Shown here: positions 1 to 38,749 of the stretch, in pieces
How the letters are laid out: the number at the start of each line of letters is the position of its first letter
How positions within the stretch are numbered: the first letter of the stretch is position 1
Source of the DNA: a virus
Taxonomy: Duplodnaviria; Heunggongvirae; Uroviricota; Caudoviricetes
Virus record (IMG/VR): IMGVR_UViG_2579778884_000012
DNA: 38,749 nucleotides
Direction: 5' to 3' (one strand)
Notes under the pieces: generated by a model
What the model saw: the letters and a program-made list of their open reading frames with translations, nothing else
What the model was told of the DNA's origin: nothing
Database searches by the model: none
Program-made: the position numbers and the translations under genes

Positions 1-1362
1 ATGTTTAAACCGGAACTCCTTTCCCCGGCGGGAACGCTGAAAAATATGCGTTACGCTTTCGCTTATGGCGCAGATGCTGTTTATGCGGGCCAGCCGCGTT
101 ACTCCCTGCGTGTGCGCAACAACGAATTCAACCACGAAAATCTTCAACTCGGCATTAACGAAGCCCACGCGCTGGGGAAAAAGTTTTATGTCGTGGTCAA
201 CATTGCACCGCACAACGCCAAGCTGAAAACCTTTATCCGTGACCTGAAACCGGTGGTGGAAATGGGGCCGGATGCGCTGATTATGTCCGATCCAGGGCTG
301 ATTATGCTGGTGCGTGAGCACTTCCCTGAAATGCCGATCCATCTCTCGGTACAGGCTAACGCCGTGAACTGGGCGACGGTGAAATTCTGGCAGCAAATGG
401 GCCTGACCCGCGTGATCCTCTCTCGCGAACTGTCACTGGAAGAGATTGAAGAGATCCGCAATCAGGTGCCGGATATGGAAATCGAAATCTTCGTTCACGG
501 CGCGCTGTGCATGGCCTACTCCGGTCGCTGCCTGCTCTCTGGCTATATCAACAAGCGCGACCCGAACCAGGGCACCTGCACCAACGCCTGCCGCTGGGAG
601 TACAACGTCCAGGAAGGGAAAGAAGATGACGTTGGCAACATCGTACACAAGTACGAGCCGATTCCGGTGCAAAATGTTGAGCCGACGCTGGGTATCGGCG
701 CGCCAACCGACAAAGTGTTTATGATCGAAGAAGCCCAGCGTCCGGGCGAGTATATGACCGCGTTTGAAGATGAGCACGGCACTTACATCATGAACTCGAA
801 AGATCTGCGCGCCATCGCCCATGTTGAACGCCTGACCAAAATGGGCGTGCATTCGCTGAAAATCGAAGGCCGTACCAAATCTTTCTACTATTGCGCACGC
901 ACCGCGCAGGTTTACCGTAAAGCTATCGATGACGCCGCTGCGGGCAAACCGTTCGATACCAGCCTGCTGGAAACTCTGGAAGGTCTGGCGCATCGTGGCT
1001 ATACCGAAGGTTTCCTGCGTCGTCATACTCACGACGATTATCAGAACTACGAATACGGTTATTCAGTTTCTGACCGCCAGCAGTTTGTTGGTGAGTTTAC
1101 CGGTGAGCGCAAGGGGGACCTCGCGGCGGTAGCGGTGAAAAATAAATTCTCCGTTGGCGACAGCCTTGAGCTAATGACGCCGCAAGGCAACATTAACTTT
1201 ACCCTTGAGCACATGGAAAACGCCAAAGGTGAAGCTATGCCGGTCGCACCAGGCGATGGTTATACTGTGTGGCTCCCGGTGCCGCAGGATCTTGAGCTAA
1301 ATTACGCGCTGCTGATGCGTAATTTCTCCGGGGAAACCACGCGTAACCCCCACGGTAAGTGA
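1..1362 (+). CDS. yegQ: U32-family peptidase-like protein YegQ (tRNA hydroxylation protein TrhP), complete 453 aa
   Basis: ORF begins at window position 1; translation MFKPELLSPAGTLKNMRYAFAYGADAVYAGQPRY... recognised as E. coli YegQ, and the 453-aa length matches. Neighbouring cyaR and the P2 att site match the known yegQ-cyaR locus. Confidence 0.85.
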   Translation: MFKPELLSPAGTLKNMRYAFAYGADAVYAGQPRYSLRVRNNEFNHENLQLGINEAHALGKKFYVVVNIAPHNAKLKTFIRDLKPVVEMGPDALIMSDPGLIMLVREHFPEMPIHLSVQANAVNWATVKFWQQMGLTRVILSRELSLEEIEEIRNQVPDMEIEIFVHGALCMAYSGRCLLSGYINKRDPNQGTCTNACRWEYNVQEGKEDDVGNIVHKYEPIPVQNVEPTLGIGAPTDKVFMIEEAQRPGEYMTAFEDEHGTYIMNSKDLRAIAHVERLTKMGVHSLKIEGRTKSFYYCARTAQVYRKAIDDAAAGKPFDTSLLETLEGLAHRGYTEGFLRRHTHDDYQNYEYGYSVSDRQQFVGEFTGERKGDLAAVAVKNKFSVGDSLELMTPQGNINFTLEHMENAKGEAMPVAPGDGYTVWLPVPQDLELNYALLMRNFSGETTRNPHGK

Positions 1363-1396
1363 TTAATTTCGATTATTTTTCCCGGATGGAAAATTC

Positions 1397-1439
1397 TTAG
1401 AAACCGATCACATACAGCTGCATTTATTAAGGTTATCAT
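1397..1439 (+). promoter_or_regulatory. Putative cyaR promoter: CRP half-site (TCACA at 1408..1412, site centred about -41.5) and -10 TATCAT (1434..1439)
   Basis: TCACA sits 6 nt after a degenerate TTAGA half-site; TATCAT ends 7 nt before the inferred +1 at 1447. This fits the known class II CRP dependence of cyaR. The upstream half-site is weak (3 of 5). Confidence 0.4.
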
Positions 1440-1446
1440 CCGTTTC

Positions 1447-1533
1447 GCTGAAAAACATAACCCATAAAATGCTAGCTGTACCAGGAACCACCTCCTTAGC
1501 CTGTGTAATCTCCCTTACACGGGCTTATTTTTT
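1447..1533 (+). ncRNA. cyaR: Hfq-dependent small RNA CyaR (RyeE), about 87 nt, ending in an intrinsic terminator
   Basis: Sequence GCTGAAAAACATAACCCATAAAATGCTAGCTGTACCAGGAACCACCTCCTTAGCCTGTGTAATCTCCCTTACACGGGCTTATTTTTT recognised from memory as CyaR. It contains the CCUCCUU anti-SD seed, a 10-bp stem (1499..1508 / 1515..1524, one U-G pair) and a T-run (1525..1533). Location next to yegQ matches K-12. Confidence 0.7.
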
Positions 1534-1534
1534 A
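1507..1534. repeat. Prophage attachment core, yegQ/cyaR-proximal copy (next to the ogr end), 28 bp
   Basis: AATCTCCCTTACACGGGCTTATTTTTTA recurs at 38077..38104 with one mismatch (G1521 vs A38091). It is the reverse complement of the P2 att core as I recall it (AAAAAATAAGCCCGTGTAAGGGAGATT). It overlaps the cyaR terminator. Confidence 0.85.
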
Positions 1535-1596
1535 CGCGTAATACAATGAAATAAAAGGATTTATTTCTGGTCACGTCCACACATTGACCACATCGA

Positions 1597-1621
1597 CAAA
1601 AAAGCCCCTCGACTGAGGGGC
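1597..1621 (-). terminator. Intrinsic terminator downstream of ogr
   Basis: On the minus strand: GC-rich stem GCCCCTC-AGTC-GAGGGGC (1604..1621) followed by TTTTTT (complement of the A-run at 1598..1603), 13 nt after the ogr stop. Confidence 0.65.
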
Positions 1622-1634
1622 TTCCTGTTTGTAA

Positions 1635-1853
1635 TTACATCCACATAATTTGCTGCCCTGACGGCAACGGGTGCGGCCTTACGGCGTGGACTTCTCCCGG
1701 CTTCACGATGTATCGCTGTACCGACTCATAAGTGATGAACGTGGCACTACAATTCACGTTCTGGCACTGATGATAACGCTCTTTTGTCGTGTCAGTGATA
1801 TAGCGGCTTGTACGCGCATGTGCGGCATGCTGGCATAAAGGACAATGAAACAT
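1635..1853 (-). CDS. ogr: Late gene transcriptional activator Ogr (zinc-finger), 72 aa
   Basis: Translation from the internal Met: MFHCPLCQHAAHARTSRYITDTTKERYHQCQNVNCSATFITYESVQRYIVKPGEVHAVRPHPLPSGQQIMWM, recognised as P2 Ogr. The track ORF 1635..1916 has a 21-codon N-terminal extension that I trimmed. Confidence 0.9.
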   Translation of the reverse strand: MFHCPLCQHAAHARTSRYITDTTKERYHQCQNVNCSATFITYESVQRYIVKPGEVHAVRPHPLPSGQQIMWM

Positions 1854-1934
1854 CGCGAGCACCTCTTCCGGTTTTGTTGATGGTGCCATATTAGTTAATT
1901 TATCCTTATAAAACAAATAGATAAAATAAAAACG

Positions 1935-3098
1935 TCACTCATCATCTTCTGTTTCGTACTCCACATCAGAAAGCCTGACCTCAAGCTCTAAGGACGTCGT
2001 GAAGCCGCTATTATTCAGAAAATGTGTCACCTTAGTGATTGTCCAGTCCTGCTCGTCTATGACGCGCTTAAAGCCTGACACCTTAACCGGTGTTTCCGTG
2101 TAAATATCTGCCCGACCGGTAGCCAGGCTGATGGAGAACTCCGCAACGCCCCGTTGCAGTTTATCCCACTTCGCCTGAGCGGCGCGCATGGCCTGCGCTT
2201 TCGTGGCATATACCGTGGTCAGGGCAAAAACATTGTCAGCCTCACCGGCCATGTATTCACCTTCGCGCGCTTCCGGCGCTTTTGGCGCTTTCTTCTGCGT
2301 GACTGGTTTCGCTTTCGGGTGCTCCAGTGCGCGCAGGTGTTTTTCTTTCTTTTTGCGTTTCAGTTTTACCTTCTGCTTTTGCGGCTTCGGGTCTTTGGTG
2401 TGAAGCCACTTTGCCGTTACGCCGGTATAGGCTCCACGGTCAGCAATCGCAAAATGGTGGCGGTCGCCGTCGCTGCGGGTTATGGTGACCTGCGGGATTT
2501 TTTTACCGCTGGCCGTCACCCCCTGCCCCGCTTTGAGAAACAACAGTTTTCCCATTTTTACCGAGACCTCACCGCCGTTGCGTTCTGCAAGACGGGTCAG
2601 GAATTTCGCATCAGACTCCTGCGACTGGTCGATGTGCGGAATTTTAATTCCGGCCAGTGACGGAGCGACACTGGCTTCCAGCCTGTTACGGGTGGCTATC
2701 GCCTCAACAATTGCACCGAGCGTGGTGTCATGCCAAGAGCCTTCACGGCGGGAATTGAGCGTCCCGCGAAAATCTGCACTCCGTGCGCGGATGGTGACCA
2801 CATCCGGTGCGCCCCGGTGTTCAACCTCATCAACGGTAAATTTCCCTTTGCATACCAGGGCAAAACCTTTCCAGCCGATATACACCGTCAGGACAGCGCC
2901 ACGAACCGGCAGCCCGACCTGCCCGTCGGCATCGTTCAGTTCAATATCAAGCTGGTCAGCCTCAAAGCCCCGGTTATCCGTCAGGGTCATACTCATCAGA
3001 CGGTCGCTGATATTGCCGGTAATATCCCTGCTGTCGAGCATCAGCATGTAATCCGGCGTCAGCGTACTGCCTGCATCAAATGTCAGCGTATCCAGCAT
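1935..3098 (-). CDS. D: Tail protein gpD, 387 aa
   Basis: Position between ogr and U; 387 aa equals P2 gpD length. Confidence 0.88.
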   Translation of the reverse strand: MLDTLTFDAGSTLTPDYMLMLDSRDITGNISDRLMSMTLTDNRGFEADQLDIELNDADGQVGLPVRGAVLTVYIGWKGFALVCKGKFTVDEVEHRGAPDVVTIRARSADFRGTLNSRREGSWHDTTLGAIVEAIATRNRLEASVAPSLAGIKIPHIDQSQESDAKFLTRLAERNGGEVSVKMGKLLFLKAGQGVTASGKKIPQVTITRSDGDRHHFAIADRGAYTGVTAKWLHTKDPKPQKQKVKLKRKKKEKHLRALEHPKAKPVTQKKAPKAPEAREGEYMAGEADNVFALTTVYATKAQAMRAAQAKWDKLQRGVAEFSISLATGRADIYTETPVKVSGFKRVIDEQDWTITKVTHFLNNSGFTTSLELEVRLSDVEYETEDDE

Positions 3099-3577
3099 TA
3101 TCCCGCCCCCGTCATACCTGTGAATCTGGTCGCCATACTGCCAGCCTTACCGATGAGCGACTCCGCCTGTTTACCGATATCGCCATAAAGCGCGGCCAGT
3201 GATTCATCAACGCGGGTGAGCGACAGCGTAAAATCAATTTTCCGGGGTGTGCCGTCTGCAAAGAAAATACTCCCTGTTTCACTCACCCTGCTGATGACAT
3301 ACATGCCGTAAATCATGCCGGTACCATCCAGCAACGGCCACGCCCGGCCTTCCTCTGCCATCAGTCTGAGCGTGGTCATCGTCAGCTTGCCGCCGGTCAG
3401 TTCGGGATAAAGCACACCGGCAAGCGTCATGTTTTCCTCACCAACGCCGAGAAACTGGTAGGCATCCCGTTTACCGATACGGGAATTTGACGGCCAGCGA
3501 TAATCTGATTCACGCTGCATGGTCTGGTGTGGCAGCGTCTGGCGCATAAAAACAAACATACCTAACGCGAGCATCAT
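3098..3577 (-). CDS. U: Tail protein gpU, 159 aa
   Basis: 159 aa equals P2 gpU; sits between T and D; start overlaps the D stop. Confidence 0.88.
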   Translation of the reverse strand: MMLALGMFVFMRQTLPHQTMQRESDYRWPSNSRIGKRDAYQFLGVGEENMTLAGVLYPELTGGKLTMTTLRLMAEEGRAWPLLDGTGMIYGMYVISRVSETGSIFFADGTPRKIDFTLSLTRVDESLAALYGDIGKQAESLIGKAGSMATRFTGMTGAG

Positions 3578-3591
3578 TTTTCGTCACCTCC

Positions 3592-6039
3592 TTAACCGTC
3601 ATGCATCATGCTGGCACGGGCGCGCGCACGTTTATCCCGCTCGTATTTTTCGAGCGCATCCTGTAACTGGCGGTCAAGCTGTGTCCCCGGTGCAGTACCA
3701 CCCGTCAGGCTGATGTGATATTCGTTTTTACTCTGGTCCACATAAGAGCGGCCAGCCGGTGCCGTGACCGGCTGATAAGCCTGATAGCCTGCATAAGAGC
3801 TGGTCGCCGGAATATAACCACCGGTGCCATACGTGGCGGCATGAGTTCTGGCGGCGGTCTGGTCAAGTGTGTCTGACTCTTTGTTGATGACCCCGAGCTT
3901 TTCCAGTACCCAGTCAATGCCGCTGCGTAATTTGTTGAACGCATTAAGCGGCAGCATCAGCGCGTCAGCCAGTGCCTGCCCGAACATGACGCCCGTGTCA
4001 CGGCAACGGTTCAGGGTGTCCTGGGTGGCTTTGACCGGTGCAATCAGGTTTTTAAACCACTGCCACGCGGCCTGTAACTTTTCGCCCAGCCAGTCAAACA
4101 CCGGCTTAAGTGGCGTGAACAGTTCTCCCACCGGAGCAAATGCCGCTTTCAGCCCTTCCACCACACCGCCAAAGAATGCGCTGACAGGCTCCCAGTATTT
4201 ACGGATAAGCAACGCCCCGGCGACAATGGCAGCCACCACGGCCACAACCGGCCAGCTAATCGCCCCGATGGCCGTCATAACGGCACTACCAACCGTCGTG
4301 AAGATTGCCCCCATTGCGCCTGCTGCCGCGATGATGGCATTGATGCCGGTGATAACCGGCCAGGCCACGAGGCCAATGGCACCGATGATGCCAGTAAGCG
4401 CCAGTGCGCCACCGGCAATGAGACCAATGGTTGACGCCAGTGATTTGTTTTTCTGTATCCAGCCGTCGAGTTTTAACACATACTTTGTGGCCGTCTGCAT
4501 GAGCTTACGCAGTGCGCCTTCCTGCTGGTCAAACAGGTCAGTCCCCACCGCCTCATAAGCGGACTGAAACTCCTTAAAGTCACCGCCGAGATTGTCCTGC
4601 ATGATATTTACCAGCTCTGCGGTCTTCCCGTCTGAGGCTTTAAACGCAGCGGTCAGTTTGTCCAGCTTTCCGGTTGAGGCGGCAGTCATCAGCACGGCGG
4701 CGGCTGAGCTGGCCTCCTCCCCGAAAATGGTTTTCATGTATTCAGCCTGCTGGGCAGTACCGAGCCGGTTTTTCTCAAAACTGGCCTGCATTTCTTTCAG
4801 AATGGTAAATACTGGTCGGGTATTCCCTTTACTGTCTGAGGTTTTCACGCCAAGCTCTTTGAGTGCATCCCATGCTTTTCCCGTTGGTGCCTGCAGGCGA
4901 CTTAACACGGCACGGCTTCCCGTCCCCGCCATTGAGCCTGTGATTTTTGCATCATGCAGCGCCCCGACCATTGCGGCGGTTTCTTCAATGCTGACACCGG
5001 CATTTTTTGCCACTGGTGCGGCATAGGTCAGCGCATCGCTCATGCCGTCAAAATCGGCGGCGGTTTTGTTCATCGTCATGGAGAGAACATCCCCGATATG
5101 AGCGACCTTATCGTTTGAAAGCTGAAAGGCGGATTTCATCCCCATCAGCAGGGCGGCGTTTTCTTCCATCGTGCGGCGGTTCGCCAGTGCCATATTCAGC
5201 GTGACCGGCGTTGCCGCCTGAATGGCATCAACATCCCCACCGGCTTTCGCAATGATAATCTGTGCACCGGCTGCATCATCCGCCGAGGCGGCAGTATTGT
5301 CACCGAGCTGGCGCGCCTGCTTGCGGAGTGCGGCCATTTCGGCGGAGTCTTTTGCCACACCTAGCACGGCCTGCAATTCTGAGTTTTTCTGCGCAAACTC
5401 ATAACCGGGCATCAGTAGCTTAACACCGGCCATCGTTCCCGCCGCCGCAATCCCCACACCGGCAGCGCCCACTGAGGCCATATTTCCGGCCAGTTCCTTT
5501 CCGGACTGATAACGCTGTTTTACTGCGTTAAGTTTTGCCTGTTGCGCACTGACACGCGCCAGCGCGTCGCGCTGACGGTTAAGCTGTGCGGTGGTTTCAC
5601 TGATACGGTTTTTCAGTCCCTGCTCATCATGTGCAAGATTGCGGGTATTAATTCCCACAGCGGCCAGTTCCCGCTGCTGGCGTTTAACGGAATCCGTCAG
5701 GCGGTTATATTTCGCCTGTAAGTCCTCCGCCGCACGCTTTGCGGATTCCAGCACTTTCGCCTGAGCACGGGTCGGACGTTCGGTGTTTTTAAACTGTGTG
5801 GCAAGGGCTTCGGCTTCCTGCCGAGCCTTTTCAAGTGCATGACCAGTCACGGCGAGCTGTGCACTGGTCTTGCGAAATCCCTCAATACGGGATGCGTGAC
5901 CGTTCAGCTCGCGCAGTGATTTTTGTGTGTCCCGGATATCCCCCGACAGCGACTTACTCGCTGTACGGATGGATTTAAACGGGCGGGATGCCTGGTCAAC
6001 AGCCCTGAGCAATACCTGTAATTTTACATTGTTACTCAT
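3592..6039 (-). CDS. T: Tail tape measure protein gpT, 815 aa
   Basis: 815 aa equals P2 gpT. Ala/Gly-rich hydrophobic central segment and coiled-coil N-terminal region typical of tape measure proteins. Confidence 0.9.
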   Translation of the reverse strand: MSNNVKLQVLLRAVDQASRPFKSIRTASKSLSGDIRDTQKSLRELNGHASRIEGFRKTSAQLAVTGHALEKARQEAEALATQFKNTERPTRAQAKVLESAKRAAEDLQAKYNRLTDSVKRQQRELAAVGINTRNLAHDEQGLKNRISETTAQLNRQRDALARVSAQQAKLNAVKQRYQSGKELAGNMASVGAAGVGIAAAGTMAGVKLLMPGYEFAQKNSELQAVLGVAKDSAEMAALRKQARQLGDNTAASADDAAGAQIIIAKAGGDVDAIQAATPVTLNMALANRRTMEENAALLMGMKSAFQLSNDKVAHIGDVLSMTMNKTAADFDGMSDALTYAAPVAKNAGVSIEETAAMVGALHDAKITGSMAGTGSRAVLSRLQAPTGKAWDALKELGVKTSDSKGNTRPVFTILKEMQASFEKNRLGTAQQAEYMKTIFGEEASSAAAVLMTAASTGKLDKLTAAFKASDGKTAELVNIMQDNLGGDFKEFQSAYEAVGTDLFDQQEGALRKLMQTATKYVLKLDGWIQKNKSLASTIGLIAGGALALTGIIGAIGLVAWPVITGINAIIAAAGAMGAIFTTVGSAVMTAIGAISWPVVAVVAAIVAGALLIRKYWEPVSAFFGGVVEGLKAAFAPVGELFTPLKPVFDWLGEKLQAAWQWFKNLIAPVKATQDTLNRCRDTGVMFGQALADALMLPLNAFNKLRSGIDWVLEKLGVINKESDTLDQTAARTHAATYGTGGYIPATSSYAGYQAYQPVTAPAGRSYVDQSKNEYHISLTGGTAPGTQLDRQLQDALEKYERDKRARARASMMHDG

Positions 6040-6459
6040 TCGTGTTTCCGCTTCGCCGGAGCGCCTTTTCGCGCCATGTGATGAGTTCGGTCAGGCTCAT
6101 GGGATACAGTTCTGATGGCGGCCAGTGAAATATCACTGCCACATCCGCCATCAGGTCATCGACCGAGAGATTTTTCGGAAACGTCACTGCACCGAGTTCG
6201 GCGACAAAAAACCGACCACCTTACCGGCCAGCGCCACAAGGTCAGGCAGTTCCAGCGCGGCGACTTCCTGCTCGGTCAGCATCGGTGCCGTCATGCGCGG
6301 CAGCACCTTAATCAGTGCATCGACTTCGGAGTTTGCAACCGCAGCCAGACTGACACCGCGCAGCGTCCCGGCATTGGGTTTCATCAGCGTGACCTTTTCG
6401 ATAACCTGCTCACCACGTTTGACCGGATTTTCCAGGGTAATGACATTTTCTTTGTTCAT
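6032..6459 (-). CDS. E+E': gpE+E' tail assembly chaperone made by -1 programmed frameshift, 142 aa
   Basis: Zero-frame codons GGT TTT TTG (6205..6213) form the T_TTT_TTG heptamer. I followed the -1 frame by hand to the first stop (TAA at 6032..6034): 85 + 57 codons = 142 aa, equal to P2 E+E'. The 3' end overlaps the T start (6039). Confidence 0.75.
6184..6459 (-). CDS. E: Tail assembly chaperone gpE, 91 aa
   Basis: 91 aa equals P2 gpE; located between FII and T; ends in GFLSPNSVQ over a T_TTT_TTG slippery site. Confidence 0.88.
   Translation of the reverse strand: MNKENVITLENPVKRGEQVIEKVTLMKPNAGTLRGVSLAAVANSEVDALIKVLPRMTAPMLTEQEVAALELPDLVALAGKVVGFLSPNSVQ
6205..6211 (-). promoter_or_regulatory. 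-1 ribosomal frameshift slippery heptamer T_TTT_TTG for E/E'
   Basis: Run of six T on the minus strand (A-run 6206..6211 on plus) in the zero-frame context GGT TTT TTG near the 3' end of E. Confidence 0.7.
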
Positions 6460-6487
6460 GGTTTTCTCACTTCTGAATCAGGGTTAA

Positions 6488-6508
6488 CCGGTCAGCCTGG
6501 CTGACCGG
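6488..6508 (-). other. Stem-loop between FII stop and E start
   Basis: CCGGTCAGC / GCTGACCGG 9-bp inverted repeat with a 3-nt loop and no following T-run. Possible RNA processing or attenuation structure; function unknown. Confidence 0.3.
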
Positions 6509-6515
6509 ATGAAAA

Positions 6516-7034
6516 TCACAGGCCGATATTGCGGCGGTGTTGCTCCAGTCGGTCGACGCCGTTCACCTTCTCAATCATGTTGATGGTGTCGATTTCGACC
6601 AGCTCCTTACCGTCCATCGTCAGCCGGAAATAGGTGCAGACCACGGAGATTTTCGACTCAGTGTCTTCTCCCTGTTTCCCCTCGCCGGTGTCGATTTCTT
6701 TCTGACGGCCACGCATGACCACCTCGACGGCCACCGTTTCGCCGGTATCGTCGCGCTGGTAAGAGCCTGCAAAACGAATCGGCACGGCATCCACACCGGT
6801 TGCGGCGTAAAGCTCCCAGATAACCGAATCCGGGAAGCCCCCGAGCGACCACTCCATTGACAGCGCATCGTCATCAAGGCCGAGGTCTACCGGTGCGCTG
6901 CCGTTCATCCCCGCACCGCGATAGTTTTCGAGCTTACGGGTCAGTTTTGGCAGCGTGACGGACTTTGCAACGCCCTGATAGCTGTAGCCGTTCAGAAAGA
7001 CGTTCATTAACTTGAGTTTGCGCGGCATTGCCAT
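6516..7034 (-). CDS. FII: Tail tube protein gpFII, 172 aa
   Basis: 172 aa equals P2 FII; lies directly after FI. Confidence 0.9.
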   Translation of the reverse strand: MAMPRKLKLMNVFLNGYSYQGVAKSVTLPKLTRKLENYRGAGMNGSAPVDLGLDDDALSMEWSLGGFPDSVIWELYAATGVDAVPIRFAGSYQRDDTGETVAVEVVMRGRQKEIDTGEGKQGEDTESKISVVCTYFRLTMDGKELVEIDTINMIEKVNGVDRLEQHRRNIGL

Positions 7035-7046
7035 CGGTCAGGCTCC

Positions 7047-8237
7047 TTAATTGCTGTTAACCGAGGTGACCAGATTTGCCAGGTATTTATCGGTAATACG
7101 CTGGCGCAGGGTCAGGTTTTCAAGAGGAGGCACCGGGGTATAGTCGTAGTCGATATACAGTTTTCCGGCCTTGAGGGTTTCCGCATCGTTGGATTCTTCG
7201 CTGAACCAGCAGGTCGCATCCACGATATAGCCGTTTGTTTTCAGCTCACGGAATTTGGCATTAATGCCGTCAACGATGTCGCGAATCAGCGTTGCGGTGA
7301 TGGGCTTATCCACCGCCCACATGTGCGCCTCAGCCATCGTGTCGGCCAGCACCTGCGCGGTGCGGGTGTAGTTTTCAAAGAGGAACAGCGGGTCATCGGA
7401 GCAGGTACGGTTACCCCAGAAGCGGAAACCGTCGCGGCGAATCAGCGTTGTGACGCCTGACTCGTTAAGCAGGTCAGCATCGGTGCCGGACTCCTGCAAA
7501 TCCCAGAATACAGAGGCGCTGATGCCGGTAACACCGTTCACCCCAACGTTGGACAGCGTTTTATGCCAGCCCTGCTCCTGGTCGATTTTAGCGCGCAGAC
7601 CCAGCGCACGGGCGGTGGCATACGCGGTGGCGGTGGTACTGGTGACCGTATCCCATGCGAGGAAATCCGGCCAGATGACCATCAGCTCACGCTGGCTGAA
7701 ATTCTGGCGGTAGGCTTTCACCTCGGAAATGGTCTTACATCCCCATGCGCTGATATACCCGAAAGCACGCAGCTTCTGACAGACTGATGCCAGTGCAACA
7801 GCCACCTCTTTGGTGTCCAGTCCCGGCACGCCGAGAATACGCGGTTTAACACCAGTTACCGACTCCGCCGCCAGCAGGGCTTTCAGTCCGGTGTACTGAC
7901 CGTTTTCGTCGGTGGTGCCGATGATATTGGAAACGGTCTGCGCGAGTTTCGTTTCCTCGTCGTCGCCGGTGCCGTCTTCCACACGCACGACAACGGTGAC
8001 CGGTTTTGACTGGTCGGCGATAGCCTGCAACGATGCCGCCAGCGTGCCTTTTTTACCGGCCTTTGCAATCGCGCTCTGCACATTGGTAATCAGCACCGGT
8101 TTATTGAGGGGGAAGGTTTCCGCATCCGCATCGCTGGCCGTGCAGACCATGCCGACAATGGCGGTGGATACGGTGGAAATGACGCGGGTGCCGTCGTTAA
8201 TCTCCAGCACCTGCACGCCATGATGATAGTCGCTCAT
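7047..8237 (-). CDS. FI: Contractile tail sheath protein gpFI, 396 aa
   Basis: 396 aa equals P2 FI; start MSDYHHGVQVLEINDGTRVISTVSTAIVGMV. Confidence 0.9.
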   Translation of the reverse strand: MSDYHHGVQVLEINDGTRVISTVSTAIVGMVCTASDADAETFPLNKPVLITNVQSAIAKAGKKGTLAASLQAIADQSKPVTVVVRVEDGTGDDEETKLAQTVSNIIGTTDENGQYTGLKALLAAESVTGVKPRILGVPGLDTKEVAVALASVCQKLRAFGYISAWGCKTISEVKAYRQNFSQRELMVIWPDFLAWDTVTSTTATAYATARALGLRAKIDQEQGWHKTLSNVGVNGVTGISASVFWDLQESGTDADLLNESGVTTLIRRDGFRFWGNRTCSDDPLFLFENYTRTAQVLADTMAEAHMWAVDKPITATLIRDIVDGINAKFRELKTNGYIVDATCWFSEESNDAETLKAGKLYIDYDYTPVPPLENLTLRQRITDKYLANLVTSVNSN

Positions 8238-8671
8238 CCGTTTAACTCCGTGGTTAATGGGTGCAACTATTTTCTGTTGGGCAGTGCATGAGACGCTATT
8301 TGACCTGGCTGGTCAGTGGATGAAACAACAGATAAAGAAAAGGCGGGCAATCAGCCCGCCCGTCCTGATTTGTACTCGCTCAGTTTCCAACTGACAATTT
8401 ACGTAGCCAAAACGCTATCAGCTCTGACAGCCAGCTTTGAGCGAGTCGAAAAAGTTCATACCTTTCTGCTGGTGAAAGTTTAACTAACAGTTCAACCTAT
8501 CAATTAATTGATGAACAGGTTGAGGCGTTTTTAATATCTCTGCGTCATCTGAGACGATTTTGCGCTACAGGATTTACGGCTTATCTGGGGGCATTCTTGA
8601 GCCCTGACTCCTCTGAAAACATAATTAGGCCATACCTGTGACCTGCTCTTCGTTGGTAAGGTTAGCGAATA

Positions 8672-9781
8672 TTAATCTGAGTCCATTTTCCCAAACTCTG
8701 TCAGGCCGAAAACGGAGCTACCAGAAACATGAGCTTGTAAGCCCGCTTCCTGCATGTCACTTAATTCAACTTCTTGGCTATCCTCTAATCCGATAGAGAA
8801 CATGGGATAGGCCCAGTTCCAATTCGGATCAGGAACCAAACTATTATTCTCTATCTTGAAAAAGCTGACCATGAGATGATGCCTTCCCTGTATCGCCTCT
8901 TCATCATTGATGTTGACCAGTACACCAAAGTGCTTGTAGCCGGCTTGTCCATTCTCGAACATTTTTATCTTGGTGCCGTTTCTGAACATCCAAAAAGAAT
9001 GATTTCCAGTGGAATCAGCGACCTGCAAGTTATCTTCGTCAATTTCCCAATTAAGATATTGTTTGATATCAGACTTTGGTTTGAGTTTTTCGTCATTACT
9101 AAACCATTGTATTGCCGGAAGTGGAAGGTGAAGACCTTCCGGCTGGGGAGGCTGACCTGCAGCAATGGAATGCATGATCTCTGTCATTGATGGAAGCCCC
9201 ATCAAATGCCATACATCATGGATATCCTTTTTAAGTATAAGAAGCCCTTTGGATACACCATCCGCGTAAGTTGACTTTAAGCGGACTAGTATGTCCTTGT
9301 TACCATCTTTGTCGAGGTCTTCAATGTTTACTGAAGAAGCCACAACCTCGTCGTCCCCTGCGTCTGGGATGATTGCCCAATACCCAATATCGTAGAATCC
9401 AGGTCTGCCAACCACCTTATCTATCAAACTCTGTCCAGAGGGCTCGAAGACCATCAGGAAACGGCTAAGGGCACCATTTGTGCTCACAGTTCTTCCGTAG
9501 ACTACAACGGAGTTTGAGGTGCTTAGATCGAGAGACTCGCTAGCCACTGAGTCAAACGCCACTGAGTCCAAATGTGTGGCAAGCTGCTGCTGGATGCACT
9601 CCCGAGCCATTTCAACTAATTTTTCGCGAACATCAGCAGATCGTATTGGCTGTGAAGTGAAATGGAAAAGCCCTACTGTAGCCGCTATGCCTATTATTCC
9701 CGAAATAACGGTACTTAGAACCTGCTCCTTTACCACTTTCACAACTTTCATCAATAGCTTCTTCAACTTCACTTCAGGCAC
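8672..9781 (-). CDS. Hypothetical membrane-anchored protein (accessory cargo at the Z/fun position), up to 369 aa
   Basis: Long AT-rich ORF between FI and G. One N-terminal hydrophobic helix (VLSTVISGIIGIAATVGLFHF) followed by about 320 aa of soluble domain with no motif I recognise. The track start is a GTG directly after an in-frame TAG; the first ATG is 10 codons in (9751), so the true start is uncertain. Confidence 0.6.
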   Translation of the reverse strand: MPEVKLKKLLMKVVKVVKEQVLSTVISGIIGIAATVGLFHFTSQPIRSADVREKLVEMARECIQQQLATHLDSVAFDSVASESLDLSTSNSVVVYGRTVSTNGALSRFLMVFEPSGQSLIDKVVGRPGFYDIGYWAIIPDAGDDEVVASSVNIEDLDKDGNKDILVRLKSTYADGVSKGLLILKKDIHDVWHLMGLPSMTEIMHSIAAGQPPQPEGLHLPLPAIQWFSNDEKLKPKSDIKQYLNWEIDEDNLQVADSTGNHSFWMFRNGTKIKMFENGQAGYKHFGVLVNINDEEAIQGRHHLMVSFFKIENNSLVPDPNWNWAYPMFSIGLEDSQEVELSDMQEAGLQAHVSGSSVFGLTEFGKMDSD

Positions 9782-9994
9782 CTAAATACTATTAAACTTG
9801 TCATGGGAAAATCCGATTATTATTGTAGAGAACAACAAAAACTGGCCTCGATTTTAGAGTTTTTCCAGTATCTATTTTCCGACTCGTTCGGCGGTAATCC
9901 ACCGTTATATTCATGAGGCCGGGGTGCACTATAATATTCAACTATATACTCTGTTTGTAGTGGCACATTAAATTTGGTGACAGATATGCATCAC

Positions 9995-10018
9995 GTCCGC
10001 TCCTAGCACAGAGCGGAC
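9995..10018 (-). other. Inverted repeat GTCCGCTC-N8-GAGCGGAC downstream of G
   Basis: 8-bp perfect stems seen directly; no clear T-run. Could be the terminator of the V-G operon or a binding site. Confidence 0.3.
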
Positions 10019-10079
10019 AGTCAGATTAGGTTTTACTCTGTGCCATAGATGAGTAATCTCACACCAGAGCTAATACGAT

Positions 10080-10658
10080 TTATTGCGGCATTTCAGGCCA
10101 TTCTATATCCGGAGCATTTTCCGGCTGAACGCGATTAAGTAGCACACGGTATTTTTTCCAGTGTGTCAGGCTTAACTTTTCTTCCTCGGTAGCCATATCT
10201 AAATCGACAGCATCCTGCAGCATGGCAATGATTTCACCTGCATATGCAATCTGCTCTTTCTTCTGAGACTCAGCCGCTCTGACAAGTGCATCACGCTCTG
10301 CATTCTCATCATTCACCCACGCATTTCCGTTCCATTTCTGATAATCCCCCTCCGGGGAAATGGCTGTCACGTCTGGAGGTAATGCGCCAAGTTCAGAAAT
10401 ATAAATGGCTGCTCCCGTTTTCGTTTCGTAGACAGTCTTTCCGCGATGATCTTCCATCAACTCCCATTTCATTTCATCTGCATTGAAAACGGCTGCATAA
10501 CCAGCAGGAATATCAGGTGGTGCAATATCTGTACTGTTTGCAGGCAGGCCAGTATACGGCGGAATATATGCATCACTTTCGCCAATAAACTCATTGGTTC
10601 CATCAAGTAAATTGAAAACGCGGATAGTTTGTGCTTCTGCACTCATTCTGAAAGCCAT
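10080..10658 (-). CDS. G: Tail fiber assembly chaperone gpG (Tfa-like), 192 aa
   Basis: Immediately downstream of the H tail fiber with its start overlapping the H stop; size and position match P2 gpG / lambda Tfa-type chaperones. Confidence 0.8.
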
Positions 10659-13276
10659 TATGCAAGCCTCACAATATAGTTAAATGCGATGTTTTTGACG
10701 GTGTTTTCGGTATTGCCAGTAGCATTTACGGTAATGGAATGCCCGTGTGAGCCAATAGCAACAGTGTGTGAATGTGCACCAATACCAACAGTATGGTTAT
10801 GTGCTCCAATGTCGACTGTATGTGCATGATTGCCTGATGAACTTGTAGTCGTAGCACCTTTATCACTTCGCGGAACACCATAATCTGCACCGCCTGATTG
10901 CACGCTCACAGCAAAACCGACGGTATGTGTATGATTGCCAGAAGTATTGGTTGATTTTGTGCCGTGGTTAAACGTACTGACTGTTTTTGTCCCGTAATCA
11001 AATGAACTGGTCGTTTTCGTTCCTAAGTCCGTATTTGACGCACTGGCGCTGTGAGTATGCGATTTAATCCCGTCCTGTTCCTGTGACAATACGGCACGCC
11101 CACTGGCGGGTTTGCCCTTGATTGTCCAGCCGCGCATATCTGGAATAACACCAGAAGGATAGGCAATAGCCAGTTTCGGATATGCTGCCTTATCAAACGT
11201 CTGTCCCTGCATGATTGCATAGCCTGCAGGCGGTGTATCTGATGGCCATGGCAGCGGAACACCTGGCGGAAATACTTCAATATTTGCCGAGCCGTCAAAT
11301 TTCACGCCGTTAATTGTCCTTGCCGTTTTCAGCTTTGTTGCTGTAGCCGCATTGCCGGACAGTTCGCCTGAAAGACCACCGCTGAATGTCTGTTTCGCCG
11401 CCCATGTCTGAGCTTCGTCGATAATTGGCACACGTCTTGTCGTGATCGTGCGGCTTCCCGGATTTCCTGAAATACGCACCATAAAAAAGCGGTAATTCGC
11501 TTTACTTACAGTGCTGCGCCATACATGCATTGAGCGCCCCGTACCGGAATCATCACTCGGACCAACTGCGATGTTTATCAGGTTGCCATCAATGACGCCC
11601 CAGTCCATACCGTCGGGAATGTTGGTCATGTTATCAAGCCGAACGGTTATCAGACTGCCCGGCACAAAGTCGTGGGTCTGCCAGTCCAGGCTGGTGAGCT
11701 TTGCCACTGCACCGCCGATACCCAGATTCAGGGGAAGTGAATACGAGGTGTAGACTTCCCGCCATTCGCTCCACGAGCTGCCGGTATAGACGCGCTCAAA
11801 CGTGCGACCTTTAAGGGTTGCACCTGTTCCGGCAGTTGTATAACGCTGCCATACGTTAACACCATCAAAGCGCCTCAACACTTCCAGAATACCGAGGACT
11901 GTCACGCCGTTTCCGTCCAGTATTGGACCGTTGGTCGCTTTACCTGTAACGCTGTAAATACCTGGTGAAGTCACATCATTCAAATCCCCGTCGTAATAAC
12001 GACTCTCTGACTGATGACCAACTCTTAACCACGGTTCCCACTGCGGATTTGATGCATCCCAGCTTGCCGCAAGGCAGCGGACGTACATATTTCCACGGCG
12101 AGTGGTATAACGTTGCGTTCTTCCATAATTCCCGCCTTCGAGGATCTCAAGCGTCCCCTGAGCAAAGCCGCCTTCCTCTGGATAATTGCGTTCATATGAA
12201 GCTATAGCCGAGCTACTGTTACGCCATAAACCAAGATGCTCGGCGGCTCCAAGCGTATTCAGGTCTATAGTCGTACTCAAAGGGCGGGTCGCTGATTGAG
12301 TGTGACGCCATACGCCCCACGGACCATCAGTGCCATTCCACTTATTGGCGAGTTTACGCATGTATACATTGCCGTCTCTTGTGGTAAAGCGTTGCGTACC
12401 TGCAAAATTGCCGGCAGCAAAAACCTCAAGCACACCGACAGCATTATCTTCCGGGAAATTTTTCTCCAGTGTTGCGTTGGTGGATGTTGCTTTAGACCAG
12501 ATACCTGAATAAGCCTTAACAGGACCAAACGTATTCAGATCAGCATCAACCGGCATTTCGCCATTGTTTTTCATAAACGTCAGGCTGGTAACGCCAACAT
12601 TGTCCAGAAAAGCTGATTTATCCTGGATATCTGCACCGTTCTGATTTTTCGCCAGACGTGAATTTGCGTTGTCATTCGCAGCCTTGACCGCTTTTGGCGT
12701 TGCCGCCAGTGACTCACTGGTGCTGTTTGTTGCACTGCTTAACTGAGTAAAACCTTTCTCTGTCAGCGTGGCGTCAGGATGGCGGCGGGACTGCTCATGC
12801 TCTGCGATTTTGTCATCGACGTAATCCTGCGTCGCCATCACTGTGCTGGCATCAATACTCAGCTCAACGGACGCCACGTTACTGAGAATAATAACCATGC
12901 GGCAGGTCTGCGCACGTCCGGAGCCTTCAGCCAGTTCTGGCTTATAGCTTTCTGCCATGTTGGATACCGCAATCAGTGTTCCGGCATCATCATACAGACC
13001 AAGCTCACGCATCCAGAAGCCGCCCACTTCTGGCGGAACAACCAGTTCAGCCACGATATAGTTTTTATTCTTGTTATCCACACTGACTTTATTCAGAGCG
13101 TGACGCCAGACTTCATGCACCAGTTTCGTCTGACCGGCATCCGGCACCGGCAATTGGCCATTACCGTCACCCACAGCCATTGCAGACAGGTTTACTTTTT
13201 TCCCGCCGGGAACAGTAGCGGCTGCCAGCTTCGCGGCTCCGGCAGTAGTGATAACGGTTTTAAATTTCGTGCTCAT
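10658..13276 (-). CDS. H: Tail fiber protein gpH, 872 aa, mosaic C-terminal half
   Basis: N-terminus [24 protein letters not shown]... recognised as the conserved gpH N-terminal domain. Middle holds three tandem ~55-aa modules; C-terminus holds His-x-His repeats ([37 protein letters not shown]). Confidence 0.88.
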
Positions 13277-13286
13277 TGTTTCTCAC

Positions 13287-13817
13287 TTATCCGGGATAAA
13301 CAGTAATAACATCACCATCACAGACCACACCGCCTGTATACAGATAGCCGGGAATGTCCTGGATAATGTTCAGACCGATAAGGTGGCGACTTGCGGGTTT
13401 GGCATCGGCAATCAGCCGTTCCATTTCCAGATACATCTCCTCCGTGATGCCGCTTTCCAGCACACCGATATCAAGGCGAAAGGTTCCGGGCGGGTCGTTT
13501 GTCTCCCACCATTCCTTTACGTTAATGAGATAGCCGAGCGGCTCCACCACACGCCGGATTGCGCCGATAGTGCCTTTATGACAGTGGATGAAATAGGCAT
13601 CGCGGATAACGGCGCGTTTTGTCGCTTCCGGCCACTTTTCATCCCACCTGTCGACCGAAAACGCCCACGCCAGCCACGGCAGCAGATTTGCCGGGCAGGT
13701 GTCCGGGTTCCACAGCTCACGAATACTGACCGGCGTTTTTTCAATTTCCGCACAGGCTTTTGCGGCGGCGACCTCAAGCGGTGATGAGCCGGTCGGCAGC
13801 AGGCGCGAATCACTCAT
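13287..13817 (-). CDS. I: Baseplate protein gpI, 176 aa
   Basis: 176 aa equals P2 gpI; between J and H. Confidence 0.88.
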   Translation of the reverse strand: MSDSRLLPTGSSPLEVAAAKACAEIEKTPVSIRELWNPDTCPANLLPWLAWAFSVDRWDEKWPEATKRAVIRDAYFIHCHKGTIGAIRRVVEPLGYLINVKEWWETNDPPGTFRLDIGVLESGITEEMYLEMERLIADAKPASRHLIGLNIIQDIPGYLYTGGVVCDGDVITVYPG

Positions 13818-14718
13818 CCGAGCCTCCGGTCACAACGCGGTATTCGGTACAGAAAGACGCCTGCGTATTGTTGAGCACGATGTCGGCCAGTGGTGCAGCC
13901 AGTTCGACACGCTGCACGCCTTCCACATGCAAAGCGGCATAAATGGCAGACAGACGGATGTCGCGCCCCAGCCGGTGCTGTGCCGTGATGTACGCTTCCA
14001 GTTTTTTCACGGCAGCAGCGCGGATGGGTTCGCTTTCGGGACCAGGGTAAAGGTAAAGCGTGGCGTTTATCTGGTATTCAACGATGGCGGCAGACTGCAC
14101 GGTCACGCGGTCGGCCACCGGCCTGACGTCCTCACCATTAAGGGCGTTACGCACCACCGCCAGCAGGTCTTCGGAAGCGACACCGTTATTTTCACGTGAC
14201 AGCACAGAGATGGTGACACAGGCCGGAGACGGACTGGTGACAGAGATATCCGCGACACGCCCGTCAGCACTGCGTCCATGATACTGATAGGCACCCACCG
14301 ACCCGGCGACGCTTAAACCTTCAAACGCCTGCTGAATACGCAGACGATAATCGGTGTCAGATTCCATCACTGCCGGTGTCGGCGGGATGGTCGAATCATC
14401 TGCCGGGGTGATAATCAGGCGCGTGGTGTTGTAATTGGCACCAATCACATCAAGGTCATTACCGGCGGCACAGGCCAGCATCACCGCCCGTGCGGCCTCA
14501 TTCACACGCTGACGCCAGATAAGCTCACGATAAGCATTTTCCTCCAGCAGTTTGACGAGAGGCTCAGATTCCAGTGTCAGGGTACGGGCGACCGCCTCCT
14601 GCTGGTCTTCCGGGTAAAGGGAAATCAGTGTCGCCTTGCGTTCGGCAAGAATGGTTTCAAAGTCCAGCTCCTCGACCACATCCGGTGCGGGTAGCTGGTT
14701 CAGGTCGATAATCGGCAT
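13810..14718 (-). CDS. J: Baseplate protein gpJ, 302 aa
   Basis: 302 aa equals P2 gpJ; overlaps the I start. Confidence 0.88.
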   Translation of the reverse strand: MPIIDLNQLPAPDVVEELDFETILAERKATLISLYPEDQQEAVARTLTLESEPLVKLLEENAYRELIWRQRVNEAARAVMLACAAGNDLDVIGANYNTTRLIITPADDSTIPPTPAVMESDTDYRLRIQQAFEGLSVAGSVGAYQYHGRSADGRVADISVTSPSPACVTISVLSRENNGVASEDLLAVVRNALNGEDVRPVADRVTVQSAAIVEYQINATLYLYPGPESEPIRAAAVKKLEAYITAQHRLGRDIRLSAIYAALHVEGVQRVELAAPLADIVLNNTQASFCTEYRVVTGGSDE

Positions 14719-14722
14719 GGTT

Positions 14723-15070
14723 TCAACTCACAGGGATGGTTAACGAAAGTGGCTGGCCGGTGTCGTTGTGCTGGCCGGTTAACGTGACCGTCATTCGCCC
14801 GTCAAAACTGCGCTCAGTGGTGACGGATGACAGGGTGACGCGGGGTTCCCATTTCAGCACCGCCATGTAACAGGCGACCTTAATCTGCAACTCAAGCGCC
14901 GGGGTCTGCGGCTGGTCAATCATTGACGCCAGCAACGAGCCGTAATCACGACGCATCACCCGTGAGCCGACCGGTGTGCGCAGGATATCGCCGATACTCT
15001 GGCTGATATGCTCAAGGTCAGTGACAGTCAGGCCATCACTGCGATTCATTCCGAGATAACGCGCTGTCAT
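14723..15070 (-). CDS. W: Baseplate wedge protein gpW (gp25-like), 115 aa
   Basis: 115 aa equals P2 gpW; between V and J. Confidence 0.88.
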   Translation of the reverse strand: MTARYLGMNRSDGLTVTDLEHISQSIGDILRTPVGSRVMRRDYGSLLASMIDQPQTPALELQIKVACYMAVLKWEPRVTLSSVTTERSFDGRMTVTLTGQHNDTGQPLSLTIPVS

Positions 15071-15702
15071 AAAGGACTCCCGGTTGTGCCGCCGCTGTCG
15101 CCGGGGTGTTTATGGGTATGCAGTACCTTACCGTTTGATGAGAGTTCACCGCCGGTGTGTTCAATGTTGCCGCGCATCGTCCCGCCCTTCTGCACTTCCA
15201 GCGTGCCGGTGATCAGCTTGTTTGTGCAGACCACCTCCGGCGTGTCCAGAGTGATGCGGGTTGATGCTTTCACCATGACCACCGGCACCGTGGCAGTAAC
15301 AGAATCAGAAGCCGTCACGCTGGCCGTTTTAATTCCGCTTACCGTAAGCGCACTGGTTTCGGGTTCATACTCAATCACCGCCCCGTCAGGGAAACGGATA
15401 TGCAGGGCATCCGCCGACGCAGACGGCGCAGGGTTATCGCCGGAATAAATCCCCGGCAGAACGAACGCCGTGTCGAGTTCACCGCCCACGGCCAGAATCA
15501 GCACCTGTTCCCCCACGGAAGGTGCCCACCATGTGCGCGAACGTCCGGCGCGATGGGTCAGCCACTGAAGCCAGTCGGTGCACATGCCGCCGGTCTGCAC
15601 ACGGCAGCGACCGGCGTTAAGGTCGGTTTCAACGATAATGCCGGTACGAATCATGTTGCGCAGTGCGCGCGCGAGTTCCTGAATATTTGCGAGAGTGTCC
15701 AT
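15067..15702 (-). CDS. V: Baseplate spike protein gpV, 211 aa
   Basis: Starting at the internal Met (MDTLANIQELARALRNMIRTGIIVETD...) gives 211 aa, equal to P2 gpV. The track ORF carries a 6-codon extension. Confidence 0.85.
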   Translation of the reverse strand: MDTLANIQELARALRNMIRTGIIVETDLNAGRCRVQTGGMCTDWLQWLTHRAGRSRTWWAPSVGEQVLILAVGGELDTAFVLPGIYSGDNPAPSASADALHIRFPDGAVIEYEPETSALTVSGIKTASVTASDSVTATVPVVMVKASTRITLDTPEVVCTNKLITGTLEVQKGGTMRGNIEHTGGELSSNGKVLHTHKHPGDSGGTTGSPL

Positions 15703-15785
15703 GCATGTGAGATTGCACAATATATAAAAGTTATGCTATCTGGATTCATTTGTAGAACCACCAGACAACATTCAAGGAGAGCGTA

Positions 15786-16562
15786 ATGGTCAGCTATAAT
15801 GTGACTAATGTGTGGGAGCTAATCGTTTTGTATCTTTTGGTCTTTGCAGTATTAGCATTTTTTAGCTTTGGTAAAAGTAACCTTATGAGGCTTATTGCAC
15901 ATTATTTCAAATTTGGATATTCAGACAAAAAATTAAAAAGACTGGACCGCGAGTGGCGCGACATTCAACTATTTAAAATACTTAACGGAATCAATGTATC
16001 AGGCATCGAAGATGTGAGAATGATACAGCAGGGGCTGATTGATGGAAAACTAAAAACATCGGATTTTTTCCTTACTCGCTTCTGGGGAGACATAACAGAA
16101 CCGCCATGCATCACAAAAACAATGAGTGCAGTCCTGGCCGGAATTCTTTATATTATCTTCGCATGTTGCATACACAACGAGCAATCTGCCATAGTAGAGG
16201 ATGCCATAGCCATACCATATAAAAATATGATGTACCATGTTTATAATGACAAGGTTCTTTTGTTCTCCGACAATAAAACAGATAAGTTCTATAAAGCTTT
16301 TAGCATTGCCGATTGCAAGAGACTGCAGAACACTTTTGTAACAGACACACTTCCTGCAATCGCCTGCAATAAGCTCTTACAGCTAAACGAGGAGGACTCC
16401 GAATGGTTAAGTCAGGAGATTAAAGATAATAACAGCCACAGAAAAACATTATTAATAATATCCCTAATCTATTTCATTTCAGGTGCGTATTTTCATGAAA
16501 GGAGATCACTCAATAACTTCCATCGAGATCGGGTAATAACATTTGAACAGATCGCTGAATAA
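15786..16562 (+). CDS. Hypothetical integral membrane protein (accessory gene at the orf30 position), 258 aa as it stands
   Basis: AT-rich ORF on the strand opposite the late genes, with a good RBS (AAGGAGAGCGTA ATG). Three predicted hydrophobic helices (about residues 12-29, 114-130, 230-245). Its last seven codons and stop lie inside the inferred IS terminal repeat. Confidence 0.65.
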   Translation: MVSYNVTNVWELIVLYLLVFAVLAFFSFGKSNLMRLIAHYFKFGYSDKKLKRLDREWRDIQLFKILNGINVSGIEDVRMIQQGLIDGKLKTSDFFLTRFWGDITEPPCITKTMSAVLAGILYIIFACCIHNEQSAIVEDAIAIPYKNMMYHVYNDKVLLFSDNKTDKFYKAFSIADCKRLQNTFVTDTLPAIACNKLLQLNEEDSEWLSQEIKDNNSHRKTLLIISLIYFISGAYFHERRSLNNFHRDRVITFEQIAE

Positions 16563-16676
16563 CATCGATGGAGATCACTTTTGACTCATTTTGTTATTCA
16601 GTGATCTCCATCAATGTTATTGGAACTTCACAGGTGTGTTGATCTGTATCTTTTGCCATTCCGGTAAAGGATACCT

Positions 16677-18218
16677 ATGCCAACAGTTCCAATTTCTATG
16701 AGAAAACTTAAAGAAATTCTTAGGCTTAAATACGGTGTTGGACTCAGCCATCGACAAATTGGTCGTAGTCTTGCAATCTCCCCTTCCGTTGTATCCAGAT
16801 ATGCTAATCGGGCGGCTCAACTTGGCATAAAGCAGTGGCCCTTACCTACAGGATGGGATGATACAAAACTAAAACATGCGTTCCTTCAGACCCAGGTTAA
16901 GATGAAGAAGCACTCTCTGCCTGACTGGGCTACAGTACACCGGGAACTGCGTAATAAATGCGTGACGCTGCAGCTACTCTGGGAAGAATACTGTGAGCGT
17001 AATCCAGGCGGTTTTTACAGCTATAACCATTACTGCCGGATGTACCGTGAATGGCTCAAAACCACTTCACCATCAATGCGTCAGGTACATAAAGCTGGCG
17101 AAAAACTTTTCGTTGATTACTGTGGACCTACCGTTGGCGTTACCGACCCTGAGACCGGAGAAATAAGAACTGCTCAGGTCATCGTAGCTGTTCTCGGGGC
17201 ATCAAGTTACACATGGGCAGAGGCCACCTGGTCTCAGCAGCTTGAAGACTGGGTGATGAGTCATGTTCGCTGCTTCCAGTGGTTGGGTGGCGTTCCTGAA
17301 CTTGTTGTTCCGGACAATCTGAAAAGCGCCACATCCAGGGCATGTAAGTATGATCCTGACGTTAACCCTACCTACCAGCAGATGCTTGAGCATTATAATG
17401 TCGCAGTTTTGCCTGCGCGGCCACGTAAACCGAAAGATAAAGCCAAAGCTGAAGTTGGCGTTCAGGTTGTTGAACGCTGGATCATGGCCCGAATCAGGCA
17501 TGAGATCTTCTACAGCCTTGCATCGCTTAATCAGCGCATTCGGGAGTTGCTGGAAAGACTGAATAACAAAATAATGCAGAAGTTGGGTTATTCACGTGCA
17601 GAACTCTTCATCCAGCTTGATAAACCCGCACTGAAGCCTCTTCCTGAAGCCAGTTACAGTTACACCCTGGTGAAGAAAGTCAGAGTTCATGCCGATTACC
17701 ACGTGGAAATCGACAAACATTACTACTCGGTTCCATGTTCGCTGTTAGGCCAGCAACTGGAAGCATGGATCTCCGGAGAACTGGTAAGACTCTTCAATCA
17801 GGGGCAGGAGGTTGCTGTGCACCCGCGCAAGCGTACTTATGGCTACAGTACCCGCAACGAGCACATGCCTGAAGCTCATCGACAGCATGCCACCTGGACG
17901 CCAGAGCGTCTTCTGGAATGGGCGGGGCACATAGGCAGTGAAACTCATAGTTATGTGCTTCATATACTGAACTCTCGTCCACATCCGGAACAAAGCTATC
18001 GCTTCTGCCTTGGACTCCTGAACCTTCATAAAAAATACAGTAAAGCCAGACTTAATGCAGCATGTGCAAGAGCTCTGAAAACAAAGGTATGGCGTCTGTC
18101 AGGTATTAAATCGATCCTGGAAAAAGGTCTGGATAAACAACCTGTTCAGGATCCAAAACCAGATCTGTTATCCACGATGGAACACGAAAACGTACGCGGC
18201 AGTGAGTATTACCACTGA
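16677..18218 (+). CDS. istA: IS21-family transposase IstA, 513 aa
   Basis: N-terminal helix-turn-helix (LSHRQIGRSLAISPSVVSRY), central DDE-type integrase-like region, followed 12 bp later by istB; typical IS21 layout. Confidence 0.85.
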   Translation: MPTVPISMRKLKEILRLKYGVGLSHRQIGRSLAISPSVVSRYANRAAQLGIKQWPLPTGWDDTKLKHAFLQTQVKMKKHSLPDWATVHRELRNKCVTLQLLWEEYCERNPGGFYSYNHYCRMYREWLKTTSPSMRQVHKAGEKLFVDYCGPTVGVTDPETGEIRTAQVIVAVLGASSYTWAEATWSQQLEDWVMSHVRCFQWLGGVPELVVPDNLKSATSRACKYDPDVNPTYQQMLEHYNVAVLPARPRKPKDKAKAEVGVQVVERWIMARIRHEIFYSLASLNQRIRELLERLNNKIMQKLGYSRAELFIQLDKPALKPLPEASYSYTLVKKVRVHADYHVEIDKHYYSVPCSLLGQQLEAWISGELVRLFNQGQEVAVHPRKRTYGYSTRNEHMPEAHRQHATWTPERLLEWAGHIGSETHSYVLHILNSRPHPEQSYRFCLGLLNLHKKYSKARLNAACARALKTKVWRLSGIKSILEKGLDKQPVQDPKPDLLSTMEHENVRGSEYYH

Positions 18219-18229
18219 TACGGGATCCA

Positions 18230-18979
18230 ATGATGAATCATCTTTACGAACAACTGACCGCACTTAAACTCACCGGCTTCCGTGATGCGCTTAAAAAGCA
18301 ACTTGCTCAACCGGGCACATACCAGGAGCTGGGCTTCGAAGAACGCCTGTCATTACTGACAGCAGAAGAACTAACCTGCCGTGAAAACAGGAAGGCAGAG
18401 CGTCTGATCAAACATGCACGGTTCAGACTTAATGCTGAGTTATCAAAGCTGGATTATCGTAACAATAGAGGGCTGGACAGGGCCCTCATCCGTTCACTCA
18501 GTCAGGGAAACTGGTTAACCCTGAAACAAAATATTTTACTGACCGGGGCCACCGGCAGCGGTAAAACGTTCCTGGCATGTGCACTTGGTCATAATGCCTG
18601 CCGACAGGGATACAAGGTCTACTATTATCGCCTTAAAGCGCTGATGGAACAGTGCTATCAGGGGCATGCTGATGGAAGATACAGCAAACTTTTGACCAGG
18701 CTGAATAATAGCGATCTGCTGCTTCTGGATGACTGGGGGCTGGAACCTCTCTCATCAGAACAGCGTAGCGACCTGCTGGAAATAGTGGATCTGATGTACC
18801 AACGAGGCTCAATCATCGTAGTGAGCCAGTTGCCGGTGGAAAACTGGTACAAAATGATCGGAGACTCCACACATGCGGATGCCATCCTAGATCGACTGGT
18901 TCATGGCAGTATCAAGATCGAACTTAAAGGAGAATCAATGCGGAAAATACAATCTCCGTTGACCGAAGGAGATCAGTGA
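18230..18979 (+). CDS. istB: IS21-family ATP-binding helper protein IstB, 249 aa
   Basis: Walker A motif GATGSGKT and Walker B LLLLDDWG; DnaC-like AAA+ fold typical of IstB. Confidence 0.88.
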   Translation: MMNHLYEQLTALKLTGFRDALKKQLAQPGTYQELGFEERLSLLTAEELTCRENRKAERLIKHARFRLNAELSKLDYRNNRGLDRALIRSLSQGNWLTLKQNILLTGATGSGKTFLACALGHNACRQGYKVYYYRLKALMEQCYQGHADGRYSKLLTRLNNSDLLLLDDWGLEPLSSEQRSDLLEIVDLMYQRGSIIVVSQLPVENWYKMIGDSTHADAILDRLVHGSIKIELKGESMRKIQSPLTEGDQ

Positions 18980-19163
18980 AGGTAATTTAAAAACGGTTCT
19001 GTGAAAGTGACACGAACCGATCTCCATCGATGTTACTCACCGATCTCCTTCACGGTAATACGCATCAGGTCTATTTATATTCCTGTCATACACAAAATTC
19101 CTTTACGCCAATAAGAAGGTTTTAGAATACAAAGCATCAAATAAAAACCACTCATAAACCTCT

Positions 19164-19198
19164 AAACATTGAGCGACCAGCACGGCCGCTCAATGTTT
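19164..19198 (-). terminator. Terminator-like hairpin downstream of S (end of the O-S late operon)
   Basis: Twelve-bp inverted repeat AAACATTGAGCG-N11-CGCTCAATGTTT, 31 nt after the S stop, followed on the minus strand by a moderately T-rich stretch. Confidence 0.5.
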
Positions 19199-19228
19199 AA
19201 TTGCGCATCAGCCTCTGCCTGGATAAAA

Positions 19229-19681
19229 CTAACGCTCAAGGTGAGCCAGGATAATCTCTTCAATCATCTGCACATCCTCACCGGTAAAGCCGAGCAGAGG
19301 ACGCGCCGGATAATCAGTTTTCTTACCGTCTTTCCGGGTTTCTTCCGACAGACCGAACTGATGCACACTGGCAATTTTCGGCGACTTCCCGCCGTAAAAC
19401 TCCATTGATGCCTGTTCCGGGCTGGCGCGGATATGCAAAAAACGACTGGTGATAAGTTTCGCAAACATTTTTCGCTTAACACGACCGGTCTTTTTTCTGG
19501 CGCTCTGCTGCTGGCGTGGCACGTAGGGTGTGCCGTCCGGGGCTTTCTGTGCCATCACCCGACGCTGCTGACTCTGACGCAGACGTTTCGCCAGTTCGGC
19601 GCTCAGTCGCCGACGCCCTGACGGTGACAGCGATTCAGTCAGTCCGGTCAGCCGGTCTTCAAAACGCTTAAACTCATTCAT
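19229..19681 (-). CDS. S: Tail completion protein gpS, 150 aa
   Basis: 150 aa equals P2 gpS; follows R. Confidence 0.88.
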   Translation of the reverse strand: MNEFKRFEDRLTGLTESLSPSGRRRLSAELAKRLRQSQQRRVMAQKAPDGTPYVPRQQQSARKKTGRVKRKMFAKLITSRFLHIRASPEQASMEFYGGKSPKIASVHQFGLSEETRKDGKKTDYPARPLLGFTGEDVQMIEEIILAHLER

Positions 19682-20141
19682 CCCACTTGCTCACCAGTTC
19701 GCCATTGATATACAGCTCCATCGGGCGGGTAACCGGCTCCGGCGGCGGAGGTTCCGGGATATTCTTCACATGTAGCGCGCCTTCCACCTCACTGACCAGC
19801 GTGCGCTCGGTCAGCATCAGGCTGATGCTGATATCAAAGCTGCTGTCATTGTTGATGTCTGCATAAAACGTGAAGCCCTTTTTCTGGCCTTCGTCGGTGG
19901 TCATGATGTCTGGCTGATTTTCCCGCAGCCACGCCAGCACCGGCACAATGAGCAGGTCAAAATCACCGGTAAAGTCGGTCACAATCACATTGAGCGTGTA
20001 ACGCTTTTCGAATGACATAGACGTCGCCAGTGTGGAGGCAATACTCCCGTTATCCACGAATATCCGCAGCATCTCGGGACTGGTTTTCAGCACCGTGACG
20101 GCGTCAGTCAGCGCCCTGCGCAGGCTGTCGGGTTTGAGCAT
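19674..20141 (-). CDS. R: Tail completion protein gpR, 155 aa
   Basis: 155 aa equals P2 gpR. Confidence 0.88.
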   Translation of the reverse strand: MLKPDSLRRALTDAVTVLKTSPEMLRIFVDNGSIASTLATSMSFEKRYTLNVIVTDFTGDFDLLIVPVLAWLRENQPDIMTTDEGQKKGFTFYADINNDSSFDISISLMLTERTLVSEVEGALHVKNIPEPPPPEPVTRPMELYINGELVSKWDE

Positions 20142-20394
20142 CGTTTTCGTCCTGACAGTGTTTAATCATTTTTACCTGGCTGGCACAGCGTGCCAGCGCG
20201 TTCTCAAGCTGCCGGATATCAGCACTTAAATCGCCGTTCGTCTGCGGGTCACTGCCCGGCATCGGGCAAAGGCTCACTTTCGGGCAGGCGTTGGCGACAA
20301 TCACTGGCGTCGGTGCAGGCCGGACGCTGGTGCAACCGGCGCACAACATCAGGCAGGTCAGCGCCGTACCAGCGGCGAAAATCTTCGTTTTCAT
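20104..20394 (-). CDS. lysC: LysC, outer-membrane spanin lipoprotein (Rz1-like), 96 aa, embedded in lysB in another frame
   Basis: Internal Met gives MKTKIFAAGTALTCLMLCAGC with a lipobox (LCAGC); Pro-rich; nested in the lysB 3' region as in P2. The track ORF 20104..20511 has a 39-codon extension. Confidence 0.75.
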   Translation of the reverse strand: MKTKIFAAGTALTCLMLCAGCTSVRPAPTPVIVANACPKVSLCPMPGSDPQTNGDLSADIRQLENALARCASQVKMIKHCQDENDAQTRQPAQGAD

Positions 20395-20674
20395 TGAGTA
20401 ACCTCGTGATGGTTTTCTCGCGCTGTGCTTCACGCTTCGCGGCGTTCTCCAGTTCCTGACGCAGTACCACCTGCGCCAGCTCGTTTTTGTCTGCTCTGGT
20501 GAGGGCAACATGAAGCTGATTTTTCAGCATGGTGATAGTCGTCTGCTGCCCGCTGGCGACGTTGTTCGCCCTGTCCAGCGAGGCGCGCAGGCTGGCATTT
20601 TTATGTTTCACCAGAAACAGCCCCGCCACCGCCAGCGATAACAACACAACCAGTACAATCATCAGCTTTGACAT
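20249..20674 (-). CDS. lysB: LysB, inner-membrane spanin (Rz-like), 141 aa
   Basis: 141 aa equals P2 LysB; N-terminal transmembrane helix then coiled coil. Confidence 0.85.
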   Translation of the reverse strand: MSKLMIVLVVLLSLAVAGLFLVKHKNASLRASLDRANNVASGQQTTITMLKNQLHVALTRADKNELAQVVLRQELENAAKREAQREKTITRLLNENEDFRRWYGADLPDVVRRLHQRPACTDASDCRQRLPESEPLPDAGQ

Positions 20675-21087
20675 GGTTCCCGCCCCTCAAAACGCTGACG
20701 GCAGGCCGTACGTATCAGCCGGAAGAACACCGACGCCACGAGGTAAATCAGCGCAGTAAAAATCCACCCGGCAGCGACCAGCGAGATAAACGTCGCCACC
20801 ATCACCACCAGAGCCGCCGCCCGTCTGCGCCACGGCACCGGCTGCAAAAACAGCGACGTGACAATCTTCACGGCCAGCGATTCCGGCGGCAGCTCCCGCC
20901 CGTAGCGTTCCAGCACATACTCCGTGGCATACACGCCGACACCACCGGCAACCACACAGATAACCGTCGCCAGAATCGCCCAGGTGGCGACAAAACTGAC
21001 GGCCACGCTCTGCGGGTAAATCAGGGACAGTGCCAGCATCAGCGCCAGCGACACGTTCAGCATCAGTGAAAGGGATAATTTCTTCAT
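20662..21087 (-). CDS. lysA: LysA lysis-timing membrane protein, 141 aa
   Basis: 141 aa equals P2 LysA; multi-pass hydrophobic protein between K and lysB. Confidence 0.85.
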   Translation of the reverse strand: MKKLSLSLMLNVSLALMLALSLIYPQSVAVSFVATWAILATVICVVAGGVGVYATEYVLERYGRELPPESLAVKIVTSLFLQPVPWRRRAAALVVMVATFISLVAAGWIFTALIYLVASVFFRLIRTACRQRFEGREPCQS

Positions 21088-21101
21088 GGTGTTTACTCCG
21101 T

Positions 21102-21599
21102 TTAAGCCGGTACGCCGCCGGCGGTACGCCAGACGGTGACCAGTTTTTCCAGTGAATGCTCACGCTGACCGTAACCGGCACCCGGCAGGGACGCCCAGAT
21201 ATTGCGACAGCGTGAAATGGCGCGCTCAATGCGTCCCGCCCGGATGTCATCCAGTGCACCGCGTTCGCGGATCAACTGAATGGCGAGCCTGTCCTGTGAC
21301 AACGGACTGAAATCCGGCAGGGCAAGCTGTTTGCGGTAGTGCGGCCAGAACAGGTAAAGCTGCTGATAGCGACCGGAGGCCGTGGATTTTTCACCGCGAC
21401 GGTTAAACACCTTCGCCGGTCGGCCATGCGCGAACGGGTGGTCACTGTAGTCGGTGAAAATTTCCGGCTTTCCGTCCAGTCCGGTGACTATCACGTCATA
21501 GCCCCGGTTTTTCGTCAGCGGATGATTCGCCGTCCCTTCGGACACGGCCAGCATGTCGAGAAAGGCGGCGATATTCTGATGCGTGTTAATTACCGGCAT
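21102..21599 (-). CDS. K: Endolysin gpK (lysozyme), 165 aa
   Basis: 165 aa equals P2 gpK; MPVINTHQNIAAFLDMLAVSEGTANHP... lambda R-like lysozyme. Confidence 0.9.
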   Translation of the reverse strand: MPVINTHQNIAAFLDMLAVSEGTANHPLTKNRGYDVIVTGLDGKPEIFTDYSDHPFAHGRPAKVFNRRGEKSTASGRYQQLYLFWPHYRKQLALPDFSPLSQDRLAIQLIRERGALDDIRAGRIERAISRCRNIWASLPGAGYGQREHSLEKLVTVWRTAGGVPA

Positions 21600-21880
21600 T
21601 ACGGTTTCCCCCTGCCCTTAAAGCGGCGCTGAATGGCAATCTCAATCACCTGATAACCGGCGATACCCAGCATGGAACCGATGCCGCACACCGCAGGCAG
21701 TGACAGGTCAGGAAACTGCACCAGAACAACACCGGCAACCATCGAGACAAAACCGCCGAGCAACATGCGCCCGATAAACAGACGCGGGGTGATGGGTTCA
21801 CCACCGGCAAGCACCTTGCCGACAACAATCAGCACCCCAATCATGAAAAGCGACAGGACGCTTTTTTCTTCTGCTGTCAT
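21599..21880 (-). CDS. Y: Holin gpY, 93 aa
   Basis: 93 aa equals P2 gpY; transmembrane helices; directly upstream of K. Confidence 0.88.
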   Translation of the reverse strand: MTAEEKSVLSLFMIGVLIVVGKVLAGGEPITPRLFIGRMLLGGFVSMVAGVVLVQFPDLSLPAVCGIGSMLGIAGYQVIEIAIQRRFKGRGKP

Positions 21881-21883
21881 GCG

Positions 21884-22087
21884 TTACTCCCACAGATTGA
21901 CAGTTTCAGCCACGGGCGCGGTCTGAACGTCGGGCAGTTCGACGGCGGTGCCGTGTGGCAGCACCGCACCCAGTTCAGCCAGTCCCGGATTTGCGGCGAG
22001 CACGGTCTCAACCACGCCCTCAGTGCGCCCGTAATACCGGACACAAATGGCGTCGAGCGTGTCACCCTGTAGCGCAAAGGTCTTCAT
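21884..22087 (-). CDS. X: Tail protein gpX (LysM-like), 67 aa
   Basis: Internal Met gives MKTFALQGDTLDAICVRYYGRTEGVVETVLAANPGLAELGAVLPHGTAVELPDVQTAPVAETVNLWE, 67 aa as in P2 gpX. Track ORF extended by 23 codons. Confidence 0.88.
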   Translation of the reverse strand: MKTFALQGDTLDAICVRYYGRTEGVVETVLAANPGLAELGAVLPHGTAVELPDVQTAPVAETVNLWE

Positions 22088-22596
22088 CAGATTTGACTCA
22101 CGATGCAGCGCGGCTTGTCCTGGATACGCGCCACCGCCCAGCGCATATCCCGCCACAGTTCATCAATGGTGCTGTCAATGCTGTCGGCCTTCTTGTCGCC
22201 TTTCGCACTGGCATCCACGCCGCGATAACGCTCATAAAGCGACGCGGTCGCCATCGCACACACGGCGCGCTCGTAGTAAAAAACTTTGATGCTTTCACCG
22301 TCGATGTCGTCCGCCGGAACGTCCGCCAGACGCGTAAAACCGGCGGCAATTTTCTGTTCGCGGTACTCGTACAGCTCCGCATTCGTCTCCGCCATGCCTG
22401 ACTTGATGGCCTCACGCAGACGGGCGGGGGCGACGGTCTGCTCAAGGCGCATACGTTCCCGGACGCGCTTCGGGTCGATATCGGGAAAAAAGAACGTGTT
22501 TTTAATCACCGGCTCGTCGCCTGCCGGTTGCGGGATGACCACCGTACCCTCACCGGACACGGGAGCCTCCTTTCGCGGAATAATCAGCGTCATCAT
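22087..22596 (-). CDS. L: Head completion protein gpL, 169 aa
   Basis: Internal Met gives MMTLIIPRKEAPVSGEGTVVIPQPAGDEPVIKNTFFFPDID..., 169 aa as in P2 gpL. Confidence 0.88.
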   Translation of the reverse strand: MMTLIIPRKEAPVSGEGTVVIPQPAGDEPVIKNTFFFPDIDPKRVRERMRLEQTVAPARLREAIKSGMAETNAELYEYREQKIAAGFTRLADVPADDIDGESIKVFYYERAVCAMATASLYERYRGVDASAKGDKKADSIDSTIDELWRDMRWAVARIQDKPRCIVSQI

Positions 22597-22695
22597 GACT
22601 ACCTCTGAAAAGTCGGGCGGTGGACGCCGGTGCAGTGTCAGGTGATTCACCCTCACTGACCGGCGTGCCGCCCTGGCGCGGGGCGCATTCGGTTG

Positions 22696-23439
22696 TTAAC
22701 TGGCTTTCTTTTTCGGGCGTCCACGTTTTGCCGGTGTCACGCTCCGGGTCTTACGCGGGGCGCGGGTGACCGCTTTGGGCTGCGGCTCCGGCTTCGGTTT
22801 CAGCTCCCGCTCCAGTCGTTCAATCTCTTTTTTGACGCCTGCCTGACAGTCGAGCTGTGTCGCACGTTGCAGGTGAGCCAGCGCACCGGCGGCATCACCA
22901 GCGTCACGCAGAAACAGACCGGTGATTTTGTGCAGCTTTGCGCGCACTTCATCAGGCATGTCAGCCGTGGCGGTCAGTTCAAGGGTCTCCGTCAGCAGGC
23001 GGATATCCACAGATTCACCGGCAGCGTGGGCACGCATGGCCGCGAGTGCGACCTCCTCGGTGAACATGTACGGCGGGGTGCGGCGGTGTTTACCCGGCAT
23101 GGTCAGACCGTACTTCAGGGCATAACGGGCAATCTCCAGCGCACCGGCAATATCGCCGGTATCCAGACGCCACAGCATGACCGTCATCAGAATGTCATCC
23201 TGTGCACCTTTGCCCTGCTCCAGCACACCGTTCACCCACGGCAACCAGAACGGCAGCAGTTCGCGCTTTTTCGCGGCCTTAAGCTCTTTTGAATAAATCG
23301 CTTTCAGTGTGCGCTGGTCTGCGGCCAGCTTGACCAGCATCTGCTCATAGACAGTTGCATGTCGCAGCGGGGCGGCTTCCCGCTGCGCGGTCATCGCTGC
23401 CGAGACCCGCATCATGTGGCGCTGTGCGGGACTCGTCAT
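22696..23439 (-). CDS. M: Terminase small (endonuclease) subunit gpM, 247 aa
   Basis: 247 aa equals P2 gpM; basic C-terminal tail. Confidence 0.88.
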   Translation of the reverse strand: MTSPAQRHMMRVSAAMTAQREAAPLRHATVYEQMLVKLAADQRTLKAIYSKELKAAKKRELLPFWLPWVNGVLEQGKGAQDDILMTVMLWRLDTGDIAGALEIARYALKYGLTMPGKHRRTPPYMFTEEVALAAMRAHAAGESVDIRLLTETLELTATADMPDEVRAKLHKITGLFLRDAGDAAGALAHLQRATQLDCQAGVKKEIERLERELKPKPEPQPKAVTRAPRKTRSVTPAKRGRPKKKAS

Positions 23440-23442
23440 CGG

Positions 23443-24516
23443 TTACGCTCCCGGCTCTGCGGTCGCCTTAGCCGGTGTGGAGAAATCACCGACCTTGATT
23501 TTTTCCACCAGACAACCGGCGGCGTAGTCTTCCACCACGTAATCAATGTTCATTGACTCGTAGTTCTCCACGCGGTCGAGTTTCGGGTTTTCCACAATCA
23601 CGCGGCGATGGCTGTCATCCATGTAGTAGATAGACAGGTTTTCCAGCTTCGTGATGAGCATCGCATCCGCCGGGAAGTACGGGACGCGTACCGCTGGCAG
23701 GTTACCGATGCGTTTCTGGCTGATGATGACGTCAGCAGCCAGCATTTCGCTGTTATCCTGCTCCCTGTTGACGATGGGGAAATACTTGTCCGCCAGTAGC
23801 TGACGCCCCACAATCACCACAAGGTCAGGGTCTTCCTGATACCACGGCTCAATCAGGTTGTTGGTCGCATCCATCACCAGTGCATCGAGGCTGGCATAAT
23901 CACCGCCCTTACCCACGCGGATGACCTCAGAGGTGGTGCTGCCTTCCTCGTCAGTGACCTTGCTCATCACGCGAGCCGGGGCTTCATTGCGGTATTTCTG
24001 CAGCCAGCCGACCGCCACATCCTGCAGCATCGGATTGCTGCTGCGGTCAGAGGTTTCGGCACGCTTCACGCCGTTAAAACCGGCCATGATGAAATCAAGG
24101 GACTGGCGTTTGATAATGGCGTTACGGATACGGAGCTGGAAATCCTGATAACGCGCCCACAGGTCCAGCGTTTTGTAGCGGATATAAAAATCGAAGTTAA
24201 TCTGGTCGCATTCGTACTTGTTTGACGCCAGCTTCGAGAAGTCCTTCGGCTGACGCTCGGTGCCACCGGCGGTGTCGGTGGTGCTGGCGATGGAGCCGGT
24301 GACACCAATACCAATTTTTTCCCCTTTCATTTCGCTGACCGGCACAATGTTGATGCGGGTCAGAAAGTCAGAGGACTCCTGCATGGTGTTCATCAGGGTC
24401 TGGGTGACCGACGGTTCAACAGTGAATTTTTTCGACACATCACCGGCATCAATGCCGTTCAGTTCGGCAACACGGGACAGGTAAGCATTAAATTTAAAGC
24501 GGGTTTCCTGGCGCAT
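23443..24516 (-). CDS. N: Major capsid protein gpN, 357 aa
   Basis: 357 aa equals P2 gpN. Confidence 0.9.
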   Translation of the reverse strand: MRQETRFKFNAYLSRVAELNGIDAGDVSKKFTVEPSVTQTLMNTMQESSDFLTRINIVPVSEMKGEKIGIGVTGSIASTTDTAGGTERQPKDFSKLASNKYECDQINFDFYIRYKTLDLWARYQDFQLRIRNAIIKRQSLDFIMAGFNGVKRAETSDRSSNPMLQDVAVGWLQKYRNEAPARVMSKVTDEEGSTTSEVIRVGKGGDYASLDALVMDATNNLIEPWYQEDPDLVVIVGRQLLADKYFPIVNREQDNSEMLAADVIISQKRIGNLPAVRVPYFPADAMLITKLENLSIYYMDDSHRRVIVENPKLDRVENYESMNIDYVVEDYAAGCLVEKIKVGDFSTPAKATAEPGA

Positions 24517-24574
24517 AGTTTTTCCTGAAATTAAGGGTTAATCGTGAAGGTTTTCCCGGACTGACTGACGCCGG

Positions 24575-25429
24575 TCAGCAGTTCGTCATCAGGCCGTCAC
24601 CGCCACCACCGGTGGCCTTGCTGCGGCGCTGCTGGGTCAGACTTTCGGTGTGGTCGAGACTGTTTTTCAGGCGGGTGAATGCCTGGCTGGTTTCATCCGC
24701 CCTGTCAGTCACCGCCTGCTTAAGTGCGGAAAAGGCGGTTTCCATCTCAGCGAGGCGCTGCTCAGTGGCGCTCAGTTTTTCCTGCACATGTTCAGCAACA
24801 GCGGTCACCGCTTCATGCACGTCATTCAGACGGGCGTCATCGCTGGCCTGTTTGCGGCCAAAAATGGATTTCACCTTTTCGGTCAGGGCGGTGAACACGG
24901 TTTCAGGCAGGTCTTCAAATTCCAGCTCAACGGGCGTTGCCACTGAAATCAGGTTTTCAGGGCTTAATTTGAAGCGGTTCAGAGGGTTGTGTTTTGCCGT
25001 GCGGCAGAATTCCAGGTATTCCGTGCCGAGGCTTGCCGGGTCATCGGTGACGGCCAGCCCCACCAGATAACATTTGCCGGTGTTGGCAAAGTTCGGCTGA
25101 ATTTCCATTGAGGTGTAGACCTTCTGCGCGGCCTTGTTCATCGCGATAAGGTCATCGGTCGGGGTGATTTTCGCAAACAGCGCCCATTTGCCTTTCAGCG
25201 CCGAATCATCGTCAATCTTTTCGGCCTTCAGTTCGACCACATCGCCATAACGCTTAAAAATACCGTCAGGCAGGATGCCGCGCAGATGTTCCAGGTTAAT
25301 GCGGCAACCATAGACTCGCGGGTCAAAGGTTTCGGCCATTTCCTGAATATCCTGCGCACTGATGACACGCCCGTCACAGGTGTCACCCTCAACGCCGATA
25401 CGAAAGAATTTTGAGACTTTTTTTGCCAT
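24575..25429 (-). CDS. O: Capsid scaffolding protein gpO, 284 aa
   Basis: Internal Met gives MAKKVSKFFRIGVEGDTCDGRVISAQDIQEMAETFDPRVYG..., 284 aa as in P2 gpO. Track ORF extended by 22 codons. Confidence 0.9.
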   Translation of the reverse strand: MAKKVSKFFRIGVEGDTCDGRVISAQDIQEMAETFDPRVYGCRINLEHLRGILPDGIFKRYGDVVELKAEKIDDDSALKGKWALFAKITPTDDLIAMNKAAQKVYTSMEIQPNFANTGKCYLVGLAVTDDPASLGTEYLEFCRTAKHNPLNRFKLSPENLISVATPVELEFEDLPETVFTALTEKVKSIFGRKQASDDARLNDVHEAVTAVAEHVQEKLSATEQRLAEMETAFSALKQAVTDRADETSQAFTRLKNSLDHTESLTQQRRSKATGGGGDGLMTNC

Positions 25430-25602
25430 TGTCAGGAGTCCTGAATAGTGATTAGAGGAGTCACATGTCGGCATCAGTTTCCCGACGATGCGCATCCTCC
25501 GCCATCAGTCCCGGATGGCTTATCACTGACACAACAGCACCTTAGCGAATCGCGGGGCGCGACTCAGTAGCCTTGCCGTGTATTCATCACGGCGAGGTAT
25601 TC

Positions 25603-27375
25603 ATGACCATCACCACAGACACCACTCTTTTACACGACCCGCGTCGTCAGGCGGCGCTGCTGTACTGGCAGGGGTTTTCCGTGCCGCAGATTGCCGCCAT
25701 GTTGCAGATGAAACGCCCGACGGTGCAGAGCTGGAAACAGCGCGACGGCTGGGACAGCGTTGCCCCCATCAGCCGTGTCGAAATGAGTCTGGAAGCGCGG
25801 CTGACCCAGCTCATTATCAAACCGCAGAAAACCGGCGGTGACTTCAAGGAAATTGACCTGCTCGGACGCCAGATTGAACGACTGGCACGGGTAAACCGCT
25901 ACAGCCAGACCGGCAACGAGGCAGACCTTAATCCGAACGTCGCTAACCGCAACAAAGGCGGGCGGCGCAAACCGAAAAAGAATTTTTTCAGTGACGAGGC
26001 TATCGAAAAGCTGGAGCAGATTTTCTTTGAGCAGTCTTTCGACTATCAGTTGCACTGGTATCGCGCCGGGCTTGAGCACCGCATCCGCGATATCCTGAAA
26101 TCCCGCCAGATTGGCGCGACATTTTATTTTTCCCGCGAGGCGCTGCTGCGCGCCCTGAAAACCGGTCATAACCAGATTTTTCTGTCGGCCAGTAAAACGC
26201 AGGCGTATGTGTTCCGTGAATACATCATCGCCTTTGCCCGTCTGGTTGACGTTGACCTGACCGGTGACCCGATTGTCCTGGGCAATAACGGCGCAAAACT
26301 GATTTTTCTCGGCACCAACTCCAACACCGCACAGAGCCATAACGGTGACCTGTACGTCGACGAGATTTTCTGGATCCCAAATTTTCAGGTTCTGCGTAAG
26401 GTGGCATCAGGTATGGCCTCACAGAGTCACCTGCGCTCGACCTATTTCTCCACCCCGTCCACACTGGCGCACGACGCCTACCCGTTCTGGTCGGGTGAAC
26501 TGTTCAACCGGGGACGCGCCAGCGCCGCCGAACGTGTGGAAATCGACGTCAGTCATAACGCCCTTGCCGGTGGGCTTCTCTGTGCGGACGGCCAGTGGCG
26601 GCAGATTGTCACCATTGAGGACGCCCTGAAAGGTGGCTGCACACTGTTCGACATTGAGCAGCTCAAACGCGAAAACAGCGCCGACGATTTTAAAAACCTG
26701 TTCATGTGTGAATTTGTTGACGACAAGGCATCGGTGTTCCCGTTCGAGGAGCTGCAACGCTGCATGGTCGACACGCTGGAAGAATGGGAAGACTATGCAC
26801 CGTTTGCCGCCAATCCGTTCGGCTCCCGCCCGGTATGGATTGGTTACGACCCGTCACACCGTGGCGACAGCGCCGGATGCGTGGTGCTGGCACCGCCGGT
26901 GGTGGCCGGTGGCAAATTCAGGATACTTGAGCGTCACCAGTGGAAAGGCATGGACTTTGCCACCCAGGCTGAATCCATCCGCAAACTCACCGAAAAATAT
27001 AACGTCGAATACATCGGTATTGATGCCACCGGCCTCGGTGTCGGCGTGTTCCAGCTCGTGCGCTCGTTCTATCCCGCCGCGCGCGATATCCGCTACACAC
27101 CGGAAATGAAAACCGCAATGGTGCTCAAGGCAAAAGACGTTATCCGCCGTGGCTGTCTGGAATATGACGTCAGCGCCACCGACATCACCAGCTCGTTTAT
27201 GGCTATCCGCAAGACCATGACCAGCAGCGGACGCAGCGCCACCTATGAGGCCAGTCGCAGCGAGGAAGCCAGCCACGCCGACCTCGCCTGGGCGACCATG
27301 CACGCCCTGTTAAATGAGCCACTCACCGCCGGTATCAGCACCCCGCTGACATCCACCATTCTGGAGTTTTACTGA
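25603..27375 (+). CDS. P: Terminase large (ATPase) subunit gpP, 590 aa
   Basis: Internal Met gives MTITTDTTLLHDPRRQAALLYWQGFSVPQIAAM..., 590 aa as in P2 gpP; divergent from O. Confidence 0.9.
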   Translation: MTITTDTTLLHDPRRQAALLYWQGFSVPQIAAMLQMKRPTVQSWKQRDGWDSVAPISRVEMSLEARLTQLIIKPQKTGGDFKEIDLLGRQIERLARVNRYSQTGNEADLNPNVANRNKGGRRKPKKNFFSDEAIEKLEQIFFEQSFDYQLHWYRAGLEHRIRDILKSRQIGATFYFSREALLRALKTGHNQIFLSASKTQAYVFREYIIAFARLVDVDLTGDPIVLGNNGAKLIFLGTNSNTAQSHNGDLYVDEIFWIPNFQVLRKVASGMASQSHLRSTYFSTPSTLAHDAYPFWSGELFNRGRASAAERVEIDVSHNALAGGLLCADGQWRQIVTIEDALKGGCTLFDIEQLKRENSADDFKNLFMCEFVDDKASVFPFEELQRCMVDTLEEWEDYAPFAANPFGSRPVWIGYDPSHRGDSAGCVVLAPPVVAGGKFRILERHQWKGMDFATQAESIRKLTEKYNVEYIGIDATGLGVGVFQLVRSFYPAARDIRYTPEMKTAMVLKAKDVIRRGCLEYDVSATDITSSFMAIRKTMTSSGRSATYEASRSEEASHADLAWATMHALLNEPLTAGISTPLTSTILEFY

Positions 27376-28409
27376 TGAGCAAGAAAAAAGGGAAAACACC
27401 GCAACCTGCGGTGAAAACAATGACCGCCAGCGCCCCGAAAATGGAGGCATTCACCTTTGGTGAGCCGGTGCCGGTACTCGACCGCCGTGACATTCTGGAT
27501 TACGTCGAGTGCATCAGTAACGGCAGATGGTATGAGCCACCGGTCAGCTTTACCGGTCTGGCAAAAAGCCTGCGTGCTGCCGTACATCACAGCTCACCGA
27601 TTTACGTCAAACGTAATATTCTGGCTTCAACGTTTATTCCGCACCCGTGGCTTTCCCAGCAGGATTTCAGCCGCTTTGTGCTGGATTTTCTGGTGTTCGG
27701 TAATGCGTTTCTGGAAAAGCGTTACAGCACCACCGGTAAGGTTATCAGGCTGGAAACCTCACCGGCAAAATATACCCGCCGTGGCGTGGAGGAGGATGTT
27801 TACTGGTGGGTGCCGTCCTTCAACGAGCCGACAGCCTTCGCGTCCGGCTCCGTGTTTCACCTGCTGGAGCCGGATATTAATCAGGAGCTGTACGGCCTGC
27901 CGGAATATCTCAGCGCCCTTAACTCTGCCTGGCTGAATGAGTCGGCCACGCTGTTCCGCCGCAAGTATTACGAAAATGGCGCACATGCTGGATACATCAT
28001 GTACGTCACCGATGCCGTGCAGGATCGCAACGATATCGAAATGCTTCGCGAAAACATGGTGAAGTCGAAAGGCCGCAATAACTTTAAAAATCTGTTTCTC
28101 TATGCCCCACAGGGGAAAGCCGACGGCATTAAAATTATCCCCCTCAGTGAAGTGGCGACGAAGGACGATTTTTTTAATATCAAAAAAGCCAGCGCCGCTG
28201 ACCTGCTGGACGCGCACCGCATCCCCTTTCAGTTGATGGGTGGCAAGCCGGAGAACGTCGGGTCGCTGGGTGATATTGAGAAAGTGGCAAAGGTCTTTGT
28301 CCGCAATGAGCTTATCCCGTTACAGGACAGGATCCGCGAGATAAACGACTGGCTCGGTCAGGAGGTCATCCGCTTTAAAAACTACTCACTTGACACTGAC
28401 AACGGCTGA
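27375..28409 (+). CDS. Q: Portal protein gpQ, 344 aa
   Basis: 344 aa equals P2 gpQ; start overlaps the P stop (ATGA). Confidence 0.9.
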   Translation: MSKKKGKTPQPAVKTMTASAPKMEAFTFGEPVPVLDRRDILDYVECISNGRWYEPPVSFTGLAKSLRAAVHHSSPIYVKRNILASTFIPHPWLSQQDFSRFVLDFLVFGNAFLEKRYSTTGKVIRLETSPAKYTRRGVEEDVYWWVPSFNEPTAFASGSVFHLLEPDINQELYGLPEYLSALNSAWLNESATLFRRKYYENGAHAGYIMYVTDAVQDRNDIEMLRENMVKSKGRNNFKNLFLYAPQGKADGIKIIPLSEVATKDDFFNIKKASAADLLDAHRIPFQLMGGKPENVGSLGDIEKVAKVFVRNELIPLQDRIREINDWLGQEVIRFKNYSLDTDNG

Positions 28410-28570
28410 ACATCGCCGCCTGCGGGCGGCTTTTTTACATCCCGTCATCACGCCCTCACCACCGCACAAAACACCCCGCAGACACACCAACGCCCCAGCA
28501 GGCCGACTAAATGCCATCACGACGCGCTGAGACGCTGAAAAAATAAAATCAGCACCACCGCCAGCGCGCA

Positions 28571-28589
28571 GTGCTTTCCCCGCCTCGCC
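28571..28589. other. cos cohesive-end site (19 nt)
   Basis: GTGCTTTCCCCGCCTCGCC is the reverse complement of the P2 cohesive end as I recall it (GGCGAGGCGGGGAAAGCAC), about 160 bp after Q as expected. Confidence 0.75.
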
Positions 28590-28827
28590 CGCCCGCTTCA
28601 TGGGGCGGTTTTAATGCAGTTGCATAGATACTATGGATCCGCACCAGTCCTGACCGCACGCAGCCTGAACGGACATCCCCGACGCATGCAAAAACATTCA
28701 CTTGTTGCATGCAACGGCTTATTTAATGACAAATCAACTTAAATTTACAAAATCCACAGGTATGGATACTTTGCGAACATGATAGGCTTACGAGAATTAT
28801 CGTGCCTGTTTTTGAACGGAGAAAGTT

Positions 28828-29769
28828 ATGCAAGGTGAAGTTGACGAACAGCAACCAAATGAGATTATTTCGGAGTTTGGATACTATCCAGTAGAAGTTA
28901 ACATTGAGACTGAACAATTTTCTTTGCGTACTTTACCCGGTCTTATTGAGAACGTGGAACGTATTAACAATGATAAAAACGTTGTTAATGGTTGGATATA
29001 CCCTGGGAATCGAAAGGTATATAACCTTAATGGTGACACATGCACAATGCCTTATAGTTACCGAGTATTCGGCATGCCCAAAACGCACACACTAAAATTA
29101 AAAAACACATCCTCGTTAGAAACTCTCAACTTTGTTGTGTGGTGCCTCTCTTTTTTCAAGGGTATAAGATTGACAACCACTGACGCTGGTTTTCTTGATG
29201 CAACCACTATCAAGCCCACTAAGTTAACCGACTTTATTCTCGTTGGATGCTCTGAAAAAGAAGTAATAGAGCTAGCACTTAACTATATAAAAGACAAACA
29301 AAAAGATGATCGCTCCATTAAAAGAATAGCTGCGGTGATACACTCCCTATTCCTGTCACATAACCCACTATACCTTTCCTTTGAGAAATTCCAGTATCTT
29401 TATATGGCTCTTGATTGCTGTTTTGCTATAGCATGGGATGAAAGGGATAAAGTCATTAAAGAGAAAAAACCATCTCATCAAAATAGAGTATATTGGATGT
29501 GCGAAAATTACGGTGTAAAAATCCCGTCATGGGCAACAGATGAATGTAATGTTTCAGTTATACGCAATGATAATTTTCATGAAGCCATTTTTAATGGGCA
29601 ACCGCTTGGTTTCTCTAGTATCAATGATTGTCAATATGGTAGCGATATATTGCTACAAATGCAGGCTCTGGTATGTCGTCTACTAGCGGCAATACTCTCT
29701 GTAAATGATCGTAAATATATCGCATCTACAATCAGCTCGATAGAGTACCATTCATTAAAATTAACTTAA
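28828..29769 (+). CDS. Hypothetical protein with C-terminal HEPN-like R-x4-H motif (accessory cargo at the old/tin position), 313 aa
   Basis: AT-rich ORF with RBS GGAGAAAGTT ATG. Residues 246-251 are R-N-D-N-F-H (CGC AAT GAT AAT TTT CAT, 29563..29580), the HEPN-type motif, about 60 residues from the C-terminus. Not P2 Old or Tin by size or sequence. Confidence 0.6.
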   Translation: MQGEVDEQQPNEIISEFGYYPVEVNIETEQFSLRTLPGLIENVERINNDKNVVNGWIYPGNRKVYNLNGDTCTMPYSYRVFGMPKTHTLKLKNTSSLETLNFVVWCLSFFKGIRLTTTDAGFLDATTIKPTKLTDFILVGCSEKEVIELALNYIKDKQKDDRSIKRIAAVIHSLFLSHNPLYLSFEKFQYLYMALDCCFAIAWDERDKVIKEKKPSHQNRVYWMCENYGVKIPSWATDECNVSVIRNDNFHEAIFNGQPLGFSSINDCQYGSDILLQMQALVCRLLAAILSVNDRKYIASTISSIEYHSLKLT

Positions 29770-30088
29770 TGCTAACGCCTCACTTCGCTCGTTGTTCAAC
29801 TCCGCCAGCCTGAAAACAAGTTTCACGACTGGCGGCGTTCTCTATCGTCTGCGTGGTGGTGGCGCAACTCTGGACTGACCGATATAGTTAAACCGCCCGT
29901 AATTATCCCAGACTATTTCGGCACACCCGACCAGCTCGTCAGGCGTCAGATTTTCGTTGACCATAATCTGCTGTAAACGGTGAACAATGGCCATCAACCT
30001 GACACTTTTGGTGTTATATGTGGTATCTCACATGAGATTACTGACCAAGGTGCATCTTGGTTGACTCATTTCATATCCATCCACACCA

Positions 30089-30769
30089 CTACATCTTTAT
30101 TGCATATTTATTAAAAGACGCCCAGTTCAATAAAAAAACATTATTCATATACCATTCAATATAATTTTTATTTTTAGATTGACTGTCAAGTAGCACACAA
30201 ACATCAACCTGTTTATCAATCAATTTTGCAATATAAACCACAAACTCAACACTCGAATATCTCTTTGTGCCTAGCAAATATAATATTTCATCTGACAAAT
30301 AATTAGACTCATGTGAAAAGACATTATCATTTAACAAAATCAACCCGCCAATCGAGTCATTTAAATCCAAAACATCCTTTGTTGCATTTATTTGCTTATT
30401 AGCTTCCTTAACTATCTTTGTTTTAATATTTTCATAAGCAAAGTTCATTATATCATTTCTAAATCGCTTTGAGTCTGGGTGTCTTTTTATCAACTCTTCT
30501 AAATGAATAGCACCATGCCAGTTTTTTGCAAGCCAACTATCAGTTTTAACCAACTCATTCAGTTTATCATTGACATTCTTGACCCTGTCAGAAAAAAGAC
30601 TTTTCATCTCCAAAATTATCTTTTTATTATCAATAAGATAATCTGCCATCTTGCGATTCTGACCATCCTTCATCCGGAACTTATGATGAATATCATCAAT
30701 AGAAATCCCTTTTTCATGCTCAACAATGAATCTCTTAACATTGTTTTCTAATTCGCTGTATTGTTTCAT
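30089..30769 (-). CDS. Hypothetical protein (accessory cargo), 226 aa, probably co-transcribed with the upstream DUF2158-like gene
   Basis: AT-rich Lys/Asn-rich ORF; start 27 bp after the small upstream gene's stop, with a GGGGGA RBS; no motif I recognise. Confidence 0.6.
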   Translation of the reverse strand: MKQYSELENNVKRFIVEHEKGISIDDIHHKFRMKDGQNRKMADYLIDNKKIILEMKSLFSDRVKNVNDKLNELVKTDSWLAKNWHGAIHLEELIKRHPDSKRFRNDIMNFAYENIKTKIVKEANKQINATKDVLDLNDSIGGLILLNDNVFSHESNYLSDEILYLLGTKRYSSVEFVVYIAKLIDKQVDVCVLLDSQSKNKNYIEWYMNNVFLLNWASFNKYAIKM

Positions 30770-30796
30770 ACTTTCCCCCGTGAATTTTATTATGAT

Positions 30797-30988
30797 TCAC
30801 TTACGTGGACGACAAAGCATACCACTTTTACTCTCTGCTATTTCCAGTAAATCAATGGAGAATGACTCCTCGTGCAAAACTCCTTCTTTATCATGCCAAA
30901 TACATTTAGCATGAGTTTCAGTAGAGTCAGATACAGTCATTTTAAATCCACCGCTTTTCAAACAAACAACATCTGCAGGCTTTAACAT
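30797..30988 (-). CDS. Small DUF2158 (YodC-like) family protein, 63 aa
   Basis: From the internal Met with RBS GGAGATAAAA ATG: MLKPADVVCLKSGGFKMTV...CIWHDKEGVLHEESFSIDLLE, matching the DUF2158 pattern (V-x-LKSGG-x-MTV ... C-x-W) as I remember it. Track ORF extended by 28 codons. Confidence 0.55.
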   Translation of the reverse strand: MLKPADVVCLKSGGFKMTVSDSTETHAKCIWHDKEGVLHEESFSIDLLEIAESKSGMLCRPRK

Positions 30989-31114
30989 TTTTATCTCCAA
31001 CATTTTTAAGTAATGCATTATAACATAATGATATTGACGTAGATTTAATGCATGCAACCATATAAAAAACAATCAATTACAGTCAAAACTACTTATACTG
31101 TATAGATGAGATCC

Positions 31115-33400
31115 TTACTCAAATTGATGCCAGAATCCCGACCACTCATCAGCGACCGGATACGTGAATTTTTTCCCGTCATAATTTACGGTCGCGCCAC
31201 GCGCCAGCGCCTCAAGCTCCCATCGCTGCGGCCTGATACCGTTCTGAGCAAGGTCAACGCGGATACGGGTGATTTGCAATCGTTCAGACCGGGTCAGTCT
31301 GGCCGATGGCGCTATTTCATGCGGTTTTAACGGGCTTCCGTTTCTTTGCTGACGGTTTGGTCTTCTCAGGCCGTGTTTTAATGCACCTCTGAGCGCCCTC
31401 ACGACCTCCGGGTCATTCCATTCGATAACACCGTCATCTACCAGATTAAGCACTGCTGCGGCGTGCTCAGAAGGTGTGGGAGCCGGTAACGAAGTATCAC
31501 CACCGGTGAGCTTTCCACAGTTATTGACAGGACTCCGAGGCGCGGCGATGCCGCTTTTTAAAGTCAAAGGCTCAACGACCGGCACTTTCGGAACAATGCG
31601 CCAGTCCGTCGTTCTGGTGATATGAATATGACGCGCGCCGAGATGCGGCGCGTAAATGCCGACCACTCTCTCGACTTCTTCCTCGTACTCGTTAACGTCA
31701 TCCGACGGGCTACGGGCGACCCTGACAGTCTGACAATCGCGCGGGACATTTGCCCCGCCCTGCGCGCTGATATACAACGCAAAATCACCACTGTCTGCAG
31801 CGGCGCGTGCAGCCTCGACGCGCTCGTCAAACTCATCAGCAATGCTGACGCCGCGAGGCAATTTGCGTAGTTCACGGTAAGCCCCCATTGTCGGCAGGCC
31901 AACCGTTTTAAATTGCGGAATGCGCCACGTTGACGCCCATGCGGTAACAGCCGCGGCAGTGTCTTTCAGCGGCCTGCCGGTATCGTTATCGAGCTGACCA
32001 TCCAGTGCATAGCCATCGATGTTTTTTGAGATGTATTTCGCGATATACCCTGCAGCACCGCCCCGGTTAAGGTGTTTTGCCTGAAAACGGTTTCGCGCAG
32101 CTCCTCTTTCGTCGCCATCCTCTTTGAGCGCGTAGCGACGCATGATTTCAATAATCTGGTTACGCTGGCGTGGATTACAAAAAAGCATCATATGCCAGTG
32201 CGGCGTTCCGTCGTGGTGTGGCTCGACGACTCGCAAACCGTAGACCTGTAAATCATTATCCTTGAATGCCGTGCGCATCAGGCTCCAGATACGGCAGAGA
32301 TAACGCTGCGCATCCTTTGGATTAAATGCCTCATCGTTCCAGCCGTGATTAAGCTGAACGGTTTTACTTTCGCCTTTTCCGACCTGACGTGTCGGGTGAT
32401 ACTTTGACGGCGCGGTCAGCGTGATAAACATCCCCACATCACCCTCTGCGGCGGCGTAACGCTCAATACCGGCAATGGTGTTCATCAGCTCCATCCGGCG
32501 AATTTCAGGATTAGAAATACTGCCCATCACCTTACTGATAAGGTCGATGCGTTCGCCGGTTTCCCTGTTTTCAAGGTCACACGATTTAAGAAACTCCAGA
32601 TTTGCCTGGCGGCGCGCACGCACATCACGAATGGCATGTTTACTGGCATAAGGAGAACGGTCTTTATTGACCTCCCCGACAGCAATCAGTAACGCCTCAT
32701 GCCAGCGCATACGCTGGCCTTTAAGCTGATGAGTCCACCACTCATCGTTAAACAGACGGGCAATGGCAGAATATGCCTGCCTCGTGGTTATCTGTCCTTT
32801 ACGGTATTTTTTCCAGTAGAGCGGGGAAATATTGAAAGCACGTGCAGCGCCAGCAACATGACCATACAGGTGAGTCTGCGCCTCATCCGTAAACAGCGAT
32901 TCTTTTTCGCCATGTGCATCAACCCATGCATCGCAGAGTTCCTCATACATCATGAAAAGCTGCGATGAGATACGGGCGGCAAACTTTTTCAGCTCCTTGT
33001 CATTCATTCCAGGCAGGCGCGCATAGTGGTCACGCTCTGCCAGAAATAGCAACGACGCGTCGGTGTTCATTTCATGGCGCTGATTCACGCGCTCAATGCG
33101 CGGCCATAAACGACGCTGAAAAGTAGATGTGAGGAAATAAAACCCGTGCACCGGGCTTTTATTGCGCCGGATGTAGTCATAGCGTGAAGTAAACAGCGAG
33201 CGCAAAAAGTAAGGCAGGCGGTTAATCGTGGATAAAACACCTTGCACCTGACGCATCTCGTCACGTGTAAGGGGTCTTTCGCGCCCGACGGCCTCGCGTG
33301 GCGCGTTCCATGCATAAGCACCGGTAAACGCCTTACCGGTGCCTGCAGCAAATGCTGACGGAGGTACGCAGGTGTATTGCTCCTGGAAAGAATGACTCAT
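31115..33400 (-). CDS. A: Replication initiation protein gpA (rolling-circle endonuclease), 761 aa
   Basis: 761 aa equals P2 gpA; position after the early small ORFs. Confidence 0.9.
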   Translation of the reverse strand: MSHSFQEQYTCVPPSAFAAGTGKAFTGAYAWNAPREAVGRERPLTRDEMRQVQGVLSTINRLPYFLRSLFTSRYDYIRRNKSPVHGFYFLTSTFQRRLWPRIERVNQRHEMNTDASLLFLAERDHYARLPGMNDKELKKFAARISSQLFMMYEELCDAWVDAHGEKESLFTDEAQTHLYGHVAGAARAFNISPLYWKKYRKGQITTRQAYSAIARLFNDEWWTHQLKGQRMRWHEALLIAVGEVNKDRSPYASKHAIRDVRARRQANLEFLKSCDLENRETGERIDLISKVMGSISNPEIRRMELMNTIAGIERYAAAEGDVGMFITLTAPSKYHPTRQVGKGESKTVQLNHGWNDEAFNPKDAQRYLCRIWSLMRTAFKDNDLQVYGLRVVEPHHDGTPHWHMMLFCNPRQRNQIIEIMRRYALKEDGDERGAARNRFQAKHLNRGGAAGYIAKYISKNIDGYALDGQLDNDTGRPLKDTAAAVTAWASTWRIPQFKTVGLPTMGAYRELRKLPRGVSIADEFDERVEAARAAADSGDFALYISAQGGANVPRDCQTVRVARSPSDDVNEYEEEVERVVGIYAPHLGARHIHITRTTDWRIVPKVPVVEPLTLKSGIAAPRSPVNNCGKLTGGDTSLPAPTPSEHAAAVLNLVDDGVIEWNDPEVVRALRGALKHGLRRPNRQQRNGSPLKPHEIAPSARLTRSERLQITRIRVDLAQNGIRPQRWELEALARGATVNYDGKKFTYPVADEWSGFWHQFE

Positions 33401-34398
33401 TCACATACACCGGCATAGACACTACTGCAAACTGACTTATCATTCACCGAAGCCAGCAAATCAAACTGTGCCCCGCCACGCGTGGTCATCGCCCAGTCAC
33501 GATAAGACTCAATTCCGTAAGCATCGACAGTAATAATATCAATGCGGCGTTCCGCACGACGCGGGTCATGAGTTGACGGGAAGAAAGTAGAATTTCCGCG
33601 TCTGGAGCATGCGGCGACAAGTCGCTCCCATTCCGCAACACGCTTAACCTCTTCCGGCCAGCGACTAAAAATTTCAGCTAATTCAGACTTTCTGGCGTGG
33701 ATGCAGGGCATACAACCGACACGACTGCATCCCTGCTGGTATAACGGATTAGGTTTAATTCCATGACGTCTTGCAAATGCAAATACCTCCTCATGCGTCC
33801 AGTTCAGAATAGGACGGTATACATGGAGCCCGGGCGTATTGTCCGCATCCTCTTCCCAGGCAGGCAGACCCGCGCGCGCAGGAGACTCCTGAGCGCGAAT
33901 CCCCTGCCAGCTAATTACCTCATCAAACTCATTAAGCGCAGGTAACACGACCTGAGTACGTACTGGCTCATGTTTAAGGTCAAAAGTGCAAAATCTGGCT
34001 TTAGTGGAAGGAAATCGCCCTTTCCACATGCACAAATCAAGAAATGGGATACCAGTAGGCTTGAGAATTTCCAGCGCACAATTGATGCGCTCTGCCGCTT
34101 CCCCCGGAGACATTCCGCACTCTTCAACCAGAGAAACAGGCCATTTCTCAGCAATAAACTTGCGCTTACCTTCAATCTGTCGGGAGAAGTCAGCTTTAAC
34201 CCGTTTAACCGGCCCGAGTCGGTTCTCCAGATAATCGAGATACTCCATTGTCTGCGGATGCTCATGCCCGGTGTCTGCAAAAACCGGCAAAAAAATGCAC
34301 ACCGCTTTCAATACCAACAAGCCATTGAGCAAGGCTATCCTTTCCGCCAGAAACAGAAATAATATTGATAGAGCTTTCAGCTCGGCAGCGGGTATCAA
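33397..34398 (-). CDS. PAPS reductase-like (adenine nucleotide alpha-hydrolase superfamily) protein, up to 333 aa
   Basis: Resembles the phosphoadenosine phosphosulfate reductase family often annotated in prophage early regions; N-terminal 40 residues hydrophobic; overlaps the A start by 4 nt (ATGA). Family assignment is by eye, from memory. Confidence 0.5.
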   Translation of the reverse strand: MIPAAELKALSILFLFLAERIALLNGLLVLKAVCIFLPVFADTGHEHPQTMEYLDYLENRLGPVKRVKADFSRQIEGKRKFIAEKWPVSLVEECGMSPGEAAERINCALEILKPTGIPFLDLCMWKGRFPSTKARFCTFDLKHEPVRTQVVLPALNEFDEVISWQGIRAQESPARAGLPAWEEDADNTPGLHVYRPILNWTHEEVFAFARRHGIKPNPLYQQGCSRVGCMPCIHARKSELAEIFSRWPEEVKRVAEWERLVAACSRRGNSTFFPSTHDPRRAERRIDIITVDAYGIESYRDWAMTTRGGAQFDLLASVNDKSVCSSVYAGVCE

Positions 34399-34401
34399 CT
34401 A

Positions 34402-34683
34402 TCATTTAGATTTCCCCGCACAGAGAAACGCAGTCAGACACTGCTGACCGAGCTGCTCAACCTGAGAGCTCAGCGCCTCAAAAGAGACAGCGTTACCGCT
34501 CAAAATATCGTGATGGATCAGACCGGAAACGAGCTGGTTTAATTTGGGGTAATAGCCGACAACATCCAGCCACTCTTTACCGGCATTCTTCCCGGTTTCA
34601 GCGGTCTTTCTCTCCTGCAAAATGAACTGAAAACGGTCATTTGTGACGACATAACGCTCGCCAATTTCAATACGAATACTCAT
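34402..34683 (-). CDS. Early-operon hypothetical protein, orf83-like position, 93 aa
   Basis: Small ORF in the cox-B-A early operon, overlapping its neighbours; call is by position only. Confidence 0.6.
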   Translation of the reverse strand: MSIRIEIGERYVVTNDRFQFILQERKTAETGKNAGKEWLDVVGYYPKLNQLVSGLIHHDILSGNAVSFEALSSQVEQLGQQCLTAFLCAGKSK

Positions 34684-34904
34684 GCCGTTCTCCGGTAATG
34701 TTTGTTTTTTGCTTCAAAGACTGACTGGCAGGAAACACAACGCGTGGCTGACGGATAAGCCGCACGACGGGCAGCAGGTATTGGCGCGTCACACTCTTCG
34801 CAAACCAGCGCAGAAACACCGCAATGCTTTACCCTTGCCGCGTTAATCTGGCGCTCCAGTAATTCAGCCTGTTGTTCCTGAATAAAATCTACGTTGTCCG
34901 GCAT
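34680..34904 (-). CDS. TraR/DksA-family C4 zinc-finger protein, orf82-like position, 74 aa
   Basis: CxxC...CxxC motif (CEECDAPIPAARRAAYPSATRCVSCQ) typical of phage TraR/DksA-like proteins. Confidence 0.7.
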   Translation of the reverse strand: MPDNVDFIQEQQAELLERQINAARVKHCGVSALVCEECDAPIPAARRAAYPSATRCVSCQSVFEAKNKHYRRTA

Positions 34905-35209
34905 TACCAGCTCCTTTTGTCGTTAAGTTTTTTAAATTCATCAGCGCAATAGCTGGCAATTTCTGTCGTTAATTTCGTCAGTTCATCCACGGAGGAGATT
35001 TGCTTGTGAAATACAGCGCGTTTAACAAGTAAATTGACCACATCAGACAGGAGATTTAATTCGTTCTGATAAATCGCGATAACAGACTCAGTTATTTCGC
35101 GTTTTTCTTTATCAAGACCAAGTTGAATAAGAGATAAATCGCCATTTTTCATAACGGCGATTTTTAAGGCGTTATTCAGTAATACAACTGAACGAGAACA
35201 GGACATCAA
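34904..35209 (-). CDS. Early-operon hypothetical protein, orf81-like position, 101 aa
   Basis: ORF with overlapping stop/start coupling to neighbours; call is by position only. Confidence 0.6.
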
Positions 35210-35463
35210 AGCACCTCCCCGCGAGACAATCCGATATTGTGAAATTTTTCCGACTCCTGACTGAGCAGCTCGACTATCTCCACGCGGGATAACTCCGCCT
35301 TTGTGATGTGGCGAATCATGGCGTCAAGATGAGAAGAAAAGCGCGTCGCTGCGTCGGCCTGTGCTTCGGTTCTGGCCTGTTGCAGCAGTAATGCGTATTT
35401 ACCGCACTGATTTTCAGAAACTGTATGCATGACTTTCTCCAGGCAAAAAGAAGCCCCGCACAA
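35206..35463 (-). CDS. Early-operon hypothetical protein, orf80-like position, up to 85 aa
   Basis: ORF immediately downstream of B; the true start may be the internal Met (MHTVSENQ...). Confidence 0.55.
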
Positions 35464-35493
35464 TTAAGTGCGTTAAAAACTCTGGTTAATTAC

Positions 35494-35994
35494 TTAATGC
35501 AGATATTGCTCTGGTTTTACCGACGTCAGAATTGTCGGTGCATACTCAAACAGGCTGAATAATTCACGTAATGCACGGAATAAGGCATCACGCCAGTAAC
35601 ATGATTCTTCATTAATTCGCCAGTATGGCTGGTTGAATTCTTTTTCAGTCAATCCGGCATGCATAAATAAAGTACGGCGCTGACTGACAGTTAAAAAGCT
35701 AATATATGCATACTCACTTGCACCGACCTGACGGCGTTTTGAGAATGCCCCACGCAGTTCATCAATTGCACAAACCAGCCGTTCACGTTCGACGTCGTTC
35801 ATTTCTTCAAAACGCATCGTTGCGTGACGCTGTTTTAACTGCGCATGGAAGCAAACCGTTAGCCGTTCGCGTTCCATCATCTGATTATAATAATCGCATG
35901 TCTCCTGCCAGCGAGGGACGGCCAGATGCTTACCAATTATCCGGCGCATAGCTGCTGGCTGTTTTTCAACGAGATTGAGCGTCATCACTGTCAT
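35494..35994 (-). CDS. B: Replication protein gpB (helicase loader-like), 166 aa
   Basis: 166 aa equals P2 gpB; between cox/orf78 and the small early ORFs. Confidence 0.88.
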   Translation of the reverse strand: MTVMTLNLVEKQPAAMRRIIGKHLAVPRWQETCDYYNQMMERERLTVCFHAQLKQRHATMRFEEMNDVERERLVCAIDELRGAFSKRRQVGASEYAYISFLTVSQRRTLFMHAGLTEKEFNQPYWRINEESCYWRDALFRALRELFSLFEYAPTILTSVKPEQYLH

Positions 35995-36161
35995 TTCCAG
36001 ACCCTCCGGCTTTTCAGAAAGGTCAGAGCCTTTTTTAACGGACTCTGTTTTTTGGTGCGGATAATGATTCCCTTACGCCCCTTACCGTGGGTGATGGTGA
36101 AGTCAATCGCCCTGGGGCTTTCGTTACGCAATAACTGAGCAATACAACGAGGCTCATTCAT
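35991..36161 (-). CDS. Small basic protein, orf78-like position, about 56 aa
   Basis: Between cox and B; I chose the internal Met (MNEPRCIAQ...) so it does not overlap cox; Lys/Arg-rich. Confidence 0.5.
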   Translation of the reverse strand: MNEPRCIAQLLRNESPRAIDFTITHGKGRKGIIIRTKKQSPLKKALTFLKSRRVWK

Positions 36162-36171
36162 ACGGTTCTCC

Positions 36172-36447
36172 TTAACGTGGTTCACCGAGACCTAACCACA
36201 TCAACCAGCCGTCACGAATCTCTTTAGGACGGCTTTCATAAGCCAGTTTTAGTCCGTTATTCCATGCCGGAAGGTATACCCAATATTCACCAGCACGCCC
36301 CGATACTGACTGAGGGTCAGTAATCTCAATAACTGGTAATTTCCCTTTCTCAATCATGCCCCTTACAGCTCTTGGAGTTTTACCAATGAGTTTTGCAAAC
36401 TCCTGATAAGGCACGGCATCAGTCACGCTTACAAGCTGTCTATTCAT
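36172..36447 (-). CDS. cox: Cox: excisionase and lytic-switch repressor, 91 aa
   Basis: MNRQLVSVTDAVPYQEFAKLIGK...GRAGEYWVYLPAWNNGLKLAYESRPKEIRDGWLMWLGLGEPR recognised as P2 Cox; 91 aa. Confidence 0.9.
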   Translation of the reverse strand: MNRQLVSVTDAVPYQEFAKLIGKTPRAVRGMIEKGKLPVIEITDPQSVSGRAGEYWVYLPAWNNGLKLAYESRPKEIRDGWLMWLGLGEPR

Positions 36448-36470
36448 CTGCTACGATTCTCCCTTAGTGC

Positions 36471-36489
36471 TTCTAATGGCTCCTAATGG
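36471..36489. promoter_or_regulatory. Tandem direct repeat CTAATGGCT x2 (10-bp period) in the cox-C divergent promoter region: candidate C repressor operator
   Basis: Two 9-bp direct repeats seen directly; P2-type C repressors bind direct repeats overlapping the early promoter. Confidence 0.4.
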
Positions 36490-36568
36490 CTAATTATTGC
36501 CTAAAAGGATAACTCCAGAAGCACAACATTTCACACTATCAGCAAGAAATTACGCAATCGGAGTAATT

Positions 36569-36868
36569 ATGTCAATAGACGTTTCGGAGAAGTTGAAGCT
36601 AATCCGTGAATCTGAAAGGTTAAACCGTAAAGAATTCAGTGAATTAACTGGTGTAGCCTACAGCTCACTTTCGAGCTATGAGAGCCGGTCAAAAAACGCT
36701 GGAGTTGAAGCCATAATGAAGGTCTTACAACATCCCAGATTTACTAAATATACTTTGTGGTTCATGACTGATCAGGTAGCTCCAGAAGCCGGGCAAATTG
36801 CGCCCGCTCTCGCACACTTTGGGCAAAACGAAACAACGTCGCCCCACTCCGGTCAAAAGACTGGTTAA
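36569..36868 (+). CDS. C: Immunity repressor C, 99 aa
   Basis: From the internal Met with RBS GGAG: MSIDVSEKLKLIRESERLNRKEFSELTGVAYSSLSSYES...FTKYTLWFMTDQVAPEAGQIAPALAHFGQNETTSPHSGQKTG; the C-terminal half is recognised as P2 C-like. 99 aa. Track ORF extended by 24 codons. Confidence 0.82.
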   Translation: MSIDVSEKLKLIRESERLNRKEFSELTGVAYSSLSSYESRSKNAGVEAIMKVLQHPRFTKYTLWFMTDQVAPEAGQIAPALAHFGQNETTSPHSGQKTG

Positions 36869-36983
36869 CAATTTATCGTGAATATATTCATCACAAGTGC
36901 CTACTATTGGTGGCTAAATTTCAGCCACCACGAAAAAAGCGATTAGTAGTAGCAAAAAAAAGTACCACTCGGAGGGTTTTCTG

Positions 36984-37997
36984 ATGGCAATCAAAAAACT
37001 CGATGATGGTCGATATGAAGTGGACATCCGCCCTACTGGACGTAACGGAAAACGCATCCGTAGGAAGTTTGATAAGAAAAGCGAAGCTGTCGCTTTCGAA
37101 AAATACACGTTGTACAACCACCACAATAAAGAATGGCTATCAAAACCAACAGACAAACGACGTCTGTCGGAACTGACACAGATCTGGTGGGATTTAAAGG
37201 GTAAACACGAAGAGCATGGGAAATCTAATCTTGGAAAAATTGAAATCTTCACAAAAATAACGAATGACCCATGCGCATTTCAAATCACGAAATCCCTTAT
37301 CAGCCAGTACTGCGCCACCCGAAGAAGTCAGGGTATTAAACCTTCGAGTATCAATCGTGATTTAACATGTATTAGCGGCATGTTTACAGCCCTGATTGAA
37401 GCGGAGTTATTCTTTGGTGAGCACCCTATCAGAGGGACAAAGAGGCTTAAGGAGGAAAAACCAGAAACAGGCTATCTCACACAGGAAGAAATTGCCTTAC
37501 TGCTTGCAGCACTTGACGGCGACAACAAAAAGATTGCGATTCTTTGCCTGAGTACAGGAGCACGTTGGGGAGAAGCAGCTCGTTTGAAAGCAGAAAATAT
37601 CATCCATAACCGCGTCACGTTTGTTAAAACGAAAACAAACAAACCACGCACCGTCCCGATCTCAGAGGCTGTTGCCAAAATGATCGCGGATAACAAACGA
37701 GGTTTTTTATTCCCTGATGCTGATTACCCTCGCTTCAGACGAACAATGAAAGCAATAAAACCGGATTTGCCAACGGGGCAAGCCACACATGCACTAAGGC
37801 ACAGCTTTGCCACTCATTTCATGATTAATGGAGGAAGTATTATCACGCTACAACGGATACTAGGTCACACGCGGATTGAGCAAACTATGGTTTACGCTCA
37901 TTTTGCGCCAGAGTACCTTCAGGACGCCATTTCTCTTAATCCGCTAAGAGGTGGTACTGAAGCCGAGAGTGTCCACACAGTGTCCACAGTAGAGTAA
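36984..37997 (+). CDS. int: Tyrosine integrase Int, 337 aa
   Basis: 337 aa equals P2 Int; C-terminal catalytic residues (HALRHSFATH ... LGHTRIEQTMVYAH); lies next to the att core. Confidence 0.9.
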   Translation: MAIKKLDDGRYEVDIRPTGRNGKRIRRKFDKKSEAVAFEKYTLYNHHNKEWLSKPTDKRRLSELTQIWWDLKGKHEEHGKSNLGKIEIFTKITNDPCAFQITKSLISQYCATRRSQGIKPSSINRDLTCISGMFTALIEAELFFGEHPIRGTKRLKEEKPETGYLTQEEIALLLAALDGDNKKIAILCLSTGARWGEAARLKAENIIHNRVTFVKTKTNKPRTVPISEAVAKMIADNKRGFLFPDADYPRFRRTMKAIKPDLPTGQATHALRHSFATHFMINGGSIITLQRILGHTRIEQTMVYAHFAPEYLQDAISLNPLRGGTEAESVHTVSTVE

Positions 37998-38076
37998 CGT
38001 TTAAGGGCTTTCAGTGGTAATTTATGCCGCTCAAACCCGCATTGTACCGTTGAAAGCCCCTACTGGTGACACCCTA

Positions 38077-38104
38077 AATCTCCCTTACACAGGCTTATTT
38101 TTTA
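38077..38104. repeat. Prophage attachment core, yegR-proximal copy (next to int), 28 bp
   Basis: AATCTCCCTTACACAGGCTTATTTTTTA; 27 of 28 identical to 1507..1534. Confidence 0.85.
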
Positions 38105-38431
38105 TGCATAAGCCCTATCCCTGGTCACCGTCTTCCATTGACCACATCGATAGAATCTCCCTTAATAGCACGATGCCTTTCACTTATCGACATCGTGCTC
38201 GCACAGGTTCCGGTTACGCACAGCCAGAACGCGCATGTTTGACGCTTACCAAAAAATGAACCTAAAGCATTGGAATATTTTTGACATCATTTTCTGATGG
38301 CTGCATAAAATAAAAATTCTGCTTTAGTTTCATCTATCTGTTTGTCATTATTACTCACATTCAATAATGGTGTTGAAGAATATCCCATCACAGATAAAAT
38401 AAATATGTGCATGGTAGTCTTGAATCTATTC

Positions 38432-38749
38432 TCACTCTCCACATTTGAATGTCAGACGAGCAACGCCATGTAATCCTGCACCTTCTGTCTTCAATTTAAC
38501 TATCTGCATTTTTTTGCCCTGAGTAACACAGAAATGGGCTGCATCATTTTTTACTATATTTTCTGCACCAGATATTCTGCCCCTGGCTAAAGAAGCTTCG
38601 GCTTCGGTGTAGTATTGGTTATCGAGTTTACGCTGAATATTACTTTTATATGCAAGACCAAATTTACCGATACTTGTCTCATCATTATGTACAGCACACC
38701 CAGACATAAGAAAAATACTAATTAATGATATAGCAGCTATCTTTTTCAT
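38432..38749 (-). CDS. yegR: Host lipoprotein (YegR-like), 105 aa, start codon at the window edge
   Basis: Signal peptide plus lipobox (MKKIAAISLISIFLMSGC). The 105-aa length and position after the cyaR-linked P2 site match E. coli yegR; the symbol is assigned from synteny and length. Confidence 0.6.
   Translation of the reverse strand: MKKIAAISLISIFLMSGCAVHNDETSIGKFGLAYKSNIQRKLDNQYYTEAEASLARGRISGAENIVKNDAAHFCVTQGKKMQIVKLKTEGAGLHGVARLTFKCGE

Follow-up and report, generated by a model that had tools for sequence, protein, structure and literature searches.

A P2-like prophage at the 3' end of the small RNA gene cyaR, with an att core that appears to rebuild the RNA's terminator

The window analysed here is the whole 38,749-nucleotide stretch of the IMG/VR record IMGVR_UViG_2579778884_000012. 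Its left end carries the host gene yegQ (trhP) and, directly 3' of it and likewise on the plus strand, the gene for the small RNA CyaR (RyeE). The Rfam family RF00112 (CyaR_RyeE) matched positions 1445-1530 of the plus strand with 100.7 bits (E 3.7e-19; gathering score 47). This match spans model positions 1-85 of 85, is not truncated, and confirms the segment 1447..1533 as cyaR, as an earlier reading made from the letters alone (the sequence-only reading) had proposed. CyaR/RyeE is the sole Rfam family in the window. No match to the sigma-70 consensus was found by promoter scan between 1300 and 1950, a result that is uninformative where a promoter is activator-dependent. ARAGORN detected no tRNA or tmRNA in the window, and a gene of either kind was therefore ruled out as the integration target. 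The host genes and the parts of the cyaR terminator are as follows.

1..1362, plus strand: yegQ/trhP coding sequence, the upstream host gene (open reading frame; name from the annotation of matching E. coli genomes)
1447..1533, plus strand: cyaR (ryeE) small RNA gene (Rfam RF00112; the start at 1447 is the placement of the sequence-only reading)
1498..1533, plus strand: cyaR intrinsic terminator (Rfam structure line, ViennaRNA fold and terminator scan, concordant)
1498-1508, plus strand: 5' arm of the terminator, AGCCTGTGTAA
1509-1514, plus strand: terminator loop, TCTCCC
1515-1525, plus strand: 3' arm of the terminator, TTACACGGGCT
1526-1533, plus strand: T-tract of the terminator, TATTTTTT
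38432..38749, minus strand: yegR, the downstream host gene (open reading frame; yegR in matching genomes)

The terminator is built from an 11-bp stem and a 6-nt loop, followed by TATTTTTT. Its hairpin has a predicted energy of -15.9 kcal/mol (z -6.65), and none of 200 shuffled sequences folded as stably (ViennaRNA). A Rho-independent terminator with a U-tract, the Hfq-binding 3' end of the CyaR class, is present in the sequence.

Between cyaR and the right-hand host flank lies a P2-like prophage of about 36.5 kb with the gene order ogr-D-U-T-E-FII-FI ... A ... B-cox-C-int. It is 99.97% identical over 16 kb to the prophage of NZ_CP015085, in which a cox-family gene is annotated. The region of int and attP is 98.9% identical to phage P2 at the nucleotide level over 1121 nt. 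The sequence-only reading had prophage DNA begin immediately after the end of the small RNA, and this is the case, with P2 P-arm features present from 1532 on. It had also put the ogr terminator about 65 bp away; the terminator is indeed near, at a measured 68 bp past the T-tract (1601-1624). The prophage features are listed below.

1534..38076, no strand assigned: body of the P2-like prophage, about 36.5 kb (open reading frame table and annotation of the near-identical NZ_CP015085 prophage)
1532..1565, no strand assigned: IHF-site region of the P arm, on the cyaR side (5 mismatches in 34 to the annotated P2 IHF site)
1569..1596, no strand assigned: Int arm-type sites of the P arm, GTCCACA / GACCACA repeats (identical to the P2 annotation)
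1601..1624, minus strand: terminator of ogr and the F operon (1 mismatch to the P2 annotation; hairpin in the terminator scan, reported there on the plus strand)
1635..1853, minus strand: ogr, late-gene activator of 72 aa (Pfam Ogr_Delta zinc finger, 2.1e-21; ogrK in matching genomes)
36984..37997, plus strand: int, P2-type tyrosine integrase of 337 aa (Pfam Int_N and Phage_integrase; open reading frame intact)
37963..37989, no strand assigned: Int arm-type sites of the P' arm, two copies of GTGTCCACA, within the 3' end of int (identical to the P2 annotation)
37987..38060, no strand assigned: Cox-binding region of attP, by P2 annotation (0 mismatches to the P2 Cox site)

The annotated parts of the P2 attP are divided between the two junctions, as integration predicts. 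The Int, IHF and Cox sites of the arms, predicted by their match to the annotated P2 sites, stand in the P2 arrangement.

The prophage also contains DNA of other kinds. An IS21-family element occupies 16493-19064, with istA at 16677-18218 (NCBIfam transpos_IS21) and istB at 18230-18979 (Pfam IstB_IS21). The element truncates the 3' end of a cargo open reading frame (15786-16562) located at the P2 orf30 position, and it is missing from the NZ_CP015085 prophage, which is otherwise 99.97% identical along that stretch. Four cargo open reading frames were assigned to PHROGs families of unknown function, and none of the four had a match in Pfam, NCBIfam or PADLOC.

8672-9781, minus strand: cargo open reading frame, phrog_15038
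15786-16562, plus strand: cargo open reading frame, phrog_2407
28828-29769, plus strand: cargo open reading frame, phrog_5937
30089-30769, minus strand: cargo open reading frame, phrog_20483

The cargo genes occupy positions that are variable in P2, namely after FI and in the V-S and Q-A intervals. The block at 28.6-31.1 kb is unlike the cargo of the sister prophages.

A direct-repeat search found that 1507-1541 and 38077-38111 are identical at 32 of 35 positions. The annotated 27-bp attP core of P2 (NC_001895 24356-24382) is AATCTCCCTTACACGGGCTTATTTTTT, and the published core and the cyaR side of the window agree at 27 of 27 positions, beside an int region that is 98.9% identical to that of P2. 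The copy on the int side agrees at 26 of 27. A 28-nt probe matched exactly two places in the window, and two matches occurred in none of 100 shuffled sequences.

1507..1533, no strand assigned: att core on the cyaR/ogr side, attR in P2 usage (0 mismatches to NC_001895 24356-24382; G at 1521)
38077..38103, no strand assigned: int-side att core, termed attL for P2 (matches the P2 core at 26/27; A at 38091 in place of G)

The repeat reported earlier from the sequence is therefore real, but its extent needs correction: an exact core of 28 bp (1507-1534) does not hold, since the copies agree at 27 of 28 positions (G1521 versus A38091) and the P2 core has 27 bp. Nor does the core start inside the loop. 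It begins at the last two A's of the 5' arm (1507-1508), covers the loop and the whole 3' arm, and runs through the T-tract, as had been stated for its end. Similarity between the junctions extends to 1541/38111, with two further mismatches beyond G1521/A38091. Just right of the core, the cyaR side carries the phage variant ACGCGTAA and the int side the host variant ATGCATAA, which places the exchange left of core position 29. The int-side copy lacks the 5' partner of the stem, as the sequence-only reading had noted, and it forms no hairpin (-3.1 kcal/mol, z +0.64). By these folding predictions there is a single functional terminator, in the cyaR-side copy only.

Comparison with complete E. 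coli genomes shows how this locus looks elsewhere. The yegQ-cyaR segment was found in 5424 of 5426 complete genomes, P2 DNA of the ogr side follows cyaR in 1167 of them, and the int-side junction is present in 812. Unoccupied yegQ-cyaR-yegR sites exist in several allelic forms. When window positions 1-1506 and 38077-38749 were joined, that is, when 1507-38076 was deleted, the resulting 2179 bp matched the unoccupied sites of two ST131 genomes with 0 differences, as against 25-40 differing positions for other empty sites. The alignment to an unoccupied locus that the sequence-only reading had proposed thus restores an existing site exactly and defines the attB of the window's host lineage. A stretch of some 170 bp (~38258-38428), located on the way from the attachment site to yegR, is missing in other empty sites, including that of K-12, and present in the ST131 ones, so it is lineage-specific host DNA outside the prophage. 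A small hypothetical open reading frame is annotated within it in ON470606. This record was considered as an independent attP and rejected, because it is an excised stretch of prophage sequence in which the host genes yegR and yegS and a repressor are included.

Remnants of P2 are also found at the locus. K-12 carries ogrK and a C-terminal fragment of D there, and classical mapping is said to have placed a K-12 remnant consisting of part of D, ogr and attR at the equivalent of the preferred site of E. coli C. In a comparison of positions 3330-3400 of the K-12 locus extract with window positions 2131-2157, the D fragment is joined to the int-side core at about position 10/11 (...GAGAACTCTGC|TACACGGGC...). 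The D sequence at this fusion point, AACTCCGCAAC, bears a weak resemblance to the left half of the core, which suggests that the K-12 remnant may have arisen by Int-mediated deletion at a pseudo-site.

Even the unoccupied E. coli sites contain a further trace: the core is followed by 8 bp and then by a version of the P2 P arm that has about 75% identity and is short of 16 bp of the IHF region. This relic retains one intact Int arm repeat, TGACCACAT, and a second partial core, AATCTCCCTT, comes after it. In the window it scored 21 in local alignment, as against 7.7 +/- 1.25 for shuffled sequences, and none of 2000 shuffles scored as high. It resembles a scar left by an ancient P2-like occupant, or else the host source of the phage arm.

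38123-38150, no strand assigned: degenerate copy of the P2 P arm, within host flank 38112..38163 (22/28)
38154-38163, no strand assigned: second partial core AATCTCCCTT in the host flank (direct repeat; also in unoccupied sites)

Two other explanations of the junctions were weighed against integration at a simple attB. It is barely conceivable that the two copies resemble each other by chance or through faulty assembly and mark no attachment site: nothing was found in its favour, the repeat arose in none of 100 shuffles and equals the annotated P2 attP core, both junctions are common to hundreds of independent complete genomes, and the empty site is reconstructed exactly. Entry of the prophage by homologous recombination with an earlier P2 remnant, such as ogr-D' of K-12, would fit the frequency of P2 remnants at this locus, the K-12 ogrK and D fragment among them, and the degenerate P-arm copy seen even in "empty" sites. 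It is very improbable nonetheless, as both junctions are clean copies of the core, the int-side junction has no D' fragment or second ogr, and removal of the prophage restores a real unoccupied allele exactly. The P-arm relic itself, about 40 bp at 75% identity, is too short and too diverged for efficient homologous recombination.

The matches of core, arms and int, the exact reconstruction of the empty site and the single hairpin therefore point to a temperate phage of the P2 type (Peduovirus) whose tyrosine integrase has inserted it at an attB overlapping the 3' end of cyaR, a reading to which a probability of roughly 90% is given. Everything expected in sequence of a P2-type Int/attP system was found: the integrase, a core at both ends, the arm sites and an attB with a single core. 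In the proposed course of events, the promoter, body and 5' arm of cyaR would remain host DNA, and past the crossover the 3' arm, the T-tract and all that follows would be supplied by the phage. The attP has the same core, so the small RNA would keep a working intrinsic terminator. The displaced half-terminator of the host would be left 36.5 kb away beside int, without its 5' arm and unable to fold. Integration was earlier proposed to preserve an intact 3' end of the small RNA, with the terminator rebuilt by the core, and the full-model Rfam match and the intact hairpin at the junction agree with such a reconstitution of the 3' end. Judged by its sequence, CyaR in the lysogen would be made and terminated normally and would differ from that of a non-lysogen by one base (U-A to U.G).

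This base is core position 15. The ST131-type empty site has A there, while the window has G on the cyaR side (1521) and A on the int side (38091). A pairs with U1502 of the 5' arm and G gives a U.G wobble, at a predicted cost of about 0.7 kcal/mol (-15.9 for the G allele versus -16.6 for the A allele). All six distinct sequenced P2-type phages that were found with this P' arm have G at position 15, and none has A. With the phage allele at 1521 and the host allele at 38091, the distal part of the 3' arm from 1521 on, the T-tract and the DNA beyond it in the lysogen's cyaR terminator are most likely phage DNA. The allele pattern thus strongly indicates a phage origin of G1521. The prophage is, however, 99.97% identical over 16 kb to one with A on both sides (NZ_CP015085), which means that G1521 might in principle have arisen by a subsequent A-to-G mutation. 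In hosts with a seven-T site (K-12-type flanks), the exchange would also reset the U-tail to six.

Three lysogens allow the alleles on both sides to be compared, and all three match the ST131 empty site at 100% identity in both host flanks.

Window: G on the cyaR side, A on the int side
NZ_LR890693, a distinct P2-like phage, about 97% identical and with other cargo: A on the cyaR side, G on the int side
NZ_CP015085, prophage 99.97% identical over 16 kb: A on the cyaR side, A on the int side

If the cleavage points are fixed, the reciprocal arrangements G/A and A/G require the polymorphic base to lie between the two cuts, which suggests that core position 15 is inside the overlap region of Int. 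On balance, strand exchange would fall within about 1515-1521 (TTACAC[G]). The crossover is thereby placed, from the lysogen alleles, inside the interval given in the sequence-only reading, at or near 1515-1521. A cross between attP(G) and attB(A) would give a heteroduplex at position 15 that could segregate either way at replication. An A/A lysogen would need an extra step: mismatch repair, gene conversion, or an A-allele phage outside the present sample. An imperfect inverted repeat, AATCTCCC ... GGGCTTATT, may be read around TTACAC, and two older junctions, the K-12 D' remnant and the second partial core of the host flank, break at about core position 10/11; both observations agree with exchange at ~1515-1521. 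Heterology in the overlap region normally lowers the reactions of tyrosine recombinases, as is known from lambda Int, and this counts against placing position 15 in the overlap.

Exchange strictly 5' of position 15 (1507-1520), outside the overlap, with the A/G and A/A lysogens produced by later conversion, mutation or re-integration, is a possible but rather unlikely alternative. A phage with G entering a host with A would then give G at cyaR and A at int, which is the arrangement of the window (G1521, A38091), and the breaks near position 10/11 in the K-12 D' junction and the second partial core would suit a crossover on the left too. Queries of 40 nt for the int-side alleles matched 20 (A) and 720 genomes at a coverage of at least 80%; matches of lower coverage, 28-nt core seeds in cyaR, were dropped. 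Of the 20 genomes with A on the int side, one (NZ_CP015085) gave a full-length match to cyaR(A) plus arm and Ecol_542 gave a partial one. The cyaR-side allele was read in those two, and many of the 20 are possibly clonal. Against a crossover on the left stands NZ_LR890693, whose reciprocal arrangement (A at cyaR, G at int) between ST131 flanks, in a distinct prophage, implies an independent integration. Fixed cleavage outside position 15 cannot directly yield both arrangements.

Exchange at ~1515-1521, across position 15, would have consequences for both partners. With each integration or excision, cyaR could take up the base of the phage, or attP that of the host. It is a tentative idea, more doubtful than probable, that P2-type phages and their hosts trade alleles in both directions within the 3' half of the CyaR terminator, and that the majority G is possibly an imprint of phages. 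Among the complete E. coli genomes the cyaR allele at position 15 is A in 527 and G in 4861 of 5426. The minority A allele and the sister taxa examined have a U-A pair at this position. If G is an imprint, the degenerate P arm in every "empty" site would mark ancient occupation. The P2-like phages of Citrobacter, Enterobacter and Buttiauxella appear to track the cyaR stems of their own hosts in the same way.

The site is also found outside E. coli. A pattern scan that took one genome for each species gave 120 cyaR loci in Enterobacterales, and yegQ lies upstream in nearly all of them. In several of these species a P2-type arm (the GAAATAA motif with GTCCACA and GACCACAT repeats) comes directly after the T-tract of cyaR: Citrobacter sp. 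Awk 4, two Citrobacter youngae genomes, Enterobacter sp. UNJFSC 003, a Buttiauxella MAG, "Enterobacteriaceae bacterium G50" and "Bacterium BS0013". Degenerate relics of the arm are present in E. coli, E. albertii and Salmonella enterica subsp. diarizonae. Homologues of Ogr, D and U were found beside cyaR in other genera at only three of the 120 species loci, within stretches of 8 kb; ogr-D-U-T with further tail genes is present at two species loci and an ogr-D' remnant at one. The remaining arm-bearing loci are remnants, or the 8-kb stretch is too short or too diverged.

At the arm-bearing loci the right half of the core matches the host's own stem (ACGCAGGC in place of ACACGGGC). As the scan pattern prescribed the left half, the loop AATCTCCCTT, the scan does not speak to its conservation; this loop is in upper case in the Rfam consensus. 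The 3' arm of the Buttiauxella MAG has one C.A mismatch to the 5' arm, and that of Enterobacter sp. UNJFSC 003 has one G.U wobble. A single stem mismatch beside a P2-type arm is what would be expected of a 3' arm supplied by a phage, as at 1521. In Enterobacter, Kosakonia, Klebsiella, Citrobacter and Phytobacter the T-tract is followed by a conserved motif pair (...GTTCTTAC... ...GAGATACACTT), which probably marks the promoter region of the gene that ancestrally lay downstream. E. coli is without the GTTCTTAC/GAGATACACTT pair and has the P-arm relic and yegR there; yegR was detected in the E. coli locus only.

The locus has a published history. "cyaR RNA" is given as the insertion site of three elements: a P2 prophage in E. 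coli W, ogr-D' in K-12 and P2*B in E. coli B (PMC3032704; Archer 2011). A passage in Bobay 2013 (PMC3603311), citing Wassarman 2001, describes ryeE in E. coli as "previously known to be targeted by phages". Neither the paper on the structure of P2 Cox nor the Phollow preprint mentions a cyaR attB. A survey of P2-like integrases describes the core-plus-arms architecture with the arm consensus tgTGGaCa, and places phage 186 in a tRNA-Ile gene and Fels-2/SopE-phi in ssrA (PMC3448106). cyaR/ryeE has therefore been known as a phage target since about 2001, and the window holds an ordinary P2 system at an ordinary P2 site. It shares with P2 the 27-bp core, identical Int arm and Cox sites, an integrase region at 98.9% identity, ogr beside cyaR with int distal, and the host locus yegQ-cyaR-yegR, where K-12 carries ogrK-D'. 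The differences are in size, about 36.5 kb versus 33.6 kb for P2, which is due to different cargo genes and the IS21-family insertion, and in the arm after the core, ACGCGTAATACAATG in the window versus ACGTACAATAAATTG in P2.

The sequence-only reading likened the arrangement to that left by tRNA-targeting integrases, and as an analogy this is apt. In both, attB overlaps the 3' end of a structured and conserved RNA gene, the attP copy rebuilds the gene, and the opposite junction retains a partial copy that does not function. The target in the window is, however, the terminator of an Hfq-type small RNA with no tRNA-like fold, and the duplicated 27 bp rebuild only the loop, the 3' arm and the T-tract. 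The mechanism is alike, yet the system is not a member of the tRNA/tmRNA integration class, as its target is a small RNA terminator. A second small RNA locus used in this way, sdsR/ryeB-ryeA of Salmonella, is described as a prophage attachment site in passages of PMC3333887 and, for Balbontin 2008, of PMC3603311. It too is a conserved enterobacterial small RNA gene repeatedly entered by phages or other foreign DNA, but the small RNA, the phages and the integrase differ from those at cyaR.

As a discovery the locus carries little weight, since site, core and phage family are textbook P2 biology. It is a clean worked example of an RNA gene other than a tRNA being rebuilt by an att core. The present analysis adds the exact anatomy of the site, the single-base evidence for a chimeric terminator and a testable inference about the region of exchange, for which the natural one-base polymorphism of the core serves as a free genetic map of strand exchange by P2 Int. 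P2-type DNA adjoins the final bases of CyaR in about one fifth of complete E. coli genomes. In lysogens the phage would set the stem wobble and the 6-versus-7 U tail, which could slightly alter termination efficiency or Hfq binding.

Two smaller features were noted at the junctions. An 81-codon open reading frame with a GTG start (38014-38259, plus strand) bridges the int-side core and the host flank; it is annotated as a hypothetical protein in ON470606, is without a Pfam match, and is probably spurious, as it straddles the recombination junction. Where the T-tract ends, positions 1530-1539 (TTACGCGTAA, phage side) and 38100-38109 (TTATGCATAA, host side) each form a perfect 10-bp palindrome, and two symmetric transitions distinguish one from the other; P2 has only TACGTA.

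Follow-up and report, generated by a model that had tools for sequence, protein, structure and literature searches.

Which function is encoded between the tail sheath gene FI and the tail fiber assembly gene G of a P2-like prophage, at the position where P2 itself carries Z/fun? Fun(Z) of P2 excludes phage T5 and is a case of lysogenic conversion. The window (the whole stretch of 38,749 nucleotides analyzed here, IMG/VR record IMGVR_UViG_2579778884_000012) is a complete P2-like prophage, arranged as Ogr, D, U, T, E, FII, FI, slot, G, H, I, J, W, V, onward to Q, and then A and int. The initial annotation read the gene in its slot as a replacement of Z/fun, and the architecture of its product as fitting a superinfection-exclusion or abortive-infection protein acting at the envelope. 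Variable, often defensive cargo in this slot is already known, the slot being a recognized hotspot for accessory and defense genes (bioRxiv 10.1101/2024.10.15.618418; 10.64898/2026.02.27.708500), and P2 hotspots are a repeated source of new anti-phage systems; the gene family considered here is itself uncharacterized. The gene is hereafter called geneB.

The Gene and Its Start Codon

The longest open reading frame of the slot lies at 8672..9781 on the minus strand, is intact, and encodes 369 amino acids from a GTG at 9781, exactly as initially annotated. PHROG 15038, a family with no assigned function, matches it over its full length (E 3e-259), and at the identical locus of E. coli O25b:H4 RefSeq records a 359-aa hypothetical protein (WP_001599801.1) starting at ATG 9751, between neighbors labeled “phage tail sheath protein” and “tail fiber assembly protein.” The reading frame therefore stands as described, but a start at GTG 9781 is disfavored. 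Both PHROG 15038 and RefSeq begin the protein at ATG 9751 (359 aa), homologs have N-termini of the form MKLKE(L/I)LM from a GTG equivalent to window position 9772 (366 aa), and an AGGTG Shine-Dalgarno sequence sits 6 nt 5' of that GTG, whereas the 369-aa form has no Shine-Dalgarno sequence and a 1-nt difference in three related loci (L002, L004, and L005) excludes the longer reading. GTG 9772 or ATG 9751 is thus more likely than GTG 9781 to be the true start; since homologs begin with MKLKE(L/I)LM and AGGTG lies 6 nt upstream, GTG 9772 is preferred, and 366 aa appears the most likely length. The choice of start alters nothing but the length of the lysine-rich N-terminal tail.

Values of dN/dS of 0.11–0.22 for geneB against five relatives, and of 0.10–0.26 within the family, indicate that the family is under purifying selection, also in the comparisons that include the window copy, and they therefore point to a protein-coding gene. 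Together with the PHROG match and the homologs, they mark geneB as a real gene rather than a chance reading frame. The AT-richness remarked on initially holds as well (45% GC, vs. 57% for FI and 51% for the window), though G is also at 46%.

A Cassette in the Z/fun Hotspot

Broadly, geneB lies between FI (7047-8237) and G (10080-10658), as initially described and as RefSeq annotates the identical locus, with flanks of 434 and 298 bp. These lengths agree with the approximately 430 and 300 bp first given, but the description of the flanks as plain non-coding DNA does not hold, since they contain P2 Z-region repeats, the pF region with a terminator, a 230-nt tail that belongs to geneB, and an insertion sequence remnant. 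On the FI side, positions 8238..8445 (minus strand) form a P2 core flank corresponding to the “right inverted repeat” side of P2-EC Z-region records, with 92–94% identity to Wphi, P2-type, and Yersinia L-413C phages and 86% to the P2 pF region. Here a Rho-independent terminator (8341-8361, minus strand; -20.7 kcal/mol, z -4.7), followed by UUUUCUUU and then by the conserved pF late-promoter region, would end the predicted geneB transcript. On the G side, positions 9993..10079 (minus strand) match the “left inverted repeat” of the same records and enclose a 9-bp GC hairpin (9995-10018) with no U tract. Both conserved P2 core flanks align with the repeats of the P2-EC Z-region and with pF of P2, which leaves a variable insert of about 8446-9992. 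GeneB is accessory cargo of the P2 Z/fun hotspot, and the claim that it replaces Z/fun is borne out as far as position goes: in P2 this slot houses fun(Z), an unrelated gene that reads from the opposite strand.

The insert itself is composite. Upstream of geneB, a leader of about 45–55 nt (9782..9826, minus strand; AATAATAATCGGATTTTCCCATGACAAGTTTAATAGTA...AGGTG) is conserved with homologous loci and contains the Shine-Dalgarno sequence; it is kept even in a relative of 71% identity (L011) in spite of its different other flanks, which points to a functional 5' region of geneB. Downstream, a 3' tail of 230 nt (8441..8671, minus strand) accompanies the gene in six contexts at 85–91% identity and is absent from more distant relatives. 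A function for this tail was considered and dropped, as its conservation is limited to the close subfamily, it has no Rfam match, and no stable fold was found near the stop codon. Between the leader and the G-proximal flank lies the 3' remnant of an IS3-family element (9827..9992, minus strand), comprising the transposase C-terminus and the right end “...GTTGTTCTCTAC”; RefSeq records the transposase C-terminus as a pseudogene at 9820-9954, reading “...YYSAPRPHEYNGGLPP....” This scar, 55 nt upstream of the start, had been overlooked in the first reading of the window. L028, the closest relative (91% protein identity), is homologous to the window from “AATAATAATCGG” (at about 9826) to about 8440; this homology starts exactly at the IS3 end, 55 nt 5' of GTG 9772, and the shared cassette consists of the short leader, the reading frame, and the 230-nt tail. 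The remnant is probably the scar of the event bringing the cassette into the P2 slot: an IS3-family event would have delivered the leader of 55 nt, the reading frame, and the tail, leaving 166 bp behind and parting geneB from its usual upstream neighbor.

Distribution and Expression

The geneB family is very rare, uncharacterized, and absent from defense databases. Close homologs make up 15 clusters among 5.8 billion proteins, a profile search of 1.84 billion cluster representatives gave 68 matches (nearly all of 310–420 aa and of the same architecture), the representative genomes of approximately 100,000 species yielded a single match (in Pantoea latae), and the family occurs on three IMG/VR contigs. 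Tblastn with geneB returned no homolog from GenBank phages or PLSDB plasmids, and a scan for distant relatives by the WNWG motif found none in the viral and genome collections. Protein and family profiles gave nothing significant against Pfam, PADLOC, NCBIfam, and PDB sequences; no PADLOC-DB 2.0 defense HMM matched geneB at E<=1, and no homology to any known exclusion or defense protein was found in searches of Pfam, PADLOC, PHROG, and other families. Confident homology to a phage structural or housekeeping family, which would have spoken against the initial reading, was also looked for and none was detected. A literature search by accession, PHROG identifier, and architecture found no paper on geneB.

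Among complete E. coli genomes, geneB is confined to the P2 prophage of the window type, in the ST131 lineage. About 52 complete E. coli genomes, every one of the ST131/O25b:H4 type (e.g., JJ2434), share the FI–G stretch of 1.84 kb at 100% identity, and the roughly 55 E. coli genomes that carry geneB are >99% identical at the locus; with such near-identity, the intactness of the gene is uninformative on selection within the ST131 lineage. In a strict scan of the coding strand upstream of geneB, no sigma-70 promoter of >=9/12 was found; a relaxed scan gave best candidates of 8/12, one of which arises where the IS meets the cassette (TCGAGG-18-TACAAT), but there was no evident hybrid promoter derived from the IS. 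[quoted passage not shown] Furthermore, ISEc52 is inserted within geneB in one ST131-related strain (R10), and the gene is therefore dispensable.

These observations bear on the least favorable explanation, namely that geneB is silent hitch-hiking cargo, unexpressed and without a phenotype, which stays intact only through the youth of a clonal ST131 prophage lineage. The near-identity of the carriers, the upstream scar, the want of a clear promoter, and the disrupted copy would all be expected if this were so; purifying selection across the family, comparisons with the window copy included, is not, and neither is the retention of both a leader with its Shine-Dalgarno sequence and a downstream terminator. 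We consider this explanation unlikely, and the least likely of those weighed here. If geneB were inactive, it would be one more unannotated accessory gene acquired via an insertion-sequence event.

A Co-Diverging Upstream Gene in Close Relatives

Within the close subfamily, geneB is preceded on the same strand, at a distance of about 157–180 nt, by a gene for a 245-aa protein, here called geneA. Five independent contexts show this arrangement: L002/3, L004, L010, L012, and, as the closest relative (91% identity), L028-31. The first reading of the window had overlooked this partner gene of the closest relatives. GeneA belongs to phrog_21382, for which no function is given, and has a conserved “IRNIMAHSDG” stretch with an R-x4-H motif. 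It has no match in PADLOC and no detectable family, and tblastn of geneA against GenBank phages gave no homolog. Assignment of geneA to DUF5677 or HEPN found no support in hhalign, Pfam, or PDB comparisons, and the R-x4-H motif is the only lead left. For the same pairs, identities are 72–88% for geneA and 76–86% for geneB; the two genes co-diverge and have therefore traveled together for long, which makes the pair a candidate two-gene system.

In the window, geneA is absent upstream of geneB, and the IS3 remnant lies at that position. GeneB may thus need a partner that is missing from the window, given that five close contexts, the 91%-identical relative among them, carry a co-diverging geneA. 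In its fullest form, this explanation holds that geneB is the orphaned half of a two-gene module with a cytoplasmic geneA product, for instance an envelope sensor or anchor controlling a cytoplasmic effector of the abortive-infection type, and that the window copy lost geneA and its native upstream region via the IS3 event and is inactive or partly active. The onset of homology to L028 right at the IS3 end, the lack of a good remaining promoter, and the tolerated IS insertion in strain R10 are in line with it, as are the recurrence and co-divergence of the pair. Nonetheless, a Pantoea prophage lineage, L011, L025, and every distant relative have geneB without geneA, and E. coli plasmids carry geneA-like genes that have a GIY-YIG nuclease as neighbor and no accompanying geneB. 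Separate transcription units are suggested by the gap of about 157–180 nt and by the conserved leader, the predicted cytoplasmic part of geneB (about 17 residues) offers little for signaling, and the HEPN-like motif of geneA, a protein with no detectable family, is a tentative lead. We regard the orphaned-half explanation as rather unlikely, although it is the main rival of the reading favored below.

A universal partner gene was also considered and rejected: in the Pantoea lineage, unrelated genes for a 275-aa protein and for a 251-aa protein with two transmembrane segments precede geneB, and in distant relatives the genes found upstream are related neither to geneA nor to one another. With no family-wide upstream partner and several lone members (L011, L025), autonomous action of geneB is supported.

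Protein Architecture and Predicted Topology

The initial annotation described one N-terminal transmembrane segment and a soluble domain of about 320 residues, and this architecture holds. By Kyte-Doolittle analysis, a hydrophobic helix (VLSTVISGIIGIAATVGLFHF; 9659..9721, minus strand) spans residues 18-38 of the 366-aa form and gives a single peak of 2.13 in a 19-residue window, the next best value being 0.79; a single N-terminal helix is conserved in 33 of the 35 aligned family members. The lysine-rich tail before the helix, MKLKKLLMKVVKVVKEQ, carries charges of +6/-1, and the stretch after it +3/-4. Because the positive-inside rule applied to this bias places the N-terminus inside, the helix is predicted to be a signal anchor (N-in), with the domain of approximately 325 residues in the periplasm.

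Structure prediction, which had been suggested as a check along with the initial annotation, depended strongly on the alignment: AlphaFold with 14 close sequences reached a pLDDT of 56, and with 35 diverse family members a pLDDT of 91 and a pTM of 0.84. Foldseek matches of the first model (DDB1 and others, TM ~0.2) were discarded, as that model is poor. The second (in 359-aa numbering) shows the single anchor as a long transmembrane helix (residues 2-32). Residues 38-57 form another helix, which packs against an antiparallel sheet; more sheets of four strands follow, then a linker rich in loops (198-238) and a second beta-rich half; its N-terminal part is cystatin-like and its C-terminal part a WNW domain. 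A search of BFVD viral structures with the model gave nothing at E<1e-3, and the fold, as modeled, is confidently predicted and has no known structural relative.

The initial statement that the soluble domain shows no recognizable motif is not quite right, as it overlooked one blade of the FG-GAP/VCBS type at residues 146-183 (9224..9337, minus strand; SSVNIEDLDKDGNKDILV...LLILKKD). The DxDxDGxxD loop of this blade, DLDKDGNKD (9293-9319, minus strand), is presumably calcium-binding. Matches of the family profile fall on the repeats of canonical FG-GAP/VCBS proteins (13 stretches of P0049 and 11 of P0057), and one UniRef homolog is named “VCBS repeat-containing protein”; Pfam FG-GAP/VCBS models gave no match to geneB at threshold, and one distant relative matched FG-GAP with an E of 0.004, below the cut-off. 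Motifs of the FG-GAP/VCBS type are typical of extracytoplasmic proteins. The C-terminal half (8729..8986, minus strand) contains near-invariant residues, i.e., RNG(T/G), D, HH, DxxWNW(A/G)YPMxS, and AH, and these polar and aromatic positions suggest a ligand- or metal-binding site.

Genomic Neighborhoods of the Family

A survey of the loci that carry relatives of geneB found them amid anti-phage genes. Members of the family occupy prophage accessory-gene slots, integrative and conjugative elements, plasmids, and defense islands, in at least 13 distinct mobile or defense-like contexts; this association with defense islands is qualitative, made with no null expectation. A prophage accessory slot, where a superinfection-exclusion gene would be looked for, houses geneB in the P2-like prophage of the window and again in a Pantoea prophage (L005-7, L017/18), in which the slot follows the tail-tip gene and includes GmrSD, one variant adding NgoMIV restriction-modification and DUF4238. 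Two contexts are islands, one of the CP4-57 type (L002/3) and one in Erwinia adjoining a P4-type primase (L004), and another is an integrase-proximal islet (L010). DUF4238 also appears in a conjugative element, together with EcoRII restriction-modification and a reverse transcriptase (L011). In L019, the neighbors are a type IIG restriction-modification system and genes for a Schlafen-type ATPase, PLD-SNF2, and radical SAM. A cobalamin operon in L021/22 is interrupted by a toxin-antitoxin pair along with DUF5677 and AAA_16, and L023 is a mobilizable plasmid on which a PARIS ATPase of the fused AriAB-like kind (E 2e-61) accompanies a PDC-S05-like protein. Further contexts hold an HNH gene with a C5 methylase (L024) or DndB-like and YaaC genes (L025). 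Restriction-modification, GmrSD, DUF4238, PARIS-like, DndB-like, and toxin-antitoxin neighbors fit an anti-phage role at the envelope, and DUF4238 is a validated single-gene defense from a P2 hotspot (PMC9122126).

The same neighborhoods can be set against another reading, in which geneB is an envelope protein with no role toward phages: an orphan immunity protein against a periplasm-acting toxin of the T6SS, CDI, or colicin type, or a lysogenic-conversion factor altering envelope properties or the interaction with the host in ExPEC ST131. A membrane-tethered, periplasm-facing single-domain protein on mobile elements, as predicted for geneB, would also suit an immunity function. A Tlde1-like fragment is present in L004, and in L012 a class 3 lipase gene is convergent with the geneB homolog. 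P2 hotspots house non-defense cargo too, such as cytolethal distending toxin (PMC9122126). On the other hand, none of the at least 13 contexts has an adjacent cognate effector gene, the neighbors are mostly restriction-modification and other anti-phage genes, and geneB has no similarity to known immunity or virulence families. A non-phage envelope role seems unlikely.

Proposed Mode of Action

The reading we favor, if tentatively and with somewhat less than even confidence, is that geneB is a stand-alone, early-acting, superinfection-exclusion-like anti-phage candidate at the envelope. The protein would be a type II (N-in, C-out) inner-membrane protein whose beta-rich, probably calcium-binding domain of about 325 residues faces the periplasm, tethered to the outer face of the inner membrane and offering a propeller-like surface for interaction. 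Its target could be a host envelope factor that the phage needs, or else a component that an incoming phage exposes on its way through the periplasm (tail tip, tape-measure or ejection proteins, tail lysozyme). In both cases, the phage genome would not get across the inner membrane, and the cell would survive. As almost all of its mass is predicted to lie outside the cytoplasmic membrane, geneB should meet periplasmic things only, which favors a block at entry. Under the predicted topology, this is the more natural of the two options initially offered, and a stand-alone abortive-infection effector the less natural one. The initial reading is partly supported, by the architecture, the slot, and the defense-type neighbors, but finds no backing in homology to known exclusion or defense proteins or in a clear promoter.

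A broader proposal, which is rather doubtful at present, is that geneB founds an undescribed family of periplasm-facing, calcium-binding, propeller-like inner-membrane proteins that stop phages from outside the cytoplasm. They would do so on their own or in a new two-gene system, where they would sense events at the envelope and the 245-aa R-x4-H protein would be the other half, and they would have spread among prophage slots, plasmids, and integrative and conjugative elements, in Enterobacterales and farther afield. If geneB does block entry from the periplasm, the few envelope-level defenses would gain both a new fold and a new target, and such a block would be relevant to phage therapy against pandemic ST131. 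The geneA-geneB pair and the periplasmic propeller-like domain would raise the value of the system if its activity were confirmed.

Comparison With Known Systems

FG-GAP/VCBS beta-propellers are represented by integrin alpha, CRTAC1, and bacterial VCBS proteins; in contrast to these, geneB has one such repeat only, and the rest of its predicted fold is not a canonical seven-bladed propeller. Among defenses, SNIPE (PD-lambda-1) is a single-gene, single-pass inner-membrane protein of E. coli that acts at the site of genome injection, with a cytoplasmic DUF4041 domain, a GIY-YIG nuclease, and its N-terminus outside the membrane (PMC13190303). GeneB, as predicted, is likewise a single-gene, single-pass inner-membrane protein of the E. 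coli accessory genome, but has no nuclease or known enzymatic domain, is predicted to be periplasmic, and matches no PADLOC model. By analogy, SNIPE also advises caution, as a single-pass defense protein can have its bulk in the cytoplasm (PMC13190303).

P2 Fun(Z) shares with geneB the G–FI slot of a P2-type genome and the condition of non-essential accessory cargo. It differs in being a 528-aa protein with a P-loop (GEKGTGKT), no transmembrane helix, and the opposite orientation, and hhalign of the geneB family profile against Fun(Z) gave a probability of 0.1, i.e., no detectable homology.

Prophage superinfection-exclusion proteins with a membrane anchor include lactococcal Sie2009, HK97 gp15, T4 Imm and Sp, and TP-J34 Ltp. 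Proteins of the Sie2009 type have an N-terminal anchor and the protein bulk outside the membrane, and the same is predicted for geneB. P22 SieA is a further membrane-located superinfection-exclusion protein of a prophage (PMC10461980). GeneB differs from this group in having no sequence relationship to it, matching a single PHROG with no assigned function, and in being much larger, with about 325 aa beyond the membrane in a propeller-like, FG-GAP-containing predicted fold. It nonetheless resembles the group as a prophage-encoded single gene in an accessory slot, with a product that is, by prediction, located in the membrane.

Boundaries of the cassette

Upstream of geneB, the gene for the membrane-anchored protein, an IS3-family element has left its 3' part (C-terminus of the transposase and right end) on the minus strand at 9820-9992. 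This remnant adjoins the geneB cassette at the exact point where homology to the closest relative starts, and is probably the scar of the cassette's entry into the P2 slot. Within the neighboring G gene, a weak match to the Rfam family IS009 was also found (10117-10200, minus strand; 23.8 bits, E 0.006, where the gathering score is 117), and it is most likely due to chance.

On the other side, a tail of 230 nt follows the geneB stop codon (8441-8671). It accompanies geneB in six contexts with 85-91% identity, and has been lost from relatives at a greater distance. No Rfam family matches it, and it forms no stable structure close to the stop codon. RefSeq annotates here a hypothetical protein of 55 aa (8316-8483, plus strand), which is probably spurious, since its ORF lies partly in P2 core DNA and partly in the tail of the cassette, and also covers terminator sequence.

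The cassette gene is dispensable, because E. coli R10, a strain whose prophage belongs to this lineage, has an IS3-like element, ISEc52, inserted in geneB (L014, 3074-5195).

Other accessory sites of the prophage

In the P2 late region, S and V are separated by an IS21-family element (IstA, 16677-18218; IstB, 18230-18979), adjoined by an ORF of 258 aa and unknown function (phrog_2407, 15786-16562); together (15786-18979) they make this site a third accessory slot. The insertion may have rendered the prophage defective. Between Q and A, the tin/old hotspot carries two ORFs of unknown function, encoding 313 aa (phrog_5937, 28828-29769, plus strand) and 226 aa (phrog_20483, 30089-30769, minus strand), neither of which matched Pfam or PADLOC; both are further candidate defense genes of the same prophage.

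Related genes in other elements

GeneA, encoding a protein of 245 aa (phrog_21382), lies upstream of geneB in five contexts, and both co-diverge. The coordinates of geneA and of a 242-aa relative are those in L028 (1116-1853), L002 (7086-7823), L010 (2441-3178), L012 (6973-7710) and L013 (5017-5745). The geneA protein conserves an R-x4-H motif (IRNIMAHSDG) and has no match in Pfam or PADLOC. The 242-aa relative occurs without geneB on E. coli plasmids, immediately 3' of a GIY-YIG nuclease gene and near TerY, PP2C and vWA genes.

In the Pantoea prophage (L005-L007, L017, L018; 5921-9080), two co-oriented genes of unknown function precede geneB, encoding 275 aa (phrog_13337) and 251 aa (phrog_8999, with two N-terminal transmembrane helices), and a GmrSD gene faces it; this cluster, located 3' of the tail-tip gene, occupies a site comparable to the P2 slot. 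A distant member of the geneB family is carried by a small mobilizable plasmid (L023, 2558-6212), downstream of a fused AriAB-like ATPase of the PARIS type (E 2e-61) and a PDC-S05-like protein.

Follow-up and report, generated by a model that had tools for sequence, protein, structure and literature searches.

Our analysis showed that the tail fibre encoded on the minus strand at 10658..13276 of the window (the whole 38,749-nt stretch of Caudoviricetes DNA that was analysed, IMG/VR record IMGVR_UViG_2579778884_000012) is very probably put together from at least four modules that were exchanged horizontally and is the gpH equivalent of a P2-like prophage, a reading to which we give a probability of about 0.88. 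A first-pass annotation, made from the letters of the sequence, had already called this open reading frame at 872 aa (plus stop) and had estimated it to be some 200 residues longer than P2 gpH; both figures hold, the excess over P2 gpH (NP_046775, 669 aa) being 203 aa. The mosaic interpretation that it offered is supported, with two corrections, one concerning the repeat period and the cassette to which the repeats belong, the other concerning the homology of the tip. What the analysis establishes is the homologies, the limits of the domains, the breakpoints and the order of the genes; the trimer, the bound iron, the need for the chaperone and the receptor are predictions.

Genomic setting and distribution

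The genes around the fibre follow the P2 order, V-W-J-I-H-tfa-(cargo)-FI, with ORFs for gpV, gpW, gpJ and gpI upstream of H, and with tfa followed by the FI sheath gene downstream; the annotation of CP015085 shows the same V-W-J-I-H-tfa layout. Identical DNA (100%) is found in many E. coli genomes of the O25b:H4/ST131 type, where the product is labelled "phage tail protein" (WP_001599800.1, which means that RefSeq already has the fibre protein), and at least 80% of the H gene is present in 148 of 5,426 complete genomes. As a tail-fibre gene, H is intact and ordinary; it belongs to a P2-like (Peduovirus) prophage of E. coli strains of the ST131 type, which would be integrated beside yegQ, and the fibre would be its counterpart of gpH. 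A tRNA scan of the window found none, and PADLOC returned no credible match for the cargo ORFs. A Mu/P1-style invertible fibre segment was another candidate, which we rejected, as downstream of tfa there is no invertase-sized ORF and no alternative tip on the opposite strand.

The P2-type anchor

The first 151 residues form the P2-type baseplate-attachment domain Phage_tail_fib (PF12571/DUF3751; window 12824..13276, minus strand), with a Pfam match (E=2.3e-57) that spans the full model. This is followed by a Phage_fiber_2 shaft repeat (aa 170-211, 12644..12769, minus strand; Pfam E=5e-21), which is common to Mu gpS and matches residues 110-174 of the Mu tail fibre S (5yvq, 8ju3). The conserved N-terminus proposed by the first-pass annotation is thus confirmed, both by the domain and by 83% identity to P2 gpH over aa 1-207. 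Canonical P2 gpH aligns over these 207 residues only, and full-length colinearity is absent: the two fibres lie at the same place in the genome and are each followed by an assembly gene, but differ everywhere past aa 207, P2 being without the knob cassette, the collar and the HxH needle described below. At the DNA level the similarity to P2 stops at window position 12671, with the module common to canonical P2 reaching approximately aa 207. By inference from P2, this first module (aa 1-207), made of the N-terminal domain and the shaft repeat, would dock a fibre trimer on the gpJ/gpI baseplate wedge.

The knob cassette

The central region holds a four-domain cassette made up of knob A (aa 240-330, 12287..12559), knob B (aa 331-422, 12011..12286), knob C (aa 423-514, 11735..12010) and a final, beta-rich domain D (aa 515-625, 11402..11734), all on the minus strand. 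This region had been described earlier as three tandem copies of a module of ~55 aa. The three motifs on which that description was based do exist, at aa 289, 382 and 473, but they recur with a period of 91-93 aa (~92) and not ~55, and only A and B are strongly similar to one another (Smith-Waterman z=32; hhalign probability 99.8%, E=2e-27), C being a diverged third copy. In pairwise Smith-Waterman comparison knob C is marginal (z=4.4 and 1.7). Its membership is carried by hhalign profiles (A-C 85%, E=6.6e-6; B-C 69%, E=4.3e-5), by the invariant G, P, E, Q, T and W..W columns, which stay in register across all three knobs, and by the AF2 model, in which C has the same beta-strand pattern as A and B. 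Domain D, which the earlier reading missed, is unrelated to the knobs (hhalign 0.2%). It was modelled with a pLDDT of ~80 as part of a 436-aa model, the model of D alone reaching a pLDDT of 42 and being judged unusable; a phmmer search with D against PDB sequences gave chance-level matches only (E>1), and D could, though this is unlikely, have a fold that is new to fibres.

When the 436-aa AF2 model was searched with Foldseek, the best matches were the R2/R1 pyocin fibres (6cl6_A, E=6.1e-8; 6cl5_A, E=3.2e-7; probability 1.00), and the Pa193 fibre was also matched. Sequence identity to the pyocin fibres is 14-15%, and the TM-scores reach only 0.2-0.25, since the domains of a four-domain monomer model are arbitrarily oriented to one another. 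Foldseek matches to beta-propellers and lectins (Photorhabdus PHL/PLL, Nup133, DDB1) were discounted as generic repeated four-stranded sheets with TM<0.2. A profile built from knobs A, B and C and searched against the PDB gave as its top four 9b45_2 (1e-4), 6cl5_A (1.2e-3), 6ct8_A (2.4e-3) and 6cl6_A (9.4e-3), the same fibres as with the model, with weak but specific alignments running through the ..G.LEV..Q.YT..R..W..W motif. NCBIfam models found no match in gpH, Tfa or two cargo ORFs, NCBI's pyocin-knob model evidently being absent from the HMM set used, and a Pfam search at E<=10 with each knob and domain D singly gave nothing. On the combined evidence of sequence profiles and the structural model, knobs A-C belong to the pyocin-type knob domains.

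The cassette is not particular to this fibre. Many of its 1405 homologues are named "pyocin knob domain-containing protein" and their N-termini and tips are varied; it is present in L-413C GpH, in many Peduovirus H proteins, in phage-plasmid fibres and in a T-even gp37, that of phage JK23 (58% identity, 96% coverage), and in other phages the same cassette, 92-98% identical, carries quite different tips. As a second module (aa ~215-655), the three pyocin-type knobs and the fourth beta domain would form the beaded shaft of the fibre.

The junction and the gp37-type tip

Between the cassette and the tip lies a conserved linker motif (aa 626-676, 11251..11401, minus strand), which in homologues is found on both sides of the cassette and which here contains a recombination junction, as located by blastn breakpoints and the identity profile. 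Identity to the H genes of L-413C and the 'P2side7' type stops at aa 656 (window 11310), and identity to a lambdoid Stf gene, that of Chlobot, begins at aa 676 (window 11251), which maps the junction of knob cassette and tip to aa 656-676 (window 11310-11251), with sharp DNA breakpoints. Since the breakpoints are sharp and a gp37-type tip is accompanied by Tfa, while colinearity with P2 is confined to aa 1-207, the exchanged receptor-binding module suggested at first pass is the right reading. That annotation saw one exchange unit; there are at least four, namely the anchor, the knob cassette, the tip with tfa, and the head sub-segment within the tip.

The resemblance to T4 gp37-type tips noted earlier proved to be true homology to the crystallised tip, with aa 653-872 matching residues 16-242 of the 2XGF chain (phmmer E=1.2e-76) and showing 65% identity to gp37 residues 813-1026. 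A Collar domain (aa 672-719, 11120..11263, minus strand; Pfam PF07484, E=2.5e-10) aligns to 2XGF, and is followed by a needle, or stem (aa 738-850, 10727..11065, minus strand), in which four stretches of Phage_fiber repeats (PF03335) were detected. The His-x-His repeats reported for this end of the protein were found by motif scan at aa 740, 782, 817, 826, 835 and 844, five of the six in the form G-x-H-x-H-[TS]-[VI]; when the 220-aa tip was shuffled 100,000 times, six HxH motifs were reached only once, which marks the count as non-random. In alignment to T4, six of the seven T4 HxH positions are kept in register and one motif of the outgoing strand is missing. Tips of this type occur in 649 phage records from T-even, lambdoid and P2-like phages, and that of the present fibre is 95% identical to Chlobot Stf and 58% to HK629 Stf.

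Homology to the T4 gp37 tip (2XGF; residues 785-1026) takes in the collar, the HxH needle and the C-terminal strand, and the tip subdomain 932-959 is not alignable; in T4 the tip is borne on the gp34-37 assembly, whereas here it sits on a single-polypeptide P2-type fibre. The T4 needle has seven iron sites made by equivalent HxH motifs (PMC6957217). By homology with 2XGF, the third module (aa ~666-872), a receptor-binding tip of the T4 gp37/lambda Stf type, would have a chain that descends from the collar through an intertwined needle, reaches a small head and then turns back up. Each HxH is a predicted metal site, at which every chain would supply two histidines to the octahedral coordination of an Fe2+ ion lying on the threefold axis. 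Six metal ions are predicted per needle, compared with seven in T4, and the geometry of the needle may differ from T4's, one HxH site being missing.

The head segment and the chaperone

Nucleotide identity profiles delimit a hypervariable head of about 30-40 aa between HxH motifs (aa 785-816, 10829..10924, minus strand), which is the predicted receptor-contact tip and sits where residues 932-959 of T4 gp37 lie. Its nucleotide identity to Peduovirus P24A7b is 35-57%, with flanks at 88-100%, and to the lambdoid Chlobot Stf 98%. 'His box' recombination has been proposed for gp37. The head (aa ~785-816) would be a fourth module, a separately exchanged sub-module flanked by HxH motifs, the T4 counterpart of which contacts LPS and OmpC.

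The anatomy of the T4 tip and its LPS/OmpC contact residues have been described (PMC6957217); these residues (932-959), which set T4's specificity and do not define the family, are not conserved here, the inter-HxH segment being 41 aa long, against 57 in T4, and unalignable, and OmpC or LPS as receptor is therefore only an analogy. Known receptors are OmpC for Ur-lambda Stf and K-12 LPS for the P2 fibre (PMC11338833), and the range of hosts of P2-like fibres has been shown experimentally to be set by the C-terminal part (PMC5285337). By that analogy, an outer-membrane porin of the OmpC type and/or the LPS core is the most likely receptor, and the fibre would serve in reversible adsorption and in determining host range.

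Directly adjoining H is tfa, a tail fibre assembly chaperone gene of 192 aa (10080..10658, minus strand; Caudo_TAP E=2.8e-40), as the first-pass annotation had proposed. Its start overlaps the stop of H as TAATG, which indicates that the two genes are translationally coupled. The protein is 98% identical to the Tfa of P24A7b, 65% to a lambda-type Tfa (HK629) and 29% to the T4 chaperone gp38, the chaperone here being of the lambda Tfa type; P2 gpG is similar to it only over its C-terminal 99 aa. Like lambda Tfa and T4 gp38, the co-transferred Tfa may act as a chaperone when its fibre tip trimerises.

Alternative readings

The extra length and the three modules could have come from a recent tandem duplication in the H of this lineage, and not from exchange, given that the copies do stand in tandem with a regular 91-93 aa spacing, and that T4 host range is reported to widen through small duplications in gp37 (Tetart et al. 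1996). At the same time, A and B are only ~40% identical, C is scarcely detectable pairwise, and A, B, C and D occur in the same order in L-413C GpH, NC_070906, JK23 gp37 and plasmid-borne fibres. Such conservation of order among distant fibres means that the triplication is ancient and moves as one cassette, and a recent duplication is highly improbable; judged by sequence, the "triplication" is an old and widely common cassette, not a local one. A relic of a defective prophage, with no current role as a virion fibre, is also very unlikely. An IS21-family element (IstA/IstB) does lie in the late region of this prophage copy, between S and V, and in a sister genome the annotation places an IS3 remnant downstream of tfa, but the IS21-family element sits between ORFs and interrupts none, the sister prophage in CP015085 is without it, and both H and tfa are present undamaged, at full length and with coupled translation. 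Moreover, from ogr/D to the integrase the window still has late and early functions of the P2 type: Pfam/PHROG matches cover gpI, H and Tfa as well as the integrase and the replication gene, ORF sizes and order are as in the sister prophage, and the annotation of that prophage points the same way. Near-identical fibres are found in isolated, plaque-forming Peduoviruses.

Accepting exchange of modules, one may still ask which of them binds the host. The knob/D cassette could be the main receptor binder or an additional one, attaching to a lateral carbohydrate such as O-antigen/LPS in a two-site adhesin whose tip is secondary: polymorphisms between R pyocin subtypes cluster on the head (knob) and the foot, both proposed as LPS sites (PMC6363177), and apart from the head the cassette is the part most divergent from P24A7b (32-75%), as would be expected under diversifying selection. 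We consider this unlikely, since elsewhere the near-identical cassette is coupled to quite different tips, host-range determinants of P2-like phages, T4 and lambda have been placed in the C-terminal tip by experiment (PMC5285337, PMC6957217, PMC11338833), and no sugar-binding site was identified in the cassette. A two-tier adhesin, in which knobs and D bind a lateral carbohydrate and a shortened six-metal needle with a minimal head of ~30 aa binds a porin, is a distinctly unlikely arrangement; if true, cassette, tip and head would shuffle independently, and P2-like prophages in ST131 would have a host range that is combinatorial. The reading that we prefer remains a P2-type fibre of exchanged modules with its predicted host contact in the gp37-type tip.

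Precedents and related fibres

Fibre mosaics of this kind have already been described, and both P2-family mosaics and engineered chimeras in both directions are published. L-413C GpH, for example, was described earlier as a mosaic of several parts whose N-terminal 207 aa are P2-like (Garcia et al. 2008, in the summary given by PMC7460101), and natural fibres with a P2 anchor and a gp37/Stf tip parallel published synthetic chimeras (PMC9594776, PMC11338833). The present analysis has little import beyond annotation and brings no new biological principle; what it provides is the exact limits of the modules, in window coordinates, of a fibre that is frequent in E. coli of the ST131 type, with natural fusion points at aa ~207, at aa 656-676 and around the HxH-bracketed head (aa 785-816) that could be reused by engineers re-targeting P2/P4 or lambda particles.

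The fibre of Peduovirus P24A7b (NC_049390, HYP17_gp21, 874 aa) is colinear end to end with the present one, having likewise a P2 anchor, three knobs and D, and a gp37-type tip with six HxH motifs, followed by Tfa. Identity is 98-100% in the anchor and in the collar and needle flanks and 95-98% in the tip and tfa cassette, but 76% overall; the knob cassette is at 32-75% and the head (aa ~786-825) is another allele. The whole architecture was thus already present in an isolated phage, which had escaped the first-pass annotation.

Other relatives have parts of the fibre in common. Yersinia phage L-413C GpH (913 aa; 73% identity over aa 1-673) has the same 207-aa P2 module and knob/D cassette, as does the 'P2side7'-type Peduovirus fibre NC_070906 (919 aa), which is 94.5% identical over aa 1-673; the C-termini of both are P2-type tips (..YINGTWYNVAQV) with a P2 gpG-type chaperone, and lack the collar and HxH needle. 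On the other hand, the Stf proteins of Ur-lambda/HK629 and Chlobot have a tip of the same family on an entirely different N-terminal anchor and shaft. The Chlobot tip, head included, is 97-98% identical at the nucleotide level, but its Tfa is mostly another allele (50-67% nucleotide identity), and HK629 Stf differs in that its HxH motifs number eight and its head insert is much larger. Finally, the R1/R2 pyocin fibres (PA0620; 6CL6, 6CL5, 6CT8) have the P2-family N-terminal anchor and shaft knobs in common with the present fibre; they end distally in a lectin-fold foot and not in a gp37-type needle (PMC6363177), whereas the fibre analysed here carries three knobs and D ahead of its needle.

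The H gene and its P2-type setting

The tail-fibre gene H occupies 10658..13276 on the minus strand, exactly where the first-pass annotation had placed it, starts with ATG and encodes 872 aa. It sits within the P2-type late operon of the window, with gpV (217 aa), gpW (115 aa), gpJ (302 aa) and gpI (176 aa; Pfam Tail_P2_I, E=2e-55) upstream, and the Tfa-like neighbour also noted at that stage proves to be a tail-fibre assembly protein of 192 aa (Caudo_TAP, E=2.8e-40) encoded directly downstream, with the H stop and the tfa start overlapping as TAATG. The entire window is a P2-like prophage adjoining yegQ. CP015085, an E. coli O25b:H4 genome, is annotated with the same layout, and there the H protein is WP_001599800.1 (‘phage tail protein’); many ST131-type genomes carry a 100% identical H gene, and at least 80% of the gene is present in 148 of 5,426 complete E. 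coli genomes.

Canonical P2 gpH has 669 aa, so that H is 203 aa longer, close to the 200 residues first estimated. The N-terminus is conserved, as expected, with a Pfam Phage_tail_fib match (E=2e-57) that spans aa 1-151; Pfam also finds a single Phage_fiber_2 repeat at aa 170-211 and a Collar domain at aa 672-719. Full-length colinearity with P2 gpH, named beforehand as the finding that would speak against a mosaic, was not seen, since the BLASTP alignment is confined to aa 1-207 (83% identity) and P2 DNA similarity ends at window position 12671 (about aa 202).

Three knob domains and a fourth, unrelated domain

The middle of H had been described as three modules of about 55 aa. The motifs quoted for them are present, starting at aa 289, 382 and 473, but these starts give a period of 91-93 aa rather than 55, and the module count overlooked a fourth domain. 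Copies A (about aa 240-330) and B (331-422) are, as judged from sequence, unambiguously homologous, with a Smith-Waterman score of 180 against 26.7 +/- 4.8 for shuffles (z=32) and an hhalign result of 99.8% (E=2e-27). For copy C (423-514) pairwise comparison was marginal (z=4.4 and 1.7), and its place as a third copy is supported by profile-profile comparison (hhalign 85% and 69%, E=7e-6 and 4e-5), by G, P, E, Q, T and W..W columns that are invariant and in register in 16 sequences, and by an identical strand pattern in the AlphaFold2 model. Domain D (aa 515-625), which follows the knobs and is beta-rich, is by the same kind of comparison unrelated to them (hhalign 0.2%); it has no sequence match in PDB or Pfam, and its AlphaFold2 model, built alone, was unusable (pLDDT 42).

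The AlphaFold2 model of aa 225-660 (mean pLDDT 72, roughly 75-88 inside domains) has as its best PDB matches the R2/R1 pyocin fibres (6cl6_A, E=6e-8; 6cl5_A, E=3e-7; probability 1.0), together with the Pa193 myophage fibre. A sequence profile of A+B+C, run against 177,635 PDB sequences, placed the same fibres in its top four (9b45_2, 1e-4; 6cl5_A, 1.2e-3; 6ct8_A, 2.4e-3; 6cl6_A, 9e-3), aligned through a common ..G.LEV..Q.YT..R..W..W signature, and many close cassette homologues bear the NCBI name ‘pyocin knob domain-containing protein’.

The cassette of three knobs and D has 1405 homologues, among them L-413C GpH (73% identity over aa 1-673), the Peduovirus fibre of NC_070906 (94.5% over aa 1-673), the T-even gp37 of Shigella phage JK23 (58% identity) and plasmid-borne fibres. 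Because it is so widely present, with varied N-termini and tips, the ‘triplication’ is not an event within the H gene; the complete cassette is old and mobile.

A gp37-type tip with its own head

The gp37-type His-x-His tip proposed earlier holds up well: aa 653-872 match the crystallised receptor-binding tip of T4 gp37 (2XGF, E=1.2e-76). Chlobot, a lambdoid phage, has an Stf that is 95% identical to this region; for gp37 (residues 813-1026) the figure is 65%, and for the lambda-type Stf of HK629 it is 58%. H has six HxH motifs, at aa 740, 782, 817, 826, 835 and 844, a number reached in only 1 of 100,000 shuffles. T4 gp37 has seven and HK629 Stf eight; the six of H are in register with those of T4, the absent one being the T4 929-931 motif of the outgoing strand. 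Pfam run on the tip alone added four PF03335 ‘Phage tail fibre repeat’ units, and the tip family extends to 649 phage records from T-even, lambdoid, P2-like and other phages.

The needle of T4 gp37 holds along its length seven iron ions, coordinated by the seven motifs, and the residues that contact LPS and OmpC lie in the tip subdomain between motifs three and four (residues 932-959; PMC6957217). The counterpart of this subdomain in H, the head, is aa ~785-816, with 41 aa between the flanking motifs versus 57 in T4, and is not alignable to the T4 tip subdomain. H thus shares its fold family with T4, yet its specificity is not predictable from it.

Junctions of the exchanged modules

In blastn, similarity to L-413C and NC_070906-like (‘P2side7’-type) genes stops at aa 656 (window 11310), and similarity to Chlobot Stf begins at aa 676 (window 11251), which puts the crossover in or just after a conserved linker before the collar. 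P2-type DNA similarity does not return until the final ~25 codons of tfa, from which it continues past the gene (window 10103-9995), and these two boundaries define a tip and tfa cassette of about 1.2 kb, bearing out the suggestion of an exchanged receptor-binding module.

Against the Peduovirus P24A7b, the tip is 88-100% identical except at window 10920-10801 (aa ~786-825), where identity falls to 35-57%; Chlobot Stf is 97-98% identical over window 11160 to 10621, this divergent segment included, while most of tfa is only 50-67% identical to Chlobot. These profiles mark the HxH-bracketed head as a separately exchanged unit, which fits an old idea, reportedly due to Tetart et al., that recombination among gp37-type adhesins uses conserved ‘His boxes’ as its sites. 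The identities also make a clear case for a recent siphovirus-myovirus exchange of the tip between a Chlobot-like and a P2-type fibre, with a breakpoint just inside tfa. Chlobot Stf itself (L006, PP925838, 1298..5190) is a 1107-aa protein of a lambdoid siphovirus whose tip has 97-98% nucleotide identity to that of H, and the Chlobot Tfa allele differs from that of the prophage after the first codons.

Proposed mode of action and precedents

By homology throughout, the N-terminal domain would anchor a homotrimer to the baseplate and the knob cassette would form a beaded shaft, from which the chains would pass the collar, continue along the needle as far as the head and double back, stapled to one another by six axial His6 metal sites. 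Reversible receptor binding would fall to the head loops, and Tfa, co-inherited and translationally coupled, would help the tip trimerise. The receptor is likely to be an OmpC-type porin and/or the LPS core, by analogy with T4 gp37, which binds LPS and OmpC (PMC6957217), and Ur-lambda Stf, which binds OmpC (PMC11338833); in P2-like phages, host-range determinants have been located experimentally in the C-terminal region of the fibre (PMC5285337). A two-tier adhesin, in which the knob/D cassette would add lateral binding as a second module, seems to us improbable.

Each element of H belongs to a catalogued family, and the mosaic reading is correct but ordinary and already known. The isolated, ICTV-classified P24A7b has the complete architecture, with a colinear 874-aa fibre (76% identity) and a Tfa 98% identical to that of the prophage. 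As early as 2008, a description of L-413C GpH presented it as a mosaic of several parts, its P2 boundary falling at the same 207 aa (PMC7460101); P2 has been credited with ‘naturally formed fusions through horizontal transfer’ of parts of the fibre (PMC9594776), and P2:S16-gp37 (PMC9594776) and lambda-P2 Stf chimeras (PMC11338833) have been built.

Cargo genes and an IS21-family element elsewhere in the window

Between tfa and the FI sheath gene lies a 369-aa ORF (8672..9781, minus strand), at the position of the non-essential fun(Z) gene in P2, with low GC (~42-45% against 50-59% in neighbouring tail genes) and an N-terminal segment that appears hydrophobic. It hits PHROG 15038, of unknown function, at E=3e-259, has no match in Pfam, NCBIfam or PADLOC, and may be a so far uncharacterised gene for lysogenic conversion or anti-phage defence. 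The ~300-bp gap between it and tfa (9782..10079) corresponds in CP015085 to an annotated partial IS3-family transposase pseudogene, suggesting that this cargo gene came with, or next to, an IS.

On the strand opposite to the late genes, between gpV and gpS, is a 258-aa ORF (15786..16562, plus strand) of low GC (~37%) with several apparently hydrophobic segments, for which PHROG 2407 (unknown function) is a match and Pfam, NCBIfam and PADLOC gave none; CP015085 has a hypothetical gene of similar size and likewise opposite strand at this position. An IS21-family element (16677..18979, plus strand), encoding IstA (513 aa; rve and Mu-transpos_C_2 domains) and IstB (249 aa; IstB_IS21, E=2e-67), is inserted between this ORF and gpS in the late region. 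The sister prophage in CP015085 is without it, and the insertion might influence how this prophage copy is induced or transcribes its late genes.

Two further ORFs, of 313 aa (28828..29769, plus strand) and 226 aa (30089..30769, minus strand), lie between the portal and replication genes, at the site where P2 has its tin/old cargo. They hit PHROGs 5937 and 20483, of unknown function, and have no Pfam or PADLOC matches. At least 80% of this cargo is covered in 27 E. coli genomes; in the best 5 of the 27 it is 100% identical and annotated as hypothetical or DUF2158. CP015085 carries other genes at this site, one annotated ‘ComEC/Rec2 family’.

What the first reader, a model, noticed from the sequence alone, without database searches (positions are those of the whole stretch)
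15786..16562. Three-helix membrane protein at the orf30 position on the opposite strand, with its C-terminus rewritten by the IS21 insertion
Between V and S sits an AT-rich 258-aa ORF with three predicted transmembrane helices. Its last seven codons (TFEQIAE) and stop lie inside the inferred IS terminal repeat. If the 7-bp GGTAATA flank match is the target duplication, joining the flanks restores an ORF ending ...RVIRIRSIYIPVIHKIPLRQ (about 268 aa). The gene is therefore probably an IS-truncated variant.
Basis: partly seen in the sequence, partly recalled or inferred. Interest (0 to 1): 0.6.

Follow-up and report, generated by a model that had tools for sequence, protein, structure and literature searches.

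The report
IS-interrupted copy of phage P2 orf30

Summary
The 258-aa ORF at 15786-16562 (+) is real. It is not just "at the orf30 position": it is P2 orf30 itself. Its intact allele is 81% identical to P2 Orf30 and matches PHROG 2407 (function unknown).

An ISEc12 element (IS21 family, 2,581 bp, 16484-19064) has inserted after codon 233 and made a 5-bp target duplication, TCAGG. An empty site in a 100%-identical ST131 prophage and five independent ISEc12 copies fix these ends.

- The GGTAATA "duplication" lies inside the IS.
- 25 codons plus the stop, not 7, are IS-derived.
- The native protein is 261 aa and ends ...SGLFIFLSYTKFLYANKKVLEYKASNKNHS, not the 268-aa reconstruction.

The insertion halves the third membrane helix and removes two of the most conserved family residues (N247, K254). 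The allele is probably inactive.

Beyond the finding:
- Orf30 belongs to a wider three-helix family distantly linked to Pfam DUF6216.
- Relatives only 20-37% identical occupy the same V-S slot in other P2-like prophages.
- In other phages that slot is empty or carries defence-candidate genes.

This points to a prophage-expressed envelope or anti-phage role, but that is inference. No fold or sequence match gives a mechanism.

The parts
15703..15785 (.). V-orf30 intergenic region. It is untouched by the IS. In P2 it holds the Ogr activator site and the start of the pV late promoter.
   Evidence: The P2 record places the 'activator binding site; activation of pV promoter' just upstream of the orf30 ATG. 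AAGGAG lies 7 nt before the ATG at 15786. No sigma-70 match of at least 9/12 was found for orf30 itself.
15786..16483 (+). Native 5' part of orf30: codons 1-232 and the first two bases of codon 233. It encodes TM1, the cytoplasmic domain, TM2, the periplasmic domain and the first half of TM3.
   Evidence: The first 233 aa are identical to intact WP_001599798.1. The intact allele is 81% identical to P2 Orf30 and hits PHROG 2407 at E=2.6e-137.
15786..16562 (+). Chimeric 258-aa ORF as it now stands: 233 native codons, then 25 IS-encoded codons, then a TAA at IS positions 77-79.
16479..16483 (.). Left copy of the 5-bp target-site duplication, TCAGG.
   Evidence: The empty site in L001 carries TCAGG once. 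Five other ISEc12 copies have 5-bp duplications.
16484..19064 (+). ISEc12 (IS21 family), 2,581 bp, with ends TGCGTATT...AATACGCA.
   Evidence: RefSeq annotates near-identical copies as 'IS21-like element ISEc12 family'. Length and ends are identical in 5 independent copies.
16677..18218 (+). istA transposase, 513 aa.
   Evidence: annotation of identical copies.
18230..18979 (+). istB helper ATPase, 249 aa.
   Evidence: annotation of identical copies.
19065..19069 (.). Right copy of the target-site duplication, TCAGG.
19065..19157 (+). Displaced 3' remnant of orf30. It encodes SGLFIFLSYTKFLYANKKVLEYKASNKNHS followed by a stop.
   Evidence: Translated. It is 100% identical to the intact ST131 allele.
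19163..19199 (.). Hairpin between the orf30 remnant and gpS. It is the counterpart of the putative rho-independent terminator of the P2 O operon and is still adjacent to S.
   Evidence: Inverted repeat I10: 16-nt arms, 94% complementary. The P2 record annotates a terminator at the same place.

Best explanation
Shown: the ORF is the P2-type accessory gene orf30, carried by a P2-like prophage essentially identical to one common in E. coli ST131. A single ISEc12 element (IS21 family) has transposed into codon 233 and duplicated TCAGG. Translation now runs 25 codons into the IS left end before a stop. This replaces the native last 28 residues, which are the second half of the third membrane helix and the basic cytoplasmic tail. 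Both flanks are still identical to the intact allele, so the insertion is recent.

Inferred: the product is probably a loss-of-function or hypomorphic allele. It loses N247 and K254, two of the roughly dozen best-conserved positions in the family, and TM3 is shortened to 16 hydrophobic residues. The late operons should be unaffected, because the pV activator site and the O-operon terminator remain next to V and S.

Intact Orf30 (inferred, about 0.4): an inner-membrane protein made from the prophage, independently of the late operons. Predicted layout is N-terminus out, a conserved 80-residue helical cytoplasmic domain, a 90-residue periplasmic beta/alpha domain with a conserved cysteine pair, and a cytoplasmic tail. 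It most likely acts at the envelope of the lysogen against competing phages, by superinfection exclusion or defence, like the other P2 accessory genes old, tin and fun.
For: Identity and structure of the locus:
- The empty-site alignment shows TCAGG once in the intact prophage and twice in the window.
- Window 10721-16492 and 19065-24076 are 99.97% and 100% identical to the ST131 strain 4/0 prophage.
- Five independent ISEc12 copies are all 2,581 bp with 5-bp duplications.
- The intact allele is 261 aa, 81% identical to P2 Orf30, and hits PHROG 2407 over its full length.

Loss of function:
- N247 and K254 rank among the lowest-entropy columns of a 26-sequence family alignment.
- The TM3 hydropathy peak is lost.

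Real coding gene:
- Length and three-helix architecture are conserved in relatives down to about 20% identity.
- dN/dS against P2 is 0.47.
- The AlphaFold model with the 26-sequence alignment has pLDDT 81.9 and pTM 0.67.

Topology:
- The positive-inside count is 15 K+R in loop 1 and 5 in the tail.
- C177 and C194 in loop 2 are invariant or near-invariant.

Functional inference:
- The gene is on the opposite strand, between the pV activator site and the O-operon terminator, and is annotated nonessential. It is AT-rich.
- Distant relatives sit in the same V-S slot in at least four other P2-like prophage lineages.
- Among 78 close P2-like contigs the slot is empty in 55, holds orf30 in 17, and holds other AT-rich cargo in 6. 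That cargo includes RelA_SpoT/PDC-S33, AAA/PDC-S59 and AAA+TIR proteins.
Against: - No experiment or paper available to me assigns Orf30 any phenotype. The literature lists it as 'unknown' (PMC3091744, PMC2771037).
- Orf30 has no hit in PADLOC, Pfam or NCBIfam.
- No sigma-70-like promoter was detected upstream, so expression in the lysogen is assumed, not shown.
- The remaining 16-residue hydrophobic stretch followed by ERR could still span the membrane, so residual function cannot be excluded.
- The guilt-by-location evidence is weak. Only 6 non-orf30 cargos were seen, and the PDC families are candidates, not validated systems.
- Two Enterobacter homologues lie in the chromosome away from phage genes.
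Confidence: 0.85

Rival explanations
1. One reading: the IS begins near 16539 and duplicates the 7-bp GGTAATA, only the last 7 codons are foreign, and the native protein is about 268 aa ending ...RVIRIRSIYIPVIHKIPLRQ.
For: GGTAATA does occur at 16532 and 19054, and joining there gives an open 268-codon frame.
Against: Both GGTAATA copies are internal to ISEc12 (IS positions 49-55 and 2571-2577). The empty site and five other copies put the ends at 16484 and 19064 with a 5-bp duplication. All intact homologues, P2 included, are 261 aa and end ...KASNKNHS.
Confidence: 0.01
2. The chimeric 258-aa protein is still functional or has altered function. TM1, both soluble domains and TM2 are intact. 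The shortened TM3 (TLLIISLIYFISGAYF) followed by HERR may still insert, giving a working protein with a new cytoplasmic tail.
For: 233 of 261 residues are retained unchanged. The 16-residue remnant has a mean Kyte-Doolittle value of 1.97 and is followed by positive charges on the predicted cytoplasmic side. The most conserved domain, cytoplasmic loop 29-108, is untouched.
Against: The tail residues N247 and K254 are among the most conserved in the family, and the tail length is conserved. None of 5,426 complete E. coli genomes carries this junction, so there is no sign that the allele has spread or been selected.
Confidence: 0.15
3. Orf30 is not an anti-phage function. It could be a lysogenic-conversion factor that changes host envelope physiology or fitness, or a dispensable helper for the phage's own cycle (lysis timing, DNA entry, tail assembly). 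Its fixed place in the late region would then reflect a phage-intrinsic role.
For: The family is unusually faithful to one slot between tail genes, across lineages that have diverged to about 20% identity. That fits a long-term resident better than a shuffled defence cassette. The cytoplasmic domain is the best-conserved part, which suggests a conserved cellular or phage partner. There is no PADLOC hit.
Against: The P2 record calls it nonessential. 55 of 78 closely related phages lack it entirely. It is on the opposite strand to the late operons, it is AT-rich, and it is also found away from phage genes in Enterobacter.
Confidence: 0.3
4. The ORF is not expressed. On this view it is a silent AT-rich leftover without function, so the IS insertion has no consequence.
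For: No consensus promoter was found. No transcript or protein evidence was available to me. AT-rich horizontally acquired genes are often H-NS-silenced (abstract of bioRxiv 10.64898/2026.09.05.749240, seen).
Against: There is a strong Shine-Dalgarno sequence. The 261-codon frame is preserved at 89% nucleotide identity with dN/dS of 0.47. Architecture and key residues are conserved in 20-37%-identical relatives, and the AlphaFold model is confident.
Confidence: 0.05

Closest known systems
Bacteriophage P2 Orf30 (AAD03281.1; PHROG 2407)
   Same: Same gene: 81% amino-acid identity for the intact allele, the same 261-aa length, and the same position and opposite-strand orientation between S and V. 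It has the same AT-rich composition and lies between the pV activator site and the O-operon terminator.
   Different: The window copy is interrupted after codon 233 by ISEc12 and ends in 25 IS-encoded residues. The native last 28 codons are displaced 2.6 kb downstream.
ISEc12 (IS21 family: istA transposase and istB helper ATPase)
   Same: At least 99.8% identical to annotated ISEc12 copies. It is 2,581 bp with TG...CA ends, repeated IstA-type terminal motifs and a 5-bp target duplication.
   Different: Nothing structural. This particular insertion site in orf30 is absent from 5,426 complete E. coli genomes. Other copies hit gpS, the tail sheath, traG and other genes.
Pfam DUF6216 (PF19723), uncharacterised integral membrane proteins
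   Same: A distant Orf30 relative (P0024, Sodalis, also in a P2-like V-S slot) matches DUF6216 over its full length above the gathering score (28.9 against 27.3). Four others match weakly. Length (about 250-270 aa) and three-helix layout are similar.
   Different: Orf30 itself and the window ORF do not hit the model at E of 1 or better, so the link is only transitive. DUF6216 has no known function, so the relation gives no mechanism.
Prophage-encoded inner-membrane superinfection-exclusion proteins (T4 Imm, P22 SieA, HK97 gp15) and the P2 exclusion genes old, tin and fun(Z)
   Same: It is a small accessory gene of a temperate phage that is dispensable for growth, AT-rich and horizontally acquired, and it is predicted to sit in the inner membrane with a periplasmic domain. 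Like old, tin and fun, it occupies one of the three classical variable P2 loci (PMC3091744). This comparison rests on my own knowledge of those systems.
   Different: There is no sequence or fold similarity to any of them, and no exclusion phenotype has been reported. This is a working analogy, not a membership claim.

Membership tests
P2 Orf30 / PHROG 2407 | Full-length sequence similarity to P2 Orf30 | tested here: met
   The intact allele is 81% identical to AF063097 Orf30 over residues 1-261 and hits PHROG 2407 at E=2.6e-137 over 1-261/261. Residues 1-233 of the window ORF are identical to that allele.
P2 Orf30 / PHROG 2407 | Location between gpS and gpV on the strand opposite the late operons | tested here: met
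P2 Orf30 / PHROG 2407 | Complete 261-aa product with third TM helix and ...YANKKV.EYK.SNKNHS tail | tested here: not met
   The window ORF is 258 aa and diverges after G233 into IS-encoded sequence. The gene is a disrupted member.
ISEc12 / IS21 family | Adjacent istA (transposase) and istB (helper ATPase) genes | tested here: met
   ORFs of 513 and 249 aa. RefSeq annotation of copies at least 99.8% identical.
ISEc12 / IS21 family | Defined ends (TG...CA), imperfect terminal inverted repeats with repeated subterminal motifs, constant length | tested here: met
   Inverted and direct repeats at both ends (I1, I2, I21, D1). 2,581 bp in the window and in each of five independent copies.
ISEc12 / IS21 family | Short direct target duplication flanking the element, verified against an empty site | tested here: met
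   TCAGG occurs twice in the window and once in the empty ST131 site. The five other copies also have 5-bp duplications.
Pfam DUF6216 (PF19723) | Match to the family HMM at or above the gathering score | tested here: not met
   Orf30 and the window ORF give no hit at E of 1 or better. Only the distant relative P0024 passes, at 28.9 against 27.3 bits. The relation is transitive, through the Orf30 profile hitting P0024 at E=2.8e-11.
Known anti-phage defence systems (PADLOC-DB v2) | HMM match to a protein of a known or candidate system | tested here: not met
   Orf30 has no hit. Among 26 family members there was only one spurious HamA hit, at E=0.0067.
Superinfection-exclusion membrane proteins (Imm, SieA, gp15 type) | Inner-membrane localisation with an extracytoplasmic domain | tested here: inconclusive
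   Prediction only: hydropathy and the positive-inside rule, a conserved Cys pair in loop 2, and the AlphaFold secondary structure. No experimental topology.
Superinfection-exclusion membrane proteins (Imm, SieA, gp15 type) | Blocks DNA entry or plating of superinfecting phage when expressed alone | not testable with these tools
   Needs plating and DNA-injection assays. No report was found in the searchable literature.

The most novel reading that the evidence does not exclude
The Orf30/DUF6216-like family is the ancestral, fast-diverging occupant of a further P2 accessory hotspot, the V-S slot. It would be a new single-gene, inner-membrane anti-phage or superinfection-exclusion function, with a conserved cytoplasmic domain coupled to a disulfide-bonded periplasmic sensor. 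The window would then carry a natural knock-out allele useful as an isogenic control.
Probability: 0.35. Interest if true: 0.45.

Novelty: already known. Interest (0 to 1): 0.2.

Why it matters
As it stands this matters little. An IS element has knocked the end off a dispensable prophage gene, which is routine in E. coli genomes.

There are two modest points of value:
- It is a worked example of how terminal repeats inside IS21-family ends can mimic a target duplication and lead to a wrong gene reconstruction. An empty-site comparison resolves it at once.
- Orf30 is one of the last P2 genes without a function. This analysis gives it a testable outline: a predicted topology, conserved residues (G68, G87, C177, C194, I212, N247, K254), a wider family linked to DUF6216, and a slot shared with defence-candidate cargo. 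It also identifies a natural truncated allele next to an otherwise identical intact one in ST131.

Tried and rejected
- Direct family scans of Orf30 against Pfam, NCBIfam and PADLOC found nothing.
- The 90%-cluster protein search found only 4 close clusters. Repeating it with the family profile or with P0024 added almost nothing, because of the word-index limit.
- The PDB sequence profile search found nothing meaningful.
- Literature: no paper in the library gives orf30 a function. The Christie and Calendar P2 review was not held. The one preprint that mentions DUF6216 together with 'P2-like prophage' (bioRxiv 10.64898/2026.09.05.749240) could not be opened, so I could only count its terms.
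- I first considered an alternative IS left end at 16496 or 16544 (TGAA... repeats) and dropped it once the empty site was aligned.
- The promoter scan found no convincing orf30 promoter.

Full report
**1. What is at the coordinates**

- Searches confirm an ATG-initiated ORF of 258 codons at 15786-16562 on the + strand. AAGGAG lies 7 nt upstream of the ATG.
- The ORF lies between gpV (15067-15702, -) and gpS (19229-19681, -) of a P2-like prophage. The whole window is that prophage plus a little host DNA. H, I, J, W, V, S, R, the lysis genes, capsid genes, gpA and int are all recognisable.
- The ORF has 37% GC, against 54% for the adjacent late genes.
- It is followed by istA (513 aa) and istB (249 aa).

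**2. Where the IS really starts and ends**

- RefSeq annotates near-identical copies as ISEc12, an IS21-family element.
- A prophage in ST131 strain 4/0 (L001) matches the window at 99.97% across 10721-16492 and at 100% across 19065-24076. It has no IS.
- Aligning the two window junctions with this empty site shows TCAGG once in the empty site and twice in the window, at 16479-16483 and 19065-19069. The element is therefore 16484-19064, 2,581 bp, with ends TGCGTATT...AATACGCA.
- Five independent ISEc12 copies (in gpS twice, a helicase gene, between the tail tube and tail sheath genes, and traG) are all exactly 2,581 bp with the same ends. Their 5-bp duplications are CGGGT, GCGGA, CAGGT, CCAGG and CCAGG.
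They belong to the repeated subterminal motifs typical of IS21-family ends.

**3. Consequence for the protein**

- The intact gene encodes 261 aa. The window product shares residues 1-233.
- It then reads AYFHERRSLNNFHRDRVITFEQIAE from the IS left end. The stop is at IS positions 77-79.
- The native LFIFLSYTKFLYANKKVLEYKASNKNHS and its stop are displaced to 19065-19157 and are unchanged.
- Hydropathy finds three strong segments in the intact protein, around 9-27, 112-130 and 221-239. The chimera has only two. The third is cut to 16 hydrophobic residues.
- Neither flank has diverged from the intact allele, so the insertion is recent.
- None of 5,426 complete E. coli genomes has this junction.
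- The pV activator site and the O-operon terminator, as annotated in P2, remain attached to V and S. I therefore infer that the late operons are intact.
- With the IS the prophage is about 36.6 kb between putative att cores. Whether that still packages was not tested.

**4. What the gene is**

- It is P2 orf30. The intact allele is 81% identical to P2 Orf30 over all 261 residues and 77-96% identical to copies in other Peduovirus and Yersinia P2-like phages.
- It matches PHROG 2407 ('unknown function') end to end.
- The P2 record calls Orf30 'nonessential'.
- Papers list its function as unknown. They describe the orf30 site as one of three loci where P2-like phages carry horizontally acquired genes, the others being the TO region (old/tin) and Z/fun (PMC3091744, PMC2771037, PMC6823313).
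- Pfam, NCBIfam and PADLOC give nothing for it directly.

**5. A wider family**

- A profile search of 1.84 billion representatives found 42 proteins. About 22 are full-length (250-270 aa) and only 18-33% identical.
- They share the same layout and a small set of conserved positions. G68, G87, C194 and I212 are invariant. G29, Q61, D76, C177 and K254 are near-invariant, and N247 is close behind.
- The cytoplasmic loop (29-108) is the best-conserved region. The membrane helices are the most variable.
- One distant member (P0024, Sodalis) matches Pfam DUF6216 over its full length, above the gathering score. Four others match weakly. Orf30 is therefore transitively related to DUF6216, but it does not itself pass the model.
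- With this 26-sequence alignment AlphaFold gives a confident model (pLDDT 81.9, pTM 0.67):
  - TM1;
  - three short cytoplasmic helices;
  - TM2;
  - a four-stranded sheet plus two helices;
  - one long helix forming TM3 and the tail.
- The positive-inside rule and the conserved cysteine pair place loop 1 and the tail in the cytoplasm and loop 2 in the periplasm. This is inference.

**6. Genomic context of relatives**

- Distant members occupy the same slot, between V and S on the opposite strand, in other P2-like prophages:
  - an Enterobacter MAG (L005);
  - metagenomic contigs carrying P0049 (L010-L012);
  - IMG/VR prophages carrying P0025 (L014-L017);
  - the Sodalis prophage carrying the DUF6216-positive P0024 (L024).
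- Exceptions are:
  - two Enterobacter chromosomal copies with no phage genes nearby;
  - one copy beside a gpR remnant;
  - two contigs where the homologue follows R while the V-S slot holds a PDC-S59 ATPase.
- Among 78 IMG/VR contigs whose gpV is at least 95% identical to the window's, the slot varies:
  - 55 have an empty slot (69 bp);
  - 17 hold an orf30-family gene;
  - 6 hold other AT-rich cargo. This includes a RelA_SpoT protein (PADLOC candidate PDC-S33), an AAA ATPase (PDC-S59), an AAA+TIR fusion, a Cys-rich nuclease-like protein (in two contigs) and an unknown.
- The slot thus behaves as a small accessory hotspot whose other cargo looks like defence genes.

**7. Most likely mechanism**

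- The structural story is established: orf30 disrupted by ISEc12, a 5-bp duplication, and a 25-codon chimeric tail.
- That the allele is inactive is a reasonable inference, from the loss of half of TM3 and of N247 and K254. Residual function cannot be excluded.
- For the intact protein, the best-supported reading is a prophage-expressed inner-membrane protein acting at the envelope against competing phages, by analogy with old, tin and fun. The grounds are:
  - strand and position;
  - base composition;
  - dispensability;
  - the predicted membrane topology;
  - the slot it shares with defence candidates.
- I put this at about 0.4. The main rival, at about 0.3, is a non-defence role in host physiology or in the phage's own cycle. 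The family's long fidelity to one slot between tail genes, and its conserved cytoplasmic domain, favour that rival.
- A preprint I could not open (bioRxiv 10.64898/2026.09.05.749240) contains 'DUF6216' once and 'P2-like prophage' four times, in a study of H-NS-silenced immunity. It may already bear on this question.

**8. Verdict**

- The object is a known gene of unknown function hit by a known IS.
- Novelty is 'already known' and interest is low (0.2).
- The family-level findings (a distant DUF6216 link, slot conservation across lineages, slot polymorphism with defence-like cargo) are a modest addition. They make Orf30 function directly testable.

Noticed in passing
IMG/VR loci L025-L104 (V-S slot); L018:1743-3068: In 78 P2-like contigs with near-identical gpV, the V-S slot is empty (55), holds orf30 (17), or holds other AT-rich cargo (6). 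That cargo includes RelA_SpoT/PDC-S33, AAA/PDC-S59, AAA+TIR, a Cys-rich nuclease-like protein and an unknown. The orf30 site therefore behaves as a small defence-type hotspot, beside the well-studied old/tin and Z/fun ones.
   Followed up: partly
window 16484-19064; L002, L003, L020-L022: The six ISEc12 insertions examined have G/C-rich 5-bp duplications, and four contain CAGG (TCAGG, CAGGT, CCAGG twice; also CGGGT and GCGGA). This suggests a target preference. In the E. coli set, ISEc12 repeatedly hits P2-like prophage genes or their intergenic regions (gpS twice, the FII-FI tail tube/sheath interval, psu of a P4-like element).
   Followed up: partly
window 8672-9781 (-): A 369-aa ORF at the Z/fun position, between the tail fibre assembly gene G and the sheath gene FI. 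It has no Pfam or PADLOC hit and is an uncharacterised hotspot cargo.
   Followed up: partly
window 28828-29769 (+) and 30089-30769 (-): Two ORFs (313 and 226 aa) at the old/tin (TO) hotspot, between portal gene Q and gpA. Neither has a Pfam or PADLOC hit, so they are candidate unknown accessory or defence genes.
   Followed up: partly
window 33397-34398 (-): A 333-aa PAPS-reductase-domain protein directly downstream of gpA (Pfam PF01507, E=1.3e-31). It has PADLOC similarity to SspD, BrxP and DndC-type proteins.
   Followed up: partly
window 1582-1596 and 38136-38150; window 1-1362: A 15-bp direct repeat, CATTGACCACATCGA, lies near both ends of the prophage and may be the att core. It gives a 36.6-kb prophage with the IS and about 34.0 kb without. 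The flanking host gene at 1-1362 is a U32-family peptidase.
   Followed up: no
L005:8915-9736 (-): In an Enterobacter P2-like prophage the V-S slot holds, beside the Orf30 homologue, a second 273-aa ORF of unknown function with an N-terminal hydrophobic segment.
   Followed up: no
L004:7956-8747 and L006: Enterobacter chromosomes carry an Orf30 homologue (263 aa, 37% identity) outside any recognisable prophage. It lies between an ECF-sigma/DsbD-like cluster and a chemoreceptor gene, so the gene can persist on its own.
   Followed up: partly

Follow-up and report, generated by a model that had tools for sequence, protein, structure and literature searches.

The late region of a P2-like prophage in the virus record IMGVR_UViG_2579778884_000012 carries an istA/istB element between the V operon and gene S, which raises the questions of what this element is, where it begins and ends, and what it has done to the phage genome that received it. 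In a preliminary description of the window (the whole stretch of DNA analysed, 38,749 nucleotides) it was read as a complete IS21-family element, secondarily inserted in the prophage, with ends at 16544 (or 16539) and 19052. The family, the completeness and the secondary nature of the insertion are confirmed here; the ends are not. The segment 16484-19064 can be identified with very high confidence as a complete and intact copy of ISEc12 that transposed into the 3' end of a homologue of P2 orf30, within a P2-like prophage at the cyaR/yegQ-yegR site of an ST131-like Escherichia coli. ISEc12 itself is already known, and the insertion is an ordinary event of its kind.

The prophage is framed by two att cores:

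1507-1533, no strand assigned: first att core, identical in all 27 bp to the attP core of P2; it overlaps the 3' end of cyaR
38077-38103, no strand assigned: second att core copy, with 1 mismatch, at the other prophage boundary and adjoining int

Together with the P2 gene order, a P2 cos 19-mer at 28571-28589 and a C-type repressor (65% identical to P2 C), these cores place the prophage in the P2-like, Peduovirus-type group. P2 itself is not known to be SOS-inducible. The major capsid protein is 98-99% identical to those of Peduovirus records, and in the RefSeq annotation of the isogenic prophage the late and early genes of P2 are intact coding sequences. An Rfam scan of the window detected CyaR only, with nothing in the ISEc12 region.

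The element and its immediate flanks are as follows:

16484-19064, plus strand: ISEc12 (IS21 family), complete, 2581 bp, termini TG...CA
16479-16483, no strand assigned: left copy of the target duplication TCAGG, which the window has twice and the empty sites L002, L003 and L005 once
19065-19069, no strand assigned: right copy of TCAGG, completing a 5-bp direct repeat that flanks ISEc12

The copy is 100% identical over the full 2581 bp to RefSeq copies annotated 'IS21-like element ISEc12 family', and the name ISEc12 is taken from the RefSeq/PGAP gene naming of these identical copies. When the segment 16184-19364 of the window was used as query, ISEc12 copies from other genomic contexts aligned at query positions 301-2881, i.e. 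at 16484-19064 of the window, and among the independent copies aligned there was no full-length one starting after 16484 or ending before 19064. Two of the other copies (loci L001 and L003) are each exactly 2581 bp long, identical to the window copy and flanked by 5-bp duplications of their own, GGTGT and GCGGA; a published ISEc12 insertion in tssM likewise shows a 5-bp duplication (PMC10711316). When 16484-19069 is deleted, the remaining 36,163 bp match E. coli strain 4/0 with 0 mismatches; in that strain the same prophage occupies the yegQ-yegR interval and its orf30 site is empty. Since the independent copies and the empty-site comparison agree, the ends of ISEc12 are fixed at 16484 and 19064, the true termini being TGCGTATT... 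and ...AATACGCA. The left end thus lies 60 (or 55) bp and the right end 12 bp further out than was first proposed, and the 5-bp ambiguity noted for the left end is moot.

The ends of IS21-family elements are terminal inverted repeats (TIRs) made of multiple repeats (PMC10122671), and such an arrangement, with the termini 5'-TG...CA-3', is present here:

16484-16578, plus strand: left terminal inverted-repeat region, four direct repeats (L1-L4) in a 23-bp phase
16484-16509, plus strand: L1, ending in (G/C)AGATC
16507-16532, plus strand: L2, with the same ending
16530-16555, plus strand: L3, with the same ending
16553-16578, plus strand: L4, with the same ending
16598-16623, minus strand: inverted repeat-unit copy, one mismatch to CATCGATGGAGATC, just inward of the left TIR, between it and istA
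18951-18976, plus strand: inverted repeat-unit copy in the interior of the right end, overlapping the 3' end of istB
19016-19064, minus strand: right terminal inverted-repeat region, composed of R1 (19039-19064) and R2 (19016-19041)

In the left end the motif GAGATC or CAGATC recurs at 16502, 16525, 16548 and 16571, and in the right end GATCTC occurs at 19042 and 19019, again with a spacing of 23 bp. When the outermost 52 nt of the two ends are aligned with gaps allowed, L1/L2 come into register with R1/R2. The internally repeated units reported earlier are supported by the count of CATCGATGGAGATC (up to 3 mismatches allowed), which occurs 9 times in the window, compared with 3.1 +/- 1.9 times in shuffled sequences, with 0 shuffles reaching 9; 6 of these 9 matches fall within the two element ends. 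The inverted repeat of about 34 bp described previously is also real (16544-16577 against 19019-19052, about 30 of 34 positions with one gap), although it is subterminal and not terminal.

Between the ends lie two genes in the order istA-istB, as in the IS21 family, the first encoding a DDE transposase with an N-terminal HTH and the second an AAA+ ATPase:

16677-18218, plus strand: istA, DDE transposase, 513 aa, intact
18233-18979, plus strand: istB, AAA+ helper ATPase, 248 aa, intact; the open reading frame opens at 18230 (ATGATG)

Both products score above the curated NCBIfam cut-offs. The IstA protein matches NF033546 (IS21 family transposase) with 310.5 bits at a cut-off of 160, contains the Pfam domains rve and Mu-transpos_C_2, and is related by sequence match to the solved IS5376 IstA structures 8b4h and 8q4d (E = 3e-13); the gene coordinates agree with those of RefSeq WP_001298859.1 in an identical copy. 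The IstB protein matches NF038214 with 270 bits (cut-off 200) and PF01695 (IstB_IS21) with 227.5 bits, shows the Walker A motif GATGSGKT and the Walker B motif LLLLDD in its translation, and is related, again by sequence match, to the solved IS5376 IstB structures 8q3w and 5bq5 (E = 2e-27). In identical ISEc12 copies the corresponding product is WP_001016257.1.

ISEc12 shares with IS21 and IS5376 (PMC10122671, PMC11208146) the order of istA (HTH, DDE and beta-barrel) and istB (AAA+), the ends of several units and the TG...CA termini. It differs from them in being distant at the protein level and longer, in the four phased repeats of its left end, where two per end are drawn for prototypical IS21 members, and in an extra inverted copy of the unit inside each end; the units are putative IstA sites. 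By analogy with the family (PMC10122671, PMC11208146), IstA would bind the repeated end units (L1-L4 and R1-R2) and synapse both ends, and IstB would capture and deform the target DNA and then recruit IstA. A strand transfer staggered by 5 bp, followed by repair, would yield the TCAGG duplication, the short flanking direct repeat characteristic of the family. Mobility, also a family feature, is seen in the occurrence of ISEc12 in unrelated contexts and in relatives with empty sites. The copy in the window would be expected to be transposition-competent, judging from its two intact reading frames, its complete ends and its identity to many other copies.

The gene that received the element is split into two parts:

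15786-16483, plus strand: 5' part of the P2 orf30 homologue, codons 1-233
19070-19157, plus strand: 3' remnant of orf30, 88 nt, codons 234-261 plus stop

Joined together, the two parts encode a 261-aa protein that equals the intact WP_001599798.1 of strains S14 and 4/0, and this restored product is 81% identical to P2 Orf30 (AF063097) over 261 aa. The family phrog_2407, of unknown function, covers it at full length (positions 1-261 of 261, E = 2.6e-137); searches for Pfam, NCBIfam and PADLOC families found none. In the P2 record orf30 is flanked by S and V, which are encoded on the other strand, and the homologue in the window has the same position and orientation, so that both its full-length similarity and its locus assign it to the P2 Orf30 family. 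The earlier observation that the cargo gene is clipped therefore holds: of its 261 codons 233 precede ISEc12, the third predicted hydrophobic/membrane segment is lost, and the open reading frame 15786-16562 is a 258-aa chimera of the 5' part of orf30 and 25 residues encoded by the insertion sequence. Orf30 is probably inactivated as a result. Because orf30 is annotated as non-essential in the P2 record, its loss should not matter for lytic growth.

In P2 the orf30 gene is intact, whereas here it is interrupted; the neighbouring terminator and the region of the V promoter (pV) are shared by both phages and lie outside the element:

19163-19199, no strand assigned: hairpin corresponding to the P2 O-operon terminator tO (P2 9397-9433), between the convergent S and orf30
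15744-15771, minus strand: site upstream of V that corresponds to the activator-binding site of pV in P2 (P2 10239-10266)

The terminator region is 96% and the pV activator region 97% identical to P2 over the aligned stretches, and the hairpin has a folding energy of -22 kcal/mol (z = -5.0). ISEc12 lies downstream of the O-operon terminator and is also upstream of the pV activator site, at a distance of about 710 bp. A consensus promoter scan gave 8 sites against 6.5 +/- 3.0 in shuffles, i.e. no enrichment, and flagged no outward-facing promoter at either end of ISEc12.

The site of insertion has been compared across genomes. The search for an empty site in related prophages, suggested at the outset, was successful: the orf30 site is uninterrupted in 463 of 5,426 complete E. 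coli genomes. ISEc12 is matched in 1909 of the 5,426 and occupies 5,553 places in 2,410 records, both chromosomes and plasmids, with a median of 3 places per ISEc12-positive genome. The left junction with orf30 was absent from the 5,426 complete E. coli genomes when searched with a 160-bp query, and absent as a 41-nt exact pattern from GTDB species representatives and JGI metagenome contigs. Two candidates for the same insertion were rejected: the only full-coverage junction match (H81) proved to be a two-piece match from a different ISEc12 insertion in gene S, and in the best flanked match (H21), of strain S14, the site lies in V. Because other strains have an identical prophage free of the element and none of the collections searched contains the junction, the insertion looks recent, and it is probably private to the source strain. 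The presence of the element had been taken as a sign of long prophage residence; the same two observations mean that it says little in this respect.

Three other accounts of the locus can be weighed against the transposition of a complete ISEc12. That the element is bounded by terminal inverted repeats of about 34 bp at 16544 (or 16539) and 19052 draws on a good match between the arms 16544-16577 and 19019-19052, which over 28 nt agree at 93%. However, this match pairs L3/L4 with R1/R2, out of register with the true termini, and every full-length independent copy of ISEc12 reaches 16484 and 19064; if 16544-19052 were excised, 60 + 12 bp of foreign DNA would remain, which none of the empty sites contains, and no direct repeat flanks 16544/19052. 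These boundaries are refuted by the independent copies and the empty site, and are exceedingly improbable. A still smaller probability, close to nil, is given to the reading frames and repeats being phage backbone, for example a Mu-like transposase with a DnaC-like loader. In PHROGs IstA is indeed placed in a phage transposase family, and proteins like IstB come under 'DnaC-like helicase loader', but the site is uninterrupted in P2 and in the 463 E. coli genomes with orf30-bearing P2-like prophages, the identical 2581 bp are found in thousands of unrelated locations on chromosomes and plasmids, and a target duplication flanks the element; the independent copies, the empty site of strain 4/0 and the uninterrupted genomes refute a backbone origin. 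An assembly artefact, in which an ISEc12 copy was collapsed or misplaced into the prophage, is very improbable as well. Repeats present in several copies per genome are a classic source of mis-joins, and the orf30/ISEc12 junction was seen nowhere else in the collections searched; yet the insert is a precise element of 2581 bp, the DNA around it is otherwise identical, and 5 bp that occur once in the empty site are perfectly duplicated, which is the signature of real transposition.

Accepting transposition of ISEc12 into orf30, two consequences for the phage have to be considered. The preliminary description raised possible polar or promoter-out effects, and perturbed late gene expression, by polarity on the O or V operon or by an outward promoter of the element, has something in its favour: in IS21 a -35 box is located in the right end and a -10 box in the left (PMC10122671), and TTCACG can be read by eye in ISEc12 10 nt from the right end. 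In tandem ISEc12 copies a candidate junction promoter would be formed by TTCACG, 16-17 nt and TATTTT. The position of the single copy relative to the hairpin and the pV site, the close likeness of both regions to P2 and a promoter scan at the level of shuffles speak against it, and rightward transcripts leaving the element would reach only the 88-nt remnant of orf30 and then the hairpin. Polar effects are thus unlikely given the intact tO and pV regions and the absence of a detected outward promoter, and perturbation of late expression by either route has only a slight probability. Genome length deserves more weight. The excisable phage genome grows from 33,984 bp without ISEc12 to 36,570 bp with it, 7.6% longer than its own IS-free form and 8.9% longer than P2. 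The extra DNA may hinder cos-to-cos packaging and may exceed the room in the capsid. That 36,570 bp is too long for a P2-type T=7 head, so that ISEc12 grounds the prophage with no essential gene hit, is a tentative possibility at rather less than even chance. It gains from these excesses and from the lengths of complete phage genomes whose major capsid protein is >=95% identical (28.9-33.8 kb among the records listed), and loses from the more distant P2-family phages, which reach 37-40 kb, and from the plaque-forming lambdoid phages PhiR12_1, PhiR12_2 and PhiR12_4, which carry ISEc12, so that the element in a virion is no bar in itself. The literature searched gave no published packaging limit for P2, and the lengths of related phages serve as a rough guide.

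ISEc12 has entered the same or related P2-like prophages at other positions, namely in V (strains S14, E19 and 1442) and in S (VE-V10-F). Like the copy in orf30, these are identical elements that share its orientation and have a 5-bp duplication, and they lie within 1.4 kb and 2.9 kb of the orf30 site in prophage coordinates; they differ in hitting essential tail genes, whereas the insertion in the window hits the non-essential orf30. In general, ISEc12 elsewhere and here agree in sequence, istA/istB products and 5-bp duplication, and only the insertion site differs. The tssM::ISEc12 insertion of E. coli ST131 clade C/H30 (PMC10711316) involves the same element in a related host, where a simple insertion with 5-bp duplication inactivated the gene; it is, however, clonal, fixed in its lineage and located in a type VI secretion gene, whereas orf30::ISEc12 looks strain-private and lies in a non-essential phage gene of unknown function. 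The insertions in V, orf30 and S make three independent events within 4.4 kb, all in the same orientation, a number subject to ascertainment bias since the sites were found by queries that included the flanks. The shared orientation in 3 of 3 is not significant, and the three target pentamers have no motif in common. That the ST131 P2-like prophage is a recurrent target of ISEc12, and that the orf30 copy grounds it by making the genome too long, is accordingly regarded as unlikely; if true, recurrent targeting could mean that IstB prefers targets in this region or that disabling of the prophage is selected for.

The importance of the locus is slight and lies mainly in annotation: the boundaries of the insertion sequence are fixed, the open reading frame 15786-16562 is recognised as chimeric, and 19070-19157 as the orphaned 3' end of orf30. 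For the IS21 family, the lesson is that the inverted repeats with the best match can lie subterminally, and that ends should be set by empty sites or independent copies. For the phage, the source strain and strain 4/0 represent a natural orf30 knock-out with its isogenic wild type, usable to probe the role of Orf30, and the same pair, with and without ISEc12, could show whether a P2-type head tolerates a genome of 36.6 kb.

The P2-like prophage is interrupted by a named insertion sequence, ISEc12, in a simple insertion of the textbook kind; both the kind of event and the element are already known. The true ends lie at 16484, where the element starts with TGCGTATT, and at 19064, where it finishes with AATACGCA; the pentamer TCAGG directly abuts the element at either side. 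A preliminary description had set the ends at 16544 (or 16539) and 19052, which independent copies and the empty site show to be too far inward by 60 bp (or 55 bp) on the left and 12 bp on the right. Outside these coordinates, a repeat search found further complementarity in two inverted-repeat pairs, I1 (16499-16551 / 18998-19050) and I21 (16484-16499 / 19049-19064).

Three independent tests agree on the ends. Other copies were searched for with the element plus 300 bp of flank per side as a query, in which positions 301-2881 correspond to 16484-19064. In many unrelated settings on chromosomes and plasmids, full-length copies extended from query 297-301 to 2881-2893, mostly exactly 301-2881, and none in that search began later or ended earlier than 301-2881. 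The copies of strains S14 and VE-V10-F, located elsewhere in P2-like prophages, are exactly 2581 bp long, identical to the present copy, and flanked by 5-bp duplications of their own (GGTGT and GCGGA). The empty site proposed as a check in related prophages was found in E. coli strain 4/0 (NZ_CP023849.1, 2358927-2395089), which matches the window with zero mismatches over 36,163 bp once 16484-19069 (the IS and one TCAGG) is removed. A 5-bp duplication likewise flanks the ISEc12 insertion published for tssM of ST131 (PMC10711316).

Repeats of a roughly 23-bp unit make up the ends of the element; the unit finishes in (G/C)AGATC, and this hexamer is found as follows:

16502, 16525, 16548 and 16571: four left direct copies
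19042 and 19019: two right copies
16603 and 18969: inverted copies, one just within each end

The repeated unit noticed earlier, CATCGATGGAGATC, is real, with nine matches in the window at three or fewer mismatches against 3.1 +/- 1.9 in shuffles; six of the nine are located at the element's two ends. The reported inverted repeat of about 34 bp is a good match (about 30/34) but is not terminal. It pairs the third and fourth left units with the two right units (L3-L4 with R1-R2), out of register with the true termini, since L1 and R1, at the very termini, are the most diverged pair and the internal units L4 and R2 share an identical stretch of 14 nt. Multi-repeat ends are the family pattern of IS21 and IS5376 (PMC10122671).

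The description of an istA/istB element with repeat-rich ends stands, as the repeat unit is enriched and both ORFs pass the family models:

16677-18218, + strand: istA ORF (513 aa)
18230/18233-18979, + strand: istB ORF (249/248 aa)

The istA product has rve (integrase-core) and Mu-transposase C-terminal domains, and its 310.5 bits with the NCBIfam IS21-family transposase model lie above the cut-off of 160. The istB product exceeds the cut-off of 200 for the NCBIfam IS21 helper ATPase model with 270 bits, and scores 227.5 bits with Pfam IstB_IS21. The two proteins show sequence relationship to IstA and IstB of IS5376, whose structures have been solved. The name ISEc12 follows the RefSeq annotation of copies 100% identical to the 2581-bp element ("IS21-like element ISEc12 family transposase" and "...helper ATPase IstB"). 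All IS21-family features tested were found, namely the gene pair, multi-repeat TG...CA ends, a short target duplication, and mobility with empty sites. Of 5,426 complete E. coli genomes, 1,909 contain ISEc12 matches, on chromosomes as well as plasmids. In many ST131 genomes (search matches H1-H20, e.g. NZ_AP022525.1 4407780-4411078) the best match is split into two pieces over 3,299 bp with an additional annotated "helix-turn-helix domain-containing protein", which suggests a partial duplication or nested insertion. Four lambdoid phages with genomes of 52-54 kb, PhiR12_1, _2, _2_star and _4 (PV340549-PV340553; H141-H144), also carry an identical ISEc12, and their records name E. coli K-12 or E. 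coli C as the host; ISEc12 can therefore be transported in infectious virions.

The window is a P2-like prophage, with a P2 C-type repressor (65% identity). Its IS-free counterpart in strain 4/0, located between yegQ and yegR, carries the P2 genes by annotation, starting with ogr and D, continuing with those for tail, lysis and head, and ending with A, B, cox, C and int. Further features are:

1445-1530, + strand: CyaR/RyeE sRNA gene (Rfam 100.7 bits), 3' end within the left att core
1507-1533: 27-bp P2 attP core, exact
8672-9751 (- strand), 28828-29769 (+) and 30089-30769 (-): three cargo ORFs in classical P2 variable loci (Z/fun region, old/tin region)
9820-9954, - strand: IS3-family transposase gene fragment between G and FI, at the Z/fun cargo locus (as annotated by RefSeq for the identical strain 4/0 sequence)
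28571-28589: P2 cos 19-mer
about 33397-34405, - strand: accessory gene between A and an orf83-like gene, PAPS-reductase domain (Pfam 110 bits)
38077-38103: 27-bp P2 attP core, one mismatch

Since CyaR/RyeE ends inside the left att core, phage integration targets the cyaR 3' end and restores the gene. The IS3-family fragment is the scar of an older IS in this prophage. The three cargo ORFs had no Pfam or PADLOC match, and GC around 30089-30769 falls to 33%. The accessory gene shows weaker similarity to SspD, BrxP and DndC models and is frameshifted according to the annotation of the isogenic strain 4/0 prophage.

The IS had been taken as a sign of long prophage residence. The evidence points instead to a recent, strain-private insertion, given the zero-mismatch empty site and a left junction found nowhere among 5,426 complete E. 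coli genomes, GTDB species representatives and JGI metagenome contigs. Among the complete E. coli genomes, 463 have the site without an insertion, and in 27 of these the identity reaches at least 99%. In other strains the identical 2581-bp ISEc12 occupies, in the same orientation, two further sites in this P2-like prophage or a relative of it:

15105-15109 (comparison locus L001, 3001-5581): near the V 3' end in S14, E19 and 1442, duplication GGTGT
19427-19431 (comparison locus L003, 4443-7023): inside S in VE-V10-F, duplication GCGGA

V and S are essential tail genes; the apparent clustering of these sites is biased, because the queries contained flanks.

Polar or promoter-out effects, raised as a possibility before, are unlikely on sequence grounds, because both neighbouring control elements lie outside the IS:

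15744-15771: counterpart of the pV activator site (97% identity to P2 over the aligned stretch)
19163-19199: counterpart of the O-operon terminator hairpin (96% identity over the aligned stretch; -22 kcal/mol; z = -5.0)

The minus-strand O operon finishes short of the IS, and pV is about 710 bp past its other side. A promoter scan, equally part of this argument, found sites no commoner than in shuffles and none outward-facing at the IS ends.

The clearest physical consequence of the insertion is genome length, which from att core to att core is 36,570 bp with the IS and 33,984 bp without it, compared to 33,593 bp for P2. Packaging may be compromised, because this exceeds the 28.9-33.8 kb measured in a sample of complete phage genomes whose major capsid proteins share 95% identity or more with that of the prophage; no stated packaging limit for P2 was found in the literature searched. 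P2 itself is not known to be SOS-inducible, so with a C-type repressor induction of the lysogen may fail as a test.

The clipped cargo gene is a homologue of P2 orf30 (+ strand, start 15786, 81% protein identity), in the same place and orientation as in P2, between S and V. It is cut after codon 233, and the ORF now continues 25 codons into the IS to a stop at 16562. When 15786-16483 is joined to 19070-19157, the product is a 261-aa protein that matches the uninterrupted one of strains S14 and 4/0. Three hydrophobic segments are predicted in this full-length protein (4-33, 107-131, 219-243), of which the fusion retains two; loss of Orf30 function is likely. The homologue matches phrog_2407 (unknown function) end to end and had no Pfam, NCBIfam or PADLOC match; its G+C is low, at 36% compared with 51.5% across the prophage. 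In the P2 record, orf30 is annotated as non-essential. Orf30 is listed as unknown, and its locus is one of three with acquired genes in P2-like phages (PMC3091744). In decades, no function has been assigned to Orf30. With respect to orf30, the source strain is a natural mutant and strain 4/0 its wild-type counterpart.

Follow-up and report, generated by a model that had tools for sequence, protein, structure and literature searches.

ORF313, encoded on the plus strand at 28828..29769 of the 38,749-nucleotide stretch of DNA analyzed here (the window), is put forward, as a hypothesis, as a probable new HEPN-type abortive-infection protein. Sequence comparison and structure prediction point to two domains, a beta-rich N-terminal one and an all-alpha C-terminal one that weakly but consistently resembles ApeA-type HEPN RNases, and the full proposal, that ORF313 is a HEPN-type sensor-plus-RNase acting in abortive infection, is given a probability of about 0.55. 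In the mechanism we infer, ORF313 would be a stand-alone cargo protein with its own promoter, expressed in the P2-like lysogen. The C-domain would be a divergent, metal-independent HEPN-type endoribonuclease, most like the ApeA branch. Its active site would be formed by R246, N247 and H251, aided by D196 or E186, and, like those of other HEPN enzymes, would probably need both subunits of a homodimer to be complete. The N-terminal domain would silence this nuclease until it sensed some sign that another phage had infected the cell; RNA cleavage, perhaps in tRNA anticodon loops by analogy with ApeA, DARNA and PrrC, would then stop translation and abort the infection, protecting both the lysogen population and the prophage.

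The gene itself is real and under purifying selection, with dN/dS values of 0.15-0.34 among the four alleles compared. It starts with ATG, encodes 313 amino acids plus a stop, and was reportedly first listed, as ORF313 of P2-EC67, by Odegrip in 2006. Its RefSeq entry, WP_032179103, is a hypothetical protein, and it belongs to PHROG 5937 and matches P2-hotspot system #11 in Table S5B of Rousset 2022. The sequence-only reading had described a 313-residue frame with its own ribosome-binding site, forming a single-gene module on the strand opposite to, and convergent with, the other cargo genes, and each of these points is borne out. GGAG lies at 28818-28821, 6 nt from the ATG; three minus-strand ORFs (29842-29997, 30089-30769 and 30797-31072) face ORF313, with gpA beyond them at 31115-33400; and genome comparison shows that a plus-strand upstream region of only 114 nt, at 28714..28827, travels with the gene, which has no constant neighbors. 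The cargo is AT-rich and moron-like in composition, with a GC content of 0.37-0.38 over ORF313 vs 0.52-0.59 in the flanking P2 core. These observations support the view that, in this P2-like E. coli prophage, ORF313 is a self-contained cargo module of one gene at the old/tin hotspot. ORF313 shares its locus and AT-rich composition, and presumably its selective logic, with old, tin and other cargo between gpQ and gpA, although the proteins are unrelated.

Residues 246-251 read R-N-D-N-F-H (codons at 29563..29580, plus strand), followed by E252, as the sequence-only reading had noted, adding that a single motif of this kind could be due to chance. That caution is sound: among 20,000 shuffles of the ORF313 protein, 20% held an Rx4H, 50% an Rx4-6H and 1.7% an RNx3H, and because one shuffle in five holds an Rx4H, the motif alone is weak evidence. 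HEPN proteins are defined by Rx4-6H with a polar N, D or H after the arginine, N being typical (PMC3710099), and R246-N-D-N-F-H251 has exactly this form. The family comprises 649 clusters at 50% identity (E <= 1e-3), and conservation was followed in three alignments, A1 (28 members, 44-79% identity), A2 (47 members, 23-48% identity) and A4 (88 members, like those of A2 more distant than A1), which together hold 163 rows. R246, N247, H251 and E252 are each present in 28/28 members of A1; in A2 they are kept in 46, 43, 47 and 41 of 47 members, respectively; and in A4 R246 is found in 84/88, H251 in 83/88, and N247 and E252 in at least 89%. The motif stands above chance because these four residues vary little or not at all across the family, and the alignments support its reading as a conserved, functionally constrained site. 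With a single exception among the 163 rows, position 196 is acidic (D or E), and E186 is kept in all but two. Outside the motif, H87, E186, H217, R220 and R284 are also invariant, and Cys residues are conserved among close relatives.

The full-length AF2 model of ORF313 (pTM 0.83) divides the protein at residue 138. The N-terminal beta-rich domain (residues 1-138; 28828..29241, plus strand) has predicted strands at 13-18, 25-27, 31-35, 62-65, 71-74 and 87-91, together with a helix spanning 97-111; H87, G112 and D135 are invariant or nearly so, and W56, F81 and T86 are each kept in 90% or more of A2. Searches of PDB and BFVD gave no significant fold match for this domain, which is proposed to serve in sensing or regulation. 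The C-terminal domain (residues 139-313; 29242..29769, plus strand), modeled separately with a pTM of 0.81, has predicted helices at 161-176, 184-207, 217-228, 242-255 and 272-289. The published HEPN description is of an all-alpha four-helix core with the motif closing helix 3 before the loop to helix 4, an insert between helices 2 and 3, and an acidic residue in helix 2 (PMC3710099). The predicted topology fits: helix 184-207, assigned as helix 2, holds both D196 and E186, a variable helical insert occupies 208-240, and the motif lies in helix 242-255, ahead of the loop that leads to the last long helix, 272-289. Thus, the bundle with the motif helix at the active-site position, on which the sequence-only reading had made its HEPN assignment depend, is present in the predicted model, in which pLDDT around the motif is below 50 at full length and 57-75 for the domain alone.

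Structure searches, which the same reading had proposed as a check, went only partly its way. When the C-domain alone was searched with Foldseek, HepT or HEPN toxin chains (6m6u, 7bxo, 7ae2, 7ae8, 5yep, 8xdj and 8xeh) made up 13 of the top 50 matches, and HepT chains had the highest TM-scores (TMq 0.36-0.44, TMt 0.44-0.54), compared with a TMq of 0.25-0.32 for generic four-helix bundles. Their Foldseek E-values of 2-6 are not significant, a TM-score near 0.5 on a helical bundle is borderline, and neither PDB nor BFVD, the latter giving nothing at all, yielded a match to ORF313 at E <= 0.001. Full-length Foldseek matches in PDB to pentameric channels and nuclear-receptor domains were set aside as shape artefacts. 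A PDB-sequence profile match to the N-terminus of ribonucleotide reductase R2 (E ~0.01) was judged to be due to chance because K and L occupy the R and H positions.

Curated models are silent on ORF313. Pfam, NCBIfam and PADLOC scans gave no match, in the case of PADLOC even at E <= 10, and a Pfam scan of 161 family members returned only noise, HEPN being represented solely by one HEPN_RiboL-PSP match at E 0.074 and one HEPN_Apea match at E 0.15. A UniRef entry for a 45%-identical homolog bears the name 'Apea-like HEPN domain-containing protein'. An HMM built from the C-domain of the family gave positive scores for all 19 ApeA-like HEPN proteins from the P4 hotspot, with reversed decoys at or below 3.0 bits and a per-comparison P of ~1e-5, a score that owes part of its size to the motif that prompted the comparison. 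In the resulting alignment to the ApeA-like protein P0295, ALD196 pairs with ALE347, R220 with R, W235 with W383, R246 with R394 and H251 with H399, so that the motif and three further conserved positions are collinear with an ApeA-like HEPN domain; E347, the partner of D196, is invariant in the ApeA-like proteins. These comparison proteins have a sub-threshold Pfam HEPN_Apea match (E 0.016), differ from PADLOC ApeA, and do not appear among the systems tested in Rousset 2022.

The same alignment was recovered by hhalign over 84-89 columns at P 0.025-0.09; when columns or blocks were shuffled, 3-4% of the shuffles scored as well as the real comparison. Against a RiboL-PSP-like HEPN family, hhalign aligned the motif alone (27 columns, P 0.025), and against a single HEPN-TPR sequence from P4 it gave no signal. 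Thin profiles of this kind lack power, since a control comparison between two annotated HEPN families scored even worse. The HEPN reading of ORF313 thus draws on three weak but concordant lines, topology, HepT matches and the HMM alignment, and goes without support from curated HEPN models or from the significance of Foldseek and hhalign.

Among the known systems closest to this picture, ApeA (PF18739) is a single-protein abortive-infection tRNA anticodon nuclease (Gao 2020; bioRxiv 10.64898/2026.01.26.701840), and like it, ORF313 is a single-gene HEPN-type candidate with a C-terminal catalytic domain, separate upstream sequence, extra residues in the loop after the motif helix, and a location in the hotspots near cos in P2-like phages or P4-like satellites; the weak collinear similarity to ApeA-like P4-hotspot proteins runs over helix 2, the insert and the Rx4H. 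ApeA differs in having ~460-580 amino acids in three mainly helical domains (N-terminal, Mid and split HEPN), whereas ORF313 has 313 amino acids and two domains, of which the beta-rich one is unrelated and the hhalign similarity is limited to the HEPN part. ORF313 has no PF18739 match at threshold and no PADLOC ApeA match, and this architecture together with the lack of a curated-model match rules out ApeA proper. HepT, the minimal toxin of MNT-HEPN pairs (5yep, 7ae8, 6m6u), is the best structural match of the C-domain and has also been reported, among solved structures, as the nearest relative of the ApeA HEPN domain (bioRxiv 10.64898/2026.01.26.701840). It shares the RNxxxH-type motif with ORF313, which differs in its additional 138-residue N-terminal domain and its inserts, and an MNT antitoxin gene was absent beside ORF313 in the window and beside homologs in ten other contexts.

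DARNA (PD-T7-3) is an ssDNA-activated HEPN tRNase (bioRxiv 10.64898/2026.02.22.705581), and as a single-protein abortive-infection system with a separate sensing domain it offers a model of how a lone HEPN protein may be silenced. It differs in its N-terminal HEPN domain (R117x4H122), helical C-terminal ssDNA-binding sensor and length of 456 amino acids, and the opposite domain order of ORF313 and the absence of a PADLOC match rule out PD-T7-3 itself. Tha of S. aureus prophages is a tail-activated HEPN system, a prophage-encoded defense that the lysogen expresses and that responds to a component of the phage coming in (PMC11087260); the likeness is one of analogy only, and host and phage group are different. 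ApeA, DARNA, DS-11 and Tha are precedents for single-protein HEPN defenses that carry a sensing domain of their own. Two further candidates were rejected: Rst_3HP ('hp+hp+hp', pFR109), whose proteins of 337, 354 and 226 amino acids are visibly different in sequence from ORF313 and to which the PADLOC scan of ORF313 gave no match, and the 'Putative HEPN' of pFR103, a different protein with DUF4209.

ORF313 is present in 99 of 5,426 complete E. coli genomes, in 97 of them at 80% coverage or more, and relatives occur in Salmonella, Klebsiella, Aeromonas, Acinetobacter and Pseudomonas. The gpQ-gpA hotspot of P2 houses old, tin and other validated defenses (Rousset 2022, PMC9122126), and system #11 is its 11th most frequent cargo, with 218 loci and no domain annotation. 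This family is absent from the systems tested in Rousset 2022, and the literature searched contained no report of a defense test for it. Elsewhere, homologs stand alone: in a P22-like prophage the gene is a moron; in an ICE region of P. aeruginosa a Gabija-like pair (OLD-family ATPase-TOPRIM and UvrD helicase) lies ~3 kb away; in an integrase island it adjoins PIN_12 and is close to reverse-transcriptase genes; and another copy is carried by a resolvase/integrase element. The family is also found at a chromosomal Aeromonas locus. Two of these contexts lie within a few kb of defense genes, and the P2 hotspot, the Gabija-like neighbor, the PIN_12/reverse-transcriptase island and the moron are hotspot and island locations of the kind looked for in defense genes. 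No conserved partner gene was found across the window and ten other contexts. ORF226 and DUF2158 were rejected as partners because they form a separate system (#63) in Rousset, and because ORF313 is found with other neighbors and its distant homologs occur without them. Two E. coli alleles are 96% identical in the N-domain vs 69% in the C-domain, with a mosaic region at residues 200-240, and such mosaicism, centered on the C-domain, suggests some form of arms race. A bolder version of the proposal, in which ORF313 would represent a new single-protein abortive-infection family with an unseen beta-rich sensor for a cue new to HEPN systems and a highly divergent ApeA-like RNase, and in which the mosaicism would be the trace of an arms race against phage inhibitors that target the nuclease domain, is offered tentatively and has rather less than even odds.

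The conserved residues may instead belong to a helical domain other than HEPN, in which R, N, H and E, together with H87, E186, H217, R220 and R284, could form a different site, such as that of a metal-dependent hydrolase or one for a ligand or nucleotide, so that the cargo would have nothing to do with RNA cleavage. The invariant His, Glu and Arg residues outside the motif, the Cys residues of close relatives, a two-domain fold lacking a PDB or BFVD match, and the want of a significant match to a curated HEPN model or solved HEPN structure all agree with this reading. It is nonetheless considered unlikely, as the motif is a canonical RNxxxH in form and position, HepT toxins are consistently the top structural matches, and the collinear ApeA-like alignment takes in conserved positions beyond the motif.

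If the domain is HEPN, its role may lie in prophage addiction or stabilization rather than anti-phage defense, kept in check by an unrecognized antitoxin, either RNA or a protein of host or phage. A large number of HEPN proteins act as toxins in toxin-antitoxin systems (PMC3710099), and a small Xre-type HTH gene lies directly upstream of one homolog (locus L014), but no neighbor is conserved across contexts, no MNT partner is present, and the cassette-specific upstream region is merely 114 nt long. An RNA antitoxin or regulatory RNA 5' of ORF313 was rejected: there was no meaningful Rfam match, the RNA fold z-score of -1.76 was not significant, and of tandem repeats typical of RNA antitoxins none was found, the sole repeat being a trivial 15-nt one in the backbone. 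An addiction role is accordingly rated as quite improbable. Slightly less probable again is some other benefit to the phage, whether counter-defense, interference with P4-like satellites or related P2 phages, or lysogenic conversion, with a helical domain that may be catalytic or may only bind RNA. The hotspot does carry cargo without a defense role, partition systems and cytolethal distending toxin among them (PMC9122126), and the arms race suggested by allelic mosaicism would suit such a role. Yet a P2-specific role is insufficient because the family also occurs outside P2-like phages, in an ICE region, islands and the chromosomal Aeromonas locus, and strict conservation of the motif argues for catalysis.

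The ORF313 family is a frequent P2-hotspot cargo with no name, Pfam family or defense-database model. Should it prove to be an active HEPN nuclease, a compact sensor-plus-RNase of 313 amino acids would join the known single-gene immune proteins, bringing a new sensor domain whose trigger escaper phages could reveal, and an annotation gap would be filled, as present defense finders call these prophages defense-less at this slot. Should the motif serve other chemistry, the family would be a new enzyme class on mobile elements.

Around the gene, a promoter-like site (ATGACA-16-CAAAAT, a consensus match only) is found at 28726-28753, and an imperfect 20-nt inverted repeat with 75% complementarity lies between the convergent stop codons at 29798..29839. 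This repeat is a possible bidirectional terminator, a function that is inferred only, since it has no T-run. The palindrome that the sequence-only reading had placed upstream of ORF313 is present: its ATGCAA-N13-TTGCAT core is at 28686-28710, one base from the earlier position, within longer arms of GCATGCA (28684-28690) and TGCATGC (28706-12) separated by 15 nt, and with one mismatch allowed the expectation for such a match is 0.07 per window. It is not, as might have been supposed, an ORF313-specific regulatory element or operator, because it sits in backbone common to other cassettes. Other or unannotated cassettes share the sequence as far as 28713, and homology to loci without ORF313 stops at 28713 or 28742. 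The whole 28714-28827 region occurs in 98 E. coli genomes, and 157 further genomes carry the palindrome-bearing backbone without it; in both of two such loci examined, a different, unannotated sequence follows the palindrome. The palindrome at 28684..28712 thus marks the junction of the conserved cos-side backbone and the variable cassette, and in phage 613R3 its arms are kept while the spacer differs.

The slot between the portal gene gpQ (27375-28409, +), which follows the terminase gene gpP (25573-27375, +; both from ORFs and annotation), and the replication endonuclease gene gpA (31115-33400, -) of this P2-like prophage of E. coli is the place of old and tin in P2 and has been described as an anti-phage system hotspot (Rousset et al. 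2022, PMC9122126). The cos cohesive-end sequence GTGCTTTCCCCGCCTCGCC can be read at ~28571-28589, and ORF313 (28828-29769, +), encoding 313 amino acids, lies next to it. A 51-aa ORF (29842-29997, -) between the convergent genes matches PHROG 11386, function not assigned; its RefSeq label, "meiotically up-regulated 80 protein", is clearly a spurious transferred name. ORF226 (30089-30769, -; PHROG 20483), which had no Pfam or PADLOC match, and the DUF2158 protein gene (30797-31072, -), started further in by RefSeq (63 aa) than in the longest ORF (91 aa), make up a two-gene cargo of their own (30089-31072). This is system #63 of Rousset 2022, with 67 loci, and it is absent from the systems tested in that study. 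Among the matches listed, the cargo region is 100% identical to strain 4/0 and eight other complete genomes. A PAPS-reductase-family gene directly upstream of gpA (33397-34398, -) is frameshifted, according to RefSeq, in an identical genome.

ORF313 is a real gene under purifying selection, as dN/dS among four alleles is 0.15-0.34; its GC content is 0.37-0.38 throughout, compared with 0.52-0.59 in the P2 core. Its boundaries, length, start, and GGAG 6 nt upstream agree with the sequence-only reading, and the R-N-D-N-F-H string proposed there as an HEPN-type Rx4H motif was confirmed at residues 246-251 of the translation. A lone Rx4H is weak evidence by itself, because 20% of shuffles of the protein contain one (Rx4-6H, 50%; RNx3H, 1.7%). 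The motif is nevertheless a functional site under selection rather than a product of chance, because it is conserved across the family alignments: 28 sequences with identity down to 44% all have R246, N247, H251, and E252, H251 occurs in 47/47 and R246 in 46/47 sequences at 23-48% identity, and each of these two is kept in at least 94% of a further 88 sequences. Other nearly invariant positions are H87, G112, D135, E186, Y192, D196 (D/E), H217, R220, W235, G261, and R284.

No Pfam or PADLOC model matched ORF313, the sole NCBIfam match was far under its cut-off (15.5 bits vs 243), and a Pfam scan of 161 family members gave only two HEPN matches, both sub-threshold (RiboL-PSP, E 0.074; Apea, E 0.15). 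The full-length AF2 model (pTM 0.83) comprises a beta-rich N-domain (residues 1-138) and a helical C-domain (139-313), and a Foldseek search with it returned nothing significant from PDB or BFVD. Modeled alone (pTM 0.81), the C-domain has helices at 161-176, 184-207, 217-228, 242-255, and 272-289. The motif is predicted to lie within helix 242-255, after which come a loop and then the last long helix, with the conserved acidic D196 in the predicted second core helix and a variable helical insert between that helix and the motif helix. As modeled, this is the HEPN arrangement described by Anantharaman et al. (PMC3710099), in which the motif ends helix 3, an acidic residue lies in helix 2, and inserts occur between helices 2 and 3. 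When Foldseek was run with the C-domain alone, HepT/HEPN toxin chains made up 13 of the top 50 matches and had the highest TM-scores (TMq 0.36-0.44, TMt 0.44-0.54, at non-significant E of 2-6), compared with TMq 0.25-0.32 for generic helical bundles; 5YEP and 7AE8, also among these matches, are closest to the ApeA HEPN domain according to the ApeA authors. The four-helix fold with the motif at the active-site position, implied by the sequence-only reading, fits in predicted topology and in the ranking of HepT toxins by TM-score, but not through a significant PDB or BFVD match.

Remote ancestry was assessed with the "HEPN_Apea" protein of P4 hotspot system 19 (Rousset Table S1B), for which homologues were collected and profiles compared. 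One collinear alignment of 84-89 columns was obtained with hhalign (ORF313 166-253 vs ApeA-like 318-401), pairing R166/R318, D196/E347, R220/R, W235/W383, R246/R394, and H251/H399; P was 0.025-0.09, and the real score was reached by 4/120 column shuffles and 5/120 block shuffles. The HMMER signal was clearer: all 19 ApeA-like proteins scored positive against the C-domain HMM, the eight best at 9.2-12.2 bits, compared with at most 3.0 bits for reversed decoys and 2.2 bits for an unrelated HEPN family, and in the reverse search the score was 10.7 bits, with no decoy above 3.6. Single-comparison E was 5e-6 to 3e-5 for the top six, with a score partly due to the motif itself and a decoy tail heavier than theory predicts, and the result counts as a single observation because the 19 sequences are one family. 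The HEPN assignment of the representative, P0295, is itself borderline, since PF18739 in current Pfam reaches only E 0.016 (16 bits vs a cut-off of 24.4) and neither a PADLOC ApeA match nor a PDB relative was found. R166, whose partner R318 is invariant in ApeA-like proteins, also begins a second string, Rx5H (R166...H172, window 29323-29343), in the first core helix, kept among close relatives.

The HEPN reading of the motif is thus supported by convergent but individually weak evidence, with the topology, the HepT structure matches, and the ApeA-like HMM alignment in its favor and the lack of a curated-model or significant Foldseek match against it. A HEPN fold with remote ApeA-like ancestry is given a probability of roughly two in three. 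Membership of the ApeA family proper is rejected, as the membership tests did not place ORF313 there. The most likely role of ORF313 is that of a self-contained HEPN-type abortive-infection RNase, whose architecture would be new; the protein family itself is already on record.

The single-gene module described earlier is borne out: other P2-like phages keep the gene beside cos and in this orientation but with different neighbors, and distant homologues stand alone. In a P22-like prophage of Acinetobacter, a 45%-identical homologue (locus L012, 7001-7936) is inserted alone between the portal and capsid genes, on the strand opposite to theirs, with a CHAT-domain protein and an AbiEi-like gene nearby, so the family is a moron that travels between phages of unrelated types. 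Other homologues lie ~3 kb from a Gabija-like pair (OLD-family ATPase-TOPRIM and UvrD helicase) in an ICE region of P. aeruginosa; after an integrase in Lysobacter, adjoining a PIN_12 protein with a reverse transcriptase near; in a resolvase/integrase element of P. viridiflava; in a Buttiauxella island with HNH, SNase, and methylase genes; and at a chromosomal locus in Aeromonas. No conserved partner gene was found across the other P2-like phages and distant-homologue contexts examined, and a HEPN nuclease acting alone would therefore have to control its own activity. Such self-regulation has precedents in ApeA, with a ligand pocket, in DARNA, with an ssDNA-binding domain, and in DS-11, with a CBS domain; in ORF313, the conserved N-domain, without detectable relatives, would be the obvious candidate sensor.

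The alleles are mosaic. Compared with P2-EC67, the window allele is 98% identical in the upstream region (nt), 96% in the N-domain (aa), and 69% in the C-domain, and compared with phage 613R3 it is 90% identical in the N-domain and ~69% in the C-domain. Identity is lowest in the insert preceding the motif helix (residues 200-240) and at residues 300-313, and the 198-nt upstream region keeps 97-98% identity even to an allele with a CDS only 73% identical. These identities indicate probable recombination near the domain boundary, which would fit diversification of the putative nuclease domain.

The palindrome reported upstream of ORF313, detected here as GCATGCA-N15-TGCATGC (28684-28712), is confirmed and would rarely arise by chance, but it belongs to the shared backbone and is not specific to ORF313. 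In a divergent phage its arms are conserved and its spacer is variable. By BLAST, 98 genomes have the full upstream region and 99 have ORF313 (coverage at least 80% in 97), while the first 64 nt of the region, including the palindrome, are found in 157 more E. coli genomes without the ORF313-specific upstream sequence. Two of these match the window from the portal gene across cos as far as 28713 or 28742, beyond which both have a different unannotated 0.8-kb sequence; ~1.1 kb is unannotated between their portal gene and gpA (L019 3253-4334; L020 3253-4428). Because backbone homology without ORF313 ends there, the palindrome lies at the border of the conserved backbone on the cos side, and it may serve as a boundary for cassette exchange or as a binding site related to cos. 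Judged from these endpoints, the cassette proper would begin at ~28714, leaving 114 nt for a promoter; ATGACA-16-CAAAAT (28726-28753) is promoter-like by consensus match only, and a search for an RNA element in the upstream region found none.

A word-indexed search gave 260 clusters at 90% identity, none of them named and almost all with a length of 305-330 aa; their sources are Enterobacteriaceae, Providencia, Aeromonas, Acinetobacter, Pseudomonas, Stenotrophomonas, Lysobacter, and Rheinheimera. At E <= 1e-3, an exhaustive profile search gave 649 clusters at 50% identity (441 with E <= 1e-10). Of 5,426 complete E. coli genomes, 99 have ORF313, always on the chromosome, and the copies fall into three identity bands; each of the 12 copies listed is annotated "hypothetical protein", PHROGs places it in family 5937 (function not assigned), and UniRef names a 45%-identical homologue "Apea-like HEPN domain-containing protein". 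P2-EC67 (AM157369, deposited 2006) carries ORF313 at 81% identity, next to ORF226 and ORF73. WP_032179103, which is the exact protein, is present in the hotspot loci of Rousset 2022 Table S5, where system #11 has 218 occurrences as one gene with no domain and no comment (PMC9122126); its representative shares sequence strings with ORF313 and has the equivalent motif RNENFH. The sequence and accession are absent from the tested systems in Table S2, and the "hp+hp+hp" system and "Putative HEPN" construct of that study were rejected as candidates, both being other proteins. Tests in a 2026 follow-up covered unknown P4 genes only (PMC13586616), a full-text literature search with the accession gave no match, and neither did sequence strings in the DefensePredictor supplements. 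The family is on record but carries no annotation.

Elsewhere in the prophage, a + strand IS21-family element (16677-18979, also ORF 15786-16562) lies within the minus-strand late (tail/baseplate) gene block, immediately following the gpV-like spike gene (15067-15720), and encodes IstA (16677-18218, +; rve and Mu-transposase C-terminal domain) and IstB (18230-18979, +). The prophage may be disabled or rearranged at this insertion.

What the first reader, a model, noticed from the sequence alone, without database searches (positions are those of the whole stretch)
29770..30088. GC-richer non-coding island with an unlisted 51-codon ORF between the two convergent cargo modules
The 319 bp between the 313-aa and 226-aa genes is clearly GC-richer than both. 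It contains an inverted repeat (CCGCCAG-N20-CTGGCGG, about 29804..29837) and a minus-strand ORF (about 29852..30007) translating to MAIVHRLQQIMVNENLTPDELVGCAEIVWDNYGRFNYIGQSRVAPPPRRR. It could be a backbone relic marking the seam between two cargo insertions, or a small regulator or antitoxin.
Basis: seen in the sequence. Interest (0 to 1): 0.35.

Follow-up and report, generated by a model that had tools for sequence, protein, structure and literature searches.

The report
Stranded phage backbone between cargo genes
The GC-richer island is an ordinary leftover of conserved P2-family phage backbone (a beheaded small gene plus a conserved RNA-type hairpin) that marks the fixed border where these prophages swap their variable, probably defence-related, cargo genes.

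Summary
The window is a P2-like prophage. The island (GC 0.50) has backbone composition and sits between two AT-rich cargo genes, ORF313 (0.37) and ORF226 (0.30).

On the minus strand (gene A sense) it holds three things:
- **30088-30030:** the 3' UTR of the ORF226 cassette.
- **30029-29842:** a 5'-truncated copy of a conserved small accessory gene (PSP3 gp37, phrog_11386). The family is 67-78 aa, a helical hairpin, with pN/pS 0.12. The start codon and first ~8 codons were lost when the DUF2158+ORF226 cassette replaced the usual DUF3850 gene. An in-frame TGA remains.
- **29841-29772:** a ~70-nt conserved element. It has a covarying hairpin that is stable only on the gene-sense strand, and a near-invariant tail ending in GGCGTTAG.

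Homology between phages stops exactly after that tail. I counted 32 different downstream cargos. The same element directly follows the stop codons of three unrelated genes (gp37-like, 186 orf97, Tum).

The "backbone relic at a cargo seam" reading is supported. The "antitoxin or regulator" reading is not. The element matches no Rfam family and is not mentioned in the hotspot papers I could read. Its mechanism is inferred, not shown.

The parts
29772..29841 (-). Conserved ~70-nt structured boundary element ('module'). It starts right after the relic ORF's stop codon and ends in the near-invariant ...GAGGCGTTAG (GTTAG = 29772-29776). Only 2 nt separate it from the stop codon of the convergent ORF313.
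   Evidence: The covariance model built from 51 distinct copies scores 88.1 bits at 29769-29841(-), and this is the only copy in the window. Majority-base frequency is 0.98 in the last 10 nt and 0.41 immediately beyond.
29798..29839 (-). Main hairpin of the module: AAC.CCGCCAG...TGAAA-loop-TTTCA...CTGGCGG.GTT.
   Evidence: MFE is -23.6 kcal/mol (minus) and -19.1 (plus), z -4.4 and -5.0. Cells paired 94.5%, 7 pairs changed on both sides, 0/500 shuffles reach the observed values. G-U 99 vs A-C 11, and the sense strand is more stable in 51/51 copies (-27.1 vs -18.2 kcal/mol). RNAalifold finds it independently.
29842..29997 (-). Relic ORF, 51 codons from TTG 29997 or 50 from ATG 29994, stop TAG 29842-29844. 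It equals residues 18/19-68 of the PSP3 gp37 / phrog_11386 family. It carries R30W (sense T at 29910) at a nearly invariant Arg.
   Evidence: phrog_11386 E 3.7e-26, aligned to profile positions 18-69 of 69. The family alignment A1 shows R30 as >=90% conserved. Alleles are compared.
29998..30029 (-). Untranslatable remnant of ancestral codons ~9-17 (...NTKSVRL). An in-frame TGA lies at 30028-30030. Homology to full-length genes ends at 30029.
   Evidence: Frame translation ...LM*DTTYNTKSVRLMAIVH. Alignment with 15 phages. BLAST breakpoints.
30030..30088 (-). 3' untranslated tail of the ORF226 cassette, found only in ORF226-context phages. It holds a small hairpin at 30042-30063. A 14-nt palindrome ATCTCAcaTGAGAT (30025-30038) straddles the junction.
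   Evidence: This stretch is shared only with 720R8, P2-EC67 and other ORF226-context loci. Its fold is not significant, z -1.3.
28828..29769 (+). ORF313, the cos-proximal cargo gene. It converges on the module. It occurs alone next to the module in vB_YpM_46 and 613R3.
   Evidence: phrog_5937, function unknown. No PADLOC, Pfam or NCBIfam match.
30030..31131 (-). A-proximal replacement block: ORF226 (30089-30769) plus a DUF2158 ORF (30797-31072). It took the place of the usual DUF3850 gene and the first codons of the small gene.
   Evidence: No homology to vB_YpM_46 across 30030-31131. The gene order A-DUF2158-ORF226-relic-ORF313-Q is the same in all 8 places shown, and the exact ORF226 protein is indexed in 4125 blocks of the collection.

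Best explanation
The island is conserved P2/186-family backbone stranded between two independently acquired AT-rich cargo cassettes in the gpA-gpQ (tin/old) hotspot. It is read on the minus strand, the sense of gene A.

**Anatomy (shown).**
- The end of the ORF226 cassette.
- A small accessory gene of the PSP3-gp37 / phrog_11386 family. It lost its start codon and first ~8 codons when the DUF2158+ORF226 cassette replaced the usual DUF3850 gene.
- Directly after its stop, a ~70-nt conserved element made of a covarying hairpin and a near-invariant tail ending in GGCGTTAG.

This element is the fixed A-proximal border of the hypervariable cos-proximal cargo slot. Everything up to GTTAG is conserved and everything after it differs between phages.

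**Mechanism (inferred).**
- The hairpin acts in the rightward, gene-A-sense transcript as a 3'-end structure placed flush against a stop codon. It would protect or define the 3' end, or partly terminate, and so insulate the backbone operon from whatever cargo lies downstream.
- The conserved island as a whole supplies the stretch of homology at which cargo is exchanged between related phages by homologous recombination.
- The relic ORF itself is most likely a passenger without its ancestral function.
For: **Identity.**
- P2-like gene order P, Q, cos, cargo, A.
- The segment is conserved in 59 phage records and in 387 places in 374 E. coli genomes.
- phrog_11386 match covers profile positions 18-69 of 69.
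- Full-length homologues start MH(G/R)(I/L)PGEIPQH....
- The family is a real gene: pN/pS is 0.14 for codons 1-18 and 0.12 for codons 19-52, but 1.3-1.9 in the other two frames.

**Truncation.**
- In-frame TGA and homology break at 30029.
- The same junction occurs in all ORF226-context loci.
- Replacement block 30030-31131.

**Relaxed state of the relic.**
- R30W at a >=90% conserved Arg.
- Anti-SD pairing is -3.2 kcal/mol, against about -6 at genuine starts.
- No promoter-like site between 30000 and 30088 on the minus strand.

**Module.**
- Covariation in the hairpin and sense-strand specificity.
- The stop codon is 0 nt from the module in 104 of 157 unique contexts.
- The upstream ORFs fall into three unrelated main families: gp37-like 98, orf97-like 31, Tum/DinI 23.
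- 32 distinct downstream junction sequences, and a conservation step from 0.98 to 0.41.
- In phage 186 the module lies between orf97 and the annotated p95-transcript terminator t95b, so it is inside that transcript's 3' UTR.

**Recombination use.**
- Window vs P2-EC67 shows a divergent patch at 29217-29941 between near-identical flanks, with one end-point inside the relic ORF.
- gp37 and orf97 units, each followed by a module copy, occur in either order in different phages.
Against: - There are no expression data, so neither transcript ends at the hairpin nor absence of the relic protein is shown.
- The hairpin has no U-tract on either strand, so it is not a canonical intrinsic terminator.
- In 186 the transcript is annotated to run past it.
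- In PSP3-type phages no promoter-like site lies between the first module copy and gp37, which argues against strong termination.
- The near-invariant single-stranded tail is more conserved than the stem. A plain stabilising hairpin does not explain this, and it hints at sequence-specific recognition.
- The relic ORF is intact in 19 of 19 ORF226-context loci and keeps the high-confidence core of the fold. Residual function cannot be excluded.
- All the relic copies stem from one truncation event, so they are not independent observations.
Confidence: 0.72

Rival explanations
1. The truncated ORF is still a working gene. Translation starts at internal Met19 (ATG 29994) and gives a 50-aa helical-hairpin protein that keeps the family's function (small regulator or protein-binding factor), expressed by read-through from ORF226.
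For: - The ORF is intact in 19/19 ORF226-context loci, including an allele about 7% divergent.
- The retained residues 19-50 are the pLDDT >90 core of the predicted fold.
- The truncated lineage carries AAG>AGG and CTG>TTG just upstream of the ATG. This raises anti-SD pairing from +0.1 to -3.2 kcal/mol.
- Gene callers and PGAP call it.
- Some distant family members have quite different N-termini.
Against: - The lost N-terminal 18 residues are under purifying selection as strong as the core (pN/pS 0.14).
- The SD is weak and only 3 nt from the ATG, and no promoter-like site lies upstream.
- R30W at a nearly invariant Arg is carried by about half the copies.
- All copies derive from a single junction, so intactness may only reflect youth and hitch-hiking with the module.
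- The synonymous-looking differences from the P2-EC67 allele lie in a recombined patch imported from elsewhere.
Confidence: 0.2
2. The hairpin is simply a bidirectional transcription terminator for the convergent ORF313 (+) and ORF226 (-) units. Its conservation only reflects that role.
For: - It sits between convergent genes, 2 nt after the ORF313 stop.
- In this window the stem is fully Watson-Crick, so it forms on both strands (-19.1 and -23.6 kcal/mol).
- On the + strand it is followed by the moderately U-rich CGUUCUCUAUCGUCU.
Against: - No U-tract passes the terminator scan on either strand.
- Across 51 copies the structure is selected on the gene-sense strand only: G-U 99 vs A-C 11, and antisense paired cells 84.9% vs 94.5%.
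- In many phages the next gene is co-directional, not convergent (Wphi mth, S164 orf97).
- In 186 a canonical terminator (t95b) follows it.
- The conserved tail is unexplained.
Confidence: 0.25
3. The module works as DNA, not RNA. It could be a single-strand hairpin on the strand displaced during P2-type rolling-circle replication (a lagging-strand priming signal). Or it could be a dedicated site-specific recombination site at which cassettes are captured, analogous to integron attC.
For: - The strand specificity and the fixed orientation relative to gene A / ori fit a displaced-strand signal.
- The tail is razor-sharp and near-invariant, with 32 different partners.
- Direct module copies flank single-gene units (gp37, orf97), and those units occur in either order.
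- The tail contains GTTGAAC and GTTAG, which resemble the attC GTTRRRY core (direct reading).
Against: - The element is asymmetric: hairpin at the 5' end and a 30-nt tail. There is no RYYYAAC partner box, and the ends pair only as AACGCC/GGCGTT.
- No integron-type integrase is present between gpA and gpQ.
- The frequent tandem U-G/G-U pairs at columns 17-18/36-37 are favourable in RNA but are mismatches in DNA.
- There is no similarity to the P2 ori nick region.
- P2 itself replicates without the module.
- I found no case of precise cassette loss at module boundaries in the sample.
Confidence: 0.1
4. The small ORF is an antitoxin or anti-defence partner of one of the flanking cargo genes.
For: It is small and lies next to probable defence cargo. 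The ORF226-relic-ORF313 order is constant wherever ORF226 occurs.
Against: - The same gene family sits next to many unrelated genes (DUF3850, Tum/DinI, methylase, orf97, HicAB).
- ORF313 occurs with the full-length gene and without ORF226.
- There are no PADLOC or Pfam TA matches.
Confidence: 0.03

Closest known systems
PSP3 gp37 / PHROG phrog_11386 (uncharacterised small protein of Peduoviridae)
   Same: The relic aligns end to end with profile positions 18-69 (E 3.7e-26). It is 73-98% identical to homologues in P2-like and 186-like phages. It has the same position downstream of gene A and the same element after the stop codon.
   Different: The window copy lacks the start codon and first ~8 codons, has an in-frame stop, and carries R30W. 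The family has no known function. Distant members carry an added ClpX-type zinc finger.
3' end of the phage 186 SOS (p95) operon: tum - t95a - orf97 - [module] - t95b - cos
   Same: 186 carries the same 70-nt element (95.1 bits with the model) directly after the orf97 stop codon. It is in the same orientation, next to the cos-proximal variable DNA. According to PMC6868368, citing Dodd and Egan 1996, retrons Ec67 and Ec86 replace about 180 bp between the cohesive end site and a terminator in a related prophage.
   Different: 186 has no gp37-like gene. The element there is unannotated, and a canonical U-tract terminator (t95b) follows 23 nt later. The window has no such terminator.
P2 'TO region' / gpA-gpQ defence hotspot (Odegrip 2006; Rousset 2022, PMC9122126; NAR 2026, PMC13586616)
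   Same: The window has the same locus, with AT-rich swapped cargo between gene A and cos/Q. P2-EC67 ORF313 and ORF226 were deposited from this locus (AM157369). The 2026 paper notes many small intergenic pseudogene remnants in these loci, which it attributes to intense recombination.
   Different: Neither of the two hotspot papers I could search (PMC9122126, PMC13586616) contains the words hairpin or terminator, and neither describes a conserved boundary element or the subdivision of the locus into an A-proximal and a cos-proximal slot. P2 itself lacks both the small gene and the element.
Moron / module boundary sequences of temperate phages (promoter-gene-terminator cassettes; conserved 'linker' sequences at module joints in lambdoid phages). 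This comparison is from my own knowledge.
   Same: A short conserved sequence at a gene boundary flanks horizontally exchanged genes and offers homology for recombination. A hairpin lies right after a stop codon.
   Different: Here one and the same ~70-nt structured sequence is reused after three unrelated genes, is strand-specific, lacks a U-tract, and has an invariant tail.
Integron attC sites
   Same: A structured repeat follows each cassette ORF. There is a sharp junction next to a GTT-containing core, and cassette order is variable.
   Different: There are no paired R''/R' and L''/L' boxes, the architecture is asymmetric, no IntI is present, and no precise cassette excision was seen.

Membership tests
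phrog_11386 / PSP3 gp37 small-protein family | Significant sequence match to the family profile | tested here: met
   E 3.7e-26, 92 bits. tblastn gives 73-96% identity in 34 phage records.
phrog_11386 / PSP3 gp37 small-protein family | Complete coding sequence with the conserved N-terminus MH(R/G)(I/L)PGEIPQH and its start codon | tested here: not met
   The match starts at profile position 18. An in-frame TGA lies at 30028-30030 and homology is lost beyond 30029. This is a truncated member, i.e. a pseudogene-like relic.
phrog_11386 / PSP3 gp37 small-protein family | Genomic position: rightward-transcribed, downstream of gene A, followed by the conserved 70-nt element | tested here: met
Intrinsic (Rho-independent) terminator | G+C-rich stem-loop | tested here: met
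   Hairpin 29798-29839, -19 to -24 kcal/mol.
Intrinsic (Rho-independent) terminator | Run of U immediately 3' of the stem | tested here: not met
   The terminator scan reports nothing on either strand. The sense tail is GGAGUUGAACAACG and the antisense tail is CGUUCUCUAUCG.
Intrinsic (Rho-independent) terminator | Transcripts end there | not testable with these tools
   No expression data are available. In 186 the annotated terminator t95b lies beyond the element.
Known RNA families (Rfam 15) | Match to a curated covariance model | tested here: not met
   The only hit is a chance match to S. pombe snR96, 24.5 bits against a gathering score of 100.
Integron attC recombination site | Inverse core sites RYYYAAC ... 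GTTRRRY that pair, with L''/L' boxes and extrahelical bases | tested here: not met
   The 5' end reads (A/C)(A/G)AAC without the pyrimidine run. The hairpin occupies only the 5' two-thirds and a 30-nt tail is left over.
Integron attC recombination site | Integron integrase nearby | tested here: not met
   The ORFs of 60 aa or more between gpA and gpQ are ORF313, ORF226 and the DUF2158 ORF, plus short ORFs without family matches near cos.
Type II toxin-antitoxin (antitoxin) | Conserved adjacent toxin partner in one operon | tested here: not met
   Neighbours of the family differ from phage to phage. PADLOC and Pfam give no TA hits.
Type II toxin-antitoxin (antitoxin) | DNA-binding fold (RHH, HTH, AbrB, etc.) | tested here: not met
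   The predicted fold is a two-helix hairpin. There are no Pfam, NCBIfam, PDB-sequence or viral fold-library (BFVD) matches.
P2 gpA-gpQ (tin/old, 'TO') variable hotspot | Located between replication gene A and cos/portal gene Q, holding AT-rich variable genes | tested here: met
   Gene order. GC values. 22-32 different downstream cargos in related loci. PMC9122126 defines the locus.

The most novel reading that the evidence does not exclude
The ~70-nt element (strand-specific hairpin plus invariant GGGGTTGAAC...GAGGCGTTAG tail) would be a dedicated, previously undescribed cassette-junction element of P2/186-family phages. On this reading a sequence-specific factor recognises it, either as an RNA-processing or anti-termination site or as a single-strand DNA recombination or priming site. 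It would travel with each rightward accessory gene and organise how defence cargo is inserted, reordered and expressed, functionally analogous to integron attC sites. A side lead: the gp37-like protein beside it belongs to a family that in other P2-like phages is fused to a ClpX-type zinc finger, which suggests a ClpX-linked role.
Probability: 0.12. Interest if true: 0.65.

Novelty: new member of a known kind. Interest (0 to 1): 0.33.

Why it matters
The gpA-gpQ locus of P2-like prophages is one of the best-mined reservoirs of anti-phage systems. How its cargo is exchanged remains an open question in the papers I read (PMC9122126, PMC13586616).

This analysis shows three things about the locus:
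- It has an internal fixed point that splits it into an A-proximal slot and a cos-proximal slot.
- That fixed point is a conserved, strand-specific structured element reused after three unrelated genes.
- At least one recombination end-point lies within the island.

This gives a concrete sequence to test for roles in transcript insulation and in cargo exchange. It also gives a practical anchor for delimiting cargo in annotation pipelines.

For the finding as submitted the message is modest. The ORF is a beheaded gene copy, not a new regulator, and its RefSeq name is wrong.

Tried and rejected
**Protein function of the small ORF family.**
- Pfam, PADLOC and NCBIfam gave nothing credible for the ORF.
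- A PDB sequence profile search and Foldseek against viral structures gave nothing for the family.

**Identity of the RNA element.**
- Rfam at E<=1 over 28300-31300 gave only a chance snoRNA hit.
- I looked for a base-pairing target of the conserved tail inside the window. Only the element itself matched, and 3-mismatch hits were at chance level.
- I compared the element with the P2 ori nick region and found no resemblance.
- I read it as an attC-like site, and the defining boxes are not met.

**Second structures in the tail.**
- A second helix AACG/CGTT is 91% paired but shows no double changes.
- A CTCGC/GCGAG hairpin is present only in the copies that follow tum.

**Other copies of the element.**
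- The covariance model found no further copy in the window, in P2, or in the zinc-finger-type prophages.
- Plasmid hits turned out to be P2-like prophages inside IncC plasmids.

**Expression signals.**
- Promoter and terminator scans gave no promoter in front of the relic and no U-tract terminator.

**Literature.**
- Odegrip 2006, the source of the P2-EC67 ORF313/ORF226 record, could not be opened.
- Dodd and Egan 1996 was reached only through the papers that cite it.
- I could not establish from accessible papers which strand P2 A protein nicks or the direction of replication. The displaced-strand idea therefore stays untested.

Full report
**Setting.**
The window is a P2-like (Peduovirus) prophage. 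It reads terminase gene P (25573-27375, +), portal gene Q (27375-28409, +) and the cos region. Then come ORF313 (28828-29769, +), the finding, ORF226 (30089-30769, -), a DUF2158 ORF (30797-31072, -) and replication gene A (31115-33400, -). The finding therefore lies inside the gpA-gpQ ('tin/old') variable locus, a known hotspot of anti-phage cargo (PMC9122126). The window's 319-bp segment and its portal gene are both 100% identical to the E. coli strain 4/0 chromosome.

**Checking the observation.**
- The island is GC-richer. 29770-30088 is 0.489 GC and its conserved part 0.504, against 0.372 for ORF313 and 0.301 for ORF226. This equals backbone composition, 0.51-0.535.
- The inverted repeat is real, at 29802-29808 / 29829-29835. 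It belongs to a longer hairpin, 29798-29839, which folds far better than shuffled sequence on both strands (z -5.0 and -4.4, 0 of 200 shuffles).
The peptide is exact.

**What the ORF is.**
- The segment 29770-30029 is conserved at 76-99% identity in 59 phage records, including Wphi, PSP3, many Yersinia and Salmonella P2/186-type phages, and P2-EC67, which has the same ORF313/ORF226 context.
- The peptide matches phrog_11386 with E 3.7e-26, but only positions 18-69 of the 69-position profile.
- In other phages the gene is 67-78 aa and begins MH(G/R)(I/L)PGEIPQH(N/K)TK(N/S)IKLMAIVHRLQ....
- In the window the same frame reads ...LM*DTTYNTKSVRLMAIVH. Homology with full-length genes starts at 30029, an in-frame TGA sits at 30028-30030, and there is no start codon before L18/M19.
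- Of 100 loci examined, 81 carry an intact full-length gene. Eleven carry exactly this truncation, always joined to ORF226. Seven have other N-termini, and one (Wphi) is frameshifted.
- The family is a genuine protein-coding gene. pN/pS is 0.14 for codons 1-18 and 0.12 for codons 19-52, against 1.3-1.9 in the other two frames. Variable sites concentrate at third positions. The part lost in the window was therefore translated and constrained.

**How the truncation arose.**
- Against phage vB_YpM_46 (A - DUF3850 gene - full-length small gene - ORF313), the window is 98.7% identical over 28633-30029. It shares nothing over 30030-31131, and homology resumes at 31132 in the last codons of gene A.
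- The block DUF2158 ORF + ORF226 therefore replaced the DUF3850 gene and the first codons of the small gene.
- The exact ORF226 protein is indexed in 4125 blocks of the public collection. All eight places shown have the order A - DUF2158 - ORF226 - relic - ORF313 - Q.

**Is the relic still a gene?**
For:
- It is intact in 19 of 19 ORF226-context loci.
- It keeps residues 19-50, the high-confidence core of the predicted two-helix hairpin (H10-31, H36-59, mean pLDDT 76, core above 90).
- The truncated lineage has AAG>AGG just upstream of the ATG.

Against:
- Anti-SD pairing is only -3.2 kcal/mol with 3-nt spacing, versus about -6 at genuine starts.
- No promoter-like site lies between ORF226 and the relic.
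- The window allele and about half of the related copies carry R30W at an Arg conserved in at least 90% of the family.
- All copies share one junction, so they are one event.

I rate residual function at about 0.2. RefSeq nevertheless annotates the relic as 'meiotically up-regulated 80 protein' on well over a thousand contigs. No NCBIfam model supports that name.

**The element after the stop codon.**
- From 29841 down to 29772 (minus sense), the sequence AGAACGCCGCCAG-TCG-TGAAAC-TTG-TTTTCAG-GCTGGCGG-A-GTTGAACAACGAGCGAAGTGAGGCGTTAG is conserved in all these phages. Conservation ends exactly after GTTAG, whatever follows.
- On 51 distinct copies the hairpin is 94.5% paired. Seven pairs change on both sides (for example CAG/CTG to CAT/ATG, CGCC/GGCG to CGTC/GACG, CCAG/CTGG to CTAG/CTAG). 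No shuffle out of 500 reaches the observed values, and slid controls fall to 25-46% paired. RNAalifold predicts the same helix independently.
- The structure is strand-specific. There are 99 G-U cells against 11 A-C cells. 94.5% of cells pair on the gene-sense strand against 84.9% on the other. The sense hairpin is the more stable in 51 of 51 copies (mean -27.1 vs -18.2 kcal/mol).
- It is therefore selected in the rightward (gene-A-sense) RNA, or in that single DNA strand. It is not selected as the terminator of the convergent ORF313.

**Distribution of the element.**
- A search of viral contigs anchored on the element, independent of the gene, gave 246 instances and 165 unique contexts.
- The ORF ending just upstream belongs to three unrelated main families: gp37-like (98), 186 orf97-like (31) and Tum/DinI-like (23).
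- The stop codon directly abuts the element in 104 of 157 cases.
- Downstream there are 32 distinct junction sequences. Majority-base frequency falls from 0.98 in the last ten nucleotides to 0.41 in the next ten.
- Seventeen loci in the first set hold two direct copies flanking a single gene.
- gp37+element and orf97+element occur in either order: S164-type is gp37 then orf97, PHB48-type is orf97 then gp37.
- Phage 186 has the element between the orf97 stop and the annotated terminator t95b. It is unannotated there.
- P2 itself has neither the gene nor the element.
- In complete E. coli genomes the P2-type portal gene occurs at 1935 places, the element at 540 and the 319-bp segment at 387.
- Plasmid hits are P2-like prophages inside IncC plasmids.
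- Rfam has no matching family. The two hotspot papers I could search never use the words hairpin or terminator.

**Mechanism.**
Shown:
- The element is a conserved, covarying, sense-strand hairpin with an invariant tail.
- It is placed flush against stop codons of rightward accessory genes.
- It marks the fixed A-proximal edge of the variable cargo.

Inferred:
- It acts in the rightward transcript as a 3'-end structure that protects or defines the end, or partly terminates, and so insulates backbone expression from arbitrary cargo.
- The island provides homology for cargo exchange.

One recombination end-point is visible. Window and P2-EC67 are nearly identical except for a patch at 29217-29941 with 14-39 mismatches per 100 nt. 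Its right end lies inside the relic ORF.

Caveats:
- There is no U-tract.
- The 186 transcript is annotated to pass the element.
- No promoter-like site separates the first element copy from gp37 in PSP3, so strong termination is unlikely.
- A plain hairpin model does not explain the invariant tail.

The rivals are a bidirectional terminator, a DNA-level priming or recombination site, and a still-functional relic. They are listed with their tests.

**Lead on the protein family.**
- An exhaustive profile search found only 33 clusters at the 50% identity level.
- Six distant members (101-122 aa, E 1e-11 to 4e-5) carry the same N-terminal domain fused to a ClpX-type C4 zinc finger, PF06689. hhalign gives 99.5% probability for the shared domain.
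- Two of the three I looked up sit at the same position in P2-like prophages, as the last gene after gpA before cargo/cos/Q.
- This suggests, but does not show, a ClpX-related role for the family.

**Verdict.**
The finding is real and explained. It is a backbone island holding a beheaded copy of a known but uncharacterised small gene and a conserved boundary hairpin, between two cargo cassettes. The relic is ordinary. The boundary element is a modestly interesting feature that matches no Rfam family and is absent from the hotspot papers I could read.

Noticed in passing
window 29842-29997 (-), and RefSeq records such as NZ_CP023849.1: RefSeq/PGAP names this 50/51-aa phage gene fragment 'meiotically up-regulated 80 protein', a fission-yeast name. 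The name is carried on well over a thousand contigs. No NCBIfam model matches the ORF, so the name looks like an annotation artefact that has propagated.
   Followed up: partly
P0142, P0145, P0146, P0147, P0150, P0153; loci L116:5001-5369 and L117:4001-4345: Distant relatives of the small-gene family are two-domain proteins. The gp37-like helical domain is fused to a C-terminal ClpX-type C4 zinc finger whose sequence closely resembles the ClpX N-terminal domain as I recall it. Two of the three I looked up occupy the same last-gene-before-cos position in P2-like prophages. This hints at a ClpX-linked function for the family.
   Followed up: partly
window 28828-29769 (+) and 30089-30769 (-): ORF313 and ORF226 have no Pfam, PADLOC or NCBIfam match, yet they are very common. 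The exact ORF226 protein is indexed in 4125 blocks of the collection, always with ORF313. ORF313 also occurs alone. They are uncharacterised candidates for anti-phage cargo in the hotspot.
   Followed up: partly
window 29217-29941: Compared with P2-EC67 (AM157369), the 3' half of ORF313, the boundary element and the C-terminal half of the relic ORF form a divergent patch of 14-39 mismatches per 100 nt. The patch lies inside otherwise near-identical DNA, which is the signature of a gene-conversion or recombination tract.
   Followed up: yes
L012 (phage S164) 3450-4701; L015 (PHB48) 2539-3732; L010 (186) 4605-5413: The 186 orf97 gene ('expression from plasmid blocks 186 infection') travels with its own copy of the 70-nt element. 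It is found either upstream or downstream of the gp37-like gene in different phages. The two units have therefore been reordered.
   Followed up: partly
window 30797-31072 (-): A DUF2158 (YodC-like) small ORF directly follows gene A here, in place of the DUF3850/ASCH gene (P2 orf91 type) found in most relatives. Gene callers disagree on its start (63-91 aa).
   Followed up: no
window 30025-30038: A 14-nt palindrome ATCTCAcaTGAGAT straddles the cassette junction at 30029|30030. One half comes from the ORF226 cassette and the other from the truncated gene. It is probably fortuitous but could be a created protein-binding site.
   Followed up: no
L116:5369-5447: In a zinc-finger-type P2-like prophage the cargo is a HicA/HicB pair. 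It is preceded by a 77-nt spacer with four copies of GTGACTTCA (three of them extended to AAGTGACTTCAC), likely the HicB operator. There is no 70-nt element there.
   Followed up: no
window 29669-29844 (-): The only Rfam hit in the region is a sub-threshold match to S. pombe snoRNA snR96 (24.5 bits against a gathering score of 100). I judged it a chance match.
   Followed up: yes
L106 (NZ_CP114566.1 1-6691) and similar ~200-kb IncC plasmids: Complete-looking P2-like prophage segments (gene A, element, reverse-transcriptase cargo, Q, P) sit inside conjugative IncC plasmids of Klebsiella, Citrobacter, Enterobacter, Providencia and E. coli.
   Followed up: no
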